A DNA stretch of 64,000 nt, from IMG/VR virus record IMGVR_UViG_3300032038_000011, positions 72,936 to 136,935 of that record. One strand, 5' to 3'. Of this stretch, positions 1-64,000 are shown piece after piece; within the stretch, counting starts at the first letter, position 1; each line of letters starts with the position of its first letter. Under the pieces are notes generated by a model that saw only the letters and a program-made list of their open reading frames with translations, was not told the origin of the DNA and ran no database searches. The position numbers and the translations under genes are program-made. Source of the stretch: a virus. Lineage: Duplodnaviria; Caudoviricetes.

Positions 1-79
1 TTGGCCCGCGCCCGGTTATATAGAAATTTACGTGCTGTATTATCCTCATGAGATTCGGGACTTGGAAAATATTTTCGCG

Positions 80-107
80 CCGTATGTTTAACATACGGTT
101 TTATTTT
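80..107 (+). terminator. Intrinsic terminator-like hairpin
   Basis: CCGTATGTT-T-AACATACGG followed by TTTTATTTT. Confidence 0.5.
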
Positions 108-115
108 GAAATTAT

Positions 116-147
116 GTTAATTAGAGGATACGTAGTATCTAATTTAC
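116..147. repeat. 32-bp dyad site S1
   Basis: GTTAATTAGAGG-ATACGTAG-TATCTAATTTAC; one of seven aligned copies. Confidence 0.85.
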
Positions 148-171
148 ATTGAATTAAAATTATGGGATACA

Positions 172-306
172 TCAAAAGATGTATCCCTGCATCATTTCAT
201 CAAATTCTGAAAATGAAATGCCGTTTTCGTCGGGGTCAAGAATGTTCGCCTGATAGTCCCAATAAATACGCACCTGTTCCTCAGAAGTCAGATTTTCCCA
301 CTCCAT
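172..306 (-). CDS. Small acidic hypothetical protein, 44 aa (cassette 1)
   Basis: ATG at 306 (MEWENLTSEE...) after GAGGT RBS; own promoter at 341-369; terminator hairpin GGGATACATC/GATGTATCCC overlaps the stop. Confidence 0.7.
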   Translation of the reverse strand: MEWENLTSEEQVRIYWDYQANILDPDENGISFSEFDEMMQGYIF

Positions 307-340
307 ACGGGATACCTCGCTTTCGTTTGTTTGCAAGATT

Positions 341-369
341 ATTATAGCAAAAATAAAATGAAATGTCAA
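341..369 (-). promoter_or_regulatory. Sigma-A/70 consensus promoter
   Basis: TTGACA-17 bp-TATAAT on the minus strand. Confidence 0.85.
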
Positions 370-380
370 GTTAAATGATT

Positions 381-412
381 ATTAATTAGATTATACGTGC
401 GGTCTAATTAAC
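381..412. repeat. 32-bp dyad site S2
   Basis: ATTAATTAGATT-ATACGTGC-GGTCTAATTAAC. Confidence 0.85.
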
Positions 413-426
413 AGGAATTTAAAATA

Positions 427-457
427 AAATTGCGAAACTTTTTATGTTTCGCAATTT
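427..457 (-). terminator. Intrinsic terminator of cassette 2
   Basis: AAATTGCGAAAC / GTTTCGCAATTT stem with T-rich tail on the minus strand. Confidence 0.7.
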
Positions 458-467
458 GAAATTGAAA

Positions 468-608
468 TTAAGGAATTAATATTTCCTTAACATCCCATTT
501 CATTCCCGTGCAATGCGTGCGCCAATTTGCCGCATTTTGTGCCTCTTCGCGCGTGCGATAGTAGGAAGAACCTTGAAAACCACCACAATAGATTGCATAC
601 ACTGTCAT
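468..608 (-). CDS. Small hypothetical protein, 46 aa (cassette 2; not in the ORF track)
   Basis: Manual translation MTVYAIYCGGFQGSSYYRTREEAQNAANWRTHCTGMKWDVKEILIP*; GAAAGGGG RBS; own promoter and terminator. Confidence 0.7.
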   Translation of the reverse strand: MTVYAIYCGGFQGSSYYRTREEAQNAANWRTHCTGMKWDVKEILIP

Positions 609-643
609 TTTAGGAAAATCCCCTTTCGTTTGTTTCTGAAATT

Positions 644-672
644 ATTATATCATTTTTGAAATGAAATGTCAA
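644..672 (-). promoter_or_regulatory. Sigma-A/70 consensus promoter
   Basis: TTGACA-17 bp-TATAAT with TGn extension. Confidence 0.85.
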
Positions 673-683
673 GTTATTTTTAT

Positions 684-715
684 GTAAAATAGAACTTACG
701 TTTAATATAATTTAC
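684..715. repeat. 32-bp dyad site S3
   Basis: GTAAAATAGAAC-TTACGTTT-AATATAATTTAC. Confidence 0.75.
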
Positions 716-782
716 ATAAATTTAATTTGGGTTAGTTTTGGGATTGTCTAAATATTGTCATAATAAAAACTTTAAAAAGGGT

Positions 783-811
783 TTGATTTTGAAATTAGTT
801 TATGATATAAT
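783..811 (+). promoter_or_regulatory. Sigma-A promoter of cassette 3
   Basis: TTGATT-17 bp-TATAAT with TGn extension. Confidence 0.7.
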
Positions 812-842
812 ATATATAGAAAAGCAAGGGAGGTTTTGGGAT

Positions 843-1022
843 ATGCGCGCGAAAGACTATAAGAAAAGGAATAGTTTTTCATATAAAATTAAAATGTGGT
901 TTTATCGGCTGACTTTTCGGGATGTTATGTCTACCAGTAAAATTGTTATTATTTCTATAATAAATTTTATAATGGCGGTTTTAGGATTCTTAATCCTCTT
1001 TTTTGGCCCGTCATTTCTTTAA
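843..1022 (+). CDS. Small membrane protein, 59 aa (cassette 3, inverted orientation)
   Basis: GGGAGG RBS then ATG at 843 (MRAKDYKK...); basic N-terminus and hydrophobic C-terminal helix. Confidence 0.7.
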   Translation: MRAKDYKKRNSFSYKIKMWFYRLTFRDVMSTSKIVIISIINFIMAVLGFLILFFGPSFL

Positions 1023-1060
1023 GAAAATGAAATGAAATTAGGGTGTGAGGTTTCGGGAAT

Positions 1061-1092
1061 GTAAATTATATCATACGTATTTTATAATTAAC
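1061..1092. repeat. 32-bp dyad site S4
   Basis: GTAAATTATATC-ATACGTAT-TTTATAATTAAC; lies between two convergent gene ends. Confidence 0.8.
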
Positions 1093-1120
1093 AAAAATAA
1101 AATAAAATAAAAGGTTGGAA

Positions 1121-1420
1121 TTACTTCCAACCTTCCATATATCCTGCGTATCGAATCATAACAATTTCATCATCGTAAATGGTAGGCGTGTCACGTTCTT
1201 CCATTATCGCGGCGACAATATCACCGCAGTCGAAATCTTCGATTCCTTGCCATATCCATTCATTGCCATTGAAGTCTACGAGAACCATAAAGTTCTGTTC
1301 GTAGTTAATTAAGTCAACTACGAAAGCTTGAGGATACTGTTCTGCGCTGGCACAAGCCACAATTCCCATAAAGATAGCACAAGCAACAACGATACACCAA
1401 ACAATAACAAACTTCTTCAT
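1121..1420 (-). CDS. Secreted or membrane-anchored hypothetical protein, 99 aa (cassette 4)
   Basis: Likely start MKKFVIVW at 1420 after AAGGGAG; signal-peptide-like N-terminus; hairpin AAGGTTGGAA/TTCCAACCTT spans the stop. Confidence 0.8.
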   Translation of the reverse strand: MKKFVIVWCIVVACAIFMGIVACASAEQYPQAFVVDLINYEQNFMVLVDFNGNEWIWQGIEDFDCGDIVAAIMEERDTPTIYDDEIVMIRYAGYMEGWK

Positions 1421-1449
1421 ACTATATACTCCCTTCATTTGATGGTATA

Positions 1450-1478
1450 AGTATAACATATATATAGTATGATGTCAA
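1450..1478 (-). promoter_or_regulatory. Sigma-A promoter
   Basis: TTGACA-17 bp-TATACT with TGn extension. Confidence 0.8.
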
Positions 1479-1489
1479 GTTAAACTACT

Positions 1490-1521
1490 GTAAATTAGAT
1501 AATACGTTTACTCTAATTAAC
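1490..1521. repeat. 32-bp dyad site S5
   Basis: GTAAATTAGATA-ATACGTTT-ACTCTAATTAAC. Confidence 0.85.
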
Positions 1522-1538
1522 ATAGAGTTATCGCGGAT

Positions 1539-1778
1539 TTAACCTCCGCGATAATTTGGATGAACTCGTTCGTATGCACTAACTTTTCTAAAACTGTTAT
1601 ATTCTTGTTGCGTTATCTCTTTGCCGAATATAACCATTTTAGTGTGCTTAACACTTGGCATTTTTCGCGCTTTGTCGCAAGCCTCAAGCAAATTATTTGC
1701 TTTGAAAACAAACTTAATTTCAGTGCTTCGACCTGTTCCGCAATGTCCACGATGACAAACGACTTCAAAGTATTTCAT
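1539..1778 (-). CDS. Small basic hypothetical protein, 79 aa (cassette 5)
   Basis: AAGGGAG RBS, own promoter at 1810-1838, hairpin TTATCGCGGA/TCCGCGATAA around the stop. Confidence 0.8.
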   Translation of the reverse strand: MKYFEVVCHRGHCGTGRSTEIKFVFKANNLLEACDKARKMPSVKHTKMVIFGKEITQQEYNSFRKVSAYERVHPNYRGG

Positions 1779-1809
1779 GGTTGTTACTCCCTTCTTTTAT
1801 TCTGGTTAT

Positions 1810-1838
1810 ATTATAACATAGTTCTTGACCTTTGTCAA
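1810..1838 (-). promoter_or_regulatory. Sigma-A/70 consensus promoter
   Basis: TTGACA-17 bp-TATAAT with TGn extension. Confidence 0.85.
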
Positions 1839-1849
1839 GTTATGTTTAT

Positions 1850-1881
1850 GTTAATTAGGTTGGACGTTTAATGTAATTTAC
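1850..1881. repeat. 32-bp dyad site S6
   Basis: GTTAATTAGGTT-GGACGTTT-AATGTAATTTAC. Confidence 0.8.
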
Positions 1882-1890
1882 ATTAGCTTA

Positions 1891-2092
1891 ATTTCCAGTT
1901 CCAGCTTTCCAGCTCCATATAAATGTTAAGTTTATGTTAAAGTTTCCAGCTCCAATGTTAATTTTATGTTAATTAGAATGCGGCTTCCAGCTCTCAGTTC
2001 CAGCTCCCAGCTCGCGGCCGCGCCGGAGCCGAGGAACTTCCAGCTCCACGCAAATTTCCAGCTCCCCACCGGCACGCCGACCGGAGCCGAGG
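1891..2092. repeat. Cluster of short direct repeats (TTCCAGCT, ATGTTAA, GGAGCCGAGG)
   Basis: About eight (TT)CCAGCT copies in one orientation, several ATGTTAA copies, GGAGCCGAGG at 2025 and 2083. Confidence 0.75.
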
Positions 2093-2200
2093 CAGGCCAA
2101 GGGCGCCCGCGCGAACCGAGCAAATTTACGCATAATTCATATTCTCTTAACATAGCTTTAACAAACCTCGCTTCTGAGGGCATATTCCCCCATCCTCTAT

Positions 2201-2228
2201 ATTATAGCAGATAAATGTTAATTGTCAA
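2201..2228 (-). promoter_or_regulatory. Sigma-A promoter pointing into the repeat cluster
   Basis: TTGACA-16 bp-TATAAT. Confidence 0.6.
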
Positions 2229-2284
2229 GGTAGTTTATGTTAAAAGTATGTGAATTAGATTAAATTTAACAAAGTTAAGCTGAC

Positions 2285-2316
2285 GTAAATTAGACTGCCC
2301 GGATAGTCTAATTTAC
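2285..2316. repeat. 32-bp dyad site S7 (perfect 12-bp arms)
   Basis: GTAAATTAGACT-GCCCGGAT-AGTCTAATTTAC. Confidence 0.85.
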
Positions 2317-2352
2317 ACAGGCTTAATGTTAGTGGTGACTAACTACTATGTT

Positions 2353-2387
2353 AAAAAAAAGAAAAGAGGGCGTTAAGCCCTCTTTTC
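2353..2387 (-). terminator. Terminator of the GC-rich operon
   Basis: GAAAAGAGGGC / GCCCTCTTTTC stem, U8 tail on the minus strand. Confidence 0.8.
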
Positions 2388-2624
2388 GTGGTGGCGCTCG
2401 ATGTAGCGCAGGCTGTGCAGGCAATCTTTGACGGCCTCGCGCGCGGTCTCCGCTACCCACAAAAACGTGGTCTTGACTTCCCACTCGGTCAGGTCAGTAA
2501 CCTCGATGGTCCATCCCATCGCGGTCTTATTCATCGAAAGTTCAAAGTGTCCGCTCGCGCTGTCGTTGCCGTGGTCGAAAGTGTAATGGTTGGCGCTGAT
2601 CTTCTGGATGTAAAGGTTCTTCAT
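2373..2624 (-). CDS. Hypothetical protein, 83 aa (GC-rich operon)
   Basis: AAGGAGGAG RBS, GC3-rich codons. Confidence 0.8.
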   Translation of the reverse strand: MKNLYIQKISANHYTFDHGNDSASGHFELSMNKTAMGWTIEVTDLTEWEVKTTFLWVAETAREAVKDCLHSLRYIERHHEKRA

Positions 2625-2674
2625 GATTGTCTCCTCCTTAATTTTAGGTCGTGGGAGGGCTTGCGCCCTCCCGA

Positions 2675-2869
2675 TTATTCGCGGTAGTCGTCGCGGCCGC
2701 CGTTCTTTTTGACGGCCCAGTTCTTTGCGCCTCGGGCAGTTTTGTAGACGCCCTTGTGTTCCCAGTGGTACTGGGTGCCCTCGCCCACGTGGTACTTGCC
2801 ATCGCGGTCAGGCTCGGTGTCGTAGGTGTAATAGTGGTATTTGCTGCCGGTGTAGCCTGCCTTCATCAT
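2675..2869 (-). CDS. Hypothetical protein, 64 aa (GC-rich operon)
   Basis: GAGGAGG RBS; flanked by hairpins. Confidence 0.75.
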   Translation of the reverse strand: MMKAGYTGSKYHYYTYDTEPDRDGKYHVGEGTQYHWEHKGVYKTARGAKNWAVKKNGGRDDYRE

Positions 2870-2897
2870 TGTAACTTCCTCCTCTCAGGGACGGGCA

Positions 2898-3281
2898 TTA
2901 AGCCCGTCCCGTGCTCCTCAAGTATTCCTGCCAGACTCGCTCCACCTCGGCGAGGTAGTCATTGACTACCTTGCCGGTGAAGCGCTGAGCTGCGTAGTAC
3001 AACTCGCGCAGGTCGTAGTGGTGGAACGCTTCCAACACGTCCCTGCCCTCGTCGGACTGGTTCAGATCGTAGTCCCTCAGGCTGGGAGTCAAGTCCTCGG
3101 GATGGCCGTAGTAGACCATGACCGCGAGGCGCTTCTCGGGTTCGAACTCGACGTGGCCGAAGCCGCAGTTCTCAGCCTCGGTATCGAGGTCGAAGTTCAT
3201 GGAAAACTGGGCCATGCAGAACTGCTCGTCAAAGAGCAGGCCGTACTCGGTAACGGTGGTGTTGTAGTTGCAGATCATCAT
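2898..3281 (-). CDS. Acidic hypothetical protein, 127 aa (GC-rich operon)
   Basis: AAGGAGGT RBS before MMICNYNT at 3281. Confidence 0.8.
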   Translation of the reverse strand: MMICNYNTTVTEYGLLFDEQFCMAQFSMNFDLDTEAENCGFGHVEFEPEKRLAVMVYYGHPEDLTPSLRDYDLNQSDEGRDVLEAFHHYDLRELYYAAQRFTGKVVNDYLAEVERVWQEYLRSTGRA

Positions 3282-3336
3282 TGTAGTAACCTCCTTGTAT
3301 TTGGTCGTTATTGTAAAGCTGAGGGGCTTGCGCCCC

Positions 3337-3456
3337 TCAGTGGTTGCGGCCATGAATTACCTCATTCATGCCTTTGATTTCTACCTCGTTCGCCTTGAAC
3401 TGTTTTTCAAGGCTCCGCAGGTCCAGCACCATAGCGATTATAAACAAAGTCAACAT
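3337..3456 (-). CDS. Small hypothetical peptide, 39 aa (not in the ORF track)
   Basis: AAGGAGGT RBS; MLTLFIIAMVLDLRSLEKQFKANEVEIKGMNEVIHGRNH*. Confidence 0.6.
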   Translation of the reverse strand: MLTLFIIAMVLDLRSLEKQFKANEVEIKGMNEVIHGRNH

Positions 3457-3493
3457 GTTTTTACCTCCTTCCAAAGGGTGAGGGCTTGCGCCC

Positions 3494-4066
3494 TCACTCC
3501 TTCATATCGCGGTCGATCTCGCTGGGGCAGTAGGCCGTGATCCGACCGCCGAGGCCCTTGACCTCGTCGCGGATCTTGACCTCGTTGCCGTCGGCGTCGG
3601 TGATGATGGTTACGCCGTCGATCTGAACTCGGTTCAGGCCGCCGACCCACTTCGCGCCGATGGTCTTGCAAACCACCTTCTCGAAGGTGCGCGCCCTCGG
3701 GCCGGCGCAGGGGCTGGGGTCGAGCGGCAGGTCCGAGTAGGTCCGGAACTTCTGCTCGAGCTGGCGAACCGTGATCCGGTTGCCGAAGGTCTTGCGGAAC
3801 GCGGTCTCGCTGATCTTGCGAACCTTCAACACGTTGTCGCTGATCACAAGGAAGCCGGTCTCGAGGGCGCGGTCGTTGCCAACAACCTCGATCAGGGTCT
3901 GGCGGCTGACGCAAGCCAGAACCAACTTGCGGGTCGCGCCGTGAACGCCTGCGCCGTCGGCGGTCGTCATGGCGAACCAATAACGCTCGGCGTGGCGCGG
4001 GTCGTTCAGGTAGTTCAACGCGGTGAGCTTCGCGGCGGCGGCGATGGTGGGATCGTACTTCTTCAT
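3494..4066 (-). CDS. Putative PD-(D/E)xK nuclease-fold protein, 190 aa
   Basis: AAGGAGGT RBS before MKKYDPT at 4066; C-terminal half has FEKVV...QIDG...DEVKG spacing typical of the restriction-endonuclease fold (function uncertain). Confidence 0.55.
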   Translation of the reverse strand: MKKYDPTIAAAAKLTALNYLNDPRHAERYWFAMTTADGAGVHGATRKLVLACVSRQTLIEVVGNDRALETGFLVISDNVLKVRKISETAFRKTFGNRITVRQLEQKFRTYSDLPLDPSPCAGPRARTFEKVVCKTIGAKWVGGLNRVQIDGVTIITDADGNEVKIRDEVKGLGGRITAYCPSEIDRDMKE

Positions 4067-4367
4067 GGGGTTTACCTCCTTTTTTGTGGGTCGTTGTGTT
4101 TTGTGCTGGTTGGTCGTGCGGTCGGCGGTCGGGTTCAGTTGCTGCTCGCCTGTCGGGTTCATCACTGCTCGGCGTTCACGGCTCTCACGTGCGCTGGTCT
4201 GGGCAGCTTCCTACTCCCGTCGGGGTCCTTGCGCGTCGCGTCTGGCAGCCGCGACTGGCGGTGGGCTGTTCAATTTTCAAGGTTCGCCGCTTGCTCGACC
4301 TGCTGGCCGTCCAGCCCGGCGGGTTCCTCGGGCTGCGGGGTTCTCGCTCATCCCCCCAACAGCTATG

Positions 4368-4395
4368 ATTATACTCGCCCCAACGAAAAAAGCAA
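4368..4395 (-). promoter_or_regulatory. Promoter of the GC-rich operon
   Basis: TTGCTT-16 bp-TATAAT with an upstream A-tract (UP-like). Confidence 0.6.
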
Positions 4396-4551
4396 GCATT
4401 TTTTTTTATTCATCAATATTCATAGCAAAGGGGGGGGTTATACATAGGATTCTGAATAATTATGCAATTTTTCGGCACCCACCCTCCCCATTTTCCACAC
4501 CCCAGTTCAAAATAAAACACCCTCGGCTCCAAAGCATAAAATCCCAAATAC

Positions 4552-4580
4552 TTGACAAATCTAATAAAATATGATAAAAT
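4552..4580 (+). promoter_or_regulatory. Promoter of the morphogenesis operon
   Basis: TTGACA-17 bp-TAAAAT with TGn extension. Confidence 0.75.
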
Positions 4581-4617
4581 TTAAAATGAAGGAAGTTGTA
4601 TCTTCAGATAAACGGAG

Positions 4618-5961
4618 ATGCAATATATGAAAAAGAAATACTCACTCGACTACTCTATTGAGCGAGATACCGACCGATTACACGCCGTTGAAGAAATTTT
4701 AGATACTTTGGATACCAAACCTTCCAATTCTGAATTAGAGCAAATGGCTTCCTATATTCTATATGGTAAGGATGAAGAAGGTAAAAACGCCGTACAAAGG
4801 GGCGAAACCACCGACTCCAATAAACGCTACAATAGCTTTCAACGTGCCGCGGACAAAGTCCAATCGCTTGATGAAATTTTAGAAAACCCATTAAACGACC
4901 AACAAGCCCTTCAATCGCTTGAAACCCGCTATATTTATACAAAGAAAAAACCAGCTATACATCGTCCCAAATACGATAAAAAAACTGGTGAATTAATCGA
5001 TCCTGGCGATTCCGAAATTCCAGGTATGCAAGACCTTTGGGATTGTATTGACCGCCTAGATCGCATCGTAGCAGTAAACGAAGGTAAAATTCCACCCGAT
5101 GAAAATACCCAAATTTTTAAAGACTCATATCGTCTTTACCAATTAAAGCATTCCCTTATTGATATAAGACGCCACCAATATTATCTTAAAGATGCCTACA
5201 AGCCCACCCTCCATTTTCTCGCGCTAACCCCTCCCAAAGCTCAAACTTATAATTGGGACGAAGATTCCTATTACTGGATGCCCCTCGACAAATGGCAAGA
5301 ACGCGTTAATAATGCCCTTCTACATACAATAAGTAAAAATTTAGAAGACTATGAAACACGTGAAAATCCATACACAAAAGAAATTGAAGTAAAATGGGTA
5401 GTGCGTAAACACACATTTGATTGGGAAAACCCATCCCACATTAAAGCATTAATAAACAATTATTCAGCTATTTATATGGAGCTTAACGAAAAATTAGATA
5501 GTTGGGGGCGCACCCTTATTTATGACTTTGACCGCTATTTTGATATGTCTGGGTTTAGTGAAGCGCGCGAATACATACTAACAAGAAAAATAGACCATGC
5601 TTCTTACACCGAAATTCGAGAAGAACTTCAAGAAAAATTTGGTCTAAAATACAATGAAAACCACATTTGTACTATTCTCGCAAAAGAAATTCCAGAAAAG
5701 ATGGCGGCAACAGCTACTAAACATCGAATGCTTTTAACAACGCCAATAACAGAACGCAAACGCTGTTTTACTTGCAAGAAGTGGTTGCCGCGAAACAACT
5801 ATTTTTTCGCTACCAATAATAGCCGCAAAGATAAATTTGCTTCTAATTGTAAAGAATGCGAAAAACAAAAAAGAATAGCAAGAGGAGGTCAGTCCGCGTA
5901 TGACAGACGAAATAAAGACGCGAAGATGCTTGAAGTGCAGGCAGGAGAAACCAATTCATGA
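4618..5961 (+). CDS. Phage protein with HTH-like segment and C-terminal CxxC...CxxC zinc ribbon (packaging or regulatory)
   Basis: 447-aa ORF (start may be 4627); SYTEIREELQEKFG helix; CFTC...CKEC; first gene of the terminase operon. Confidence 0.6.
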   Translation: MQYMKKKYSLDYSIERDTDRLHAVEEILDTLDTKPSNSELEQMASYILYGKDEEGKNAVQRGETTDSNKRYNSFQRAADKVQSLDEILENPLNDQQALQSLETRYIYTKKKPAIHRPKYDKKTGELIDPGDSEIPGMQDLWDCIDRLDRIVAVNEGKIPPDENTQIFKDSYRLYQLKHSLIDIRRHQYYLKDAYKPTLHFLALTPPKAQTYNWDEDSYYWMPLDKWQERVNNALLHTISKNLEDYETRENPYTKEIEVKWVVRKHTFDWENPSHIKALINNYSAIYMELNEKLDSWGRTLIYDFDRYFDMSGFSEAREYILTRKIDHASYTEIREELQEKFGLKYNENHICTILAKEIPEKMAATATKHRMLLTTPITERKRCFTCKKWLPRNNYFFATNNSRKDKFASNCKECEKQKRIARGGQSAYDRRNKDAKMLEVQAGETNS

Positions 5962-6829
5962 GTTTCAATACACTTCGTCCAACTTTTTTCCTTCTCATCG
6001 CTCTCAAATTTGTACTTCTTGTCTTGAATTAATGATAGACCAATCGAATATGGGTGAAGTTGATAGACTTTGCCGCTGGCTTGATGTGCCTTTTGATCTT
6101 AATAAATGGGCGCAATTGTATTCTATACACAAAGATCATACTTTAACAGCCTACTTCAATACACTACTAGACGACCACTACCAAGCTTTGCAATGGGCAG
6201 ATGAAAATGAGAGATGGCGTCTTGCGCGCGAAGAAGGTACAATTGATGATGAAATTGAAGCTTTAAGTGAAGCTAAAGTGCGGAAATTAAAAAGAATTTG
6301 GTCTACTAATTACTCTAATGAAGAATTACTTTTTCTCGAAGATTACTACAATCAGATACTTGCTACTCAAAACGTTTCAACTCCAATTCTACAGCATTAC
6401 GCGCGAGATTTATGTGAAATTGAACTTCGCATAAAGAAAGGTTTGCGCGAAGGCTTAGATATTAAAAAGGATATGGATGCGCGCGATAACATAATAAAAA
6501 TCGCGCACTTCGAAGCAAATAATGCCAAAAATGCCGCAGACTTTGAAAGTGTAGGTGAATTAATGGTCTATTACGGCAAAAAAGGTTGGCATCCAAAATG
6601 GCATTCAGAACCAAAAGATGATGTTGATTTCTGTATGCAGAATATACAAAATTATTTGAAACGTTTAGTTATTAATGAAGGTAATTTCTCCGAGCAAGTT
6701 GAAGATAGACGTGAACGCTATAATTTAACTGAACGTTTAGAAAATATAGAAAATGAAGCTGTTGAATTTGATGAAACTGCTGATATTGAGTATGAGGATG
6801 AATCAGCTTTGATTCAAGATTTAGTATGA
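5900..6829 (+). CDS. Putative terminase small subunit
   Basis: Directly upstream of and coupled to TerL; N-terminal CLKC...CTSC zinc ribbon; helical body. Confidence 0.55.
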   Translation: MTDEIKTRRCLKCRQEKPIHEFQYTSSNFFPSHRSQICTSCLELMIDQSNMGEVDRLCRWLDVPFDLNKWAQLYSIHKDHTLTAYFNTLLDDHYQALQWADENERWRLAREEGTIDDEIEALSEAKVRKLKRIWSTNYSNEELLFLEDYYNQILATQNVSTPILQHYARDLCEIELRIKKGLREGLDIKKDMDARDNIIKIAHFEANNAKNAADFESVGELMVYYGKKGWHPKWHSEPKDDVDFCMQNIQNYLKRLVINEGNFSEQVEDRRERYNLTERLENIENEAVEFDETADIEYEDESALIQDLV

Positions 6830-8619
6830 CAGACTTTATTACTCAAAAAGTTGAATTGCGCGATGGCGTCCCAATTGAGAAAGGAGTTGTTCTTACAAAA
6901 GAGTTTCTTGACGCAAATCAAGAATTATTTACTAGTTATTTAAATTATTGGCTGCTATACCCAGATTTATTTTTAGATGCTATACAACAGCAAGACGACG
7001 CAAAAAATTTTCATTTGTTTTTCTATCAGCGAATAGCTTTACGAGCTTCAATGCGTTACCGTTATCATTATTGGACGGCAACTCGCGCGACCTCTAAATC
7101 TTTTACTGCTTATTTAAGTGCTGTTGTGCGCGCAGTTTTATTACCTGGTTCTAACATATTTATTTCTTCTGATGTTAAGGGTACAGTTATTAAGATTGCT
7201 GAAGCTAAATTTAATGAAATTTGGCGTCACTGGCCTATGCTTAAAAATGAGTTACAAACTCGTGAAAGTGGCGGCCAACAAGGTGAAAAGAAAAGTGGTA
7301 ACTATTATGAGTTACGTTTTCGTAATGATAGTATGATTACAGTTGTTTCTAAAGATACTAGCCGTGGTTTAAGAGCGACAGCAGGTATTCTAGAAGAATG
7401 TGCAACCATTGAAGAAGAAGATTATAACGAAGTTCTACTACCTCAAATGAACGTTGCTAGAAGAGAAGTAGATGGAACTTTAAATCCAGAAGAGCCTACC
7501 TCCGCACAAATATTTATTACTACCGCGCGCGAAAAGACTGTATTTATGTATAGTAAATTAATAGAATGTGCGGTGAACGCTATTTTGCGACCAAACGAAT
7601 ATTTTATTTGGGGTCTTTCTTATGAAGTACCATTACATTATGGGCTTTTAGATAAAGCAACCTTAATGGACCAACGTTATTCTAATACAATGAGTGAAGA
7701 TTCATTTGCTCGAGAATCATTATCAATTTGGACCGGGAATAGCAAAGAAGCTTGGTTAGATTCTAAAAGGATTAATAAGCGACGAACTCTATTAAAATGT
7801 GAGCGAAAAGCACAAGAAAATCCTACTAACCCAGATACTTTTTATGTGATAGGAGTTGACGTTGCCAGATATGAAGCTAATACAGCAATTATGGTAATTA
7901 AAGTAATTCCTAATTTAAATGGTTTTAAGAAAAATGTTATTTATACAGAAGTCATTCATGGAGCTAACTATATTACAGATCAAGCTCCTCGTTTAAAGAA
8001 ATTAATTGAATTATATCATCCTAAAGAAATTGTTATTGACGGTAATGGCCCAGGTATTGGCTTATTAGATGCTATGGCTCTTCCTTCTTTTGACGCAAAA
8101 ACTGGGGAACAATTTCCTGCTTATTTTGCTTTCAATAACGAGCATCATTTACCTCCAGAAAAGAAAAATGAATCGGAAGAACCATTACCAGAATACAATG
8201 CTATTATTTATGATATAAAAGCTGGTTCATCTAATGATGACGCGATTCATTCGAACTTTTTCGCGCAATTAAGTAATGGTACATTATCTTTACTCGCGCA
8301 CGAACGAATCGTAAAAGATAAATTACTTCATACTAATAAAGGTAAGAAGATGTCTCTTTATGATAGAAGAGTTTATTTATTACCTTATGAAATGACTTCT
8401 CGATTAGTTGATGAATTAAATAATTTAAAATTAAAACCAACTGGTGTGCAAAATCAATTTAAAATAGAAAAAATTTCTAGTTCTGTAAATAAAGACCGTT
8501 TTTCTGCTTTAGAGTATGGCTTATATAGAGTTAAATATTATGAAGATAAAATGATTAAACGTTCTAAGAAAAAGAATTTTGCACAATATGTTTTCTATAG
8601 TCCAAGAAAAAGGGGGTGA
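6826..8619 (+). CDS. terL: Terminase large subunit
   Basis: FYQ adenine motif, Walker-A-like TRATSKS, RG-R...ILEE Walker B, ITTA, nuclease VIGVDVA, IDGNG and KDRFSA. Confidence 0.9.
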   Translation: MTDFITQKVELRDGVPIEKGVVLTKEFLDANQELFTSYLNYWLLYPDLFLDAIQQQDDAKNFHLFFYQRIALRASMRYRYHYWTATRATSKSFTAYLSAVVRAVLLPGSNIFISSDVKGTVIKIAEAKFNEIWRHWPMLKNELQTRESGGQQGEKKSGNYYELRFRNDSMITVVSKDTSRGLRATAGILEECATIEEEDYNEVLLPQMNVARREVDGTLNPEEPTSAQIFITTAREKTVFMYSKLIECAVNAILRPNEYFIWGLSYEVPLHYGLLDKATLMDQRYSNTMSEDSFARESLSIWTGNSKEAWLDSKRINKRRTLLKCERKAQENPTNPDTFYVIGVDVARYEANTAIMVIKVIPNLNGFKKNVIYTEVIHGANYITDQAPRLKKLIELYHPKEIVIDGNGPGIGLLDAMALPSFDAKTGEQFPAYFAFNNEHHLPPEKKNESEEPLPEYNAIIYDIKAGSSNDDAIHSNFFAQLSNGTLSLLAHERIVKDKLLHTNKGKKMSLYDRRVYLLPYEMTSRLVDELNNLKLKPTGVQNQFKIEKISSSVNKDRFSALEYGLYRVKYYEDKMIKRSKKKNFAQYVFYSPRKRG

Positions 8620-10181
8620 CAACTTTGGAAGGCACAAATAAGAAACATGATTTCTCAAAATTTCGATTACAAGTAACAAGAAATCTCGCGCGAGCACCTA
8701 TAACAGAAAATGCTTATCTTCGTTGGGGTTATCGCAATGGAAAAAGAGTTTCCAATGATGATTTTACTCTAGAAGAAATAAACGCTATTATTCGTTCTGG
8801 TGAATTAGATGCTTATCGTGAATTATCTAATTTTTATTATCGTACTAATGGCGATTATAGGAATAATATAGATTTTCTTGCTTCTTTACCTTTATATGAT
8901 ACGGTAGTAATTCCTGTTTTAGCTTCTGGTAAAGGTTCACACGCGCAAATTATTAAAGATTTTGAAAGAGCTTGTATTTTTATAGAAAAATTAGATATAC
9001 CTAATACTTTTAATTATATTACTAAAGAATGGTTAAAAGTTGGTGTATATAACGGTATTTTGAGAGAAGATGGTGAAGATGTAATAATTCAAGATTTGCC
9101 TTTAGAATTTTGTAGAACTCGTTTTAAGGATTTTAATAATCTTCCCATCTTAGAATTTAATTTACATTATTTTGAGAGAATACATGACGAAGAACTTCAA
9201 GAAGAAGCTGTTGAAAGTTTTCCAGAAGTTGTTAAAAAAGCCTGGCGAGATTATGAAAATGCTAAAAAGCTAATTGATCCTTGGATAATGATTCCTGCAG
9301 AATCTGGTGGTATTTGTTTTACTTTTATTAACGATCAATCACCTTTATTAATAGCAAGTATTCCGCAATTAAAGAAATTAGAGGATGCTGTTGGGCGTGA
9401 AGAAAAACGTGATGAAAATGAATTATATAAATTATTAATTCAACAAATGCCTATAGATGATGGTGAATTAGTATTCCCACTAGAAGAAGCCGCAGAAATG
9501 CACGCTTCTGTCGCAGCGATGTTAAGTGGAACAGATACAGTAGATGTTTTAACTACTTTTGGAGATACAGATTTAGAAAGTCTACAAGATACTTCCGCGG
9601 CTGCGCAATCAAATGATAGAATTAAAAAATATCGTGATAATGCTTATGATTTCTTAGGCAGAAGTTCTTTATTATTTAATGCAGATGGTAGCTCTACGTT
9701 AGCTTATACTATTAAAAAAGATGAAGCTTTAATGATTTCTTACTTAAATGTTTATGAAACTTGGATTAAATTTCATTTAAATAGTAAGTTTTCTCGTCCA
9801 GGATTAACTTTTGATTTTGAAATTTTGCCTACTACAGTTTTTAATAGACAAGATATCCAACAAAATTATTTCCGAGCTGCACAGTATGGTTATTCTAAAA
9901 TGTTTGCGGGCGTTGTAATGGGTATTAAACAGCGCGATCAAATTAGTTTAATGGAATTTGAAAATGATTTTTTAAAGATGTCAGAAAAAATGATTCCATT
10001 ACAATCTTCTTATACTACTCCAGGCGGAGAAGTCGCAAATGAAGAAAAAAATAATTCTTCGGGACAAAAAACAGGAAGTACACAAAAGAGTGATGACCTA
10101 AATAATAAGGGAGGTCGTCCTGAACTCCCTGACGAACAAAAATCTGAAAAAACTCAAGCTAATATTAAAGCTGCTGGGTAA
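8616..10181 (+). CDS. Portal protein
   Basis: 521 aa, follows TerL; C-terminal GGRP motif typical of portals. Confidence 0.8.
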   Translation: MTTLEGTNKKHDFSKFRLQVTRNLARAPITENAYLRWGYRNGKRVSNDDFTLEEINAIIRSGELDAYRELSNFYYRTNGDYRNNIDFLASLPLYDTVVIPVLASGKGSHAQIIKDFERACIFIEKLDIPNTFNYITKEWLKVGVYNGILREDGEDVIIQDLPLEFCRTRFKDFNNLPILEFNLHYFERIHDEELQEEAVESFPEVVKKAWRDYENAKKLIDPWIMIPAESGGICFTFINDQSPLLIASIPQLKKLEDAVGREEKRDENELYKLLIQQMPIDDGELVFPLEEAAEMHASVAAMLSGTDTVDVLTTFGDTDLESLQDTSAAAQSNDRIKKYRDNAYDFLGRSSLLFNADGSSTLAYTIKKDEALMISYLNVYETWIKFHLNSKFSRPGLTFDFEILPTTVFNRQDIQQNYFRAAQYGYSKMFAGVVMGIKQRDQISLMEFENDFLKMSEKMIPLQSSYTTPGGEVANEEKNNSSGQKTGSTQKSDDLNNKGGRPELPDEQKSEKTQANIKAAG

Positions 10182-10192
10182 GGAGAATAATT

Positions 10193-11488
10193 ATGGAAAA
10201 GCAAATACCTATTTATTTTGATAGCGTAGTGATTGATTCTCCCTTTCAAGGAATATCTGAAAGTAACCCAAATATTGGTCGCTTAAAGGTACGAGTATTT
10301 ACCAAATACGGTAATAGAAATGGTTCTTATATTACTGAAGCAGTAGCTAATCAGTTGATAGAATCTGCTACTCAAGGTACTACTCCCGTAGTTGGTTTCT
10401 TTGACCCAGCAACTGAAAGCTGGGCCTCTCACAGCGGCCCAACTTTAGCTAATGGCTATGGTTATGTAGAAAATTTCCTTGGCTGGGAGCCATTTGAAGA
10501 TACAGATGGCGTTACAAGAGAATACGCAGTTTTTTCAGTAGTGCTTTTTACTGATTATTATGAAGAAGCAAAAAAGATTTTTGGCCAAAATCAATCTATG
10601 GAACTTGATCCACTTTCTATTGATGGTGATTGGACAATGATTGAGGGTCAAGAATACTTTGTTTATACTAAAGCAAAAATGCTTGGCTTCTGCGTAATTG
10701 GTGAGCACGAACCATGTTTTTCGGTATCCTCATTCTTTTCTAAGAATGATGACATATATAAATCACAATATGAGAAGTTCTCTTCACTTCTGTTTAACCT
10801 CAAAGCACAAGTAGAAGAGGCTGAAAAAAATAATGAAGGAGGAGAACAACCAATGAATGAGTTTGAAAACAAGGAAACTGTAGAACAGGTTGAGAATCCT
10901 CAAGTACAGGAAGAAGTACAAGATACGTTTCAGCAAACTCAAGAAACTGTTGAGCCTGAAGTCGCCGAAGCTTCAGCTGCAGAAAATTTTGAGGAAAAAC
11001 CAGCTGAGGTTGAACCAGAAGTTCAAGAACCAGTATCAGAGGAACCTTCTGAATTTGAAGCTTTACAAACCAAATTCAATGAACTACAGGAATCCTATAA
11101 TCAGTTACAATCTGATTACTCCACAGCACAAGCTCGCATTGAAGAACTTGAACAGTTCCAAACCTCAACCAATACAGAGCTTGAAACTCTTCGCTCTAAG
11201 AACGAAGAACTACAGACTTCTTTACAGACTTACACAAATCAAGCCTTAGAAGCTGAAAATAATCGTAAAAATGAACTAATAAAGAAATACGAAAAAGTAA
11301 TGAAAGAAGAGGAAATTAGTGATATTAAAGAGAAGGCTAATGACTTTTCTTATGATGAATTAGAGAGCAAGTTAGCAATTGCTTTTGCTAATAAACAAAT
11401 GGCTGGTAATGAAATTAAGAAAGTACCACTACCAGATCCAGAACATGCTCAATTCGCATTATTTATGGAAAAATATCGTATAGATTAA
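10193..11488 (+). CDS. Prohead protease / scaffold fusion
   Basis: N-terminal NRNGS...QSMEL...GFCVIG protease-like domain; acidic coiled-coil C-terminus; internal RBS and ATG at 10853. Confidence 0.75.
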   Translation: MEKQIPIYFDSVVIDSPFQGISESNPNIGRLKVRVFTKYGNRNGSYITEAVANQLIESATQGTTPVVGFFDPATESWASHSGPTLANGYGYVENFLGWEPFEDTDGVTREYAVFSVVLFTDYYEEAKKIFGQNQSMELDPLSIDGDWTMIEGQEYFVYTKAKMLGFCVIGEHEPCFSVSSFFSKNDDIYKSQYEKFSSLLFNLKAQVEEAEKNNEGGEQPMNEFENKETVEQVENPQVQEEVQDTFQQTQETVEPEVAEASAAENFEEKPAEVEPEVQEPVSEEPSEFEALQTKFNELQESYNQLQSDYSTAQARIEELEQFQTSTNTELETLRSKNEELQTSLQTYTNQALEAENNRKNELIKKYEKVMKEEEISDIKEKANDFSYDELESKLAIAFANKQMAGNEIKKVPLPDPEHAQFALFMEKYRID

Positions 11489-11502
11489 GGAGGGAAATTA
11501 TT

Positions 11503-12135
11503 ATGGCTTTAACAAGATTTCCACTAACAAATCCCAATAGCCTATCTAGCAAGTATCGCCCAGGCGAGAAGCTATATGCAACTCTAGAGCTAAATCAGGT
11601 TGCTTTCCCAAAGACTGGTATGGTAGTTTCTCAGACCCCACTATCTGAAGAATTTACAATCAACGCTCCTTGTGAGAATGGTATGTGGGTTGTAGGCGAT
11701 AAGGCTGCTGGCGTTATTGCTGCTCCAGCTGCTGCTACTGATAAGCCTATTGGTATTGTTTATACTGCTGAAAAAGAATATGATGATTATCATTATGGTC
11801 TAGCACGTTTTGGTCGCAAGATTGCTGGCGACTATCCTCGTGTTGGTTTACTAGGTATCGGTGATACCGTAACTACTAACTGCCTACAGTATGATGCTGG
11901 TCAAGGTGCTGCTTTTGCTGATTTTGATGCTCTAGATACCTATTTAAGCGGTGATCTAAGTGGCACAAATAAGGCTTATGTTATTATTCCTAGCGGACAA
12001 GATGATATTAAGTGTGTCCCACAGATTGTTAAATCTCTACCAAATGGCTATGCTGGTATTTATGGCCGCATTGTAAAATACTACACTGTACCTAACGGCG
12101 AAAAGGGCGTTAAGTATCAGATTATTAGTCTATAA
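11503..12135 (+). CDS. Head decoration / minor capsid protein
   Basis: Between scaffold and MCP; ENG motif; high-expression codon bias. Confidence 0.6.
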   Translation: MALTRFPLTNPNSLSSKYRPGEKLYATLELNQVAFPKTGMVVSQTPLSEEFTINAPCENGMWVVGDKAAGVIAAPAAATDKPIGIVYTAEKEYDDYHYGLARFGRKIAGDYPRVGLLGIGDTVTTNCLQYDAGQGAAFADFDALDTYLSGDLSGTNKAYVIIPSGQDDIKCVPQIVKSLPNGYAGIYGRIVKYYTVPNGEKGVKYQIISL

Positions 12136-12150
12136 TAGGAGGTGCGAACT

Positions 12151-13257
12151 ATGAATAAGCTACAAGTTCTAATGAATGGTGTTTTCGGCCGCAAGGTTCC
12201 TGCTGAGTTCGCTGCCGAAAATTATGACTATGAGGCTGCTCTTCGCGACGAGCTAACTAAGCTACTTTGCGACGATAAGGGCCGTTTAAATCGCTATAAG
12301 TTTGAGCGTAATAAGATTGATCTATTTGAATTACTATCTCAGAATCTAGAGGAAGTTCTACCACGTAATATTCAGAGTGCTCTAGATATGTTTACAGAAG
12401 TTATTCGTGTACCACAGGGTTCTCGTTTAGAGTTCCGTGTAACTCGTGGTAAGCAGCGTGGTCGTCAGTTTGTTACTCGTGCTACCGAATCTGGTAACTA
12501 TGAGACTTTCCGTCTAGACCGCGATAAGTTTGATGTATATCCACAGGCTATCGGTGGAGCCGGTTATGTAGACTTCGAACGTTATCTCGATGGTCTAGAG
12601 AACATGACTGATATTTATGAGATTATCCAACAGGGTATTACTGACCGTATTTTTGAAATGGTTCAGGAAATGCTTCTAAGTTCTTGGAACATGGCTGGTC
12701 GCCCAGCAAAGAATAAGGTTATTGCTTCTAGCTTTGACCCAGCTTCTATGGTTAAGCTTTGCAATGTAGTTGCCGCTTATGGTGATCCAATTATTTACTG
12801 CACTCCAGAGTTCGCCGCAGAGATGGTAAATGCTATTATTTACAATAACACTACTAAGATTTCCGATCAGGATATGCTTGAGGTTCGTGACCGTGGTTAT
12901 ATCGGTCGTTTCCGTGGTGTTCCAGTTGTTGTAATGCCACAGTCTTATACTGATGAAAAGAATGAGAAGTTAGTTATGAATCCTTCTTTCGCATATGTAA
13001 TGCCTGCTGGTAAGGAAAAGATCATCAAGCTAGGTTTTGAAGGTTCTCCTTATTTCCGTGAGTGGGATGACCATGAGGGTGACAATCAGATTGTTCTACA
13101 GGGTTATCTAAAGGTTGGCGTTGGCATGATTGGTACTCCTAATTATTGGGGCATCTATTACAATGCTGGTATCGAAGCTGATGGCTGGAAGGATTATAAT
13201 GATAATCTAGATGCTAAAATCGCTAGCACTTATGCTGCTGCACATCCAAATAGCTAA
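12151..13257 (+). CDS. Major capsid protein
   Basis: AGGAGG RBS; ~368 aa; HK97-like GRFRGVPVV motif; strong codon bias; followed by a terminator. Confidence 0.85.
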   Translation: MNKLQVLMNGVFGRKVPAEFAAENYDYEAALRDELTKLLCDDKGRLNRYKFERNKIDLFELLSQNLEEVLPRNIQSALDMFTEVIRVPQGSRLEFRVTRGKQRGRQFVTRATESGNYETFRLDRDKFDVYPQAIGGAGYVDFERYLDGLENMTDIYEIIQQGITDRIFEMVQEMLLSSWNMAGRPAKNKVIASSFDPASMVKLCNVVAAYGDPIIYCTPEFAAEMVNAIIYNNTTKISDQDMLEVRDRGYIGRFRGVPVVVMPQSYTDEKNEKLVMNPSFAYVMPAGKEKIIKLGFEGSPYFREWDDHEGDNQIVLQGYLKVGVGMIGTPNYWGIYYNAGIEADGWKDYNDNLDAKIASTYAAAHPNS

Positions 13258-13280
13258 TTAATATAAACAAATCACTTTAA

Positions 13281-13315
13281 TGGGGTGGGTGAGAATCTCG
13301 CCCATCCCATTTTTC
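13281..13315 (+). terminator. Intrinsic terminator after MCP
   Basis: GGGTGGGTGAG / CTCGCCCATCC stem plus T tract. Confidence 0.75.
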
Positions 13316-13341
13316 TTTTAGAGTTAAAGGAGGAAATTATT

Positions 13342-13791
13342 ATGGCAAAAATTACTTTAAAGAATATTAGTTCTGCTACTGTTGTTATTGGTACTTCTGA
13401 TGGTGCTATGAGAAGTCGTAGTCTCGCGCCAAATCGTGTTATTACTCTTACTCCTACTGAGTATGAAGATTTAATGTATGAGCCTGGCGTTCAGAACATG
13501 ATTCGCGGCGGTTATATTAAGATTGATGGTGTTGCAGAAGATCGTGCAGTAATTGAGACTCCTACTAATGTAATGAGTCGTGATGAAATTATTAAGATGC
13601 TTAATAATCGTGATATTACTGCTTTTGCTAATTATATTAAGATTGCACCTTCTGCGGCAAAAGATACTATTGTACAATATGTAGTAGAGAATAACATTAC
13701 AGATAATGCTTTTACCGCTCTTATTAAGAAATATTGCGGCATTGATGTAATTCAGGCTATTTCTGTAAAGCATCAAGCTGAAGAGAAATAA
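13342..13791 (+). CDS. Hypothetical virion or assembly protein
   Basis: AAGGAGG RBS before MAKITLK at 13342. Confidence 0.7.
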   Translation: MAKITLKNISSATVVIGTSDGAMRSRSLAPNRVITLTPTEYEDLMYEPGVQNMIRGGYIKIDGVAEDRAVIETPTNVMSRDEIIKMLNNRDITAFANYIKIAPSAAKDTIVQYVVENNITDNAFTALIKKYCGIDVIQAISVKHQAEEK

Positions 13792-13794
13792 TTT

Positions 13795-14292
13795 ATGGCT
13801 ACTCCCTTTCTCAAAGTATACGATGCCTTTTTGGCACGAATTACCGCGGATGAATGGACACTTGAGGAAGAATTAGCAATCGTTGAGCGGGATTGGCAAG
13901 AACTTCTAAAAATTGCCATTTTTAGATTTAAGTATCCGCGGACAAGTCTGGATACACAAAAAGTTGAAACTACTGATTCTGATTCTAATCAATTAGAAGT
14001 TTATGAATTTGTAGATGATTTAACCAATGACGAAATACAACTTTTAGCCTTGTACATGAAACACGAATGGGTTAAAAGATGTATTGCTAGTTGGGAAAAT
14101 ATTCGGCAGTTGTACGCTGATAAAGATTTTTCACAAGCAAATCATTTAGATAAATTAAATAAGTTGGAGGCCGCAATTCAAGTTGAAGTGCGGCGTGCGG
14201 AAGGAATTTATGATCGTTCGCGTAAAAAAACTCCAGCTGAATTATTTAGACGTTTAGCAGGTAAGAAAAATGCTTTACGAAGAGACGTTTGA
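13795..14292 (+). CDS. Putative head-tail adaptor
   Basis: Position after MCP; helical; DFSQANHL motif of neck adaptors. Confidence 0.6.
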   Translation: MATPFLKVYDAFLARITADEWTLEEELAIVERDWQELLKIAIFRFKYPRTSLDTQKVETTDSDSNQLEVYEFVDDLTNDEIQLLALYMKHEWVKRCIASWENIRQLYADKDFSQANHLDKLNKLEAAIQVEVRRAEGIYDRSRKKTPAELFRRLAGKKNALRRDV

Positions 14293-14548
14293 AGGTTATA
14301 AAAATAAATTAAAAGGGCGTCTTTATGGTGTGCTTTGTGAAAAAGAAAAAGAAGGCGGAGATTGGGAAAAATTTTTAAATTCAATATTAATTGAATTAAA
14401 AGGTTTAGAGCCAACGTCTATTAATTATTGGCCGCTAATGGGAAAATTAAATTCATTACGATTCTTAAATTATGAATATTTTAGAAAAACAATTTTTGAA
14501 TGTATGAATTTAATTGGTAGTTTAGAGGTTCCTAATGAATTACCTTGA
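14270..14548 (+). CDS. Hypothetical protein (neck module)
   Basis: Overlaps both neighbours within the operon. Confidence 0.6.
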   Translation: MLYEETFEGYKNKLKGRLYGVLCEKEKEGGDWEKFLNSILIELKGLEPTSINYWPLMGKLNSLRFLNYEYFRKTIFECMNLIGSLEVPNELP

Positions 14549-15734
14549 TGTTTATTTTTCAAGAATTAATCACTTAGGTGAAACAACTGCTGAACGAATA
14601 CGAAATGGTGGGAAACGTTCTTTTGAAAAATGGCTTGCGGAATCGCCTCATACTTTAAGAAATTTATCTGTTGAAAGAGGAATATATTTTGATGGAATTA
14701 TTCTTACTAGTAAAGATAAAGAATATGAAAAAATTATGTTTTTAGAAGTTGCTTTAGATATTCCTATTAAAGTAGGAGATATTATGAATTGGACTCTTGA
14801 CGATGGTTCTATTGAAAAATGGATTTTAATTCAGGAAGAAAAGAAAGTTAATGGAACTTTTAGAAGCTTTTGGATTGTTCGCTGTAATTATCTTATGAAA
14901 TGGATAGATAGTGAAGGACATTTGCAATCTTCTTGGGCGTATTTTGTAAGTTCTTTAGATAGCAAAATAAAGGGAAATTTTAGGACATGGAATAACTTAA
15001 TTACTCCACAACCTAATAAATTCGCGGAATTATTAATGCCGCGTTATTCTATAGATAGAGCAACAAATTTTATTGTAGAAGATGAATCTTGGACGGTAGT
15101 TGAATATGATTACTCTAGTGTTCCAGGAGTTATTTATCTTTCGCTAACAGAAACTAAAGTTAATGCAATATATGATGATACTGTTAATGATATTGCAGAT
15201 TTAGATAAATTAGCGGTTTATGATATATCTATTCCAGAAATAACTCAAAAATTTAAAGTTAATGATATTATTGATCTAACTTTTACTTTAATGAAAAATG
15301 GCGTACCTTCAAATGAAGAAGTTGAGTTTATTTCTAGTGATAAAAAAATAGCTAAAATAATTGATAATAAATTAACTGCTATTTCTAAGGGAAATGTAGA
15401 TATTATTATTCAATTAAAACAATATCCTACAATTCAAAAAATTATTTCTATTGAAATTGGGGATGAAGAAAATGAATTTTCTGCATATATTGAAGGAAAT
15501 GATAATCTTCGATTAGATAGAAAAGGAATTTATATTTTAAAAGGGACTGGAGAAATTTCTGATAAAGTGGTTTTCACAATTAATGATACTACTCTTGCGC
15601 GAATTATTAAAACTACTAATAATAGTTGTGAAATACAAGCAAATTCTAAAAATAAATTAGGAAAAGTAGTATTAAGTGCGACTTATCAAAATGTAATGTA
15701 TACTAAAGAAATTTCTATTATTCCATTATGGTAG
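14535..15734 (+). CDS. Putative head-closure protein with C-terminal Ig-like domains
   Basis: Neck position; C-terminal SSDKKIAKI...LTAISKGNVDIII resembles Big_2. Confidence 0.55.
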   Translation: MNYLDVYFSRINHLGETTAERIRNGGKRSFEKWLAESPHTLRNLSVERGIYFDGIILTSKDKEYEKIMFLEVALDIPIKVGDIMNWTLDDGSIEKWILIQEEKKVNGTFRSFWIVRCNYLMKWIDSEGHLQSSWAYFVSSLDSKIKGNFRTWNNLITPQPNKFAELLMPRYSIDRATNFIVEDESWTVVEYDYSSVPGVIYLSLTETKVNAIYDDTVNDIADLDKLAVYDISIPEITQKFKVNDIIDLTFTLMKNGVPSNEEVEFISSDKKIAKIIDNKLTAISKGNVDIIIQLKQYPTIQKIISIEIGDEENEFSAYIEGNDNLRLDRKGIYILKGTGEISDKVVFTINDTTLARIIKTTNNSCEIQANSKNKLGKVVLSATYQNVMYTKEISIIPLW

Positions 15735-15742
15735 GTGATTTT

Positions 15743-16288
15743 ATGAATGAGTTAAATCAAACTATAAAAAAAGAAAAACCCACTCAAAGACGCTTTGCTG
15801 TAATGGGAGAAAATACATTTTTAATTGCTAATAAATTAATGCAAAATCAAGCAATTTGTAGATTATTAAAATATCCAACAAAAGATCCTTTTTCTGAAAA
15901 AGACCCAGTTACTGGGAAAGATCAACCAGATGTTGATGGAATCGAATTAATTAATAAACAAATATTAATTGTTCCAAAAATATATGATGATTCAAATGAT
16001 GAAATGTCTTATATTGTAACAGTATTTGATGATTTTACTGTAAATACTTTAAATCCAGAATTTAAAATAACTACTTTACGTTTTGATATTGCTTGTCCTT
16101 ATGATAAGTGGCTTTTAAATGAAAGATCTCTTCGACCATATTTAATTATGGAAGAAATAGATAAGATGTTTAATCAGGGTAAATTAAAAGGAATTGGTAA
16201 TTTGCAATTTTATCGCGCAGATAATTTAACTTTGTCTCCCTGGATTGGAGGCTATTCCATGAGGTATAAAATTAATGAATTTAACTGA
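15743..16288 (+). CDS. Putative tail terminator / completion protein
   Basis: Position; LRFDIAC...RPYLIMEEIDKMFN pattern. Confidence 0.5.
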   Translation: MNELNQTIKKEKPTQRRFAVMGENTFLIANKLMQNQAICRLLKYPTKDPFSEKDPVTGKDQPDVDGIELINKQILIVPKIYDDSNDEMSYIVTVFDDFTVNTLNPEFKITTLRFDIACPYDKWLLNERSLRPYLIMEEIDKMFNQGKLKGIGNLQFYRADNLTLSPWIGGYSMRYKINEFN

Positions 16289-17054
16289 TACTGAGACTTT
16301 AAAATTTTTAAAAGGCTCTCCAGTTTTTTTAGAAGATATTTGCGCGGTTTATCCTGTTACAATTGGAGAAATTGTTGACGAGGGTTATGATAATTTTCAA
16401 AAATATTTAGGAATATTAATTTCAGAAAAGCCTATTGTTAATTCTAAAGATGATCCTGAATTAAAAGAAATGTTAGATAATTTAACAGATTTTCAGTATC
16501 TATTACTAATGGCTTCTATAGATTTTGAAGTTAATGATACCTTAAAGAAAGCTTTTAATTTTTTTATTAAAGAAGAAGTTGATTTTTCTTTTGACCCCGC
16601 ACAAATTATTATAGGGCCAGTTGAAGAAAACCACTTATTAACAGAGGAAAAGTTTTATGATTTACAAAGACTTTTACGTCGAATGTATTTTATAGAACAA
16701 GAGGGCGATGAAATTATTATTTATCCAGATGACCCTCCCGCAACCAAAAGGATTAAAATGCAAATGCGAGCTAATCGAGAAAAAGTTCGAAAAGCTAAAG
16801 CTAAAAAGGCTGAACGAGAAAAATCTGATTTAAAATTTTCAGATTTATTAGGAAGTATTACAATTAATGATTGCGGCTTAAACATGGATAATATATGGAA
16901 TATTACATATTATGCTTTTCACGACCAGTTAAAAAGAATGGGTTGGCGTGATCAGTTTAATATAAACAATCGCGCCGCATTAGCTGGTGCAAAATTAAAA
17001 AAATCACAACTCAAGCATTGGATGCGTTCCATTGCGAGTTCTGATAAATCATGA
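16275..17054 (+). CDS. Putative tail assembly chaperone-like protein
   Basis: Helical; IWNITYYAFHDQ C-terminal motif; adjacent to the tail tube gene. Confidence 0.4.
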   Translation: MNLTDTETLKFLKGSPVFLEDICAVYPVTIGEIVDEGYDNFQKYLGILISEKPIVNSKDDPELKEMLDNLTDFQYLLLMASIDFEVNDTLKKAFNFFIKEEVDFSFDPAQIIIGPVEENHLLTEEKFYDLQRLLRRMYFIEQEGDEIIIYPDDPPATKRIKMQMRANREKVRKAKAKKAEREKSDLKFSDLLGSITINDCGLNMDNIWNITYYAFHDQLKRMGWRDQFNINNRAALAGAKLKKSQLKHWMRSIASSDKS

Positions 17055-17071
17055 TTTAGGAGGTAACTCAC

Positions 17072-18121
17072 ATGGCTGTTAATATTTTTGAAAAATACGG
17101 TATTAAGGAAGTTGCCAATGTTTATTTTGAAGCTCTAGAAGACGATCCTAAGTCTAACGTTTATAAGGGCGACATTGTTCTATTCCTAGATACCCTAAAG
17201 GTTTCTACTATTGAAACAACTGCTGAGACCACTGATGCTACTGGTGGTTGGGGCAATCCAAAGCTAATTTCTTGGGACTATGGTAAGGAAATTACCATTA
17301 CTCTAGAAGATGCTCTAATTTCTCTAGAGTCTCTACGTTTCATGCTTGGTGGTGCTATTCATCGCTCTGGTGTAAATGAAGAGTCTGTAATTGTACGTTA
17401 TAATGAGGAAATTGAAGTTAAGGAAGATGGCAAGATTTCTATTCCTATTGACCATATTACAGGTAAGAAGTTTGCTCGTCCTATTGTTGGTACATCTGAT
17501 CATCCAATTCGTCTAATTAATTTAGGCGGTGGTAAGGATAGTGCAACTGCAGGCACTCGAACACAAATTACTAATGGAACTTTAGAAGATAATACTTCTA
17601 TTACTTTCTATAATAAAGCTATGGGCGTTGGTAGTATTTCTGGCACTGGGGATGACGCTCAAAAAATTGGTGTTGCTCCTAAAAAGGGTGATCGTATTCG
17701 TATTTTCTGGGAAGAGGAAGTAAAAGAAGCAAAAGATAAGGATTATGCTGTTGAAGTAACTATTTCTCCTGATACTTTCCCAGGTACTTATCGTGTTGTT
17801 GGCGATACTTTCATGCGTTCTCAGGCTACTGGTAAGGACGAAGCATTCCAGTTTGTAATTGGTAAGGCTAAGGTTCAGTCTAATGTAACCATTACTCTAG
17901 AAGCTGAAGGCGATCCTTCTACTTTCGAAATGACTCTAACTGTTCTACGTAGTGATGGAGATAATGGTCAAGAAATGATGAAGCTAATCCGTTATGGTAC
18001 TGCTGCTGCTGATGCTGCTAATGGTGGCGATGACATTGGTTCTCTAACTGCTCCTACAGGCGGCCAGGGCGACAATCAAGGCGGCCAGGGCGACAATCAA
18101 GGTGGCCAAACCGGTAATTAA
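17072..18121 (+). CDS. Major tail (tube) protein
   Basis: AGGAGGT RBS; high-expression codon bias; GGWGN hairpin and EGDPS motifs; followed by a terminator. Confidence 0.8.
   Translation: MAVNIFEKYGIKEVANVYFEALEDDPKSNVYKGDIVLFLDTLKVSTIETTAETTDATGGWGNPKLISWDYGKEITITLEDALISLESLRFMLGGAIHRSGVNEESVIVRYNEEIEVKEDGKISIPIDHITGKKFARPIVGTSDHPIRLINLGGGKDSATAGTRTQITNGTLEDNTSITFYNKAMGVGSISGTGDDAQKIGVAPKKGDRIRIFWEEEVKEAKDKDYAVEVTISPDTFPGTYRVVGDTFMRSQATGKDEAFQFVIGKAKVQSNVTITLEAEGDPSTFEMTLTVLRSDGDNGQEMMKLIRYGTAAADAANGGDDIGSLTAPTGGQGDNQGGQGDNQGGQTGN
18059..18109 (+). repeat. 21-bp tandem repeat (GGQGDNQ) at the tube C-terminus
   Basis: GGCGGCCAGGGCGACAATCAA twice plus a partial third copy. Confidence 0.85.
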
Positions 18122-18140
18122 TAATTGAATATAAAAATAT

Positions 18141-18175
18141 AAAACTAGGGGCATTAGCCCCTAGTTTTTATTTTT
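18141..18175 (+). terminator. Intrinsic terminator
   Basis: AAAACTAGGGGC / GCCCCTAGTTTT. Confidence 0.85.
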
Positions 18176-18177
18176 AG

Positions 18178-19068
18178 GTGGTGAATCAGATGCTTGATCA
18201 GTATTTTGGCATTAAAGAACTTTCAGAAGTTGTTTTAAAAGCCCACGACCCTATGCAATTTGGTTCAAGATACCTTGAAGCGGGAGAGCCCGTATTATAT
18301 TTTGAAAAAGTAAATATGGCTGTACTAAATGAACGACAATCTACAATTATGGCACGAGGAGGTTGGTCCAATATGCCTCGTGTTATCTGGGAGGATCGTT
18401 CAGAAGTACAATTCTCCCTTACTGAAGGTGTTATGTCTTCAATTAGTATGGGAATTTTATTAAGTGCTTCTGTTTCAGAAGCTAAGCAAAACAAAGAATC
18501 TCTTTTAGTACCTAAAAGAGAAGGTCCATTTGAATTAGAAGATGGATGTATTTATATAACACATCAACCTGTGTTATATCCTGAGAAAAAAGTTTTTATT
18601 TATCAATACGAGCGAGGAGTCGCTCAGAAAAAAGTTTTTGGGCAATTAGATCCAGAAAATAATAAATATAATCCTTTTTTAGACGAAACTGAAATATGTA
18701 TTAAAGTGTTTGAAGATAAAGAAAGGAAAAAAGAAGCGGACGCCACAAAAGAATATATTGTGGATTATTATTATGAGTATAATGATGAAGCATTGCTTTA
18801 TACAATACAAAAAGAAAGATTTAATGGATTGTTCACTCTTGAGGGTAAGTTTTACTCCAAGGATGAAAACGATGGCTTAAATTATACAAATTTGATTTAT
18901 ATGCCAAAAGTAAGAGTCGTGAGTGATATAAACTTACGCTTGGGAGAAAGGGCTGATCCAACTACGTCCGTATTTAATATTATTGGATTACCAGAAAACG
19001 TAGGCGGTAATAGAAAGGGTATGATTTTGGAGATTACGCGTTTAAGCGAAGATATAGACGCTGAATGA
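18178..19068 (+). CDS. Minor tail-tube paralogue
   Basis: FGIKEL, RGGWSN and ADPTTS motifs collinear with the major tube protein; start may be 18190. Confidence 0.7.
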   Translation: MVNQMLDQYFGIKELSEVVLKAHDPMQFGSRYLEAGEPVLYFEKVNMAVLNERQSTIMARGGWSNMPRVIWEDRSEVQFSLTEGVMSSISMGILLSASVSEAKQNKESLLVPKREGPFELEDGCIYITHQPVLYPEKKVFIYQYERGVAQKKVFGQLDPENNKYNPFLDETEICIKVFEDKERKKEADATKEYIVDYYYEYNDEALLYTIQKERFNGLFTLEGKFYSKDENDGLNYTNLIYMPKVRVVSDINLRLGERADPTTSVFNIIGLPENVGGNRKGMILEITRLSEDIDAE

Positions 19069-19103
19069 GCCACTTCCTAAGTGTAGGGAAGTGGCTCTTT
19101 TTT
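19067..19103 (+). terminator. Intrinsic terminator just before the tape measure gene
   Basis: GAGCCACTTCC / GGAAGTGGCTC plus T6. Confidence 0.8.
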
Positions 19104-19130
19104 ATTTGGTGCAAAAGGAGAGTGAAAAGT

Positions 19131-22100
19131 ATGTCTAATGAAATAGGCAGTTTTGTAGTTAGTATAAAAGCTCAAATAGAAGGTTATCAAGAGCAAATTA
19201 ACGCTATAAAAGCAAAATTAGTTGAAATTGGCAAAGATACGGATATTGGAAAAGAAATAGCGAAATCTTTAAAATTAGCTGAGTCACAAGTAGAACGCCT
19301 TGGGAAAACCATGGATAAACGTATTTCTTCAGAATCTCAAATTACGGCATTAACGGATAATTTACAAAATATTAGTCGTTTAATAATGGATATTGGAGAT
19401 TCTTTTGGGAAAGTTACTTGGAATGATTTAAATGTTGATGGTTTAAGAGATAAAATTCAAAGTGCTAAGTCTGAAATTGATAATTTAACAAACTCAATGC
19501 AAGAAAATGTTTCTAAAGGTTTTGCAGAAGCCTTAGCTTCATCTGCAGAAATGAGAGATGTTTTTAAGTCTTTAAAAATTGACCCGGCTCAAATGGGCGT
19601 AGAAGAAGTTACTGAAAAATTAAGACTTAGTTTAATTCAAGCAACTTCAATTTTAGAAAATTATAAAGCTGAATTAGATAAAATTATTCCAAAAGCAGAA
19701 GAAGCTACTCAAAAAATGAACGCTATTGAGATAGATAAAACTAAAGCAGAGCAAGCAAAAGCTAGTATTAATGACATTTTTAAAAATTTGCAAGTTGTTT
19801 CTAAAGTAGACACTAATTCTGCAGTTGGTGAACTTTATACAGAAATTGTAGGAAAATGTGATGAGTTATATTATGATTTAGATCAAAAAGGAAAAGGAAT
19901 AGTAGATAAAATTAAAGAGCTTAATTTTAAAATGTTAAATGAAACAGATCCAACAAAATTTAAAGAATATTTAACTCAAATAGATGAAAGTTTTAAACAG
20001 TTAAATGGTAAAGGTTTAACTGCGAACGTTGATGGTTTTGGCACTCGCTTAGAAAGTATTTTTAAATCTATTATGTCAGTAGATAGTCATAAATTTGTTG
20101 AAGGTATCGAGCAAGTTAGAACTGCCTTAGAAGGATTATTTGCTGATAATAAAAATTTTAATTTATCTCCAGAAGACGCAAAAAGTTTTATTGAAAAAGT
20201 TTTAAATATTGAAGCAACAAAAGAATCAATAAAAGCTAAAAGAGAAGAGGTCTCAGCACTTATAAAAAGTTATTTAACTGGAGTTTCTCAAGATTATAAA
20301 GAAGCTTCTAAAGTGGCAACTGGGTTAAATAATTCAAAAAATACTGCTCAGAAAAAATATGATGAAGCGCAAGCAAAAAGTGAAGCAATTAAAACTGCTG
20401 AAACAAAATATTTAGCTGAAATAAAAGCATTAGAAAATAAAAATGCTGAATTAAAAGCTCAATTAGATAATGCAGTAAAAAGATTAGAAGCTTTAGAAAA
20501 AGAATCTGAGTCTCGTAAAAATGGAAAATCTCCAATGGGAGATTTTGGTAGAAAACAAAAGCAAACTGCCGCTCAGTCTTTAAACGATGCTGCAAATGCT
20601 GCTGGAAAATATAGTGCTCAATTAGAACAAGTAAAAGCGCGCGAACAAGCTATTGGTAATATACAATCTTTTGTTCAAAGATGGTTTAGTGTTTATGCTG
20701 CGGCACGTTTAGTATCTAATGCGTTTAAATCCATGAAAACAAATTTACAAGATTTAGACGATATTATGACTCAAATTTCTATAGTTACTGATAAAACACA
20801 AGGTGATTTATGGAAACAAATGCCACAGTATTCTGATATGGCAAAGCAATATGCTTCTTCTATTAAAGGCGTTTATGAAGTTTCTCAGCTATACTATCAG
20901 CAAGGTTTAGGTCAAAATGATGTTATGGCTCTTACTGAGCAAACATTAAAAATGGCTAAGATTTCTGGTTTAGAATATGCAACAGCAACTGACTATATGA
21001 CGAATGCTGTTCGTTCTTTCAAAATGGAAATGTCTGATGCGCAGACTGTTGTTGATGTATATTCTGCTATTGCCGCGAGTTCTGCAACTAATACTGCGGA
21101 ATTAGCTACCGCAATGAGTAAAACTGCTTCATCTGCGCAAGCTGTTGGTTCTAGTTTCGAGAATACTTCTGCAATGATGGCAGTTATGATTGAAGCTACT
21201 CGTGAATCTGCAGAAAATATTGGTTCTGCTATGAAATCTATCATTTCTCGTTATGGTGAAATGACAAAGAGTCCTTCTAAGTTAATTGACAGCGAAGGTG
21301 AAGCAATGAGCCTTAATAAGGTTGATACTGCTTTACAATCTGTTGGAATTTCTATTCACGATGCGCAAGGTCAATTTAGAGATTTTGATGATGTTATTAC
21401 TGAATTATCAGGTAGTTGGGATAAAATTGATAAAAATACTCAACGTTACATTGCTACTGTAATGGCTGGTAATAGACAACAGTCTCGTTTCTTAGCCTTG
21501 GTTTCTAATGGAGAACGTTTAGAAGAATTAACTGAAAAAGCTGCGAATGCAGAAGATACAGCTACTTTACAAGTATTAAAAACTATGGACTCTATTTCTG
21601 CAAAAGTACAACAATTGCAGACTAGTTTACAAGGTTTATATACAGAGAGTGGATTTGAAGATTTATATAAAGGTATATTAGATGGGTTAACTAGAATTAT
21701 AGATACTTTTAATAATATGCCTAAAATGTTTAATTCTATTCCAGTTACTGCTATAGCAACTTTTGCTCAATTATTTGTTAATATTGGTAGTTTAATTGGC
21801 TCTGCTGTTTCTGCTTGGAAAGCTAAGTGGTCTACTACTAGGACTGATTTAGAAAATGCTATTTCAAGTGGCACAGCGAATGGAGTTCAAGCAGCTCAGT
21901 TAAATGCTAATAGTTTAGTTAGAATGTTTGAGAGTGCTGCAAATAGAATTAAAAATGTATTAACTGGAGCAATTGCGCAAGGAACTTCTCCAACCTCTAA
22001 TGAATTAATTACAACTAATACAAAATATCAGCCAATTGAAGTTAATAAAAAATGGAGTGAAGAAAAGCAACAAGCTGCTACTGCTTATAATAATACTTTT

Positions 22101-25100
22101 AATACTCCTCAAACAGAAGCTATTCGAGAGAAAAATTATCAACAAGCTCTTGATTTAGGGCTAATGAAACCTCAATTAACTTTTTGGCAGCAATATGGTA
22201 CTACGATTAGTAATGCTGCTCGTGCAGCTGGTGCTGGTTTACAAATTTTATCTGCTACAATGGATAAAACTACTAGAAGTGGAGAAAAAAGTGCAGCAGC
22301 AGTTAATTTATTAGGTGGTGCTTTAACTACTGCTGGATATATAGGTATGGGCCCAATGGGCTGGGCTGGCGCGGCTGTTACTGCTATTACTACTTTAATT
22401 AATGTAACAGACGCTTTTATTGAGACTTCTCAAGAAAAAGTAAAACGACTACAAGAAGCAGCTACAAAATCAAATAATGAATTTTTACAAAAGAAAACAG
22501 ATTATAAAGAATTAGATGAACAAATTAAAAAAGTAGATGAATTAAAGAAAGCTCGTTTTGATAGTGCTGAAGCTAATAAAGAATATTTAGACGCCAGTAA
22601 TGCTTTAGCTTCTTTAGCTCCTGATTTAATTTCTTATATTGATAGCGAAGGCAACGCAGTATTAGATTTAAGTAAATCATATGAAGTTTTGTCTGAAGCT
22701 CGTAGACAAGCTGCTGAAAGTGGAAAAGAAGCCGGGCAAAATAGTGTTGATTTAGCTCTTGCTCAAGAAGAAGAAGCAAATGAGAATTATAATAAAGTTA
22801 TAAGTCAAATTGCTAGTGAAATAACAAATATTGATTTTGAAAGTGCTATGCCTTTCGCAAGACGAAATGTAATTAATAATGCTAATATTTCTGAAAATAA
22901 TAAAGGTTTTTATCAAGATTTCTTTAAAAACTTTTTTGAAAGTAGTCAAGGTATAGGCGTTTTAAATGGAACAAGTGATATTGGTCAAGCAGTTGATGAT
23001 TATCTTTTAAGTCTTGAAACTGATATTGAAATTAGCTCTGAGCAATATCATGAAATTATAGAATTAATGACAGAAATGGGAGCACAAGGATTATCTACTG
23101 TAAAAGAAGCTTTTAATTTTGATGATATAGATCTATCTGATTTTGAAGAAGAAAAAGAAGAAGTTAGTCAAGGTGCTGTTAATAAAGTTAAAGATTGGAT
23201 TGCAGATTTATCACGCGGTACAGAACAAGTGTCTTTTGATAGATTATTAAGTGATAATATTGGTGGAATTAATTGGGATGAATTAAATCAAGCAACACAA
23301 GAAAGTATTTTAAATTTCTTGGATGAAAATTCTAAACTTTATGCTGATAGGATTAGAAAAATATATTCTGTTAAAAAATCAGAACCTGAAAAAGAAATTG
23401 AAGTTCCAAAAAATTATGAGCAATACTATAATGCTTTTGAAGAAATAATGCAAAATATATCAGGTATAGAAAATGCAGAAAGTGAAACAGAAAAAACAGA
23501 GAAAGCTCAAGAATTAATTTCTTCAATAATTGAAAACGAAGAAATTGTTAAAGAGCTTTTAAATGATCAAAATGATGAATTTTGGAATTTTATAAAAGAA
23601 AATTTTTCTATGAGCGAAGAAGAAATAGCTCAAATAAAAGATAATTTAACAAAATATCTTGATTTAACTAATAAAGGTTTACCTGCTCGTCAAAAGAAAA
23701 TTGCTGCTGAACTAAATACAAGAAATACAGAATTAAAAAATCTTCAACAATCAATTTGGTTAGAAGGAGAAGCATTAGAAAATTCAAATAAACAAGAAGA
23801 TATTAGTAAACAAGAAATGCTTAAAAATTTGCCAAATGCTAATGATTTAATTACTCAATACATAACTTATATGTATGATAATTTTGATGGCGCTAGTGGA
23901 GATTATGCTAAAGAAGATTTTACTGGAGATTATCAAAAAATTACAGAGGCTTTATCTAATTTATATTCTAATATGACAAAAAATGAAATACAACAATTTT
24001 CTCAATTAATTGAAAATAAAGGAAAATATTCTGAAAAAGAATTAAATGATAAAATTGCTAATTTAATTGGTGAAAATAAATTAGACCCTGAAATTTCTAA
24101 AGCTATTTCTAAATATTATGAAAAAGTATTAAATCAAGAAAAAGTTGGACAACTTTTAGAAGAACGCGCGAATAAAATTAATATTGATAATTTAATGGTT
24201 AATACTAAAAATTTATTAACTGGAACAACAGATTTGCTCGGCGCGGATGAATGGCAAAAATTTGTAGAAGTTTATGATAACATTGCTTCTTTACAAAAAG
24301 ATGGTTCTATTTCTATGAAAGAAGCTTCTACTGCTTTAGAGCAATATGCAACTATTTTAACAACAATTAGTAAGGCAGTTCCTGCTGATAAAATAGATGA
24401 AGTTTCAAGCATTATTGAAAATTGGGATGATTTTTCTTTTGTTGGTTTAGATGAATTACGTAAAAAATTAAAAGATGTTGGCTTAAATGATAATTTAACA
24501 AATCAATTAATTCAACAAGCAACAGATTTTTCTAAATTAATACCAGAAAATTTAATCGTTGATTTTGACAGTTTAAGTCAAAAAATGATTACTGAATCAG
24601 AGAATTTTTCTAAGGCGCTAAGTAAAGCTTCAAAAGGAATGGATATAAAAGATGCTACTGAAATGGCATCTAAATTAGATGTTTCTGTTACCGATTTTAC
24701 ATTTAAAAATGGTAAATATTTTATTGAAAATGCGGAAGCTATCCAGCAAGCCTATACTGGTATTAGTGATCAGTTAATGGAAGATTTAAATACAGAATAT
24801 GATTCTGAATTACAATCTTTAGGACAAGAAGCTTACAAAGCTGGTATTTCAGGAGATAAAGAAAAAGTAAAAAAGATTAACAAACAAATTGCTGAATTAA
24901 AAAATAAAAAAGCAGAATTAGACACTATAATCGAGCAGTGGGGCAAATATCAAACTGCTGAAATATTACTTCAAATGGGTCAAATTGACACATTTTTAGA
25001 TCTTTTAAAAATTGAAGATACTGATCGTAGAGCTAGTATTGAAGAGGCTATTAAATCTGGAAATATTGATGAAATTAATAAATTTGAAGAATTATCTCCT

Positions 25101-28100
25101 TTTACAGAAAGTATTGTAAAAACTTATGGAGAAATTGTTTCTGGATTGACTAGTCAATTAGCAGATAGTGTTAAAAAAGGAAGTATTTTAGTTCAAAAGA
25201 ATGGAACGAATGATTCTTATTTAGAATCTTTAGTCGCGGCAGGATTAGCTGATTATAATGAGGCTAAAGATGGAATTATTATTAATACTACTGATAAAAC
25301 TTTCAATGATGTAATAAGTTGGCTTAAACAATATAATCCTAATCCTAATATGTCTAATGCAGAATATGCTGAAGCATACGAAACATTATTTAACGCATTT
25401 AATAAAGATTTAGTAAATAAATTTACCAATTTAATAACTGATAGTTCTGTTTCTATGAAAGATGCTTTGTCTTATACTTTAGCTTCAGGTGGAGCAGCCG
25501 ATGATGTTTATTCAGTAATGTCTGAATTAGGCTTTACTTTTGATGAAGTAACACAAAGTTTCGTAAATAGTACTAAAGATTATGAAGGCCTTAAAAATAA
25601 ATTAGAAGAAATAATTAAAGATAGTGATAATTTACAAGAAGTTAATGAAGCAAAAGCTAAATTGGCTAAATTAGAAAATGAACCAGTTCGTAATTTATCA
25701 AGTTCTGTAACAGATTTAGTACAACATCGAAATGATCTTACTGAGGATATGATTAAAAATTTTGCCAAGGCTATTGGAGAAGATTTTGATGCTCTTATTG
25801 ACGGGCATTACTTTAGTAGTAATGGTAAAGGTGGCTATAGATTAGATCGAAGTGGTACTTTAAATTTACTTATTGCTAAATATGGAGAAGCTAGCGAAGT
25901 TGTTAATAATTTTAAAAATAGTTTATTTGATAGTGCAATTGCTGATTTAGAAAAAATTGGGAATATTCAATTTAAAGGAACTACTAATTTTTCTGATATG
26001 CAAACTGCTGTAGATAATATTAATAGTAGTTTAGATTCTAATTTATCTGTAGATGAAATTTTTGAATACAATGACAAATTACAAGCTTGGGTATATAGTC
26101 AAGAAGGTATTAAGAGTACAGTTGAGGCCGCGAAAAAAGAAGCAGAAAAAGCTGAAAAAGATGGCAAAGATACTCAAAAAATACTAGAGAAAACTATTGG
26201 AGAATCTTTCTTAGGTGATATTGATTTATCTTCTTTTATTAGTGGTAATTTAGATAAAACAAGTCAACAATGGACAAAAATACAAAGTGCAATTAGTGCT
26301 TATAATACTGCCATAGAACAAGTTGGCGGAGAAATGATTTCTAGTTCTGAAGAACTTTATACTGTATTAAGCAAAGGTGGTAATGAAGCCGTACAAGCAG
26401 CTAAATCTATCGCAGAGACGGGTAACCAAGAATTTAGTTCAGAAGATGCTAAAACAGCTTATTTATCAGAAATTACTCAATTGAAATCTATTTCGGAAGA
26501 AATTAATAATATGACTATTGGTTCTATAATTAGTGGATCAACTAAAGCGATATTAGAAACTATTGAAGGTTATGATTTTTCTGAACAACCAATTGAAGGA
26601 ACTAATAGTTATATTCTTACAGCTATGGGCTCAGTTTCAGAAGCTTTATTAGACGTTTATAAAACAATGATTGCAGAAGGCAGTGAAGCCACCATTGAAG
26701 AAATTAATACTGCTGGTGCACAATATTATACTGCTTTAGACAACGAAAATGGTACAGTTAGTGCTATTAATACACTAAAGAATGCAATGAATATGTCTTA
26801 TGATGATTTAGGGAAAATATTTACATCAAAAGGCATGGATATGGTAGAATTATTAGGAGAAAATTTTGAAAAAGCTGCAGATTATGGTATTAAACGTAAT
26901 TTTGATGGTACAGTTCAAATTTTTGATTTTGATTCTTTAGCTTCTAAAATGAATTGGGACCCAGATTCTCCTGAATATGTTGAGGCACTTAATCAATATC
27001 ATGATTCATTAATTACTTATAATAAACGAGTTAGTGATAGTATTAAAGATGAATTTGGAAAATTAACTTCTACTAACATTGGTGATGAAATTAATTTAAC
27101 TTATTTAGTTAAAGCTTTTGGCGAAAATACAGATAAATTAGCTTCTTTACTTGGTGTTGCTCCAGAAGATTTAACAGATGGAATTGTGACGGCAACAAAA
27201 GATACTGCTTCAAAAGCTGTTTCAATTATGGCAAAAATTATTGAAAATCAAGGCTCTATTGAAGGAATTGATTTAGAAGGATTAAGCTTAGATGAAATTT
27301 GGGCTACTTATAGCGAAATTATAAAAAATGCTCAATCTGAAATTAGTTCTGCTCAATCAACTTCAATTTTAAGTTCTCAAACGGCAGCTTTATTAGTATC
27401 TTATAATAGTGCTTGGTCTGATAAATTGAGTAGTGATGGAACTATAGTTTTAAGTTCTGCAGAAGAATATATTCAAGCTACATCTGATATTTATCAAATT
27501 GTAAAAGAATCTTTTGAAGCTGGAAAATCTGATTTACAAACTTTAAATAATTCTTTTGCCAATTTAATTAAGGCTAATAATTCACAGGATAGTGCTGTAA
27601 ATTCAATGCTTTCTTCCGCGGCAAATTTATCTGTAGATACTTTAAATAATTTTGCTACAGGAATGGGACGTGAATTAGAAGATTTTATAGATGAATCTGG
27701 TAAACCTTTATTAGATAGTATAAAACGTGTTGGCATAGATAGTTATCAAGTAACTAACTGGCAAGATTATATTGCAGAATTACAAAATAAATTAGGAATT
27801 AGTATAGATAATACAACTCAAGATTATATTAATGCTTATATAGCTTGGTTAGATAGTGAAGCTAATACCGCTCCTAACCCTAAAGAGGCATTAATGACTT
27901 CCTTAATTCCAAATTTAGAAAAGTTATCTTATGCTGAAATTGGTCAAATTGCTAAAACTTTTGAAATGACTGTAGAACAAGTTTTAGCTTTAGTTGAAAA
28001 TAATGGGGATAATACTTTTAATGCGAAAGATTTATTAAATGTCTTACCAATTGATAAAACTAATGAAGAATTCGCGCGAGCATTATCAACTCAGTTACAA

Positions 28101-31100
28101 TCAGTAACTTCTAATATGACTTCTGCTATGGTTGCTTTTGTTGAAGCCGGAGCAGATGGAAAAAGAACTAATTTAGATATTAGTAATTTAAAAAATGCTA
28201 TTTCTGATTTTGAAAAAGGAATGCAAGCATTAGGCCAGAGTGTTTCTGTTCAAAATATTGGTTTAGCATTAGTTCAAGGTGGCGAAGCTGCTGTCGCTGC
28301 TGCAGAACAAATTGCTGCACTTTCTGGACAAGAATTATCTGCTTCTGATGTAGCAACTTTATATCAAGGTCAAGTTAGTAAGTTAGTTAATGCTGTTAAT
28401 ACTGTTGTAGCACAACCTGGTGAAATTGTTGATGCAGTTACTGCTTCAATTATAGGTCAATCTGGTGGCCAAGTAAGCCAGTTAGGTACTACTGGTCAAT
28501 ATGTAGTTGAGTCTGTGGCTAATTTGTATGAAGCTTATAATAATTTATTACAAAAAATGGTCGCTACTGGTGAAGCTACTTTAGCCGATTTGAATAATGT
28601 TGCGGCAAAAGCTCTTGAAAATAGAGATGGCGAGCAACAAGTTATTGATGCTCTTGGTGACGCGTCAAATATGACTTATACTCGTTTTGGTGAGATATTA
28701 GCACAACAAAATATTAGATTAACTGAAGAGTTAGTAAACTCTTGGAGTGATTCTGGAATTATTAAACAACTTGGCGGCTCAAAAATGGCAATTACTGATT
28801 TTAGTAAATTTGCTGATGTTATGGAATGGGAAGCAGGTAGTGAAGAATATACTAGTGCTTTTAAAACATATAATGATTCTTTAATCAATATGAATCGTCA
28901 AGCTGAGAAAAATATTCTTGAAGAAGTTTCTAAAGTTGGAGAAGCTAAAGGTGGCGACTGGATTAATCTTACTCAAATAATGGATAAGATGCGAAAAGGA
29001 TTCGCGACATTAGCTGATAATTCTGATGCTCCTTCTTTTGAAGTAATTAGTCAAGCTTTAAGTGCTTCATTAGCACAATATAACGCAAAAATTGAAAATG
29101 GAATTTTAAAATTAGACGAAGATGCTAATATTCCAATGGTTTTCCAAACAATTGCTGATAATGTTATTAATTATGGAGAACTTTCTGCTAATGAAACTGC
29201 TCAATTATTAGATACCATAAAAAGTGTATTACAAAATTATGCCAATTTAATAAGTAATGGAATAGATGGGACTCTTAGTAATTCTGGAGCAGAGCAATTA
29301 AAACAATTTGCTTCTGGTTTTGGAATTAAAGACCTTACATTTTCTGAAACTACTAAAGGATTAAAAGTTTCTACTGAGCAAGCTTATAAATTATATCAAG
29401 CAATTAAAAAGATAGATGCCTTACAGGGGAATTTAGTTTTTAGTAAGTTAGCAGAATCTTTACGAGCAGATAAAGGCGGAGATTTTTCTAGTGCTTCAAA
29501 AACTATGGCCGCGGTTGCTCGTGTTGAAAAACAAATTGAAAAAAATCAGCAAAAAGTAAATGAAGCTCGTGAAAAAGGAATGGGATTAAGCTTCCAAGAA
29601 TGGCAATTATTAGAAAAACAAAATACAAAGTTAAAAGAAAAGAAATCTTTATATGAAGATATTCAAAAAGAAATGGCTTTTTCTAATATGGATAATCCTG
29701 ATTCTTTTAATTTTATGAATCAAGATTTGCCAAAAGCTATGCAAGGACCAATTAATTATTGGGACTCTGTTGGCAAAGCTTTTGCTGCGATGAATGAAGC
29801 TGGTCAAACTGGTAAGATGGCTATTCAAGACTTTTACAATATTGTAAATGAAATGAATAATTTAATAGCTCTTACTGGTAATGAATTAGTTTTAGCTGGA
29901 GTTACTTTGGATGGTTCGGCAGAATCCGCTGCAGCATTAATTCAAAAAGGTATGAGTTCTCTTACAAATATTGATGGTAAGGGCGTTAAAGTTAATCTTC
30001 AAAATTTAGGTATTGATTTTGTTTCTGGAGCAGAAGGAGCTAAAAATAATTTCCACAGTGGCGTTAAAGCTTTAGCCAAATCACAAGTTGAAATGTTAGA
30101 CGCAGCAATTAAAGTTCTTGAAATTGTTGTTGCGATGGAAAATCTTGGTAATATTGATGTTGATGGAAATAATGTTTTTAGTATTGGGGACATTTTTAAA
30201 CTGGATACCGAAGGAAACCCATTACCAGAATATACAAAAGAATATCAAGCTTTTGCGGAAGATTTATTAAAACAAGCTAAAACTAATGAAGATATAAATG
30301 AAGCTTTAGAAGCGGTAAAAATTAATGGTATTACAATGAAAGAATTGCTCCAAGATGCTGCGGATGGAATGAGAAATGTAAATCTTTCTGAACAGGAATA
30401 TTTCGCGGTTATGGATGCTTTTGTAAAAGCGGCTCAGAGTGGAGATTGGGATTTAGATAATATTTTTGAAAGCGTAAAAGATATTATTAATTCTTCTTTC
30501 CCAGATGGAATGACTGTCGATGTTGGAGATAAAACTTTTGTTATTTCTGGCGGTACTGTTGGCGTTATTGATTGGAATGATTCGGGAACTCAAGAAGCTA
30601 TAAAGATTTTTGAAGGAAAAGTAGAAAATTCTAAACAAGCGGTTATTGATAGTGTAACTAAATACCAAAATAATACTGGTGGTCAAGTTGATGTAATAGT
30701 TGGATTAGCTGTAAATGGAGAAATTGATATTAATGTTGATGAAAAAGGAAATATTACAGTTAAAGACCCAAATGGAAAAGAATTTGACCCAAATAGTAAT
30801 ATTGGAGCCTATTTAATTGCTGAAGCCGCAATGAAAGCAAAAGGTATTGAACCTCCATTTTCATGGTCCTGGACAGAAGAAAATGGTGGCCAAGCTAAAA
30901 CGACTATTAAAGTTGGAACAGAAGAAAGAGTTGTTTTTACAGATTCAAAAGGTAATGTATGGTATCATTCTGATAGAACTGGACAGGATTATTCTTCTAA
31001 ACAAGCATTAATTGATGCGGAAGTTGAGCAATTAAGACAGCAGTTAGAAGAAGATGGAGATTATGTAACTTATGGAGAAGCTTATGAAATTTTATATCAT

Positions 31101-34100
31101 GAAGAATATAAATTTAAAGCAAATATTAAATCAGATTTAAATGATGGAGAAATTGCTCAAAAAGCTAGAGAAATTGTAAAAGAAGGTTCTAATAAAATTA
31201 AAGATAAGATTAAAGAAGCTGGAGAAGCAGAAGAAGGAGATAATTATACTTATACAATTAGTGAAGATGGAAAAACAATTACTTTTGATTTAAATGGAGT
31301 TCAAGTAGAAGTAGCTAATACAGGGAACCCACAAAAGGATCTAGAAGCTGCTATTAGCACGCTGGGCGATGGATTAGAATATACAGATTTAATTACTAAA
31401 ATAGAGACTGGTATAAATAATGCTTTTTCTGGAGATACAGTAAAGCAGTCTATTACAGGAGCTATTCAGTCTGCTTTAGGTATTAGTGGATCTGATGGTT
31501 CTGGAAGTGGAATTCCAATTCCTCAAGTAAAGTTGTTACCATCTGGTATAACAATTGATATTTCTCAAGCTGGTCAACCAACTTTAAGTAATACCGCAGG
31601 TACAAGAGATTTGGTTATGGAAGAAGTAATTTTAAAACCAAATAGCGTTAAATTGAATGTTGATGGTCTTACACCTACTCTTGAAGGTGGCGCGGATTCA
31701 TCTGGTACTGCAAAACCAATTCAAACAGGTGAGGTTACTTTAGTGCCTGGTAATGTTTCATTAGATGTAAGTACTAAAAAGCCAACGCTTAAAGGTGCGG
31801 AAGATAATACTGCTATTGATTCTGACCCTGTAACTTTAAAACCTTCTAGTGTTACTTTAGATGTTAGTAGTAAAAAGCCTGAAATAAGTGGAGATATGCA
31901 AGATGCAGAATTAGATACTTTAGCGGCAAAAGTTGGCACAATTGATGCTTCATCTTCTAAAGCCCCTGCTATTAAAAAAGATGGTATGCCTACTGCTACG
32001 ATAGATACTTTAGATGCAACAGTTACTACTATAAATGCTACTGCAGAAACAGTAGATGCTTCTGGAGCGGCCACTTCGATTGCTGATGATATACGAGCAA
32101 AATTAGAAGGCGAAGAATTTAAAGTTAAAATTGGATTGGAATTAGATCTTGGCAATAATAGTGGTGGAAACCCAAATAAAACTGATACTCCTGATGTAGG
32201 AGATGGAGGATTAAGTGGATTAGCAAAAGCTATTAGTGATTTAACTAATGCTGCTTCTGGCGCTTCTGGTCCTCTTGGAGATGTTAAAACAGCTTTAACT
32301 GATGTTAACTCTGAAGAAATAGTTAATGCTAGTAAAGCTACTACAGATGCTAGAGCTTCTGAATTAGTAAATGCAAGTAAAGCTACGACTGATGCTAAAT
32401 CTGCTGAAATGTCTAATGCTATGCATGCTATTAACGATACTCAAGCCACAAAAGTTGTTACTGCTACTGGAGCAATTAATAATATTAATAGTACTCCAGC
32501 AACTAATGCGAGAACAGCAATTAATGGTATTAGTTCTACCGGAGCTGGCAAAGCTAAAGAAGCAATTAATAATATTAATTCTGGTCCAGCTGCCGCAGCA
32601 AAAAGTGCTTTAAATAGTATTTCAGTAAATTTGCCAAGTAGTAAAGAAACTGATGTTACTTTAAGATATAAAGTAAGTAAAACTAGCGCGAAAGGTAATG
32701 TTGGTAATTTTGCCCAAGCTAAAGGTTCTGGACCTGCTAAAGTTGGCGGTTCAACAAAAACTTTAATGGGAGAGCTTGGTCCAGAATTAGTAGTATCAAA
32801 TGGGCGTTATTTTATAGCTGGGGCTAATGGGGCAGAATTTGTTGATTTAGCAAATGATGCTATCGTATTTAATCATTTACAAACTCGTCGTTTAATGAGC
32901 CAAGGAGCTATAGGCGGAAGAGGTCGTCCTACCACTAATGAAAGAGAAGCTGTTGCTTTTGCTAAAGGTAAAGTACCTTCATTTGGTCCAGCACGCGAGA
33001 CAGGAGAAGATCAAGATTCAAAACAACAAGCTCAAGAAAAACGAGAATCAGAAAAAATTTCTAGTGTTAGCGTATCTCCTTCTTCTCATACTTTTCATAA
33101 TTTAGTACAATTTAAATCTAGAGCTAAAGGCACTGGTCCTGCAATGGCAAGTGCTTCAGAAGCACTCGCGCTATTAAAACAACTCCGTGCAATGTGGCAA
33201 TCACTCGCAGACGCTTCTCTTAAAGATATGGGAGGCGGAGCCGGTGGTGGCGGCGGAGGCGGCGGCGGAGGCGGCGGTAAAAATGACGAAAATAATGATG
33301 AATACGTTGCCGGTGTCGTTGCTGAAGTTGAGCGTTGGTATAACTGGTTAAAAGCTATTGAAAAAACACAAGAAAATATTAATAAATTAACTAAAGAATA
33401 TAATATAATGGGAAAAGAGGGAATTTCCACTGAAGAAAAATTAAATAATTTGAAAAGCCAACGAGAAAATACAGAAAGAGATAGAACTATTAGAACAAAA
33501 TTAGTAGATGAACAAACACGTTATCGTGAAGGTTTATACAATCAAATTCGAAAAGAAAAAAGTGCTGCATCAGCTTTTTATCGAGTTGGCGATAATGGTG
33601 AATTATTACTTGCTGATGATGCAGCTTTCCAGGAATTTGTTAATAAACAAACAGGAAAAGATAATTATTGGAAAGGTTATCGAGCAAAAAAACAGCATTC
33701 TTTAAGTAAAAAAGAAGCAAATGCTCTTAATACAGCAAATAATGCTTGGAATAAAGCTCACAAAGATGATAAAAATTTTAAAGAAAGAAAAACAGATTAT
33801 GCAGCAGGAGAAGTGTTTGAAGGAAAATTAAATGCCGAACAAGTTAAAGCATTAAAAGGTTTAGATAGTAAAAAATATAAAAATTTGAAAGCAACAGGTA
33901 CTTGGACAGATGTAGAAAAAATAAATGTAAATTCGGGCCTAGAATTAATGAAACGTTTACAAGAAAAAGATAAATATGGAAATTTAAAATTAAGTGCAAA
34001 ACAACAATATAAAATGTTATCAGATTTAGGTTTCGGAAAATTTATGGCAACAAATTCAGCCGGTAAACCGTTAGACACTGAGCAAGAAGGTTGGGAAGCT

Positions 34101-37052
34101 ACAGCTGTTCAAAACTTTTATGATAAAGTTGAAGGAATGAAAGATGAAATAGAAAGTTTATCTAGTTCTATTACTACACAAGAAGATGCTATTTTAGATG
34201 ATTATGCTGCGATTGCTGATATTAATAGTCAAATTCGAGAACTTCTTACTCCTGTAACTGGAGTAACCGAGGGATTTACTAAATGGTACAACGAAACTCA
34301 AAAAATTAAAACTGCTCAAGCTGAAATTAATAAATTAACTAAAGAGTTAAGTAATTTCCAAAATGATTTTATAGCTAATGGATTTAAAATCTTCAAGAAT
34401 TATAAAGACCAGGAAGATTCTTTAAATAGGCAAAATAAAATAAATGAAGAACTATTAAAGAAGAGAGAAGATTTGGCTGGCACTCTTACTAGTAAATATA
34501 GTGGCTTAATAAATAAAGGAATTATTTCGGTTGATGAAAATGGTACAGCTACTTTTTCAAATTCTAAAGTTAATAAAGGAAAGATACAAACTTCTTCCAA
34601 ACAAATTGCTACTAATGATAAAGGTTATCAAATATATGAGATAAAAAATGAAAAAGGCGAAGTAACTCAGGAATATTATGTTGATAATAAAGGTGTTGTG
34701 CGGGATAATAAAAATAATGAAGAAATTAAGGATGAAAATATTATTCATTCAGGAATTCTTAGATATGAAGATAAAGGTTCTTCTTATAATACTAATGGAA
34801 AAACATTTGAACAAATTATAGAAGATATTACTTCTCAAGATGCTTCTGGCAATGTCGCTTATAACGCAGAAGAACAGTATCAAATTCTAAAATCTTTAGG
34901 TTTAGAAGATTTTATGAAATACGATGAAAAAGGCAATCAAATTTATAAAGATTTTGGTGAATTAAGTAAAGAAGATATGCAAAAAGCTGTTGAAGCTGGT
35001 ATAAAACGCATACAAGGTTCTGTTGAAGAAATTAATGAAAATAATGATGAAATAACTAATTTAGAGCAAGAACAATTAGAAATTCAAAGTCAATTACAAT
35101 CAATCCAAAAAGCTTTAATAGATAATCAAATCGAAGTTGAAAATTTGGTTAAAGACGCTGTTGTTCAAGAACACCAAGATGCTATTGATGCGAAAAAAGC
35201 TTTTGCTGATGCGATAAGTGATGCGGCTTCAAAAACTATTGAAGGCATGAGAAAAAGTCTTGATAATGAAAAGAAAAGAAATGAATCTGATAAAAATAAT
35301 AAAGAATTAACTTTATTACAAATGCAATTAACTACCGCCCAAATGTCTGGCAGTTCTGTTTCTAAAATTAGAGATTTACAAAAACAAATTCAAAATAAGC
35401 AGCAAGAAATGTATTATAATGAAAGAGAAGCTTTAATTAGTGAATTAGAAGATCAAACTAATGAAACAGTAAAAGCTTTGAACGATCAAACTGAAATTGC
35501 ACAAACAGCTTTAGACTATCAAGTTAAATATGGTGAAATTTGGGAAGAAGTTAATGAAAAAATAAAAGCTTTCTCAGAAGAAGGATTAGCAGGTTATGTT
35601 CTTAAAAATACTCCAGATTATTTAAGTAGTAGTGAATTAGCTCGTCAAAAAACTGAAACAAAAATTTTAGAACAAATACAAACTCTTGCTGCAGAAAATA
35701 AATATCAGCAATTAGAAAATGAAAGTAACGCTTTATTATCAAAACAAACTGATTCTAGATTTAAAAATAATAATGTTAAAGAAGCAGTTTTAAAAGCTGG
35801 TCAAGAAGCCTTTAAAGATACCGATGGTACTTTAGAACAAAAGAATGAAGCGGCTAAAAAGGCAATGAGTTCTAAAATAAATGAATATCAAAATACTTTT
35901 AATAATCAAGACGCTGCTTCTAAAGTTACTAGTCAAATTAATAATCTTGGTAATATAACTTCTTTGAATCAAGAATCTAGTGTACAGAACGCTCGTAAAG
36001 CTTATGACAGTTTAGGAAATGCAAAGAGCTATGTAAGTCAAGATACTTTAAATAAATTAATTGCTGCTGAGAAAAAGATTAATGAATTAAAACAACCAAA
36101 AAAAGAAGAAAATCCTCCTTCTCCTACTAGTGGAACAGGAACATCTGGAGAACCAACGAAACAAGATCCTGGAGATAAGAAGCTTATTGCTGAAGGAGGA
36201 GCAACTCCTCCTATTTCTTATGGATATGCTATAACTGATGATTGGGAGAAAAATGAAAAAACTAGAGATATTGCAAAAGCTATAAAAGAAGTTTCTCCTA
36301 CTTATGGTTTAGATGCTCTTCATGAAAAAATTAATGAACTTTATAATACTAATAAAGGTAATGAAGCTAAAACTTATAAAGCATTAAATAAATTAAATAA
36401 TAAAACAGATTTAAAAAAGATTGTTAAAAGATATCGAAATAAACATAATCAATGGCCAATATATACTACAAGTAAAAGAATTAGATATTATGCAACAGCA
36501 AAAGATGCTTTAAATAATACAAATCCGTCTGGAATAATACAAGCTAAAACAAAAATACCATTTGTTGCAATTAGTAAAAGTGGACGAAAAACAGACAAAG
36601 CTCAAATTTTAAAAGGTCGAGATGGAAAATTTTATCCTTATTTAAAAACTACTGGTAAATTAAGTAAACAAATAGAGATTCCACAATTTGCTAAAGGTGG
36701 AGATATTGATTTTACAGGTATTGCTCAAGTTGATGGAAGTAAAAGTGAACCAGAACATATCTTTAATTTTAAACAAATGGAAGCTTTACGAGCACACTTA
36801 CTTAGTGGTGTAGATACTACTTCTCGTGCCGTGACTGGGTTATCTAATATTATAGAGAATTTACCTAATGCTAATACTTATAATAATATTAATAATGATA
36901 ATTCTGGAATTAATATTAATAATCTTGAATTCCATATGGAAGTTAAAGAAATTTCTAATGATTATGATGCTCGTAGAGCAGGACAACAAGCTATGGAAGA
37001 AATGGTTCGTATTGCTTATAAAGCTGGTAATCGTTCAATATCTAGGAGGTAA
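19131..37052 (+). CDS. Giant tape measure protein (~5,973 aa)
   Basis: TP901-type TMP core (YYQQG...AGNRQQSRFLAL), GELGPE and FAKGG motifs; lies between tube and Dit; AAGGAG RBS before MSNEIG at 19131. Confidence 0.9.
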   Translation: MSNEIGSFVVSIKAQIEGYQEQINAIKAKLVEIGKDTDIGKEIAKSLKLAESQVERLGKTMDKRISSESQITALTDNLQNISRLIMDIGDSFGKVTWNDLNVDGLRDKIQSAKSEIDNLTNSMQENVSKGFAEALASSAEMRDVFKSLKIDPAQMGVEEVTEKLRLSLIQATSILENYKAELDKIIPKAEEATQKMNAIEIDKTKAEQAKASINDIFKNLQVVSKVDTNSAVGELYTEIVGKCDELYYDLDQKGKGIVDKIKELNFKMLNETDPTKFKEYLTQIDESFKQLNGKGLTANVDGFGTRLESIFKSIMSVDSHKFVEGIEQVRTALEGLFADNKNFNLSPEDAKSFIEKVLNIEATKESIKAKREEVSALIKSYLTGVSQDYKEASKVATGLNNSKNTAQKKYDEAQAKSEAIKTAETKYLAEIKALENKNAELKAQLDNAVKRLEALEKESESRKNGKSPMGDFGRKQKQTAAQSLNDAANAAGKYSAQLEQVKAREQAIGNIQSFVQRWFSVYAAARLVSNAFKSMKTNLQDLDDIMTQISIVTDKTQGDLWKQMPQYSDMAKQYASSIKGVYEVSQLYYQQGLGQNDVMALTEQTLKMAKISGLEYATATDYMTNAVRSFKMEMSDAQTVVDVYSAIAASSATNTAELATAMSKTASSAQAVGSSFENTSAMMAVMIEATRESAENIGSAMKSIISRYGEMTKSPSKLIDSEGEAMSLNKVDTALQSVGISIHDAQGQFRDFDDVITELSGSWDKIDKNTQRYIATVMAGNRQQSRFLALVSNGERLEELTEKAANAEDTATLQVLKTMDSISAKVQQLQTSLQGLYTESGFEDLYKGILDGLTRIIDTFNNMPKMFNSIPVTAIATFAQLFVNIGSLIGSAVSAWKAKWSTTRTDLENAISSGTANGVQAAQLNANSLVRMFESAANRIKNVLTGAIAQGTSPTSNELITTNTKYQPIEVNKKWSEEKQQAATAYNNTFNTPQTEAIREKNYQQALDLGLMKPQLTFWQQYGTTISNAARAAGAGLQILSATMDKTTRSGEKSAAAVNLLGGALTTAGYIGMGPMGWAGAAVTAITTLINVTDAFIETSQEKVKRLQEAATKSNNEFLQKKTDYKELDEQIKKVDELKKARFDSAEANKEYLDASNALASLAPDLISYIDSEGNAVLDLSKSYEVLSEARRQAAESGKEAGQNSVDLALAQEEEANENYNKVISQIASEITNIDFESAMPFARRNVINNANISENNKGFYQDFFKNFFESSQGIGVLNGTSDIGQAVDDYLLSLETDIEISSEQYHEIIELMTEMGAQGLSTVKEAFNFDDIDLSDFEEEKEEVSQGAVNKVKDWIADLSRGTEQVSFDRLLSDNIGGINWDELNQATQESILNFLDENSKLYADRIRKIYSVKKSEPEKEIEVPKNYEQYYNAFEEIMQNISGIENAESETEKTEKAQELISSIIENEEIVKELLNDQNDEFWNFIKENFSMSEEEIAQIKDNLTKYLDLTNKGLPARQKKIAAELNTRNTELKNLQQSIWLEGEALENSNKQEDISKQEMLKNLPNANDLITQYITYMYDNFDGASGDYAKEDFTGDYQKITEALSNLYSNMTKNEIQQFSQLIENKGKYSEKELNDKIANLIGENKLDPEISKAISKYYEKVLNQEKVGQLLEERANKINIDNLMVNTKNLLTGTTDLLGADEWQKFVEVYDNIASLQKDGSISMKEASTALEQYATILTTISKAVPADKIDEVSSIIENWDDFSFVGLDELRKKLKDVGLNDNLTNQLIQQATDFSKLIPENLIVDFDSLSQKMITESENFSKALSKASKGMDIKDATEMASKLDVSVTDFTFKNGKYFIENAEAIQQAYTGISDQLMEDLNTEYDSELQSLGQEAYKAGISGDKEKVKKINKQIAELKNKKAELDTIIEQWGKYQTAEILLQMGQIDTFLDLLKIEDTDRRASIEEAIKSGNIDEINKFEELSPFTESIVKTYGEIVSGLTSQLADSVKKGSILVQKNGTNDSYLESLVAAGLADYNEAKDGIIINTTDKTFNDVISWLKQYNPNPNMSNAEYAEAYETLFNAFNKDLVNKFTNLITDSSVSMKDALSYTLASGGAADDVYSVMSELGFTFDEVTQSFVNSTKDYEGLKNKLEEIIKDSDNLQEVNEAKAKLAKLENEPVRNLSSSVTDLVQHRNDLTEDMIKNFAKAIGEDFDALIDGHYFSSNGKGGYRLDRSGTLNLLIAKYGEASEVVNNFKNSLFDSAIADLEKIGNIQFKGTTNFSDMQTAVDNINSSLDSNLSVDEIFEYNDKLQAWVYSQEGIKSTVEAAKKEAEKAEKDGKDTQKILEKTIGESFLGDIDLSSFISGNLDKTSQQWTKIQSAISAYNTAIEQVGGEMISSSEELYTVLSKGGNEAVQAAKSIAETGNQEFSSEDAKTAYLSEITQLKSISEEINNMTIGSIISGSTKAILETIEGYDFSEQPIEGTNSYILTAMGSVSEALLDVYKTMIAEGSEATIEEINTAGAQYYTALDNENGTVSAINTLKNAMNMSYDDLGKIFTSKGMDMVELLGENFEKAADYGIKRNFDGTVQIFDFDSLASKMNWDPDSPEYVEALNQYHDSLITYNKRVSDSIKDEFGKLTSTNIGDEINLTYLVKAFGENTDKLASLLGVAPEDLTDGIVTATKDTASKAVSIMAKIIENQGSIEGIDLEGLSLDEIWATYSEIIKNAQSEISSAQSTSILSSQTAALLVSYNSAWSDKLSSDGTIVLSSAEEYIQATSDIYQIVKESFEAGKSDLQTLNNSFANLIKANNSQDSAVNSMLSSAANLSVDTLNNFATGMGRELEDFIDESGKPLLDSIKRVGIDSYQVTNWQDYIAELQNKLGISIDNTTQDYINAYIAWLDSEANTAPNPKEALMTSLIPNLEKLSYAEIGQIAKTFEMTVEQVLALVENNGDNTFNAKDLLNVLPIDKTNEEFARALSTQLQSVTSNMTSAMVAFVEAGADGKRTNLDISNLKNAISDFEKGMQALGQSVSVQNIGLALVQGGEAAVAAAEQIAALSGQELSASDVATLYQGQVSKLVNAVNTVVAQPGEIVDAVTASIIGQSGGQVSQLGTTGQYVVESVANLYEAYNNLLQKMVATGEATLADLNNVAAKALENRDGEQQVIDALGDASNMTYTRFGEILAQQNIRLTEELVNSWSDSGIIKQLGGSKMAITDFSKFADVMEWEAGSEEYTSAFKTYNDSLINMNRQAEKNILEEVSKVGEAKGGDWINLTQIMDKMRKGFATLADNSDAPSFEVISQALSASLAQYNAKIENGILKLDEDANIPMVFQTIADNVINYGELSANETAQLLDTIKSVLQNYANLISNGIDGTLSNSGAEQLKQFASGFGIKDLTFSETTKGLKVSTEQAYKLYQAIKKIDALQGNLVFSKLAESLRADKGGDFSSASKTMAAVARVEKQIEKNQQKVNEAREKGMGLSFQEWQLLEKQNTKLKEKKSLYEDIQKEMAFSNMDNPDSFNFMNQDLPKAMQGPINYWDSVGKAFAAMNEAGQTGKMAIQDFYNIVNEMNNLIALTGNELVLAGVTLDGSAESAAALIQKGMSSLTNIDGKGVKVNLQNLGIDFVSGAEGAKNNFHSGVKALAKSQVEMLDAAIKVLEIVVAMENLGNIDVDGNNVFSIGDIFKLDTEGNPLPEYTKEYQAFAEDLLKQAKTNEDINEALEAVKINGITMKELLQDAADGMRNVNLSEQEYFAVMDAFVKAAQSGDWDLDNIFESVKDIINSSFPDGMTVDVGDKTFVISGGTVGVIDWNDSGTQEAIKIFEGKVENSKQAVIDSVTKYQNNTGGQVDVIVGLAVNGEIDINVDEKGNITVKDPNGKEFDPNSNIGAYLIAEAAMKAKGIEPPFSWSWTEENGGQAKTTIKVGTEERVVFTDSKGNVWYHSDRTGQDYSSKQALIDAEVEQLRQQLEEDGDYVTYGEAYEILYHEEYKFKANIKSDLNDGEIAQKAREIVKEGSNKIKDKIKEAGEAEEGDNYTYTISEDGKTITFDLNGVQVEVANTGNPQKDLEAAISTLGDGLEYTDLITKIETGINNAFSGDTVKQSITGAIQSALGISGSDGSGSGIPIPQVKLLPSGITIDISQAGQPTLSNTAGTRDLVMEEVILKPNSVKLNVDGLTPTLEGGADSSGTAKPIQTGEVTLVPGNVSLDVSTKKPTLKGAEDNTAIDSDPVTLKPSSVTLDVSSKKPEISGDMQDAELDTLAAKVGTIDASSSKAPAIKKDGMPTATIDTLDATVTTINATAETVDASGAATSIADDIRAKLEGEEFKVKIGLELDLGNNSGGNPNKTDTPDVGDGGLSGLAKAISDLTNAASGASGPLGDVKTALTDVNSEEIVNASKATTDARASELVNASKATTDAKSAEMSNAMHAINDTQATKVVTATGAINNINSTPATNARTAINGISSTGAGKAKEAINNINSGPAAAAKSALNSISVNLPSSKETDVTLRYKVSKTSAKGNVGNFAQAKGSGPAKVGGSTKTLMGELGPELVVSNGRYFIAGANGAEFVDLANDAIVFNHLQTRRLMSQGAIGGRGRPTTNEREAVAFAKGKVPSFGPARETGEDQDSKQQAQEKRESEKISSVSVSPSSHTFHNLVQFKSRAKGTGPAMASASEALALLKQLRAMWQSLADASLKDMGGGAGGGGGGGGGGGGKNDENNDEYVAGVVAEVERWYNWLKAIEKTQENINKLTKEYNIMGKEGISTEEKLNNLKSQRENTERDRTIRTKLVDEQTRYREGLYNQIRKEKSAASAFYRVGDNGELLLADDAAFQEFVNKQTGKDNYWKGYRAKKQHSLSKKEANALNTANNAWNKAHKDDKNFKERKTDYAAGEVFEGKLNAEQVKALKGLDSKKYKNLKATGTWTDVEKINVNSGLELMKRLQEKDKYGNLKLSAKQQYKMLSDLGFGKFMATNSAGKPLDTEQEGWEATAVQNFYDKVEGMKDEIESLSSSITTQEDAILDDYAAIADINSQIRELLTPVTGVTEGFTKWYNETQKIKTAQAEINKLTKELSNFQNDFIANGFKIFKNYKDQEDSLNRQNKINEELLKKREDLAGTLTSKYSGLINKGIISVDENGTATFSNSKVNKGKIQTSSKQIATNDKGYQIYEIKNEKGEVTQEYYVDNKGVVRDNKNNEEIKDENIIHSGILRYEDKGSSYNTNGKTFEQIIEDITSQDASGNVAYNAEEQYQILKSLGLEDFMKYDEKGNQIYKDFGELSKEDMQKAVEAGIKRIQGSVEEINENNDEITNLEQEQLEIQSQLQSIQKALIDNQIEVENLVKDAVVQEHQDAIDAKKAFADAISDAASKTIEGMRKSLDNEKKRNESDKNNKELTLLQMQLTTAQMSGSSVSKIRDLQKQIQNKQQEMYYNEREALISELEDQTNETVKALNDQTEIAQTALDYQVKYGEIWEEVNEKIKAFSEEGLAGYVLKNTPDYLSSSELARQKTETKILEQIQTLAAENKYQQLENESNALLSKQTDSRFKNNNVKEAVLKAGQEAFKDTDGTLEQKNEAAKKAMSSKINEYQNTFNNQDAASKVTSQINNLGNITSLNQESSVQNARKAYDSLGNAKSYVSQDTLNKLIAAEKKINELKQPKKEENPPSPTSGTGTSGEPTKQDPGDKKLIAEGGATPPISYGYAITDDWEKNEKTRDIAKAIKEVSPTYGLDALHEKINELYNTNKGNEAKTYKALNKLNNKTDLKKIVKRYRNKHNQWPIYTTSKRIRYYATAKDALNNTNPSGIIQAKTKIPFVAISKSGRKTDKAQILKGRDGKFYPYLKTTGKLSKQIEIPQFAKGGDIDFTGIAQVDGSKSEPEHIFNFKQMEALRAHLLSGVDTTSRAVTGLSNIIENLPNANTYNNINNDNSGININNLEFHMEVKEISNDYDARRAGQQAMEEMVRIAYKAGNRSISRR

Positions 37053-37058
37053 TGGAGA

Positions 37059-38534
37059 ATGGCTAATTTAATAGGACAAGAAATTTTTAGTAATTTAAAT
37101 AATAAAGGTCAAGTATATTTAGCGACACATGATGGGGTAGGCAATAGCCTACCCTATATGAGTCGTTCTTTTATTAGTTTTACTTTTGGAGGTAAGGCTA
37201 TTGAAGATTTTGGTTTAATTGCGACTTTTGAAGATAGAATGGAAAATAATTTATATGCTTCTTTTTCAGATTTAACTTCAACATATGATATGATTGATGG
37301 TCAGTTATATTGGGGAACTCGTTTTGAAGCAGGACAATTAAGTTTAAAATTATCTACTGATGGAATGACTGAAAAACAATTGGATGATTTTAAATATTGG
37401 TTTTCTCCAGGCATTATTAGAGAATTAATTTTAGCCGAGCATCCAAATCGAGCTATTTTCGCGCGAGTATCTGAAAGACCTGTTTTTTCTTGTTTACCAT
37501 TTGAACAAAAAACTTCTTTAAAAATATCAGGTATAGATTATGAAACTAGTACAACTTTATATAAGGGCTCTATAACTTTGTCTTTTGTTATGGATGAACC
37601 TTATTGGCATACAAAATTAAATTATATACCAACTTTTATTAATTTAAAAAAAATGGCTCCTTTTGATGAAGAAAAAGATAATATTAATGATAAAATAAAT
37701 TCTCTAGAAAATAAAGATACAATAAAAATTATGTTAGAAGATAATATTCCTCATCAGTCACTTCTTCGCGGAGATATGTTTTTAGGCGGAAATATATTAG
37801 TTACTTCTGAAGCTAGAACTAATTCAGCTTTAGTCGGTCAAGCATACTTAGGAATTATTACTACTGAGTCTGATGGATTAATTTTAAATAGTGATACCCC
37901 CAGAAGATTATTTTATTGTGGAACAGCAAAAAGTTTGCCAATTATTAAATTTTCTATGGAATTAAAATTTAGTGATAATAACTATATTACTAATCCTACG
38001 AATAAAATTTATAATAGTGAATTAAAAGAAGAAGATTATTCTTATATAGCGATTGGAGATAAAAAATTTAAATTTACTACTCCAAGTATTTTAACTAGTT
38101 ATAATCAAGCTATTAAAATTTTTTCTTTGGCAGAATCTTTTAATAAAGTAGAATTATTACAACAAATTAGAGATACTGTCAATGAGTATTATGCTCGTGC
38201 TTGGGCGATTGATTGTGTTAACAGACATACTTCTAAAGAAGATGCTATATCACAAATGAGAGATTTTTTTGTCAGAGATTTAGTTACTTTTATTATTAAT
38301 TCCAAAACTGGAGAAGCAATTGGAGATTTTACTATTAAGTATAGAAATGATATTGAAAATATTGAAGATAAAACAATAAAACAAAATGTTGGGGATATGA
38401 TTCGTTCAGATTACTTAATTATAGAAGGACGAGATTATCTTAATGAAAATGGAGAGATAAATCAATGTCATGAAATTACCACAAATGAAGAATTATCTAA
38501 TATGTTAGTTCTTTATGAAAATATGTTTTTATAA
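37059..38534 (+). CDS. Distal tail protein (Dit-like)
   Basis: Follows TMP; SFTFGG...DFG N-terminus and LSFVMDEPYW motif. Confidence 0.7.
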   Translation: MANLIGQEIFSNLNNKGQVYLATHDGVGNSLPYMSRSFISFTFGGKAIEDFGLIATFEDRMENNLYASFSDLTSTYDMIDGQLYWGTRFEAGQLSLKLSTDGMTEKQLDDFKYWFSPGIIRELILAEHPNRAIFARVSERPVFSCLPFEQKTSLKISGIDYETSTTLYKGSITLSFVMDEPYWHTKLNYIPTFINLKKMAPFDEEKDNINDKINSLENKDTIKIMLEDNIPHQSLLRGDMFLGGNILVTSEARTNSALVGQAYLGIITTESDGLILNSDTPRRLFYCGTAKSLPIIKFSMELKFSDNNYITNPTNKIYNSELKEEDYSYIAIGDKKFKFTTPSILTSYNQAIKIFSLAESFNKVELLQQIRDTVNEYYARAWAIDCVNRHTSKEDAISQMRDFFVRDLVTFIINSKTGEAIGDFTIKYRNDIENIEDKTIKQNVGDMIRSDYLIIEGRDYLNENGEINQCHEITTNEELSNMLVLYENMFL

Positions 38535-38557
38535 GAGTTAAAGGAGGAAGAAGCTTT

Positions 38558-41500
38558 ATGATTAATAAAAAAAATATACGTGATTATGAAGTTTCTATTT
38601 GGACGCTTCAAGATAGTTTTATTACTATCTTGAAGCCTTCTCATTTAGAAAACAAAGGAATGATACAAGAACCTAAAATGGTTTTAAAAGACGATGGAGA
38701 AAATAGTTTTTCTTTTAAAATTCCTATGTATATTTATGAAGATACCAATCTAGAAGAAGAACCTTATTTTAAAAAGGAAGAACTTTTGATGGAAAATCCT
38801 ATTTGGTTTAATGTTCGAAATGGTAATTTATTAGTAGATATGCGAAAAATAAAAGTTATTTTTAATAAAAAAACTGAAGATGAAGAAATTTTTGAATTTA
38901 TTATTACTAATATAAAAGAAAGCCATGAAGGTTTTTCAAAATATTGTGAAGTAACCTGCGGAGGATTAGCTTTTCATGAATTAGGTAAACAAGGTTATAA
39001 TATAACTTTATCTGAAAATGATTTTTTCTATGAATATGAAGAATGGATTGCTTCTGGGAAACCATTGAATAAAGAGCCCATTGAAAATATTAATTATTGG
39101 ATAGAAAAAGTATTAAAAAATTCTAATTGGGGTTATGAAATACAGATGGATTGGTCTTTATATGACCCTACTTGGAACACTTCAAAAGTTTATAAAGAAC
39201 CCTATGTTTCTTCTTGGAAAATTAAAGATAACATTTTAATTCCAGAAGAAAGTGTATTTAAAGAAAATCAATTAGAAAAAGTACAACCATTAGAAGAAAA
39301 AGAAAGTAATAGATATAATTTATTACAAAAGATTGCAGAAACTTTTCAAGTTTATTGTAAATATAAATATTATTATGACGATAATTATCATATTATTGAT
39401 AGAAAAGTTATTTTTTATAATAATTTTTTAAGTGATAAAGAAGAAATTATAGATTTTACTTATGGATATAATACTAGTCAAATTACTAGAGAAATTGATA
39501 GTATGGATTTAGTAACAAAAATGTTTGTAAAACCTATGAAAGATAGCGGAACTTTTTCTGGAGAAATTAAACTATCTGATTCCGCCGCGAATAAATCTTT
39601 AGAAAATTATTTATTAAATTTTGATTATTTATATAAGATAGGAACTATTACTCAAGATCAATATGAAGAAGTAAAAAATTATGAAAAAGAGTTACATGAA
39701 ATTAATTCTTCTTTTTTATCTAATAGTAGAAAATTAATTTATTATACTAATCAGTTACCTATTGAAGAAGCAAAAAAAACTGATGCTGAATCTTTAATAG
39801 AAAATAGTCAAAGAAGAATTAATAAAGCTAAATCAGAAGAACGTGAAATAGCGAATGGTAAAAGTTCTTGTTCTTATACTTCTACGAATCCTTTGCCTTT
39901 TATTTTAATAAAACCTACTGGTGATGAAAGTAATCCATATATTACTTTACAAAGTGTATTTGGTGAATTAAATCAGCCTTCTTTTCAATTATATACTGAA
40001 ATTTTATCTACTGGAGAAGTTAAAAAAGAGTCTGAAATTAAAAATAATTTTGATTTTACAATAAAAAATGGTTTAGTAACTAAAATTACAATAAAAAATG
40101 CAAATTTAAGCAATGTAACAAAAGTATATGCCACTTTTAAGTATAAGCCAAATATTCCAAGTCAAAAAGTTCAGCAATTATGGTTAAGTAAACAAAAACA
40201 GGCTGAAAAAGAAAAAGCCGAAGCCGAAGCTCAATTATTAATAATTAATGGTGAAATTGATTCTTATACTAAACAAAATAAATCACTAAAAAAACGAAAA
40301 CAAGAAATTATTAATAATTTTGAACGCTTTATGGGCCCAGCTATTAGAGAAGGAACTTGGAATCCAGAAGATAGTTATTCTAATTGTCAAACCAATGAAA
40401 TTTTTGAATTAGACAATAGTTCTTTAATTAAAAATTCAAATACTGATAGAAATAATTCTGTTGGTTTTATTTGGAGTAATACTTTATTTGAAGGAGAATA
40501 TGAAATTTCTTATCCTTATGGTTTAGATACAGATACTCCTAATAGATATTATCCTTGTATCAATTTAAGTGGAATAAATATAAATAGTTTAAACGGAGAA
40601 AATTTAAATTTAGTTTACAGAGATTATTACTGGGGTTTGAATGATAATGATTCAAAAGATTATCAAGACCCCACTAAAAATCATTATTTAGCATTAGGAG
40701 CTGAAGATGAATTAAAATTAGTTTTTTTACGAAATAAAATATATAAAAATATTATTCCCGCTTTAATTGTTTTGGGAGTGCGCTCTTTATTAGATGAAGA
40801 AGATGATAATGGTAAATCTACAACTCCTTATTCACAAGTTCAAAAAAATGCTAGATTAAGTACAATTAGTTATGAGAGTAATGGAGATTTTATTGAAACT
40901 GTTGTTATTAAAGAAGATTCTTTAAAAAATCTATGGATTGGACACATAGAAGATTATGAAATTGTTTATCCAAGATTTTATAATTCTTCTTTAAAATTTT
41001 TAACAACTACTCCAGAAAATATGATTTATTATGGAGATACTGCTTTAGAAAAAGATAAAGATTATTATATGCTTTTTAGAGCAGATAAAGATGAAGATGA
41101 ACAAAGTGGAGGCGGTCATTTAGCACATTATTTAACTTTAAAGCCTGAATCAATAATGTTTAAATTAGATAAAAAATATTCTTTCCATTATAGTTTATCT
41201 ACTGCGGCAGATGCGATTTATTTAGACGCTTTAAAAATTTTAAAAGAAAATTCAACTCCAAAAGTGTCTTATTCTTTAACACCTTTGGCAAAAGATGAAT
41301 CTTTTATTAAAAAAGCTTATAATAGAATTGGACAATTAGTTCATATTAATGATATAGATTTAAAATTTGAAAACGTTCAAGGTTATATTTCTGAAGTTAA
41401 TTTAAGTTTAGATAAACCTTGGGAAGATAATTATACTGTTAAAAATTATAAAACTAAATTTGAAGATTTATTTTCTACCATAGTTGCGCAAACACAAGCA

Positions 41501-43828
41501 ATGCAACGCAATTCTCAAACTTTTACTATGGCTTCTAATTTATTTGATAATAATGGATATATTAATTCTGATTTATTAAATAAATCTATTAATAAAGCTG
41601 GTAATGAAATCGAGGTATTTGAAACAGTTGCGGTAACTGAAGAAGCCATGTTTGCAAGAATAGAAGAGCAACTTTATAAAGTTACTTCTGACGCGGCTTT
41701 AATTTTAAATGGTAATATTGGTTTAGCTTTTCCAGCTACAGATACTATTGATGGCATTTCTTTAAATAATCAAGTTGGTTTAAGAATTGATGGAACTATG
41801 AAAAGAGTGAAGAGAAAAGAGAATGGCGAACCTGAATTAATAGATGGTTCTTATCTCTATGATGATAAAAACACTATAGAATCTTATTTTAGAGTAACAA
41901 ATGGAGCAATGGGTTTCTTTAAAAAAGGCTCTGAAAATGAAAAAGATGAAGGAATGATGTATTTTGACGCTCTTACTGGAGATATGGCTTTAAAAGGAAC
42001 TTTATGGGCCAAGGCTGGTGGTTTTGGAGTTGTCTTAGGCGAAAATGACAAACCTTCAAAAGGATGGTTAATTGAAACGGGAACTTTTAAAAGTTTGAAT
42101 GGTAGAGCTACTTTTACTTCGGGGGGACTAAACGAGAATCCGAAGATTATTTTAAAAGGTGATCAAAATCAAGAGATTTTTAAATTTGATGGTGAAAATT
42201 TAACTATTACTGGAGTAATTACTGCTAAACAAGGCGGCAATATTGCTGGTTGGATAATAGGTGATAAGGCTTTATATAAAGAAGATGATAAAGGTAATGA
42301 AGTTGTAGGAATTGGTCCTGGTGATAGTTCTGGTGATATTTCATTTTGGGCTGGTGGTCCCGCGAATGATGCTCCTTTTAAAGTTACTAATGGAGGAGCT
42401 TTAACTGCTACAAACGCGGATATTACTGGGGCAATTACAGCTACTTCTGGAACTATTGGGCAAACTAATGCTCCAAAAATTAATATAGGCAGTACAAGTG
42501 ATGCTAGTACATCACCATCTTGGATTTATAGTGGTAGTAAAAAATCAAAAAATTTTGCTAGTGACGGTTTTTATATTGGAACTGATGGAATTTCTTTAGG
42601 AGAATATGATTCTAAATCAGGACACAATCCTTTTGAAATAAGTACTTCAGGAATTTTATATGCGACTGGAGCAACAATTTCAGGAGCTCTTACAGCAACT
42701 TCTCTTACTGTTGGTAATTCTATGACTTACAGTGATTCTGATGGATTAAAAATTGGTACAGGAAATAATTCTTTAGAATATAAAAACTCTAAATTAACGA
42801 TTAAAGGTAGTATTACTGCGACGAGTGGAAGTATTGGCTCAACTTCAGCAAATCAAATTATTTTAGCAGATGGTGTTATTCGTTGGAACAGAACTAATAC
42901 AGCTGATACAGAAGATAAAACTGGCTTTTATTTAAGTAAAGACGGGCTTTTTATCGGGAATAAAAATAAATTTAAAGTAACTGCTACAGGAGCAGTTACA
43001 GCTTCTGATATAACTATAAAAGGAGGAAGTTTAACAATTGGTTCTACTTTTTCAGTTACATCTGCAGGATATTTAACGGCAACATCTGGTTCTATTGGTG
43101 GATGGTATATAGGCTCTAATTATCTTGGTTCCGCAGATAAATTAGGAAATAGCGTCGTAGGTATTTCAAATCGTGGAAATAGTGATTATGCTTTTTGGGC
43201 TGGAGGAGTTAAAAATGATGATAACAGTCTAAGCGGTGCTTCTTTTTCTGTTACAAAAGAAGGAGCTTTAACAGCAGCAAAAGCTAATATTACTGGAGGA
43301 GAAATAAATCTTTCTCGAACAGAAGATATTTCCTATACCATTGAAGGAGAAGAATTAACTTATAATTATAATGGAGCTATTTCATTAAACCAAAGACATT
43401 CTGAAACAATTGAAAATATCACTAGAACAGTTCCTTTTACTCTTTATCTTCGGGAAAGAATTAATTATGGAAAAGATGAAGAAACTGGAAGAGATAGAAT
43501 AACAAATTATAAAATGTTTTATCATGAAGGAGCTTTAGATTTTAGAGAAACAGATATTTCAAATGGAACATCAATTACTGCTGGTTTTATTTTTAGTAAA
43601 AGGTTTTCTACAAAAAAAATTGATATAAGTGACGAAACCAGTTCTATCGCTATAAATAATGGCAGTCTTGGACTAGAAATGATTGGTGGAACAAAATATG
43701 TTGGATTAAGAACTTATAATACAAATGAGTGGATAATTTATAAAAGTGTAGAGAATAACAAAGTTTATATAAAAGGAAATGTATATGTAGAAAATGGTGC
43801 TGGTGGTTGGAAAAAAATTTCTGGTTAA
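38558..43828 (+). CDS. Tail tip / Tal-like protein with C-terminal fibre repeats
   Basis: N-terminal prophage tail hub region, coiled coil, then repeated ITATSGxIG / FWAGG / FxVTxxGAL beta repeats. Confidence 0.75.
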   Translation: MINKKNIRDYEVSIWTLQDSFITILKPSHLENKGMIQEPKMVLKDDGENSFSFKIPMYIYEDTNLEEEPYFKKEELLMENPIWFNVRNGNLLVDMRKIKVIFNKKTEDEEIFEFIITNIKESHEGFSKYCEVTCGGLAFHELGKQGYNITLSENDFFYEYEEWIASGKPLNKEPIENINYWIEKVLKNSNWGYEIQMDWSLYDPTWNTSKVYKEPYVSSWKIKDNILIPEESVFKENQLEKVQPLEEKESNRYNLLQKIAETFQVYCKYKYYYDDNYHIIDRKVIFYNNFLSDKEEIIDFTYGYNTSQITREIDSMDLVTKMFVKPMKDSGTFSGEIKLSDSAANKSLENYLLNFDYLYKIGTITQDQYEEVKNYEKELHEINSSFLSNSRKLIYYTNQLPIEEAKKTDAESLIENSQRRINKAKSEEREIANGKSSCSYTSTNPLPFILIKPTGDESNPYITLQSVFGELNQPSFQLYTEILSTGEVKKESEIKNNFDFTIKNGLVTKITIKNANLSNVTKVYATFKYKPNIPSQKVQQLWLSKQKQAEKEKAEAEAQLLIINGEIDSYTKQNKSLKKRKQEIINNFERFMGPAIREGTWNPEDSYSNCQTNEIFELDNSSLIKNSNTDRNNSVGFIWSNTLFEGEYEISYPYGLDTDTPNRYYPCINLSGININSLNGENLNLVYRDYYWGLNDNDSKDYQDPTKNHYLALGAEDELKLVFLRNKIYKNIIPALIVLGVRSLLDEEDDNGKSTTPYSQVQKNARLSTISYESNGDFIETVVIKEDSLKNLWIGHIEDYEIVYPRFYNSSLKFLTTTPENMIYYGDTALEKDKDYYMLFRADKDEDEQSGGGHLAHYLTLKPESIMFKLDKKYSFHYSLSTAADAIYLDALKILKENSTPKVSYSLTPLAKDESFIKKAYNRIGQLVHINDIDLKFENVQGYISEVNLSLDKPWEDNYTVKNYKTKFEDLFSTIVAQTQAMQRNSQTFTMASNLFDNNGYINSDLLNKSINKAGNEIEVFETVAVTEEAMFARIEEQLYKVTSDAALILNGNIGLAFPATDTIDGISLNNQVGLRIDGTMKRVKRKENGEPELIDGSYLYDDKNTIESYFRVTNGAMGFFKKGSENEKDEGMMYFDALTGDMALKGTLWAKAGGFGVVLGENDKPSKGWLIETGTFKSLNGRATFTSGGLNENPKIILKGDQNQEIFKFDGENLTITGVITAKQGGNIAGWIIGDKALYKEDDKGNEVVGIGPGDSSGDISFWAGGPANDAPFKVTNGGALTATNADITGAITATSGTIGQTNAPKINIGSTSDASTSPSWIYSGSKKSKNFASDGFYIGTDGISLGEYDSKSGHNPFEISTSGILYATGATISGALTATSLTVGNSMTYSDSDGLKIGTGNNSLEYKNSKLTIKGSITATSGSIGSTSANQIILADGVIRWNRTNTADTEDKTGFYLSKDGLFIGNKNKFKVTATGAVTASDITIKGGSLTIGSTFSVTSAGYLTATSGSIGGWYIGSNYLGSADKLGNSVVGISNRGNSDYAFWAGGVKNDDNSLSGASFSVTKEGALTAAKANITGGEINLSRTEDISYTIEGEELTYNYNGAISLNQRHSETIENITRTVPFTLYLRERINYGKDEETGRDRITNYKMFYHEGALDFRETDISNGTSITAGFIFSKRFSTKKIDISDETSSIAINNGSLGLEMIGGTKYVGLRTYNTNEWIIYKSVENNKVYIKGNVYVENGAGGWKKISG

Positions 43829-43830
43829 AT

Positions 43831-43874
43831 AAAAATAAACCCTCTACTATTTAAGTAGAGGGTTTATTTTTTTT
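43831..43874. terminator. Bidirectional terminator between the convergent arms
   Basis: AAAAATAAACCCTCTACT / AGTAGAGGGTTTATTTTT. Confidence 0.9.
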
Positions 43875-43880
43875 CATTTA

Positions 43881-44261
43881 TTACTCAAAGAATATTTCAA
43901 TATTTAACATTTCTTGAGGAGTTATTTCAAAATTATCAATACTATCCATAGGTAGTTTATCAGCATTAATTTCTAATTCAGTTTCTAATAAAGAATTAAA
44001 TTCTTGATTAATTTCTTCTATATTAGCATTATCAAATTTAACATTACCATTTTCATCTATAATTAATTCGCCATTTTCATCTTTATTACCGTACTTTTGA
44101 ATAATCTTTTGGCGCTCTTCATTAAAAGTTTGCATTTCCTTGTCTAATTCGCGTGCGAGTCTAGCAATCTTAAAAGCAAGAGAACCTTTGAAAGACTGCT
44201 GCATAATTTTATTAAAAGTTTCAGTAGCATTTACTACATTACTTAATTTAATCTTAATCAT
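43881..44261 (-). CDS. DUF1617-like phage protein
   Basis: AFKIAR...ERQKIIQKYGNKDENGE pattern. Confidence 0.55.
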   Translation of the reverse strand: MIKIKLSNVVNATETFNKIMQQSFKGSLAFKIARLARELDKEMQTFNEERQKIIQKYGNKDENGELIIDENGNVKFDNANIEEINQEFNSLLETELEINADKLPMDSIDNFEITPQEMLNIEIFFE

Positions 44262-45004
44262 AAAGTTTCACCCCAAGTAGATTTTGTTTTCTTTAAATAA
44301 CTGACAAAATATTTTCCAATACAAATTGCATCGGCTTCATCTTGCGTACAATCCTGATTGTACCATAACTTAACTTTATCTTGTGCTTGTTTCTTTTTAT
44401 TTTCGCGGCCAGTACCTTCACCAACGCCGCAATATTTTCGCCATTCAACGGCATAAACAAGTCCATGATCTATACATGCCTCAAAAGCTACATCAATTAA
44501 TACTCCTTGTAAGTTAGCTAAAACTCTGTATGTTTCAACTTGGAACTGTGATGAATTTTTGCCATAACTTTGGAGCTGGATATGCTCGAAGCCGAGGAAG
44601 TCGGGCTCCCACTCTTTAATCGCGGCAATTAACCATTTTTTAATTTGATTAATTCTTTCTTCTGTTGGAAGGTCTTTATCAGCTTTATAAGTTCCATAAC
44701 TAACAAGAACACCATCATCATAGATTGAGTAACCTGTGATGATTGTTGCCGCGTCTAAAGCTAAAATTCTAGTCGTGTCAATCTTTTTGATTGGCACTTT
44801 ATTTTTTTTGACTTTATAAGGGTCACCAGCCATACATATTTCACATTGAGGATGTTTACGCCAGTGACGATAAGTCTGAGTTTGTAAATGCCCTTCGGGG
44901 CATTTCATTTCTAATTCCGTATCTAAATTTTTATAAACGTCCGAAATCAATTGCCATCCTTCTTCTTCTAAATGATTTCGGACGCTATAAACATTTATAG
45001 GCAT
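44258..45004 (-). CDS. RuvC-like Holliday junction resolvase with N-terminal zinc ribbon
   Basis: ILALDAA, FEHI, WRK and DEADAICIG motifs; CPEGH...CEIC N-terminus. Confidence 0.8.
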   Translation of the reverse strand: MPINVYSVRNHLEEEGWQLISDVYKNLDTELEMKCPEGHLQTQTYRHWRKHPQCEICMAGDPYKVKKNKVPIKKIDTTRILALDAATIITGYSIYDDGVLVSYGTYKADKDLPTEERINQIKKWLIAAIKEWEPDFLGFEHIQLQSYGKNSSQFQVETYRVLANLQGVLIDVAFEACIDHGLVYAVEWRKYCGVGEGTGRENKKKQAQDKVKLWYNQDCTQDEADAICIGKYFVSYLKKTKSTWGETL

Positions 45005-45814
45005 TTACTTACCTGTGCTACCAAATCCGCCTTCACCACGTTCAGTCGTAGGAAGAATATCAACTAGTACTGGTTTAAATCGTTCTACACGCTCAACCCA
45101 TACTTGTGCGATTCGGTCGCCAGCTTTAATTTCATAATCAGAATCAGAAATGTTATCATAAAGTACGCCAATTTCTCCACGGTAATCTGCGTCAATAATT
45201 CCAATAGAGTTGGAAAGACGTAGACCAGTCTTTGCTCCGATGCTTGAACGAGGAGCAATTTTTGCTACCCAACCTTCTGGTAAAGCAATCTTTAATCCAG
45301 TAGGAACTTTATTAGAGATAGAGTGTGCAGGAATTATGGTGTCTTTAGAAGCGTAAATATCCGCACAAGCATCAGTATCGTGAGCGTAAGTTGGCATTTG
45401 GCCGCCATCTTCTAATTTAACTGGAAGCTCAAAAGCATAAGAATGATAACGTGAAAAAGCTTCATCAAAAACATCATAGAAGAAATCAAAAGTCGCATCA
45501 AGTAAGGCTCTCTTATTAGGAGAAGGCTCTAATTCATTAATTGCTTCTTGAATTGCGTTTTTATTTTGAGCGACAAAATTTGCGGCTTCCGCACGAGTTA
45601 GATTATCATCTTCAAAGCCTTTAAGAACGTCTTTAATTGAGTCTTCTCTAATTCGAGGAGTTAAAGCTCCTTTAATCATTCCAGAAATAATTTCTACAGA
45701 ATCTTCATTTAAGTTTTCTTCTGGAATAGTCATAATTTGTTCAATCATATCTAGTAAAGGGCGAGCCTGCTCTTCCATAGAAAGGCCATCCGCAAGATCC
45801 ATAAAATTTGCCAT
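45005..45814 (-). CDS. dut: Trimeric dUTPase with N-terminal extension
   Basis: Motifs ACADI, PRSS, GIIDADYRGE, GDRIAQ and RGEGGFGSTG. Confidence 0.92.
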   Translation of the reverse strand: MANFMDLADGLSMEEQARPLLDMIEQIMTIPEENLNEDSVEIISGMIKGALTPRIREDSIKDVLKGFEDDNLTRAEAANFVAQNKNAIQEAINELEPSPNKRALLDATFDFFYDVFDEAFSRYHSYAFELPVKLEDGGQMPTYAHDTDACADIYASKDTIIPAHSISNKVPTGLKIALPEGWVAKIAPRSSIGAKTGLRLSNSIGIIDADYRGEIGVLYDNISDSDYEIKAGDRIAQVWVERVERFKPVLVDILPTTERGEGGFGSTGK

Positions 45815-45815
45815 A

Positions 45816-46034
45816 TTACATTACCTCGTATTCTTTAGTCACACTTACAAGCCAAAACTCATCAATAATTTCGTGAGTTTTTCTATCCTTCTTAGACTTG
45901 TAAGTCGTGTTATATTTTGTAAGAATATAACCATCTACAGATTGATTATTCTTATATTCTTCAATAGTTTCCATTGCCAGCTGTTCACTGTCTACCTTAA
46001 ATACTAATGTTTCAGTTTTCAGTTGCTTGTTCAT
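45816..46034 (-). CDS. Hypothetical protein
   Basis: AAGGAG RBS before MNKQLK. Confidence 0.65.
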   Translation of the reverse strand: MNKQLKTETLVFKVDSEQLAMETIEEYKNNQSVDGYILTKYNTTYKSKKDRKTHEIIDEFWLVSVTKEYEVM

Positions 46035-46497
46035 GATTTTCATTCTCCTTCTTTTCATTTAGCTCTCTTAGCTGTTGAATTAAATTTATATAATTAAGTT
46101 TTTTAGCTGTCTCGGAAATTGTCCCAAATTGCGCGCGACCAGTTTTTCCTAATTTCTTAGCAAAAGCTCGTCTTTCAGCACGATTGTGAAATTGTGGTTG
46201 TTGAATTTTTTCTTCTATTTTTTCAGTAACTGCTTCTGTAATTTTAGAAGAATTATCTAATGTTTCATTATATAAATCTGTTAAAACAGATGAAGCAGCC
46301 AAATCTATTTTATAATTTTTTATTGGATAAACAGAGGAAGAAACACACGCAGTTTCTGCTGCTGTGCACTCATCATAAGGTTTTGTTTCTATATCTATTG
46401 GAGTAATATACCCGGACGTCGTTATTCCTTCGGGTAACTCAGGAACTTCTGTTTTAATTTTTTCTCCATCAGAATTAGTTATTGTTACAATACTCAT
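46012..46497 (-). CDS. Hypothetical protein (NRAERR motif)
   Basis: GGAG RBS before MSIVTI; overlapping operon arrangement. Confidence 0.65.
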   Translation of the reverse strand: MSIVTITNSDGEKIKTEVPELPEGITTSGYITPIDIETKPYDECTAAETACVSSSVYPIKNYKIDLAASSVLTDLYNETLDNSSKITEAVTEKIEEKIQQPQFHNRAERRAFAKKLGKTGRAQFGTISETAKKLNYINLIQQLRELNEKKENENHEQATEN

Positions 46498-46796
46498 ACT
46501 AAACTCTCCACTACTGAGCAAATATGCTCATATTCTTTTTCATTATCTATTTCAATAATATGAAAAATATGATTTTGTCCAGTAGGCTTTAATGGAATAT
46601 TTATTTCGTAATTTTCATAAATGCTAAAAATCATTTTTCGAGCGAGGCCTAAATCATAGTCTGTGGTTTCTTTTTCTGCATTAATAACTAAACCACTAGT
46701 TAGCGCATAAAACACAAATAATTTATCTTTTTCGTTTAGAGCAAGAATACAAATATATTTTGAATTACCCTGATATTTTAAAACTTCTTTAATCAT
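46494..46796 (-). CDS. Hypothetical protein
   Basis: Coupled ORF; likely start MIKEVL. Confidence 0.6.
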   Translation of the reverse strand: MIKEVLKYQGNSKYICILALNEKDKLFVFYALTSGLVINAEKETTDYDLGLARKMIFSIYENYEINIPLKPTGQNHIFHIIEIDNEKEYEHICSVVESLV

Positions 46797-47130
46797 TAGA
46801 CTCTCTCCAGGTTTCATAAAAAGTTAAATCAGTTTTATTATAATCTCCTTTTATGATAACATGTTTAAATACTCGTGCAGGAATATCATAAATTTTTTCA
46901 CCATTTTCTGTAAAAACTTTTTTAACTCCAATCAAAACATATGATTCATAGGGTTTTGCTATTAGCATATTTAAATCATTAATATTTAAATTTGTAGTAA
47001 CTAAATGTAAAATACATAATTCTTTACTATCCCAAATAAAATCATATGAAAGTAAATTTTCAAATTTAATGGTATAAATTATTTTCCCTTTTTCCATTAA
47101 TTTAAGTGTTGCAATTGTTTGAAAATTCAT
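46789..47130 (-). CDS. Hypothetical protein, possibly a divergent tube-fold protein
   Basis: GAGGT RBS; beta-rich pattern loosely like its upstream neighbour. Confidence 0.55.
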   Translation of the reverse strand: MNFQTIATLKLMEKGKIIYTIKFENLLSYDFIWDSKELCILHLVTTNLNINDLNMLIAKPYESYVLIGVKKVFTENGEKIYDIPARVFKHVIIKGDYNKTDLTFYETWRESND

Positions 47131-47134
47131 ATTA

Positions 47135-47605
47135 TTACCTCATATTCATTAGCTTTTCGCGTTCTCTTGGCTTAAACTTTCTTTTTTTAATAGAAAAGGT
47201 TAAAAACCATTCAGTAGGATCTCCTTCCGGAGTTAACTCATATTGTACTTTTAATTTATTAAAAGATCTTTCTTCACATTTATAAAAATGGTCTTTCCCT
47301 GTTTTTTGACTTCTCCAAATTTCATAAGTTGTAAGTCCGTAATGATGGCAACCTTGTCGTAAAATTTCTAACATTTCTGGGCTTAATATTGCTACTCGTA
47401 AAATAATTTTCCTATCATTACCAGGATTTTTAAATTCTTCATAATATCCTGATAAAGTATCTATAAAGAAAGAATTTAATACATGATTTTCATTATCATA
47501 TAAATTTAACTGAATATTAGGAACTTCTTTTTCTCCAAAACCATATTTTGTTTTCTCTAAGTATATTTCACGAACATCTTCTTCGCTCATTTCTTTATAA
47601 CTCAT
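47135..47605 (-). CDS. Minimal tail-tube-like protein
   Basis: Motifs GEKEVPNI, FIDTL, RSQKTGKD and EGDP collinear with the major tail protein. Confidence 0.65.
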   Translation of the reverse strand: MSYKEMSEEDVREIYLEKTKYGFGEKEVPNIQLNLYDNENHVLNSFFIDTLSGYYEEFKNPGNDRKIILRVAILSPEMLEILRQGCHHYGLTTYEIWRSQKTGKDHFYKCEERSFNKLKVQYELTPEGDPTEWFLTFSIKKRKFKPREREKLMNMR

Positions 47606-48621
47606 TAACCTTCTCCACCCTTAGTTTTATTAAAACCAAATTCATTTGATTTGAAAAAATCTATATAATATTTTTCTAATTCATTTAACTGCTCTTTATC
47701 ACAATACATAATAACTTCAATAGTCCAATTCCAAAATCCTGTTTTCCAAATTTCATGATGAACAGCTTGGTCAGCAATTGTTTTAATTCCAATAGAACTT
47801 TTAAAATGGTCTGTAATTCGTTTCTTTATATTAGTACTTTTACCAATATAACATTTTCCACTATCTATATTAGTGATTTTATAAATGCCAGGTTTATCTT
47901 CTATACAAGCGCGTTTAAAAGTTTCATCAATATACGGTTTAACATATTCTGCCCAAACAAGTTTATTAATAATATCTGGGTGTTGAACTTTTTGAGAAAC
48001 AGTTGTGATTAGAAAATTTATATCATCTTTATATTCATCAGGAACTTGTATTGTATAATATAAACGCTCCTGTAAATTTTTTTCATATTGCCTTAAAGGT
48101 TCTAGTAAAGCTTCATATCTCTGTTGTTGATACAAAGTGTCTGCGAGAATATTATTTTGGCTTTTTCTCGCGGCTTCAATAACATCTGCAACTTCTTGTT
48201 TAAATTTATGTTCTTTTTCTAATTCTTCTCGTTCAAGTTTAATATACTGATTTTTTAAATTTTCTTCTTTTTCACGCCACAATCGTTCAAAATCTGTATC
48301 CATTTCGGACTGCCGTGTATTCTTTTGATGCTCAAAATATATATTTAAATCCTCTGTTTTTTTATTTAATTCTTCTCGGTATTTATTTTGAACGGTAAGG
48401 ATTTTATCTTGATAATCTTCAATTAAATCTTTCTGAGAACAAATATCTTTTTGTAAATCTTTTTTTCGATTTGATAATTGTTCAAATTGTCGTTTCGCAT
48501 CTTCGACTAAAAGATTTAAGTTATTTAATTCTTTATAATCGGTTTGAACTTTTTCACTAAGTTTAATGCTTAAAATAATAATAATTATAATTAATATTCC
48601 TATAATACCATATAATACCAT
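47605..48621 (-). CDS. Membrane-anchored coiled-coil protein with C-terminal GIY-YIG nuclease domain
   Basis: N-terminal poly-Ile TM helix, long coiled coil, GIYKITN...YIGKS...R...E...N motifs. Confidence 0.8.
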   Translation of the reverse strand: MVLYGIIGILIIIIIILSIKLSEKVQTDYKELNNLNLLVEDAKRQFEQLSNRKKDLQKDICSQKDLIEDYQDKILTVQNKYREELNKKTEDLNIYFEHQKNTRQSEMDTDFERLWREKEENLKNQYIKLEREELEKEHKFKQEVADVIEAARKSQNNILADTLYQQQRYEALLEPLRQYEKNLQERLYYTIQVPDEYKDDINFLITTVSQKVQHPDIINKLVWAEYVKPYIDETFKRACIEDKPGIYKITNIDSGKCYIGKSTNIKKRITDHFKSSIGIKTIADQAVHHEIWKTGFWNWTIEVIMYCDKEQLNELEKYYIDFFKSNEFGFNKTKGGEG

Positions 48622-48653
48622 CTACATCACAACCACTCCTTTACTTTATAATA

Positions 48654-48682
48654 ATTATAACACGGTTTTTTAAAAAAGTCAA
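48654..48682 (-). promoter_or_regulatory. Sigma-A promoter
   Basis: TTGACT-17 bp-TATAAT with TGn extension. Confidence 0.8.
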
Positions 48683-48691
48683 ATATTAAAA

Positions 48692-48718
48692 GAAAAAGAG
48701 CAGGCATTAAGCCTGCTC
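48692..48718 (-). terminator. Intrinsic terminator
   Basis: GAGCAGGC / GCCTGCTC with U tail on the minus strand. Confidence 0.7.
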
Positions 48719-48859
48719 GTTTTTAAATTTATCAGAATCACAATAAATAGTTCTATAATCTATGCAATCTTCAGCATAATCAATATTATCTTCATCATAC
48801 ATAAAATCCCAAGGGCACTCTTTTCGCTCAACTTTCCAACGGCATTCATTACAAGTCAT
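48707..48859 (-). CDS. Small Cys-rich protein, 50 aa
   Basis: MTCNECRW...CP...C starts immediately after the RNR stop. Confidence 0.5.
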   Translation of the reverse strand: MTCNECRWKVERKECPWDFMYDEDNIDYAEDCIDYRTIYCDSDKFKNEQA

Positions 48860-48860
48860 A

Positions 48861-51098
48861 TTAACCGCACTTACTCCATCCACAACTACTACAAATAACA
48901 CAACCGCCTTCTCTACGAATGGGTTCGCCGCATTCAGGACATTTTTCATTCGTCTCAATTTCAATAGCTTTCTTACTTTTTACAATATTTTTTTGAGGTT
49001 TTTCTTCTTCTCCGTAATAAAAAGCCTGTAAAGTTTTAGCCATAATATCTGGACAAGATAAACCATCTACAGCTTTACTAGTTTTCGCACAAGCTGGACA
49101 ATAAATACCTTTTAATTGGTCAATAATTTCAGTTACTTTTACTCCGGAACGCAGACCGACAGAAATTAATCTATTTACTGCCGCAGTATTAGCTTTACAA
49201 ATGCCGCCTTTGCTACTTTCAATAAAAGTTTCGACTAAATTACCTTCATCATCACAATTAACTGTAATATATAAAGTTCCGCAAGCACAATGACGACAAT
49301 ATGTATTACCGTGCGTAGTACCTAAAGTTTTGCGAGAAACTGGAGTAATGGAATCAAAAATTACCGGGAAATCTTCTGGATGGATTTCTTTTACTGAATT
49401 TTTCTTTTCCGTAGTTAGTATTCCTGCACGACGACAATTATTTCTAAAAACAGTAATGCCTTTTAAACCTTTTTCCCAAGCTTCCATATAAATATTCATA
49501 ACATCTTCTACAGTTGCTGTTTCAGGAAGATTTACTGTTGAAGAAATTGAAGCGTCAATATACTTTTGCCAAGTAGCTTGCATATCTATTCTTTGATGGT
49601 AATCTAATTCTCCTGCGGTAATAAAATAATCTGGAAGTTGGCTATCATCAGAAAGATGATTTTTCTCCATATATTTTTTTACAATAGGCGTATAAACTTT
49701 ATATTCAACATCTTTTCCATAAAGACTTTCAGTTTTACGAGTATAATAATTCGCAAAAATTGGTTCAATACCGCCACTAATACCTAACATAGTACTTAAA
49801 GTTCCAGTTGGTGCAATTGTTAATAATTGACTATTAGCAAGGCCATTTCTTGCAATAATTGCACGAACTTTATCATTTAAATTATCAAAAAAGAAATCTG
49901 ATTGATTTAATTTATGAAAATCATATTTAGGAAAAGTTCCTTTTTGAGCAGCTAAATTACAAGAAGCATATGCAGCAAAATTTAATATATCATGAGCGAT
50001 AGTATCACATAATTCAAGAGATTCTTTACTACCATAACGTATACCCATTTTAATTAACATATCTGCAATTCCCATTACTCCAAGGCCAATTTGTCGCCAA
50101 TTTTTTACACTTTCTTGCTGTTCTGCTAATGGATGTAAAGGAAGTCCTTCATCTAAAACATCATTTAAAGCTTCTACTGCGATATATACTGTTTCTGCTA
50201 AATCATCAAAATCAAAATAAATTGAACCCGCGGGACTTGTTTTTACAAATTCAGATAAATTAATTGAGCCAAGTAAACAACTTCCTCCTGCTGGAAGTGG
50301 TTCTTCCGCACACGGATTTGTTCCAGCATATTCAAAATCTTCAAAGCCAGAAAGTAAATTATGTTTACTTATTCTATCCCAGAATAACATTCCAGGCTCA
50401 CCCATATCCCAATTATTATAAGCCATTTTTTTAAATAATTCATAAGCATCAATAGTTTTATTAATTACTTCTTCAGTTTCTTCTCTTGTAAAAGATAAAG
50501 TATATGGTTTATGATTTTTTGCTGCTTTCATAAAATCATCGAAAACTTTAATAGAAGTATTGGCTTTTGTAACTCTATTTAAATCACTTTTAATATCTAT
50601 AAAATCTTCAATATCTGGATGATTACAATTCATAGATAACATTAAAGCACCGCGTCTGCCATTTTGACTAATAAGCCCTGTAACCATAGAATATAAATCC
50701 ATAAATGATACTGCTCCGGAGCTTTCTTTCGCCGCATTTCGAACTCTTGCCCCTTTAGGAGCGAGTTTTGATAAATCTACTCCAACTCCGCCACCATATG
50801 AATAAGTTCTTGCGAGACTTTTTGCACAATCAAAAATAGATTCAAGATTATCTTCTGGAGGAGAAACTACATAACAATTAGAATATGTAATTTTTGTTGA
50901 ATCTGCAAGGCCGCGATTTGCTAAAATTCGTCCGCCAAATAAAAATTTCTTATTACGAATTATTTCTTTAATATTTTCTTTATTGCCACTTATTCTATTT
51001 AACCAAGTTTCAAAATCTTCACCATTATGCTGATATTTTCTTTCCCAAATAGAAATACCAATTTCATTATCTTTACCAAGCCATTCTTGAATAGTCAT
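48861..51098 (-). CDS. nrdJ: Class II (adenosylcobalamin-dependent) ribonucleotide reductase
   Basis: NCYV, TNPCAE, SCLLGSINL and TIAPTGT motifs; C-terminal TSCPD domain and zinc ribbon; no beta subunit nearby. Confidence 0.88.
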   Translation of the reverse strand: MTIQEWLGKDNEIGISIWERKYQHNGEDFETWLNRISGNKENIKEIIRNKKFLFGGRILANRGLADSTKITYSNCYVVSPPEDNLESIFDCAKSLARTYSYGGGVGVDLSKLAPKGARVRNAAKESSGAVSFMDLYSMVTGLISQNGRRGALMLSMNCNHPDIEDFIDIKSDLNRVTKANTSIKVFDDFMKAAKNHKPYTLSFTREETEEVINKTIDAYELFKKMAYNNWDMGEPGMLFWDRISKHNLLSGFEDFEYAGTNPCAEEPLPAGGSCLLGSINLSEFVKTSPAGSIYFDFDDLAETVYIAVEALNDVLDEGLPLHPLAEQQESVKNWRQIGLGVMGIADMLIKMGIRYGSKESLELCDTIAHDILNFAAYASCNLAAQKGTFPKYDFHKLNQSDFFFDNLNDKVRAIIARNGLANSQLLTIAPTGTLSTMLGISGGIEPIFANYYTRKTESLYGKDVEYKVYTPIVKKYMEKNHLSDDSQLPDYFITAGELDYHQRIDMQATWQKYIDASISSTVNLPETATVEDVMNIYMEAWEKGLKGITVFRNNCRRAGILTTEKKNSVKEIHPEDFPVIFDSITPVSRKTLGTTHGNTYCRHCACGTLYITVNCDDEGNLVETFIESSKGGICKANTAAVNRLISVGLRSGVKVTEIIDQLKGIYCPACAKTSKAVDGLSCPDIMAKTLQAFYYGEEEKPQKNIVKSKKAIEIETNEKCPECGEPIRREGGCVICSSCGWSKCG

Positions 51099-51313
51099 AC
51101 AATTCCTCCTGTAGCAAAATGCATTCCACAATACGGACAAGTATCATTTGTTATAGCCCAATTATAATTATTATCAAAATGAGGGCATTTTGATTGATTA
51201 GCAATAATTTGTTTTTTAATTTCAAAAACTTTATCAGAACGTTCCATTGTAGCTAATGCAATACGCAATTCACGCTCTAATTTTTCGTGGGTAGCAATAA
51301 TATCATCTATCAT
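51095..51313 (-). CDS. Small coiled-coil / zinc-ribbon protein
   Basis: CPH...CPYCG motifs; coupled to neighbours. Confidence 0.6.
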   Translation of the reverse strand: MIDDIIATHEKLERELRIALATMERSDKVFEIKKQIIANQSKCPHFDNNYNWAITNDTCPYCGMHFATGGIV

Positions 51314-52392
51314 ATACGCCATCTCCCTTGTTTAAAAATTTTATTGAAAGATTGTTCAAATAAATCTTTCGCAGAAGGATGAAATTTTAAAAGTAAATCT
51401 TTTTCTTCTTTCCATAAATTATTTTTTTTACGTTTATCTATTTTATAATTTAATGAATAATCACGTCTATTAGTATGACTTATATCAAAAACACTTTCTG
51501 CAAGTTGTGATAAATTAATTAATGGATTTTTAAAACCTAAATTTGACTCTTCAAACTTTATTTTAATCATTATACCACAACTCCAAAAAGAATACAAGAG
51601 ATTAAGTTTATAAATAAAATCTCTAAAATACAACATTTGAGTTGGGAAAGAGCCTCCCAATATAATATAAACATTAGATGTTTGAGTAATATCTGCTAAA
51701 AATTGATTTTTATATTTTTTTAACATATAATAAATTTCATCTAATGGTATATTTAAATCTAAAATTATTTCATTAGAACGAGAAAATTTTTGAAAAGACC
51801 TTAAAGTAAAATATTCTGTTAAAGTATGACAAATTATAGGGTGTAGTCGAACAATATTCGCGGGAGAACGATCTGAAATTTTATTTAAAGTATCTTGCCA
51901 ATCATCATAAAAGAATTTTCTATCATACAAGTAAACTCTTTTTCTTGGAAGTATAGCTGGTAAAGGAAGTTTATTTTCTCCAGCATAATTACGATAATAA
52001 GTATCATCAAGAACGTGAGAAATAACTCTCGCTTTGACACCATCATTATATTTTTGTTTTAAAAATTCTTTATAAATAAAAGGTTTTGGAATTGTATAAT
52101 CAATAATTTCATCTTCAAAAGGAATATAAATTCCATTTGTAAAAGCTGTCCCACCATAAATAATATTGTTCGCGCGCAAATAATGCTCTGGGATTTGAGG
52201 ATTTTTATTTAATTCGCTAAAAAAGTAAATTTTGTCACAGCTACTTAACTCTTGATCTTCAAGAGTTAGTAGCCGACAAAATTGGTTTTTTTCAGTTTTA
52301 TAATAAGTTGCGAGTTTCATAATTTCGATATTGGGAATAAGAACAGAAGTCTTATTAGATACGCATAAATCATAATCTAATAATCCTATCAT
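51310..52392 (-). CDS. Hypothetical protein resembling phage radical-SAM-like proteins but lacking CxxxCxxC
   Basis: IGLLDYD...PNIEIMKLATYYK...YGGT N-terminus; no tri-Cys motif. Confidence 0.45.
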   Translation of the reverse strand: MIGLLDYDLCVSNKTSVLIPNIEIMKLATYYKTEKNQFCRLLTLEDQELSSCDKIYFFSELNKNPQIPEHYLRANNIIYGGTAFTNGIYIPFEDEIIDYTIPKPFIYKEFLKQKYNDGVKARVISHVLDDTYYRNYAGENKLPLPAILPRKRVYLYDRKFFYDDWQDTLNKISDRSPANIVRLHPIICHTLTEYFTLRSFQKFSRSNEIILDLNIPLDEIYYMLKKYKNQFLADITQTSNVYIILGGSFPTQMLYFRDFIYKLNLLYSFWSCGIMIKIKFEESNLGFKNPLINLSQLAESVFDISHTNRRDYSLNYKIDKRKKNNLWKEEKDLLLKFHPSAKDLFEQSFNKIFKQGRWRI

Positions 52393-53231
52393 TAAGCATC
52401 GACCTCCGCTCTTTCATCATATTCAAATAAACAATTTTTATAAGGTTTTCCATTTTTTAAATGATACGTTAAATTAGCCAAATGACTTTGTGGAGTAGCG
52501 TTATTATTGACATTTTCATATAGCCACAAAGCAGCATCTAACTTTTTACGAAAATGTTTAATTTCGCCAGTTTCAAGATTTGTAATTTTAATTCGTCTGC
52601 TAGAACTTAAAACTGGACGAATGTCAGTTACTTTTATTTGATGTTTTTTAAGAAAACCTTTAATTGTTGGAATACTAACTGAAAAAGTTTCTGCTATTTC
52701 TCTCAGATTATATTCTTCTTCAATCATTTGTTTGATTACTTCGATTTGTAATTCTTCGTGGCCTCGTAGTGGATAATCTTTTCCTTCTAATCGCCACGCT
52801 TTTCCTTGGTTGATACGATTTATTTGGGTCTTAGATAAATTATAATTTTGAGCAATTTGGATTAATTTATCTGTACTATTTTCTATATCAAACATTATAT
52901 CTAAGACACGTTGTGGAACAGATTTATTAGTCCAATGCGTTTCAGCCTGATTAATATTATATCCATTTGGAACATAAGAATTATAATAAGCAATCCAATA
53001 ATCTTCTTTATCAGTAAGTTCTTCAATTTCACATTCTTCTAAAATAGAAAATTGAAAATTTTCTAGCCCATATTTTCGCATAGCTTGATATAAAGGTAAA
53101 TTTTTTACTTTACTATCACATCTATGCCCACTCCAACGGGCATAGATGTTTTTACTTTGTCCGATATATTTTTTATGATTTATCAAATTTTCTATAAGAT
53201 AAATACCAGTTTTAATTGTAGTCCGTGCCAT
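52392..53231 (-). CDS. Free-standing GIY-YIG homing endonuclease
   Basis: GIYLIEN...YIGQS...R...E...GYN domain followed by HTH and NUMOD-like segments. Confidence 0.85.
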   Translation of the reverse strand: MARTTIKTGIYLIENLINHKKYIGQSKNIYARWSGHRCDSKVKNLPLYQAMRKYGLENFQFSILEECEIEELTDKEDYWIAYYNSYVPNGYNINQAETHWTNKSVPQRVLDIMFDIENSTDKLIQIAQNYNLSKTQINRINQGKAWRLEGKDYPLRGHEELQIEVIKQMIEEEYNLREIAETFSVSIPTIKGFLKKHQIKVTDIRPVLSSSRRIKITNLETGEIKHFRKKLDAALWLYENVNNNATPQSHLANLTYHLKNGKPYKNCLFEYDERAEVDA

Positions 53232-53233
53232 AT

Positions 53234-56200
53234 TTATTCCTCCACAGCAGGTCTTTCATATTGAAAAGTTAATTCCCCATCCTCTCCTACTGTAAGTATC
53301 TTTGCTATGACTGGATACACACTGTTTTTTCTCTTTTTTGGTATAAAATCGGTTCCTCTTCTTATGCCCTGCACCATTAACATAGTTCCTTTTGTAAACC
53401 AACTTTTCTCAATTACGTGTTTCTTACCATCTTCTCCTTTCTCAGAGATTTGTTTATCATAAATTGCGTATTGATTTTTATAAATTTTAACTTGAACCAC
53501 ACCTGTTGGAGTAAGAAGTGAAATACTATTTTTTAACTTATTTTTATCAATTACTGTTCCAATAAGTTTATGAAGTTTAAACACTTTTACTTCCTGACCA
53601 TTTGAACCTGAGAAACTATACTCAACTTCTGGTTCTTCGCTTAATTCAAAGAAATCATCATAATTTGAAGCTGCGGCCGCAAGTTCGTGCTCGTGATAGT
53701 AAAATGAAATACTATCCATTTCCCATTTACTAATATTACCTTTGCCATACTTTTCAGCTACGTCATTAAATAAAGAGTTATTTAACTTTTCTAACATTAC
53801 TTCTTTATTGTCTTTAAGGTATTGACGCATTGGTTCCATAGCTTTTTTATAAATATTATCCCAAGTTTTTTGAGAAATATAAGAACCATCTTCTACTAAA
53901 TCTATATCAAAATGCTCATTAATAAAATTAATTGCTTGTTCATTTAAATAATAATTAATTCCATCTTTACAAGTCTTTAGATACTTATTAAATAAGAAAA
54001 GTTTCGCGTAAAAAATCATTTCTTCAGGAATTAAATCTTTATTAATTAACATTTGCATATTTTGTAAAGTTAATCTTTGCTTTTGATCTGCGATACTTAA
54101 AAGATAATTGTGCATTATTTCTTCCCTAGATTTTCCTTCAATCGCATCAAAAGCTCCAGATTTAATTAGATTAATTGTTTGTAATTTATTAGTTCTATTT
54201 TTAATCATAAAATCATTAAATGATTCATATGGTCTATTTTTCATAATTAATCTAATTACATCATTTGAAACTCTTGTAATACCACGAAGTCCATAAGTAA
54301 TACTATTTTGTTCGACATTTGGTGCAAAAGTAAAACTTGAATTATTAATGTCAGGAGGAAGAATATTAATTCCATAAGATTTGAATCGACCAATTGCTCG
54401 CGCAGTTTTACCATAATCAACAGTTTTCTTTACTCGCTTAACTTTTTCTTTTGAATCAGTTTTTACTTCTTCATCTTCTTCATCATCATCTTCTTCAACT
54501 TCTGCCATTACTTCTTCAATGTTTTCTGCAACTTCATCTTGGTCTATATCTTCGGGATTTTCACCATCATCTACGCCCGCACTATCAACAATTAGATTTG
54601 CTGTATTCCAGAATATAATTGGATAATTACAAGCGAGATTCATATTTTGAAGTCCAACAATACTGTAAGCTAATGTATGACTTAGGTTAAATGAATAACC
54701 TCGCTGGGTATTAACAAGAACATTCCAAAAATAATTACAAAGTTTATTATCAAGATCTTTTTCTTTAACAGTATCAAAATATTTTTGAGACAATTGTTCA
54801 TAAAGTTTCGGGTCTTTCTTTGCAATTGATTTGCGAAGCATATCACTGTCTTTTAGACTCCAACCACCAAGTTGAGGATCTTGAATCATAGACATAATAT
54901 CTTCTTGCGAAGCACAAATACCATACTCATAATCAAGATATTTATGAAGAAGTTGTTTTTGCTCGCTTGTTAATCCATACTGATTCATTTCTTGTTCCCA
55001 TAACATTGGATTTTTCTTAAAGCGAGCATATTTTTCAAGAGGTTGTTCCGCGCCTTTTTCACTTGCCATTAATCGCATAATTGAATTTAATGCTGCCATT
55101 TCTTCAACAGAAGTTGGTTTCGCAAGTGAAATGCCTTGAATACCCTGCGGAGTATCAAACTGGAATACACTTAGAATTTCATTATTCGCAAGCATTTCCC
55201 ACATTTTAGGATTATTTCTATCTAAATTATAAACTCCAATCGCGGCTTCATATGTTTCTCTTAAAGTATTTTTCTTTTCAATATATCCATACTGAACGAG
55301 TAAATCCAAACAAGTTCTCATACGAGTTAAGTTTAAAGTTGCAAGTAAGTCAATCTTAACATTACTTACTTCTTCAGATTCATGAAGATCCCAAGCAGTG
55401 ACCCATTCTCCACTATTTAGCTTAATAAGAGAATTAGTTTCTGTAATATCTTCATCTACAATAATAACTCCGCCAGCGTGACAACCGCATCCACACTGTA
55501 ATCCTTCAATTTTTTGAGCCACTGCCCAAAGTTCTGGGTATTTTGCCATTTCTTCTTGAAAAGTTCTATTTGGAGGAATATCATTTTCTGGATCGCCATA
55601 ATAAGTTACTTTTAAAGAACGTTGAATACCACGATCACTTTCAATTAGTGCTGCAATTGCCTGAGCCGTATCAACATCAATTTCAAGTCCGCGCGCGGCA
55701 GTAAGAATTGCAGCTTTTGCTGCTTCAGTTCTTTCAGTTCCAACTCTTACTACATTTAATTCACCATAATGATTTTGAAGTGCTTCAATAACTTTATTGC
55801 GACGATTACTTTGAACGTCGCTATCAATATCAAGAATACTTGCGCGTTCGGGGTTTAAAAACCTCCAATAATAAAGAGGAACCTTTTCTACAATTGGATC
55901 AATTTGAATAATATCTAATAAATAATTTAGATAGAAACCAACACCCGAACCACGACCAGGGCCAACTAATGTATCTCCTTCATCCCACGCAATCTTTAAA
56001 TAATCAGCAACTTGTAAGAAATACTTTGACCAAACAATATCTTGCTTTTTTGAAGCATTCCACACAGTTTCTAACTCAATCGTCATTCGTGCGATACGTT
56101 CATCAGTCCAATAATAGTTTTCATTACTATTACACTTATTAATAATTCTGCGAATAAAAACTCTATCAGCATCTTCTTCAGAATTAATAAAATTATACCA

Positions 56201-57226
56201 AATATCTGGTAAAAGTCTATCTACAATAATTGGCTGTTCGGCCGCACGAATATCTTGCCTACTTGGTAGATAAGGAAGTTTAAATGGCTTTCTTAAATCA
56301 TACTGTTCAATCTGCTCACCAATTAACTTTGTATTTTCCATTAACTGATTAACAACATCAGCACCATTATATTTATCCATATAACCGTGAAGTTCTTCCG
56401 CACTCATCATATAAGTAGTGGCATAAAACTCATCAACTTCGCGGTCGCCATCTTTTGAATTTAAATACGCTTTATGAAAACGTCTATCTTCTTTTGTTAA
56501 ATAGTGACTATCAGTAGTTACAATCGCGGGAATACCTAATTCCTTAGAAAACTTTAATAACCATTTATTAACATAAATCTGTTCATTATTATCGGAAGGT
56601 TGAAGTTCAAGAAAGAAATTTTCTTCACTAAAAATACTTTGTAAATATTTACACCAACTTCTTAGTTTAAATAATTCTTCGCCAAAAAGTTCTTTATCTT
56701 TTTCAAACTTACTTGCCTTTAAAATTGTTTTTCCAAAATATCCACCAATACAAGCTGTACTTGCAATTACATGGCCTGGATTCTTTCCAATAATATCCTC
56801 TAAATCACTGTAATAAGTTGGGACACGACGCATACGATTTTTCATAAAACTTTGACCGTATGCTCGAGTAGATAATTGACGAATTTGTTTATGGCCAATT
56901 TCATCTTTAGCAAGAAGAATGAAGTGATAAAAACTATCTTTCTTACTATCATAATTATCGTTATTTAAACCATTTCGGCAAAGATAAATCTCATTACCAA
57001 GAATAAGTTTAAATTCATCCCAACGAGGATCATGATTTTCTTTTTTCCTTTGCTTATCAACATATTTTAATGCTTTGATATGACTATTAACTGTTTCATG
57101 TTCAGTTAATGCTACTCCATATAAACCTAAATCAAAAGCATATTGAATTAAATCTTCTATAACATTTATAGAATCGACAAGGCGTTGATTACTCGCACAA
57201 GTATGATTGTGTAAACTATAATACAC
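53234..57226 (-). CDS. dnaE: DNA polymerase III alpha subunit (C family)
   Basis: PHP HNHT...TEHE...DSHY; GPGRGS; FLNPER; DIDSD; HAGG; KIDLL; YSFNLSH. Confidence 0.93.
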   Translation of the reverse strand: MYYSLHNHTCASNQRLVDSINVIEDLIQYAFDLGLYGVALTEHETVNSHIKALKYVDKQRKKENHDPRWDEFKLILGNEIYLCRNGLNNDNYDSKKDSFYHFILLAKDEIGHKQIRQLSTRAYGQSFMKNRMRRVPTYYSDLEDIIGKNPGHVIASTACIGGYFGKTILKASKFEKDKELFGEELFKLRSWCKYLQSIFSEENFFLELQPSDNNEQIYVNKWLLKFSKELGIPAIVTTDSHYLTKEDRRFHKAYLNSKDGDREVDEFYATTYMMSAEELHGYMDKYNGADVVNQLMENTKLIGEQIEQYDLRKPFKLPYLPSRQDIRAAEQPIIVDRLLPDIWYNFINSEEDADRVFIRRIINKCNSNENYYWTDERIARMTIELETVWNASKKQDIVWSKYFLQVADYLKIAWDEGDTLVGPGRGSGVGFYLNYLLDIIQIDPIVEKVPLYYWRFLNPERASILDIDSDVQSNRRNKVIEALQNHYGELNVVRVGTERTEAAKAAILTAARGLEIDVDTAQAIAALIESDRGIQRSLKVTYYGDPENDIPPNRTFQEEMAKYPELWAVAQKIEGLQCGCGCHAGGVIIVDEDITETNSLIKLNSGEWVTAWDLHESEEVSNVKIDLLATLNLTRMRTCLDLLVQYGYIEKKNTLRETYEAAIGVYNLDRNNPKMWEMLANNEILSVFQFDTPQGIQGISLAKPTSVEEMAALNSIMRLMASEKGAEQPLEKYARFKKNPMLWEQEMNQYGLTSEQKQLLHKYLDYEYGICASQEDIMSMIQDPQLGGWSLKDSDMLRKSIAKKDPKLYEQLSQKYFDTVKEKDLDNKLCNYFWNVLVNTQRGYSFNLSHTLAYSIVGLQNMNLACNYPIIFWNTANLIVDSAGVDDGENPEDIDQDEVAENIEEVMAEVEEDDDEEDEEVKTDSKEKVKRVKKTVDYGKTARAIGRFKSYGINILPPDINNSSFTFAPNVEQNSITYGLRGITRVSNDVIRLIMKNRPYESFNDFMIKNRTNKLQTINLIKSGAFDAIEGKSREEIMHNYLLSIADQKQRLTLQNMQMLINKDLIPEEMIFYAKLFLFNKYLKTCKDGINYYLNEQAINFINEHFDIDLVEDGSYISQKTWDNIYKKAMEPMRQYLKDNKEVMLEKLNNSLFNDVAEKYGKGNISKWEMDSISFYYHEHELAAAASNYDDFFELSEEPEVEYSFSGSNGQEVKVFKLHKLIGTVIDKNKLKNSISLLTPTGVVQVKIYKNQYAIYDKQISEKGEDGKKHVIEKSWFTKGTMLMVQGIRRGTDFIPKKRKNSVYPVIAKILTVGEDGELTFQYERPAVEE

Positions 57227-57255
57227 TAAATCACTTCCTTCTTTATTCTATATTT

Positions 57256-57284
57256 ATTATATCATAATTTTTTATAAAAGTCAA
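57256..57284 (-). promoter_or_regulatory. Sigma-A promoter for dnaE
   Basis: TTGACT-17 bp-TATAAT with TGn extension. Confidence 0.75.
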
Positions 57285-59066
57285 TTAGAAATCATATTTA
57301 TGTGGATCATCTGGAGGATTATCTAAGTCATAATCATCTACAAATATTTGAGTGGTTGTGCGGCCTGCAAAAGTATTTAAATTAACTCTACCATAAACAG
57401 TAAGTTTTTGAAGTCTATTACTAAAAACTTCTTCCGTAAAATTTATATCTTTAAAACGAACGTAATCTATTCCATTAAAGCTAATCTTCATACTGTCTTT
57501 ATTCGCACCCATAGCCATTACATTAGCAAGAGAAATATTTTTAATAACAATTTTAATTTCATCAATATGATTGCCAAAAAATTCAGGATGTTCTCCCAAT
57601 TTTTCAAGCAAAGGAGCAATATTTTCTCTAGCATCTAGAATATAATCTACAGTGTAACATTTTGAAAAAGCATTATCATCTAATTTCTCATTACTATAAG
57701 AAAGTAATTTATCTGTATTAAAGCTATTAATACCAAAACCTGCGGCAGCATCATGCCCGGCTACATAATTAATTAAACTACTTTCTTCCAGAAATTGCTT
57801 GAAACTAGGAAGGCCAGCAAAATTTCCGCTGCTGCGAATACTACCATTTATTTCATTATTATCATTTCTACGACCAATCATAACTGGTTTGTTATACTTA
57901 TTAACAATAGCCATTGCTACTAATCCAGTTAATTCTGGCGGAATATTATCTTCTGGTTCTACTTCAACCAAAATAATATTATTGCTTGCTAAGTCATTTT
58001 TTTGAATTTTAAAATCAATTAAATCAATAGCTTTTTCTTTTAATTTATCTTGGCGAGCTTTTGCGTTCTTACCTACACGAGCAGTTTGTTCTGCGGCGGT
58101 TTCAGTATCTCCAGGCTTTGCTCCTCGTTTTGTGCTTGGTAAAATTTTATCTGGCTCAATAAAACAATAAAACATTGCTTCTTTTTCTTTCATAGATCCC
58201 ACTCGTGTAAGAGCGTTAATAAGAGGAGCGATATAAAAGGCAATATCAATTGGAGTTAATCCATACCAAGGATAAGTTGCTTTTTCTTTTAAAGAATATG
58301 ATTGAGCTTCAAGTAAGGTTTGGAAACCTTTATTTTTAATATTTTTTAAACCACGAAGCATTAGATAATTTGTTTCAGGAGTTGTCCTATCCATAACATC
58401 AGCAATTTCTCCAAGAGCAACTAAATCCATATATTCTTGAGCTTGCTTAATGCCTAAAATTTCATCTAGTACTTCACAAAACTTATAAACTACACCAGCT
58501 CCACATAATGATTTATTTGAATACATTGGAGATAATTGATTATTAACAACTATTGTATTTGAAGAAGTAGAAGTAATTGGATTACCATCTGTGTCATATT
58601 GCTGTTCGTGATGATCTAATACTAAACAGTCAATATTTAAATCCGCTAATCGTTCATGCTCTTCAATATCATAACTGGCCGAATCTGGACAAATTACTAA
58701 ATCAACATCATTTAGTGTTTCTAACCAATCAATTTTATCATCAAGCCCATGTTGCTTATGCTCGTGTAAAGTAAAAGTAAGATTAGCTTTTGGAAAGATA
58801 TGTTTAATATAAAGCCATAAAATACTTGAACTTGTAAAACCATCGCAGTCAGAATCTACTACGAACATAATCTTGCTATTTGTGCGAAGATGCCGCAAAA
58901 GTAATTCTGCCGCGAGATCAATATTTTCAAGACCATACGGATCTAATTCACATTCTGATGTTGGGTGTAAAAAAGATTCAATATCTTGAACACCACGGTC
59001 TATTAAAATTTCTGATAAAGCCTTTTCAGGATTTGTAGTATATTGTTTTCTTAATCTATAATTCAT
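57285..59066 (-). CDS. recJ: RecJ-like ssDNA exonuclease (DHH family)
   Basis: DSDCDG, DHH, LCGAGV, GSIR and GHDAAAG motifs. Confidence 0.9.
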   Translation of the reverse strand: MNYRLRKQYTTNPEKALSEILIDRGVQDIESFLHPTSECELDPYGLENIDLAAELLLRHLRTNSKIMFVVDSDCDGFTSSSILWLYIKHIFPKANLTFTLHEHKQHGLDDKIDWLETLNDVDLVICPDSASYDIEEHERLADLNIDCLVLDHHEQQYDTDGNPITSTSSNTIVVNNQLSPMYSNKSLCGAGVVYKFCEVLDEILGIKQAQEYMDLVALGEIADVMDRTTPETNYLMLRGLKNIKNKGFQTLLEAQSYSLKEKATYPWYGLTPIDIAFYIAPLINALTRVGSMKEKEAMFYCFIEPDKILPSTKRGAKPGDTETAAEQTARVGKNAKARQDKLKEKAIDLIDFKIQKNDLASNNIILVEVEPEDNIPPELTGLVAMAIVNKYNKPVMIGRRNDNNEINGSIRSSGNFAGLPSFKQFLEESSLINYVAGHDAAAGFGINSFNTDKLLSYSNEKLDDNAFSKCYTVDYILDARENIAPLLEKLGEHPEFFGNHIDEIKIVIKNISLANVMAMGANKDSMKISFNGIDYVRFKDINFTEEVFSNRLQKLTVYGRVNLNTFAGRTTTQIFVDDYDLDNPPDDPHKYDF

Positions 59067-59069
59067 AGT

Positions 59070-60191
59070 TTATCCTCTCACTTTAATTCTATTTTTATAA
59101 AGTTCTTCAAACACTTCTTTTCCTCTATCAAAAGGAGAATCTTTTTCATTAAGTAAATTATCAAAATCCCAAATATAAGAAAAAGAAGCTTGATTAGAAT
59201 ATTTTTTACACATGCGTTCTATTTTATCTCGGTATTTTCGAGCTTTTTCTGTACGCCAATCAGTATATTCTTTATCTAAAGCAACAACAATTTCATTTGC
59301 TCCCAATATATCAGTTAATAAACTAATATGATATTTATTAAATGTAGAACCACAACAAGCAACACAATTACTCCATTCGCCATAATAGCCATCATCTAAC
59401 AAAACTGATTTTTCAGCTTCAGCAATAATTGCACTTCTACGACGAGTAATTCCTTTTTGATGTTCATAAATACCATATAAATTAAATTGTAATGGATGAG
59501 TATATAATACTTTTCCAATTTGAACAGGACGATATTTCCCACATTCTTCAATTTCTTTTTTTTCTAATGCCCGCCCGCGAATACCAACTAATCGCCCTTC
59601 AATATCAAAATGTGGTATAATAATTTTATTTTGGCCTAATGAAAATTTAATTTGAAATTTATCCATTGCTTCTTTAGTTATTCCATCTTTTAACCAAAGA
59701 GGATGATAATATTTTATAAAATAATCTAATACCACTGGAGAATATTCTTCTAAAGCTGGAATATTTGTAGTATATTTATATTTTTCAATATCGTTTTCAA
59801 AACGATTAGAACGTTTAGTTGTAATAATAATATGTTTTAGAAATTGTTTCACGTAATTTTCTGCTTCTTCTAAAGTAATTGGATATTGATTTAAAGCCAT
59901 ATATTTTTGATATAATTGAAAAATTGACATAGCTTCATCACATTCGGTATAACATCTAAATATTTTATTATTCTGATACCAATATAATTTCATAGATTCC
60001 GCTTCATGAATTGGATTATGACAAATAGTAGGACAAACTAGATATTGTTTTTCTTCATTAACATCTATTTGTTCTACTCCTAAACTTTCTAAAAAATTTT
60101 TTACATCTGATAAAGTAATTGAATTAATTATATCTTTAGTATTTAAAGTAGCTAAATAAGCATCTCTATCAGCCTCATTAAAATTTGTCAT
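59070..60191 (-). CDS. DNA primase
   Basis: Zinc finger (C..CH...C..C), IIPH...GIRGR, TOPRIM EAEKS and ALDKE. Confidence 0.85.
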   Translation of the reverse strand: MTNFNEADRDAYLATLNTKDIINSITLSDVKNFLESLGVEQIDVNEEKQYLVCPTICHNPIHEAESMKLYWYQNNKIFRCYTECDEAMSIFQLYQKYMALNQYPITLEEAENYVKQFLKHIIITTKRSNRFENDIEKYKYTTNIPALEEYSPVVLDYFIKYYHPLWLKDGITKEAMDKFQIKFSLGQNKIIIPHFDIEGRLVGIRGRALEKKEIEECGKYRPVQIGKVLYTHPLQFNLYGIYEHQKGITRRRSAIIAEAEKSVLLDDGYYGEWSNCVACCGSTFNKYHISLLTDILGANEIVVALDKEYTDWRTEKARKYRDKIERMCKKYSNQASFSYIWDFDNLLNEKDSPFDRGKEVFEELYKNRIKVRG

Positions 60192-60193
60192 TA

Positions 60194-61810
60194 TTAATTC
60201 CTTTCAAAATAATTTCTCCAATTAATAATTTCTTCGCTAGAAGAAGAAAATAAATCAATATAAGGCTCCCTAATAGGTTCATTTTCTGCTGTAGTCATAA
60301 ATAAATCTTCTCTTTCACCTGTACCTAAATGAAGTCTAATCCAGATTCTAACATTCTTATAACCACCACGACGATTTTTATATATATCTAAAACATGAGT
60401 TGGACGAAATCTCTCATCTTCAACATATTTCGAATCTAATAATCCTTCACGCGCGGCTTTACGCCATTCAACCATATAAGTATTTAAATTTTTTTCAGAA
60501 ACTTTTGACATAACCATACCTACATCAGCTTTATCTGCTACAGCTTTACTACCGCGAATACTTGTTTCATTTTTAAATTCTCCATCATCCGCCATACCTA
60601 AAGCATTAACCTGTGTTGCAGACATAATAAAAAGTTGATAATCTTTCGCAAGCTGCTTTAATTGATTAGCCATCATCATTAGAATAACATCTTCACGAAC
60701 ATTATTTTTAGCAAATTGTCCGAACATACTTGCAGTTGAATGTATATAGTCAAAAGCAACATATTTTACTTCATCAATAGTTGCGTATTTCTTAATTGTT
60801 GCTTCTACATTAACAAGATTTGGATCACTAATTTCTTCAATAAGAAAATATCCTTTATACATTTTAAGAATTTTTGCCGCGAAACGAACTCTATCTATTT
60901 CACCACCATCATATTTACCAGTAAGGATATGTGATTCATTTACTCCTGATAAATAAGCTAGCATAATAGTTTGAAGTTCTTCTTTATCCATTTCTGTTAC
61001 AATAAATAAAACTTTTCTCGGAGGTCTTGGATTTCCACTTTCATCAATTTCTCTAATAAAAGTTCCTTTCTCATGAGAATAACGAATTGGATAAGCTAAA
61101 TGACAAGCATCAAAAACTGCTGTTCTTGTTTTACCCGCGCCAGAACTCGCAGTCTTTAAATAAAAACAACCTTGTCTTGCTCCACGAGTTGCTGTACTAA
61201 AATATTTTCCTTCAAGACTTGGTCCAATATTTGGAAGTCTTTGTAATTCATCTATAAGTTCAAAAATTCCTTCAGAAGGATCTCCATTTTTTGAACCTCC
61301 TCGAAGATATTCATTACGAATTATATTATATTTTCCTTCAACAGAATTAAGAATATCTTCAAGGCTTGCTTCATCGAAATGTTCTTGAATTTTAGCTTCT
61401 TCAATAGGACTTAAATCACTTTTTTCATCGACGTAAAATTCACTAACATCATATCCTTCATTAACTAATCTTCTTAATAAAGAATATTTCTTTAAACGTA
61501 TATAATAAACTTTAAAATTTGCCAATTCAGCAAATTCAAAACAAGCTTTTAAAAAATCAAGTCCACCATCATTTTGATAAATTATCGCACTATTTCTATG
61601 TTTTTCAATTTCTTGATCTACTTCAATTGGTGTTAATTTAGTTGCTCCTTCATTATATAAACTTTGAATACTTATAAAACAAATCCGCGCGACTTTATTT
61701 GAATTATCAAAATCAAGTGGATGTATATCTGGATATTCTATGAATAAAAGAGGGTTCTTCATTAGACATCCAATGACTTGACGATATGCCATTTTATCTG
61801 ATAAAGTCAC
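60194..61810 (-). CDS. DnaB-like replicative helicase
   Basis: SSGAGKT Walker A, TEM, FDYI, ATQVN, RGSK...DKAD and KNR motifs. Confidence 0.88.
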   Translation of the reverse strand: MTLSDKMAYRQVIGCLMKNPLLFIEYPDIHPLDFDNSNKVARICFISIQSLYNEGATKLTPIEVDQEIEKHRNSAIIYQNDGGLDFLKACFEFAELANFKVYYIRLKKYSLLRRLVNEGYDVSEFYVDEKSDLSPIEEAKIQEHFDEASLEDILNSVEGKYNIIRNEYLRGGSKNGDPSEGIFELIDELQRLPNIGPSLEGKYFSTATRGARQGCFYLKTASSGAGKTRTAVFDACHLAYPIRYSHEKGTFIREIDESGNPRPPRKVLFIVTEMDKEELQTIMLAYLSGVNESHILTGKYDGGEIDRVRFAAKILKMYKGYFLIEEISDPNLVNVEATIKKYATIDEVKYVAFDYIHSTASMFGQFAKNNVREDVILMMMANQLKQLAKDYQLFIMSATQVNALGMADDGEFKNETSIRGSKAVADKADVGMVMSKVSEKNLNTYMVEWRKAAREGLLDSKYVEDERFRPTHVLDIYKNRRGGYKNVRIWIRLHLGTGEREDLFMTTAENEPIREPYIDLFSSSSEEIINWRNYFERN

Positions 61811-61824
61811 AACTAAATCTCTCC

Positions 61825-62319
61825 TTAATCATCCAGCCATTCATCTGGATCATATGTTATTTTTTCTTTACTACTAGTATTTTCTTTAATTGGGACAATA
61901 TGCTCTCGAACTTCTGTTTTGAGTGCGGCGGCAAGATTTAAACTTTTAATATTTTGATTTCGCCTATACCGCATCATTTCATCAACCATAGTTGGATTAA
62001 CCAAATATATAGTTTCAACTTTCTTTGGCTTTTTTAATACATTATAAATATAATCTAAACAATTAACAATTGTTTCATCAGAATAACCATAAGTATCTAT
62101 TAAACGCTTGCGCTCAGTCCAAATTCTTGGTCCTGGAGTTTTAATTCCAAAAATAGTACAAACTTTATTTGCGAATTTTTCTTGCTCCATTTTTTCATTA
62201 TAACATTTTTTACAATACCAATAAGAATTTTTAGCTTTTGGGCCGGTATAACTTACCATATCTTCATTTCTAAAAACTTCTTTACAAACATGACATTTAT
62301 GAGTTGGACGAATTGCCAT
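61825..62319 (-). CDS. Zinc-finger protein, possible helicase loader / replication organiser
   Basis: CHVC...CKKC plus a helical domain; directly upstream of the helicase. Confidence 0.5.
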   Translation of the reverse strand: MAIRPTHKCHVCKEVFRNEDMVSYTGPKAKNSYWYCKKCYNEKMEQEKFANKVCTIFGIKTPGPRIWTERKRLIDTYGYSDETIVNCLDYIYNVLKKPKKVETIYLVNPTMVDEMMRYRRNQNIKSLNLAAALKTEVREHIVPIKENTSSKEKITYDPDEWLDD

Positions 62320-62349
62320 ACTAATCACTCCCACATTTTAACTATATTA

Positions 62350-62378
62350 AGTATAGCATAAAACATAAAAAAAGTCAA
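62350..62378 (-). promoter_or_regulatory. Sigma-A promoter for the helicase-primase operon
   Basis: TTGACT-17 bp-TATACT with TGn extension. Confidence 0.75.
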
Positions 62379-62379
62379 T

Positions 62380-62406
62380 AAAAAAAGAGCATAAGCTCTT
62401 TTTTTT
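62380..62406. terminator. Terminator-like hairpin
   Basis: AAAAAAGAGC-ATAA-GCTCTTTTTT. Confidence 0.7.
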
Positions 62407-62407
62407 A

Positions 62408-63409
62408 TTATAGTAATTCTCGCATTTCATCAACAAAAAGTTCTACTAAATCAGATTGAGAAGGCACGGCCGCGCTTAATTTGAAATCTTCAGAACCAAA
62501 GATTCTTCGAATTACATCTTTCATAACATTTAGATGTTGTTCTTTTTCTTCATCTGTTTTTGCAGACTCTAAATAATTCACCCAAACTTCCTTAGCATCA
62601 TTAATAACTTCTTGGAAAGGACGAGCCTTGATTTGAGCAATTTCAGTATGGTCAGTTACTTCAGCTCCATCAAGTTCTACTGCTTTATCAATAGCTTCTC
62701 CAATTGCATCAACTAATTCTTTATAACCGAATTTAATCTTCGGGGCAAGATATTGATAACGACTTCCTGCAAATACTGTTGGAGTAGAACGAGTATATAA
62801 AAAACGTTCAGAAGTTCCATCTGTATTCATTTGAACTTGTAGATAACCAATAATATCAACAATACTATTAATAATTGTATAACATTGATTTGGTAAATCT
62901 GGAGCTACCGCAGTAATTTCATTGCCATCTTCATCTCTCATTTCAGTAGGTTTATCTTTACTATGAGCGATAAATAAAATGCCAAAACCAAGTAAAGTAA
63001 TCTCACGCCAACATTCTGAAAACTCGTTACGGAGCATGCCCCAACCTTGACCCCAAGGAATATCTCTTATACTATCAACACCTTCACGTTGACAAATATA
63101 TTTTTCACAAAGACCCCAAGCAATAGAAGCAGTATCTACTACAATACTATCGTACATTTCGCGTGCTTGTGGTTTACGAAGCTGGGAAAGAACTTTTTTA
63201 AAATCGCCCCAACGAAGAATAGGTACACTACGTATTCCAGCCAAAGCATTTGTACCTTGCTCAAAGTTAAGGAATAATGAACGAGGAAGTTGAGAACCAA
63301 ATGTCGATTTGCCAGTTTTTGGTTGTCCATAAATTAATAAAAACTTTCCTTTTAAATCTCTTGAAATTTTACTTGGCTCAAGAGAAAAAATATCAATATC
63401 GTTCGCCAT
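62408..63409 (-). CDS. Sak4-like AAA ATPase (ssDNA annealing recombinase, AAA_24)
   Basis: YGQPKTGKS, EQG, IVVDT and IAH motifs; adjacent to SSB. Confidence 0.8.
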   Translation of the reverse strand: MANDIDIFSLEPSKISRDLKGKFLLIYGQPKTGKSTFGSQLPRSLFLNFEQGTNALAGIRSVPILRWGDFKKVLSQLRKPQAREMYDSIVVDTASIAWGLCEKYICQREGVDSIRDIPWGQGWGMLRNEFSECWREITLLGFGILFIAHSKDKPTEMRDEDGNEITAVAPDLPNQCYTIINSIVDIIGYLQVQMNTDGTSERFLYTRSTPTVFAGSRYQYLAPKIKFGYKELVDAIGEAIDKAVELDGAEVTDHTEIAQIKARPFQEVINDAKEVWVNYLESAKTDEEKEQHLNVMKDVIRRIFGSEDFKLSAAVPSQSDLVELFVDEMRELL

Positions 63410-63424
63410 AACTTAACCCTCCTT

Positions 63425-63457
63425 AAAAAATAGTTGGGAATTTATTATTCCCAACTA
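63425..63457 (-). terminator. Intrinsic terminator after ssb
   Basis: TAGTTGGGAAT / ATTCCCAACTA plus U tract. Confidence 0.7.
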
Positions 63458-63999
63458 AACTTTCCACCAGGAGCGGCTGAAGCCGTAGCAGATTTAGTAG
63501 AGCCTCCCTTCTTTGCGTCTACTTGCATCTGCTCTAGACGTGCCTTACGCTCATTAAATGCTTTCTTAATTTCAACAACATCATAAGCGAAATCCTCATC
63601 AAAAGGCTCGTCGGAACCACGAGTAATAATTAATTCACGTACCATACGAGTAGAAGTCTCAGGTAGTTCCTCGCCCCAAGAACTTGCACTCGCGGAATGC
63701 TTCTCTTCCTGAGAAGTTACACGAATACGACCACCAACATTAACAGTTTGATTCTCTTCCCAGTTACGAGAAATATAATTAACAGCATCATTGTCTTCAA
63801 CAATAAACTCAATTACATCAAGTCTACCGCCATACTGAACAACTGCGCCCTTAATTACAAGACGACCAGTTGGCTCGCCTTCACGATCTACTTCCTCATG
63901 CATATCCATAATGAAAATATCCATATTGAAAGAAGCAATATCTGCCATCTTACCTTCGTTTAGGAAAGAAGTATTAATTTGCCAACCATTAATTAGTTG
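63445..63999 (-). CDS. Single-stranded DNA-binding protein (5' end outside the window)
   Basis: Frame stays open to the window edge (QLINGWQINTSFLNEGKM...); OB-fold pattern, flexible tail ending FSWE; next to Sak4. Confidence 0.65.
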   Translation of the reverse strand, partial: QLINGWQINTSFLNEGKMADIASFNMDIFIMDMHEEVDREGEPTGRLVIKGAVVQYGGRLDVIEFIVEDNDAVNYISRNWEENQTVNVGGRIRVTSQEEKHSASASSWGEELPETSTRMVRELIITRGSDEPFDEDFAYDVVEIKKAFNERKARLEQMQVDAKKGGSTKSATASAAPGGKFSWE

Positions 64000-64000
64000 G

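What the first reader, a model, noticed from the sequence alone, without database searches (positions are those of the whole stretch)
116..2316. Array of self-contained gene cassettes bounded by a 32-bp dyad site (integron- or shufflon-like system in a phage)
Seen: seven 32-bp sites (116, 381, 684, 1061, 1490, 1850, 2285) share GTWAATTAG-like inverted arms, and every copy has CG exactly on the dyad axis (ACGT in six, CCGG in S7). Each of the first five intervals (233-397 bp) holds exactly one unrelated small gene with its own near-consensus promoter and RBS, and most also have a terminator. Established: site-specific recombinase targets have this form (Cre/Xer-type arms around a 6-8 bp spacer, or serine-recombinase sites with a central crossover dinucleotide), and repeated promoter modules drive shuffling in T4-like phages. 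Inference: these are recombination sites that let the phage insert, excise, reorder or invert accessory mini-genes. No recombinase lies in this window, and the array probably continues to the left.
Basis: partly seen in the sequence, partly recalled or inferred. Interest (0 to 1): 0.9.

Follow-up and report, generated by a model that had tools for sequence, protein, structure and literature searches.

The report
Phased dyad sites bounding phage cassettes
A large rumen phage has about 33 small early genes, each bounded by the same 52-bp symmetric DNA site set at a fixed helical distance from its promoter; the site looks like a docking site for a regulatory protein, and relatives swap genes there by ordinary homologous recombination, not by an integron-like enzyme.

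Summary
The seven sites are the right end of an 18.3-kb array of 33 sites, found nowhere else in the 137-kb phage record. The true unit is a 52-bp dyad: TTAA-N6-GTWAATTAGA-N4-ACGT-N4-TCTAATTWAC-N6-TTAA. Five relatives carry 9-42 copies each, always in one array. A sister lineage has a variant core (GTWAA-N8-CCGG-N8-TTWAC).

The integron/shufflon reading is not supported.
- Two complete and three partial genomes have no tyrosine, serine, HUH or rve-type recombinase.
- Crossovers scatter from -19 to +50 around the core, on both sides of the central CG.
- No cassette is seen in both orientations.

Cassette turnover is real: relatives differ by whole-cassette indels and translocations, and homology breaks are about 3-fold enriched in the dyad.

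The consensus -35 starts exactly 11 nt from the core in 124 cases, 22/23 nt in 23 and 33 nt in one. These are steps of one helical turn. Variable inner positions do not covary.

Best reading: an operator for an unidentified oligomeric protein that contacts RNA polymerase at early promoters. It sits in a terminator-dyad-promoter module that also acts as the homology patch for PeSL-like shuffling; the phage encodes a Sak4-like annealase. Other first-stage notes flag this same array in overlapping windows of this genome, not on other DNA.

The parts
106..157 (.). Dyad S1 (52 bp; core 116-147). It lies between two convergent gene ends and has no promoter on either side.
   Evidence: Orthologous sites in G003/G004 keep the arms and the CG while the inner positions diverge.
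371..422 (.). Dyad S2 (core 381-412)
674..725 (.). Dyad S3 (core 684-715)
1051..1102 (.). Dyad S4 (core 1061-1092). Convergent junction, no promoter.
1480..1531 (.). Dyad S5 (core 1490-1521)
1840..1891 (.). Dyad S6 (core 1850-1881)
2275..2326 (.). Dyad S7 (core 2285-2316, centre CCGG). Last site of the array.
341..369 (-). Consensus promoter TTGACA-N17-TATAAT (12/12, with TG before the -10). The -35 starts 11 nt from the S2 core.
644..672 (-). Consensus promoter (12/12), 11 nt from the S3 core
1450..1478 (-). Promoter (11/12), 11 nt from the S5 core
1810..1838 (-). Consensus promoter (12/12), 11 nt from the S6 core
2201..2228 (-). Consensus promoter (12/12, 16-nt spacer), 56 nt from the S7 core, with a degenerate half-site between them
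783..811 (+). Weaker promoter (10/12) for the plus-strand cassette gene. It is not at a phased distance from S3.
172..306 (-). Cassette gene, 44 aa, no family match sought. Terminator at 164-187.
468..608 (-). Cassette gene, 46 aa. Terminator at 427-457.
843..1022 (+). Cassette gene, 59 aa, hydrophobic C-terminus, opposite strand to its neighbours
1121..1420 (-). Cassette gene, 99 aa, hydrophobic signal/TM-like N-terminus, no Pfam or PHROG family. Terminator at 1107-1138.
1539..1778 (-). Cassette gene, 79 aa, no Pfam or PHROG family. Terminator-like hairpin at 1528-1554.
62408..63409 (-). Sak4-like ssDNA-annealing protein. Proposed engine of recombination between the repeated modules (inference).
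   Evidence: phrog_124, E 4e-53
57285..59066 (-). RecJ-like ssDNA exonuclease, a possible partner of the annealase (inference)
   Evidence: phrog_2484, E 1e-145

Best explanation
Each site is the core of a 52-bp symmetric protein-binding site. It sits inside a roughly 100-bp composite module: terminator of the upstream cassette, then the dyad, then a sigma-A-type early promoter. An oligomeric DNA-binding protein, not identified and probably phage-encoded, is proposed to occupy all of the roughly 33 dyads. From a fixed face of the helix (dyad centre about -62.5, -73.5 or -84.5) it would touch RNA polymerase at the adjacent near-consensus promoter and so switch the whole early-gene array together. 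I think shut-off of over-strong promoters, as phi29 p4 does at A2c, is more likely than activation. Copies at convergent gene ends are kept by selection, so the bound protein probably also has a boundary or cooperative role. Separately, the dyad is the longest stretch shared by all modules. It therefore serves as the preferred homology patch for the phage's own recombination system (Sak4-like annealase, RecJ-like exonuclease). This deletes, inserts and relocates whole self-sufficient cassettes, as PeSL elements do in T4-like phages. Shown: the anatomy, the phasing, purifying selection on the sites, cassette turnover, scattered crossovers, and the absence of known recombinases. Inferred: that a protein binds, which protein, the direction of control, and the role of Sak4.
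For: Distribution: 33 sites lie in one 18.3-kb array and nowhere else in the record. Five relatives repeat this pattern with 9-42 sites each.

Site anatomy: conserved blocks are TTAA / GTWAATTAGA / ACGT / TCTAATTWAC / TTAA. Complementarity at variable positions 11-14 and 19-22 is no higher than shuffled expectation, so sequence is selected rather than hairpin pairing.

Phasing: the -35 starts 11 nt from the core in 124 cases, 22 nt in 18, 23 nt with a 16-nt spacer in 5, and 33 nt in 1. No case is at 10 or 12 nt. Random positions pass the promoter rule at 0.09%.

Selection: promoterless sites score as well as promoter-linked ones (PWM 56.9 against 56.1). The convergent S1 site keeps its arms and CG in G003/G004 while inner bases diverge.

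Sister lineage: it has a different core but the same outer TTAA and the same 11/22-nt offsets, as expected if a protein and its site co-evolve.

Host genomes: the site is absent from 185,579 species genomes, apart from one 2.2-kb contig that is a fragment of this phage clade.

Shuffling: whole-cassette indels and translocations separate relatives. Homology breaks are enriched in the dyad. Crossovers are scattered, as reported for PeSLs (PMC2839356). A Sak4-like annealase and a RecJ-like exonuclease are encoded.
Against: No binding protein is identified. The only conserved small HTH candidate (famA, 62 aa) is weak evidence and lies in a region missing from this record. About 40% of strong promoters inside the array, and all 24-47 strong promoters outside it, lack a site. 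About 20% of sites have no promoter, so the site is neither necessary nor sufficient for a promoter. All copies descend from one another, which inflates apparent conservation and could partly explain the fixed spacing. Near-consensus promoters need no activator, so the direction of control is a guess. About 50-60 bits of information is more than a simple operator needs.
Confidence: 0.55

Rival explanations
1. Roadblock or insulator (stoperator-like). A protein bound at every cassette boundary stops read-through from either side, so each cassette is transcriptionally isolated and the array can be silenced. The promoter phasing would be secondary.
For: Sites sit at every strand switch, including promoterless convergent junctions, and are conserved there. 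The sites are symmetric, so they would act in both directions. Multi-copy intergenic repressor sites that stop elongation are known in Cluster A mycobacteriophages (PMC9283540, PMC6550527).
Against: Most cassettes already end in intrinsic terminators directly next to the dyad. The exact 11/22/33-nt quantisation relative to the -35 is not needed for a roadblock. No repressor or integrase was found, and nothing indicates a temperate lifestyle.
Confidence: 0.15
2. Host response-regulator boxes. Each half-dyad ((A/T)GTTAA-N5-TGTWAA) would be a WalR/PhoP-type direct-repeat site. A host OmpR-family regulator would gate early promoters, or be titrated by about 66 boxes per genome, while the lineage-specific centre binds something else.
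For: The inner hexamer TGTWAA, the 5-nt spacer and the 11-bp repeat fit TGTWAH-N5-TGTWAH (PMC4168254). 195 of 370 half-sites are within 1 mismatch. The part conserved across lineages is exactly TTWACA-N5-TTAAC next to the -35. The phage genomes encode no Trans_reg_C protein, so any such binder would come from the host.
Against: Only 5 of 370 half-sites match exactly, and the outer hexamer conserves only TTAA. After allowing for the number of motifs and offsets I compared from memory, the resemblance could be chance. It leaves the strongly conserved TTAGA...ACGT...TCTAA unexplained. The host is unknown.
Confidence: 0.1
3. True site-specific recombination. An unrecognised recombinase cuts at the central CG and moves or inverts cassettes, as in an integron or shufflon.
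For: Cassettes are bounded by the sites and differ among relatives. The CG is invariant on the dyad axis in all 185 sites. The information content is high, as in recombination sites. A plus-strand cassette is flanked by one divergent and one convergent site, as an inversion would leave.
Against: No tyrosine, serine, HUH or rve-type enzyme is present in two complete genomes. Crossovers lie on both sides of the centre or outside the core. 31 of 66 homology breaks lie more than 80 bp from any site. No orientation polymorphism is seen in six genomes plus L058. Every cassette carries its own promoter at a phased distance, unlike integron cassettes.
Confidence: 0.07
4. A structural DNA element without a dedicated protein: cruciform extrusion, or an intrinsically bent, UP-like AT-rich tract that boosts the promoters.
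For: It is an AT-rich palindrome directly upstream of the -35. Displaced promoters carry AAAAAAGTA, which resembles an UP proximal subsite (the UP consensus is from my own knowledge).
Against: Inner positions do not covary. Invariant G and C positions (G1, G9, C16, G17) are not expected of an UP element. Sites persist without promoters.
Confidence: 0.03

Closest known systems
PeSL (promoter-early stem-loop) mobile regulatory cassettes of T4-type phages (Arbiol et al. 2010, PMC2839356; Comeau et al. 2014, PMC4122927)
   Same: Both are repeated composite modules of about 100 bp that combine a strong sigma70-type early promoter with a terminator. Both flank small ORFan genes in a plastic region. 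In both, relatives differ by cassette indels and replacements at these modules, and crossovers are scattered within the module. In both, homologous recombination by the phage's own machinery is proposed.
   Different: Here a 52-bp high-information dyad, which does not covary as a hairpin, sits between terminator and promoter at a helically phased distance. The modules form one contiguous array of 17-21 kb rather than several hyperplastic regions. The phages are roughly 180-kb siphovirus-like phages of rumen Firmicutes, not T4-like myoviruses. Mini-circles were not tested.
Stoperators of Cluster A mycobacteriophages (PMC9283540, PMC6550527)
   Same: Both involve tens of copies per genome of one protein-binding site placed in short intergenic gaps.
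   Different: Stoperators are 13-14 bp, asymmetric, orientation-dependent, spread over the whole genome and bound by the immunity repressor of a temperate phage. Here the sites are 52 bp, symmetric, confined to one array and phased to promoters, and no repressor or integrase was found.
Upstream regulators that touch RNA polymerase from one helix face: class I CRP sites (-61.5/-71.5/-82.5) and phi29 p4 (cited in PMC2731898, ref. 17). Positions and mechanism are from my own knowledge.
   Same: Both have a dyad centre near -62 with alternative positions one and two helical turns further upstream. p4 represses a strong early promoter by holding the polymerase.
   Different: No homology was shown, the binding protein is unknown, and the site is more than twice as long as a CRP or p4 site.
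Integrons (attC x attI with IntI) and shufflons (sfx with Rci)
   Same: Both are ordered arrays of single-gene cassettes separated by imperfect inverted repeats.
   Different: Here there is no recombinase, no fixed crossover point and no hairpin covariation. Every cassette has its own promoter, and no inversion polymorphism is seen.
Early-gene block of Enterococcus phage VRE9_3 and relatives (PP680569.1)
   Same: The position is syntenic: a minus-strand block of small genes just upstream of the phage sigma factor and the portal, sharing phrog_20187. There are many consensus promoters.
   Different: That block has no dyad. There the -35 hexamer is embedded in terminator hairpins, which is PeSL-like. 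The dyad is therefore an addition specific to the rumen clade.

Membership tests
Integron | IntI-type tyrosine recombinase gene next to the array | tested here: not met
   PF00589 has no match in G000-G004, two of which are complete. The control rang in 14 of 14 genomes.
Integron | attC sites recognised as folded hairpins (structure conserved, sequence variable) | tested here: not met
   Complementarity at variable positions does not exceed shuffled expectation. Sequence blocks are what is conserved.
Integron | Promoterless cassettes read from a common Pc promoter | tested here: not met
   118 of 185 sites have their own near-consensus promoter by the strict rule, rising to 143 of 185 when the 22/23/33-nt offsets are also allowed.
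Integron / shufflon | Crossover at one fixed position in the site | tested here: not met
   Informative positions place crossovers from -19 to +50, on both sides of the CG. HSP ends spread from -34 to +36 with no peak at 0.
Shufflon | Rci-type recombinase, and segments found in both orientations | tested here: not met
   No PF00589 match. No inverted cassette pairs among 6 genomes or in L058.
Serine-recombinase or invertase system | Resolvase/invertase catalytic domain | tested here: not met
   PF00239 has no match in G000-G004.
IS200/IS605-type hairpin-dependent element | HUH Y1 transposase | tested here: not met
   PF01797 has no match. PF00665 also has no match.
PeSL-type mobile regulatory cassette | Repeated composite of a strong sigma70-type early promoter plus a terminator stem-loop in intergenic gaps | tested here: met
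   Promoters of 11-12/12 and terminators flank the dyads.
PeSL-type mobile regulatory cassette | Indels and replacements between close relatives map to the modules, with variable crossover points | tested here: met
PeSL-type mobile regulatory cassette | Excised mini-circles formed by recombination between flanking modules | not testable with these tools
PeSL-type mobile regulatory cassette | Occurs in T4-like myoviruses | tested here: not met
   The nearest cultured phages are large Firmicutes siphoviruses at 31% portal identity or less. The genome has a 5995-aa tape measure protein.
Stoperator system | Short asymmetric sites, orientation tied to transcription, spread genome-wide, bound by an immunity repressor | tested here: not met
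   The sites are symmetric, 52 bp and confined to one array. No repressor or integrase was found.
WalR/PhoP (OmpR-family) binding site | Two hexamers TGTWAH separated by 5 nt | tested here: inconclusive
   195 of 370 half-sites are within 1 mismatch, but only 5 are exact, and the outer hexamer keeps only TTAA. The consensus is from PMC4168254.
Class I-type upstream operator | Site positions differ by whole helical turns relative to the promoter | tested here: met
   Offsets are 11 (124 cases), 22/23 (23 cases) and 33 (1 case), with none at 10 or 12. The sister lineage shows the same offsets.
Class I-type upstream operator | A protein binds the site and contacts RNA polymerase | not testable with these tools
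   No candidate was confirmed. The famA HTH is only a lead.

The most novel reading that the evidence does not exclude
The dyad is the target of a dedicated protein of no known recombinase family. That protein would both regulate the early promoters and actively stimulate exchange between dyads. This would be a phage-borne cassette-exchange system that is mechanistically distinct from integrons, with lineage-specific cores (ACGT type against GGCCGGCC type) setting which phages can trade cassettes.
Probability: 0.08. Interest if true: 0.9.

Novelty: new variant of a known kind. Interest (0 to 1): 0.6.

Why it matters
If the reading holds, a widespread clade of rumen phages organises its whole early or accessory gene set as plug-in units. 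More than 360 distinct homologues of one array protein are present in metagenomes. Each unit carries a terminator, a shared operator and a promoter. That would extend the PeSL principle of regulatory repeats acting as recombination linkers from T4-like phages of Gram-negative hosts to large phages of Firmicutes. It would also add a new component: a long, helically phased operator with lineage-specific cores. This gives a concrete handle for finding the unknown regulator, for asking how about 30 promoters are switched together, and for testing whether operator type limits gene flow between phage lineages. The array is also a rich source of small host-takeover ORFans.

Tried and rejected
- Hairpin or cruciform selection: rejected, because variable positions do not covary.
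- Known RNA families at the sites: none. Only a tRNA in one cassette and sub-threshold noise were found.
- Close matches among deposited phages by DNA: none.
- Site in bacterial genomes as a host regulon: none, apart from a mis-binned phage fragment.
- HU/TF1-type protein (PF00216): only sub-threshold hits.
- AbrB-type protein: absent from G000-G004. It is present only as a cassette gene in relative L058, so it is not the universal binder.
- OmpR-type wHTH encoded by the phage: absent.
- Cassette-12 protein as the binder: it is universal, very conserved and lies between divergent displaced promoters. The model has pLDDT 68.6 and no significant PDB match (best E 0.5; PC4 and HU appear only as noise), so the result is inconclusive. 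It is not similar to the cassette 7 or 14 proteins.
- The 5995-aa ORF as an injected RNA polymerase that might read hairpin promoters: rejected, because it is a tape measure protein.
- Literature search for the arm sequences: no relevant paper.
Full report
**Where the window lies.** The window is bases 72,936-136,935 of a 136,935-bp linear virus record estimated to be about 80% complete. Gene content points to a large siphovirus-like phage of Firmicutes:
- a portal protein, virion proteins and a 5995-aa tape measure protein;
- a phage sigma-like factor;
- a PolC/DnaE-type polymerase, a DnaB-like helicase, a primase and a ribonucleotide reductase;
- a RecJ-like exonuclease and a Sak4-like annealase.

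The nearest cultured phages are Enterococcus, Lactococcus and Bacillus phages at 31% portal identity or less. Related contigs come from cattle and sheep rumen metagenomes.

**Checking the observation.**
The pattern gives 7 matches in the window against 0.42 expected by chance.
- In the whole record there are 33 sites, all between 56,964 and 75,251, and none elsewhere. The seven are therefore the right end of an 18.3-kb array.
- All 33 have CG on the axis.
- A column count over the flanks shows that the conserved unit is 52 bp: TTAA-N6-GTWAATTAGA-N4-ACGT-N4-TCTAATTWAC-N6-TTAA.
The scan calls terminators for four of the five.
- The sixth interval holds a TTCCAGCT repeat tract, and its ORF is doubtful.

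**Hairpin or protein site.** At the variable inner positions (11-14 against 19-22) and in the N6 linkers, complementarity between the two halves is no higher than in shuffled columns. Selection therefore acts on sequence blocks arranged symmetrically, not on base pairing. This is what a symmetric protein oligomer would impose. It argues against an attC-like folded site, a cruciform or an RNA hairpin. No Rfam family matches the sites.

**Relation to promoters.**
- The outer TTAA abuts a near-consensus promoter (TTAAC-TTGACA-N17-TGnTATAAT).
- Across six genomes (185 sites), the -35 hexamer starts exactly 11 nt from the core end in 124 cases. It starts at 22 nt in 18 cases, at 23 nt with a 16-nt spacer in 5 (which keeps the -10 in register), and at 33 nt in one. 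No case is at 10 or 12 nt.
- A random genome position passes the same promoter rule 0.09% of the time.
- The dyad centre therefore sits near -62.5, -73.5 or -84.5, in steps of one helical turn.
- The displaced promoters carry AAAAAAGTA in the extra turn.
- The promoter may lie on either side of the symmetric site. One site (G000:72732) drives divergent promoters on both sides.
- This quantisation is the hallmark of a bound factor that must face RNA polymerase (class I CRP sites and phi29 p4; my own knowledge, with p4 cited in PMC2731898).

**The site is not simply a promoter part.**
- About 40% of strong promoters inside the array, and all 24-47 strong promoters outside it, have no site.
- About 20% of sites have no promoter, yet they score as well as the others (PWM 56.9 against 56.1).
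- The clearest promoterless sites lie at convergent gene ends: S1, S4, G000:59028 and G000:66344.
- The S1 site is conserved in the distant relatives G003 and G004. Arms and CG are intact while inner bases are fully diverged, so it is under selection there too.
- A purely promoter-centred model does not explain this. A boundary or roadblock role, or cooperative binding along the array, would.

**Relatives.** An exact-pattern scan of IMG/VR found five related records:

| Record | Size | Status | Sites |
|---|---|---|---|
| G001 | 41 kb | partial | 42 |
| G002 | 108 kb | partial | 30 |
| G003 | 184 kb | direct terminal repeats, complete | 33 |
| G004 | 181 kb | complete | 38 |
| G005 | 18 kb | partial | 9 |

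In every record all sites lie in one array. A highly conserved 100-aa array protein has 363 homologues at 75-99% identity. Through it I reached a sister lineage whose arrays lack the ACGT-type core. That lineage instead has 17 copies per 20 kb of GTWAA-N8-CCGG-N8-TTWAC, with the same outer TTAA and the same 11/22-nt offsets. The part shared by all lineages is TTWACA-N5-TTAAC-TTGACA. Lineage-specific cores with a constant architecture fit a protein co-evolving with its site. The consensus site is absent from 185,579 bacterial and archaeal species genomes, apart from a 2.2-kb contig with six dyads that is a mis-binned fragment of this phage clade. It is therefore not a recognisable host regulon.

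**Testing the recombination idea.**
- I clustered the 179 inter-site segments into 76 families. Arrays are broadly collinear but differ by whole-cassette presence or absence and by relocation. Families 12, 18, 31, 34, 37 and 40 sit in different places in different genomes. One family is duplicated in tandem. Ten cassettes in G001 replace one in G000. A closer relative, L058, shows further reordering.
- No cassette occurs in both orientations.
- Ends of long alignments between G000 and its close relatives are enriched at the sites: 18 of 66 inside the 52-bp dyad (6.1 expected; maximum 15 in 2000 randomisations) and 35 of 66 within 80 bp (19 expected). However, 31 of 66 lie elsewhere.
- For ten indel events I compared the single junction site with its two parental sites, using positions that distinguish the parents. 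Crossovers fall left of the core, at its left edge, inside it near positions 11-14, in the right arm (between 21 and 35), or beyond it. One event is not at a site at all. At least five of the nine site-associated events cannot have crossed at the central CG.
- HMM searches of all six frames found no tyrosine recombinase, serine recombinase, HUH Y1 transposase or rve integrase in any of the five genomes, two of which are complete. Controls behaved as expected.
- This pattern matches PeSL-mediated shuffling in T4-type phages, where crossovers were mapped to several places within a roughly 100-bp promoter-terminator repeat and homologous recombination was proposed (PMC2839356; PMC4122927).
- The phage's Sak4-like annealase and RecJ-like exonuclease are plausible agents. 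That link is inference.

**Who binds the site.** This is unresolved.
- Array genes are mostly ORFans. The exceptions are PcfJ-like, PD-(D/E)XK and NT5C-like proteins, plus a weak T5orf172 match.
- A 62-aa HTH protein (famA) is present in G002, G003 and G004, in a region missing from this record. A second small HTH (famB) is not universal.
- No HU-type, AbrB-type or OmpR-type DNA-binding domain is conserved in the clade.
- The conserved 100-aa protein gave a medium-confidence model with no significant structural match.
- Each half-dyad resembles the WalR/PhoP direct-repeat consensus TGTWAH-N5-TGTWAH (PMC4168254). Only 5 of 370 half-sites match exactly, and the outer hexamer conserves only TTAA. 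I keep this as a weak lead.

**Comparison with cultured relatives.** Enterococcus phage VRE9_3 has a syntenic block of small minus-strand genes just upstream of its sigma factor and portal, with many consensus promoters. It has no dyad; there the -35 hexamer often sits inside terminator hairpins, which is PeSL-like. The dyad is thus an addition of the rumen clade to an older single-gene-cassette architecture.

**Verdict.**
- The proposed mechanism (integron- or shufflon-like site-specific recombination at the CG) is not supported.
- The best-supported reading is a helically phased operator inside a terminator-operator-promoter module that doubles as a homology patch for recombination. This is a new variant of the PeSL kind.
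- The binder, the sign of regulation and the role of promoterless copies remain open.
- The same array was flagged by other first-stage notes in overlapping windows of this genome. I found no paper describing it.

Noticed in passing
window 1899-2056; also G000:56721-56785 (L045:2721-2785) and G000:68912-69033: The 8-mer TTCCAGCT occurs in strand-specific clusters: 7 copies between S6 and S7, 4 copies just left of the first dyad, and 3 inside one cassette. G001, G002, G004 and G005 show clusters just outside or at both ends of their arrays. Minus-strand transcripts would carry AGCUGGAA repeats, so this may be a second regulatory motif bracketing the array.
   Followed up: partly
window 1980-4500: A GC-rich island (52-59% GC in a 33% GC genome) lies immediately right of the array. 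One of its genes (window 2675-2869, minus strand) is visibly similar in sequence (by eye, not tested) to an AT-rich cassette gene (G000:69756-69938), which suggests import from a GC-rich relative.
   Followed up: no
window 19065-37052: A single 5995-aa ORF with a PhageMin_Tail domain: an exceptionally long tape measure protein, which implies a very long tail.
   Followed up: partly
window 4618-5961: A phage sigma-like factor (phrog_5767, no Pfam match) is the first gene after the array and heads the structural block. VRE9_3 has a phrog_5767 sigma factor at the head of the same block, after one 620-aa ORF.
   Followed up: partly
L045:11188-11768 (G000:65188-65768): One cassette, present only in G000, carries a tRNA gene (63 bits) together with a PD-(D/E)XK endonuclease (PDDEXK_5, E 4e-29).
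   Followed up: no
L045:12020-12322 (G000:66020-66322): A 100-aa protein with a Lys/Ala-rich C-terminal helix is present in all arrays and lies on the opposite strand between promoters displaced by one helical turn. It has 363 homologues at 75-99% identity in metagenomes, no family, and no significant structural match.
   Followed up: partly
L045:2896-2943 (G000:56896-56943): Two 24-nt direct repeats (TAsTATGGTAsCACTTTAC...) lie immediately left of the first dyad, between it and a leftward promoter. Similar repeats occupy the same place in G001-G004.
   Followed up: no
L049 (JAZLEM010000151.1, 2202 bp): A contig binned into an Acetobacter MAG carries six dyads in 2.2 kb with otherwise unrelated cassettes. 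It is almost certainly a mis-binned fragment of this phage clade.
   Followed up: partly
L058:1651-1962: A close relative carries an AbrB/SpoVT-type (MazE_antitoxin) DNA-binding protein as a cassette gene that is absent from G000-G004.
   Followed up: partly
L051:32000-38200 (Enterococcus phage VRE9_3): In the syntenic early block of this cultured relative, many consensus -35 hexamers sit inside terminator hairpins. This is a PeSL-like arrangement that, as far as my searches went, has not been described for these phages.
   Followed up: no
window 47605-48621: A 338-aa ORF with a C-terminal GIY-YIG homing-endonuclease domain lies in the replication arm. Further GIY-YIG/HTH endonucleases are present in G002 and G003.
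   Followed up: no

Follow-up and report, generated by a model that had tools for sequence, protein, structure and literature searches.

The window analysed here, a stretch of 64,000 nucleotides of a tailed phage genome, carries on its minus strand a small ORF that we call mini-tube 1, for its resemblance to the tail tube protein of the same phage. It lies between a gene for a GIY-YIG protein and a second small gene, mini-tube 2. The elements of this locus are, in the order of transcription:

48698..48718, minus strand: GC-rich hairpin with a T run after it, resembling a terminator; lies between NrdD and the promoter
48654..48682, minus strand: putative promoter of the sigma-70/sigma-A type, TTGACT-17-TATAAT with a TG, 11 of 12 matches
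47605..48621, minus strand: GIY-YIG gene, first of the operon, 338 aa (Pfam GIY-YIG 2e-10, residues 244-325)
47613..47616, minus strand: ribosome-binding site GGAG, 7 nt 5' of the ATG of mini-tube 1, where the GIY-YIG gene is about to end
47135..47605, minus strand: mini-tube 1 (P0001), 156 aa, with its ATG at 47605
46789..47130, minus strand: mini-tube 2 (P0163), 113 aa, in tandem with mini-tube 1 and directly downstream of it

The promoter was identified as a match to a consensus pattern and is the best such site within 45500-49200. The earlier note on this DNA had placed mini-tube 1 under a sigma-A promoter. A near-consensus site does exist, but it is located upstream of the GIY-YIG gene and not directly before the mini-tube ORF. 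Since this is the sole strong promoter-like site nearby, the two mini-tube genes are taken as genes 2 and 3 of an operon, which the terminator-like hairpin directly before the promoter sets apart from the NrdD gene. Mini-tube 1 is predicted to be translationally coupled to the GIY-YIG gene, the stop codon of which overlaps the mini-tube start in the sequence TAATG. Beyond the two mini-tubes the operon continues with small ORFs and then with dUTPase, RuvC-like and DUF1617 genes. The assignment of mini-tube 1 to the early, or replication, arm of the genome is supported, and the mini-tube is presumably made early, before the true tube protein.

The GIY-YIG protein has a hydrophobic N-terminal segment, a charged, coiled-coil-like region of approximately 200 residues and a C-terminal nuclease domain, and from its hydrophobic N-terminus the nuclease is predicted to be anchored in the membrane. 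Such an architecture is unusual for a phage GIY-YIG protein; the nuclease is conserved in every relative examined. The region upstream of this gene differs among the phages. In relatives, a gene for the NrdG activase (radical SAM, 158-168 aa) is found between NrdD and the GIY-YIG gene; here, the segment 48621-48861 holds the terminator, the promoter and an 85-aa ORF overlapping the end of NrdD, with no NrdG, and the NrdD activase seems to be missing at this position. The reductase of the relatives switches between the NrdD type and the Ribonuc_red_lgC type, while the junction between the GIY-YIG gene and the mini-tube is unchanged. In the relatives L003, L015 and L119, insertions of the HNH, LAGLIDADG or intein-like kind split the genes for ribonucleotide reductase and the DNA polymerase III alpha subunit.

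The protein that mini-tube 1 resembles is encoded in the tail module, which lies on the other strand of the window:

17072..18121, plus strand: tail tube protein (P0002), 349 aa (phrog_2729 3e-53; PF27173 on homologues)
18178..19068, plus strand: second full-length tube paralogue, 296 aa, 22% identical to P0002
19065..37052, plus strand: tape measure gene, 5995 aa (PhageMin_Tail PF10145 4e-31, residues 591-799)

In the gene order of siphovirus tails, the two genes before the tape measure gene hold the position of the tube; the tape measure gene is followed here by ORFs of 491 and 1756 residues. PHROG 2729 is described as 'virion structural protein', and PF27173, precomputed on homologues of P0002, is named YomU_Tube in the ESM Atlas. 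When a profile of 54 sequences of the tube family was compared with the sequences in the PDB, it matched the tail tube protein of SPR/SPbeta (E 8e-6). GenBank relatives of P0002, with 32-37% identity, are annotated as major tail or tail tube proteins and belong to the Bacillus Tsamsa, PBC2 and FADO groups, the Lactococcus 949 group and Brevibacillus Sundance. The label of major tail protein that had been given to 17072-18121 is thus correct, by PF27173, the SPR match, gene order and the GenBank annotations. The D1 core of P0002 is split by an inserted domain, D2, at about residues 100-231, and the profile of distant tube homologues likewise consists of two conserved pieces (~3-100 and ~215-305) with a variable middle. 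A D1/D2 layout of that kind has been described for the SPR tube (PMC10981675).

The second tube paralogue is kept beside P0002 throughout the clade. The tandem tube paralogues (17072-18121 and 18178-19068; loci L018-L094) sit where genes for tail assembly chaperones usually are. Outside the PhageMin_Tail segment, the 5995-residue tape measure protein has no Pfam match. Tape measure proteins usually scale with the tail at about 1.5 A of length per residue; if the protein sets the length here, the tail would approach 0.9 um, far above typical siphoviruses. The 5' part of the window also contains a 2.2-kb island (about 2300-4450) with 50-64% GC in a phage of 30% GC. Signatures of a Shine-Dalgarno sequence followed by ATG are found on its reverse strand, for example at 2617-2652, 2863-2883, 3275-3295 and 4059-4094, which suggests several minus-strand genes of foreign composition; searches of the island (about 2300-4450) gave no Pfam, Rfam or tRNA match.

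The similarity between mini-tube 1 and the tube protein was first recorded as five collinear motif pairs, and all five, as well as the ORF itself, were confirmed against the 349-residue protein of 17072-18121. With mini-tube 1 given first, the pairs are FGEKEVPNI and YGIKEVANV, FFIDTL and LFLDTL, IILRVAILSPEML and ITLEDALISLESL, RSQKTGKD and RSQATGKD, and EGDPTEWFLTF and EGDPSTFEMTL. The distances reported with them are also accurate: from RSQ to EGDP there are 29 residues in mini-tube 1 and 30 in the tube, the stretch between the second and third blocks is 15 residues in mini-tube 1 and 33 in the tube, and the two genes are on opposite strands with 29.0 kb between them. A sixth block, absent from that description, was found by global hhalign alignment and pairs the C-terminal EKLMNMR of mini-tube 1 with EMMKLIR in the last strand of the tube. 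By BLASTP, the C-terminal block of mini-tube 1 matches the tube with E 1e-5.

Comparison of the two families as profiles extended this result. For the C-terminal block alone, hhalign gave 92-93% probability. When the profiles were used in halves, N-terminal half against N-terminal half gave P 6e-6 and C-terminal half against C-terminal half gave P 2e-9, whereas four mismatched control comparisons, the D2 insert among them, gave P values of 0.06-0.66. With D2 cut from the tube profile, the alignment ran through 119 collinear columns (97%, E 1e-10). A mini-tube HMM also matches the tube gene in the genome of this phage (E 1.7e-4) and, with E 5e-6 to 5e-3, in the genomes of 22 related phages. Because both halves match separately, the cross controls fail and the match with D2 excised is strong, the likeness is beyond chance. 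These comparisons identify mini-tube 1 as homologous in sequence to the D1 core of PF27173 YomU_Tube and argue firmly that it is a genuine paralogue, though diverged, of its own phage's YomU-type tube protein and consists of D1 only.

The predicted structure agrees with this assignment. AlphaFold2, run on mini-tube 1 alone with the family alignment, returned a tube/Hcp fold (pLDDT 83.4, pTM 0.71), modelled as an N-terminal helix, a sandwich of two sheets and a single flanking helix. This combination of a beta-sandwich and a flanking helix, which can be superposed on solved tube proteins, places mini-tube 1 in the tail tube/Hcp fold superfamily. Foldseek scores for the model were weak but pointed in the same direction; the closest cluster in the ESM Atlas, 90% of which is PF27173, is YomU_Tube (TM 0.66, 134 residues, rmsd 3.2). 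The predicted fold is thus not unrelated to that of tube proteins. A model of the full tube protein, built from an alignment of 22 sequences, had a pLDDT of about 50-60 in D1 and was too poor for superposition.

In composition, mini-tube 1 is a reduced tube protein with some features of its own. The central insertion domain is absent, as the earlier note had it: D2 is missing and D1 only is present. The N-terminal strand, the tip of the RSQxTGKD hairpin, the EGDP loop and the last strand are retained. To these are added a helical N-terminal extension of ~20 aa, a short beta2-beta3 hairpin and a basic C-terminal tail with the motif of the last tube strand; the mini-tube family is acidic, like tube D1. 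In the tube, the beta2-beta3 hairpin is long and carries the near-invariant sequence GGxGNPKLIxWDYGKE; the 33-residue stretch includes the residues that are most invariant in the tube family, A56, G58, G59, L65, W68, D69, Y70 and G71. This motif is absent from mini-tube 1, which thus does not have the long hairpin of YomU_Tube proteins (loop1 of the SPR tube), and all 34 aligned members of the mini-tube family (34/34) have a short, non-conserved hairpin, variable in sequence and length.

To define this family, 1.8 billion representative sequences were searched with phmmer. Of the 32 matches, 30 were proteins of 101-186 residues with 25-40% identity to mini-tube 1; P0154 and P0159 were discarded as larger, unrelated repeat proteins sharing a WxDxSTGxxE-like word. 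The family alignment conserves YGxKEVPNI, YYEE, WRSxxTGKDE and EGDPxxW. Searches of Pfam, PHROGs and PADLOC gave no match for mini-tube 1. The GTDB representative genomes yielded no relative, and neither did tblastn of P0001, P0151 and P0133 against 50,697 GenBank phage records or megablast of the mini-tube region. Mini-tube 2 belongs to the same group of proteins by its match to the mini-tube family (HMM E 7.5e-9; hhalign 94% over 101 columns) and is more degenerate, without the YGxKEVPN, WRSxxTGKD and EGDP signatures; it has 45 homologous clusters with 56-98% identity. The next ORF, 46494-46817, was considered as a third, decayed tube domain and gave no signal, with a family alignment that included a few non-homologous ORFs.

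When the relatives were compared, the position following the GIY-YIG gene proved to be a variable slot, which may be empty or filled by a mini-tube of type 1 or type 2; both types are present here. This polymorphism and the second mini-tube gene are new, and neither was part of the earlier note. Nine related metagenomic loci have a type-1 mini-tube directly next to the GIY-YIG gene, and in two others (L117 and L119) the slot is filled by type 2 alone. The slot is empty in the complete relatives G001, G003, G004 and G007 (157-184 kb), in which the GIY-YIG protein is 64-74% identical and its gene is coupled straight to a homologue of ORF 46494-46817; these four genomes keep both full-length tube genes. 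Whether or not a mini-tube is present, the slot follows a gene for an orthologue of the GIY-YIG protein (52-76% identity) in all relatives examined. In a search of 53 IMG/VR relatives, a set that includes many fragments, a mini-tube turned up only in G028, where it has the corresponding place, on the strand opposite the tube gene and about 27 kb away from it. Over longer distances, identity is 26-37% for mini-tubes and 45-67% for the RuvC-like and dUTPase genes that flank them; judged by these sequences, the mini-tube family is fast-diverging. It should be noted that the GIY-YIG homologue at L111, a locus of the 120-kb relative G011 with direct terminal repeats, has 10 in-frame TAG codons, which suggests reassignment of TAG in the more distant subclade of G011.

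The gene of a virion tube protein would be expected in the tail module, ahead of the tape measure gene, and in every member phage; neither is the case for the mini-tube. Because the slot is variable and complete relatives are without the gene, the mini-tube gene is regarded as an accessory, non-virion gene. Two simple explanations were rejected: an ordinary or essential virion part, since complete relatives with both full-length tube genes are without a mini-tube, and an obligate partner or subunit of the GIY-YIG nuclease, since complete relatives have the nuclease and no mini-tube. A decaying pseudogene is unlikely because, over about 30 clusters, the reading frames are uninterrupted, their size is constant and motifs are conserved.

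The mechanism that we place first, tentatively and by analogy with a known defence trigger, is that the mini-tube acts as a decoy: without polymerising or activating, it would engage a host sensor that detects the monomeric tube protein. The mini-tube would be produced ahead of the true tube protein and, as a look-alike of monomeric tube D1 that would neither polymerise nor activate, could occupy an immune sensor of tube monomers, which might be DSR2-like or an Avs-like sensor that reads the fold. The real tube protein, made late, would then meet a blocked sensor, and abortive infection would not be triggered. Beyond the point that this operon expresses a D1-only paralogue of the tube, we infer every step.

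The analogy is with the tube protein of SPR/SPbeta, which triggers DSR2; the sensor binds the monomeric tube via D1 only, and D2 is invisible in the complex (PMC10981675). Replacement of loop1 of the SPR tube (Q34-K57) by a linker leaves a stable complex with DSR2, and the protein so altered gives no NADase activation and no toxicity (PMC10981675). Avs sensors, according to a review, bind tail tube proteins by their fold (PMC13728456). In a HMMER alignment, hairpin residues 48-72 of P0002 align on loop1 of the SPR tube (Q34-K57). A decoy for host sensors had been among the roles first proposed for mini-tube 1, and by this analogy it gained indirect support: the tube protein is in the YomU/SPR family that triggers DSR2, and the hairpin deleted from mini-tube 1 would be the loop1 of SPR.

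The decoy was ranked first because the mini-tube is an accessory, fast-evolving, acidic, D1-only copy without the hairpin and has a host-type promoter. It is also favoured because the mini-tube shares the architecture of the engineered SPR variant, D1 with a short loop1, and because of its expression context, as a second gene behind a near-consensus host-type promoter in an operon with dUTPase and nucleotide-metabolism genes. Other observations count against it. The motifs kept could equally be contacts between tube subunits, or of the tube with the tape measure protein or a chaperone, which would fit a role in assembly. Mini-tube 2 is without the shared motifs yet well conserved, so the motifs are not the whole story. 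The SPR tube is only distantly related to P0002, so the DSR2 precedent is an analogy, and DSAD1, the known natural inhibitor of DSR2, is reported to be without likeness to known structures and acts allosterically at another place. In the open-access literature, no tube-derived decoy or early-expressed tube paralogue was found to be reported. It is conceivable, if doubtful, that mini-tubes represent a trigger-mimic class of anti-defence proteins, in which a truncated, early, D1-only duplicate of the sensed protein, without the activating hairpin, diversifies in a dedicated slot.

The observation on mini-tube 2 leads to the next explanation, which we consider rather unlikely: the tube fold may have been exapted for an unrelated role, such as a Hcp-like ring or a chaperone for an early protein, or the mini-tube may be a slowly decaying duplicate with little function. 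Mini-tube 2 is without any tube signature and is still 56-98% identical across 45 clusters, the mini-tube gene is dispensable in most relatives, and, as the matches of the fold search illustrate, tube-fold proteins have been recruited to many roles. However, intact ORFs of constant size with conserved motifs, in 30 clusters diverged to about 25% identity, point to selection on a specific function, and mini-tube 1 retains exactly the motifs of the tube itself, which argues that its role is tied to tube recognition.

Retention of those motifs would also fit a mini-tube that interfered with or controlled tail assembly, by joining the tube, the initiator or the complex of tape measure protein and chaperone and halting growth; we regard this as unlikely. 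These motifs hardly vary among tube proteins, in keeping with contacts made during assembly. The hairpin that was deleted varies least of all tube elements and, in tubes of the YSD1 type, builds the inner barrel. It is similarly improbable that, in detail, one tube-type contact face is kept and the long hairpin is not donated, so that the mini-tube poisons the tails of a co-infecting related phage or delays those of its own phage. Phage proteins that block tails do exist, Tab acting on the tape measure protein and Tai on the central fibre (PMC10884400, PMC11364771), and the sporadic, diversifying distribution of mini-tubes would suit conflict between phages too. Against this, the motifs match those of the phage's own tube, which should poison its own tails, and no candidate antidote gene was identified. 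The known blockers act from prophages, but neither Phage_integrase nor Resolvase has a match in the 137-kb record (80% complete), in which no lysogeny genes were found, and several relatives have direct terminal repeats. The earlier proposal that the mini-tube poisons competitor tails is possible in itself, but a prophage role like that of Tab or Tai is unsupported in a 137-kb record without integrase or resolvase. The accompanying proposal, that it caps and times the tails of its own phage, is weakened: most complete relatives build tails without a mini-tube, so it is no required length or timing device, and the gene, which complete close relatives do not have, is in a host-type-promoter operon with nucleotide-metabolism genes and not with late genes.

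The least probable of the functional explanations makes the mini-tube an adaptor or regulator of the coupled GIY-YIG nuclease. The TAATG overlap and an abutting arrangement at every mini-tube locus, across 26-89% identity, agree with such a partnership, as do the hydrophobic N-terminus and long coiled-coil-like region of the nuclease. In one form of it, itself very unlikely, the mini-tube would dock at the membrane on the end of the tube or tape measure protein of a superinfecting relative and the incoming DNA would be cut, resulting in superinfection exclusion. However, the nuclease is 64-74% identical in complete relatives without a mini-tube, where it is coupled to the next small gene, and the whole arm is syntenic, so that adjacency is weak evidence.

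The decoy is of interest because sensors such as DSR2 and Avs recognise conserved structural proteins of phages, which are hard for the phages to change. If the decoy mechanism is true, a truncated copy of the trigger that binds without activating would be a simple and general escape route, and since the engineered equivalent, the SPR tube without loop1, behaves in this way in vitro, the idea is directly testable. Even if it is wrong, mini-tubes are a previously unannotated family of about 30 representative clusters with a second branch, in which the core of a virion protein has been duplicated, stripped of its polymerisation elements and relocated to an operon of early genes. It offers a way to study how the tube fold is recruited to new roles, and a mini-tube may serve as a natural reagent for controlling tube polymerisation.

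Among known systems, Tab and Tai are, like the mini-tube, small proteins found sporadically in fixed genomic slots; they are encoded by mobile elements and act on tail assembly. Tab targets the tape measure protein and has no similarity to known proteins, Tai targets the central tail fibre, and for neither has descent from a tail protein been described; the mini-tube would be unrelated to them in origin. Lysogens express both of them, paired with counter-defence genes; in the 137-kb record of the mini-tube phage, which is 80% complete, neither lysogeny genes nor a partner gene were found. DSAD1, by which SPbeta inhibits DSR2, is a small protein too and blocks a defence that senses the tube, which is the role proposed for the mini-tube. 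It acts allosterically at another site of DSR2 and is reported to have no structural similarity to known structures (PMC10981675), and this described fold, without known structural neighbours, would set the mini-tube apart from the DSAD1 family. No DSAD1 chain was present among the PDB sequence matches of mini-tube 1 (E up to 1) or in its fold-search lists, an absence that is no proof of difference. With the YomU tubes (PF27173; the SPbeta/SPR tube, PDB 8k98 and 9jgh; P0002), mini-tube 1 shares homology throughout the D1 core and the fold, but it is without D2, has a hairpin of 15 rather than 33 residues, lies outside the tail module and is absent from most relatives; identity within the mini-tube family is 25-40%, in contrast to >65% among close tube homologues. 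The nearest parallel to the proposed function is the engineered SPR tube in which loop1 (Q34-K57) was replaced by a linker (PMC10981675). That protein is a laboratory mutant of a distant tube and still carries D2, whereas the mini-tube, for which sensor binding is hypothetical, is a separate gene in which the corresponding truncation occurs naturally.
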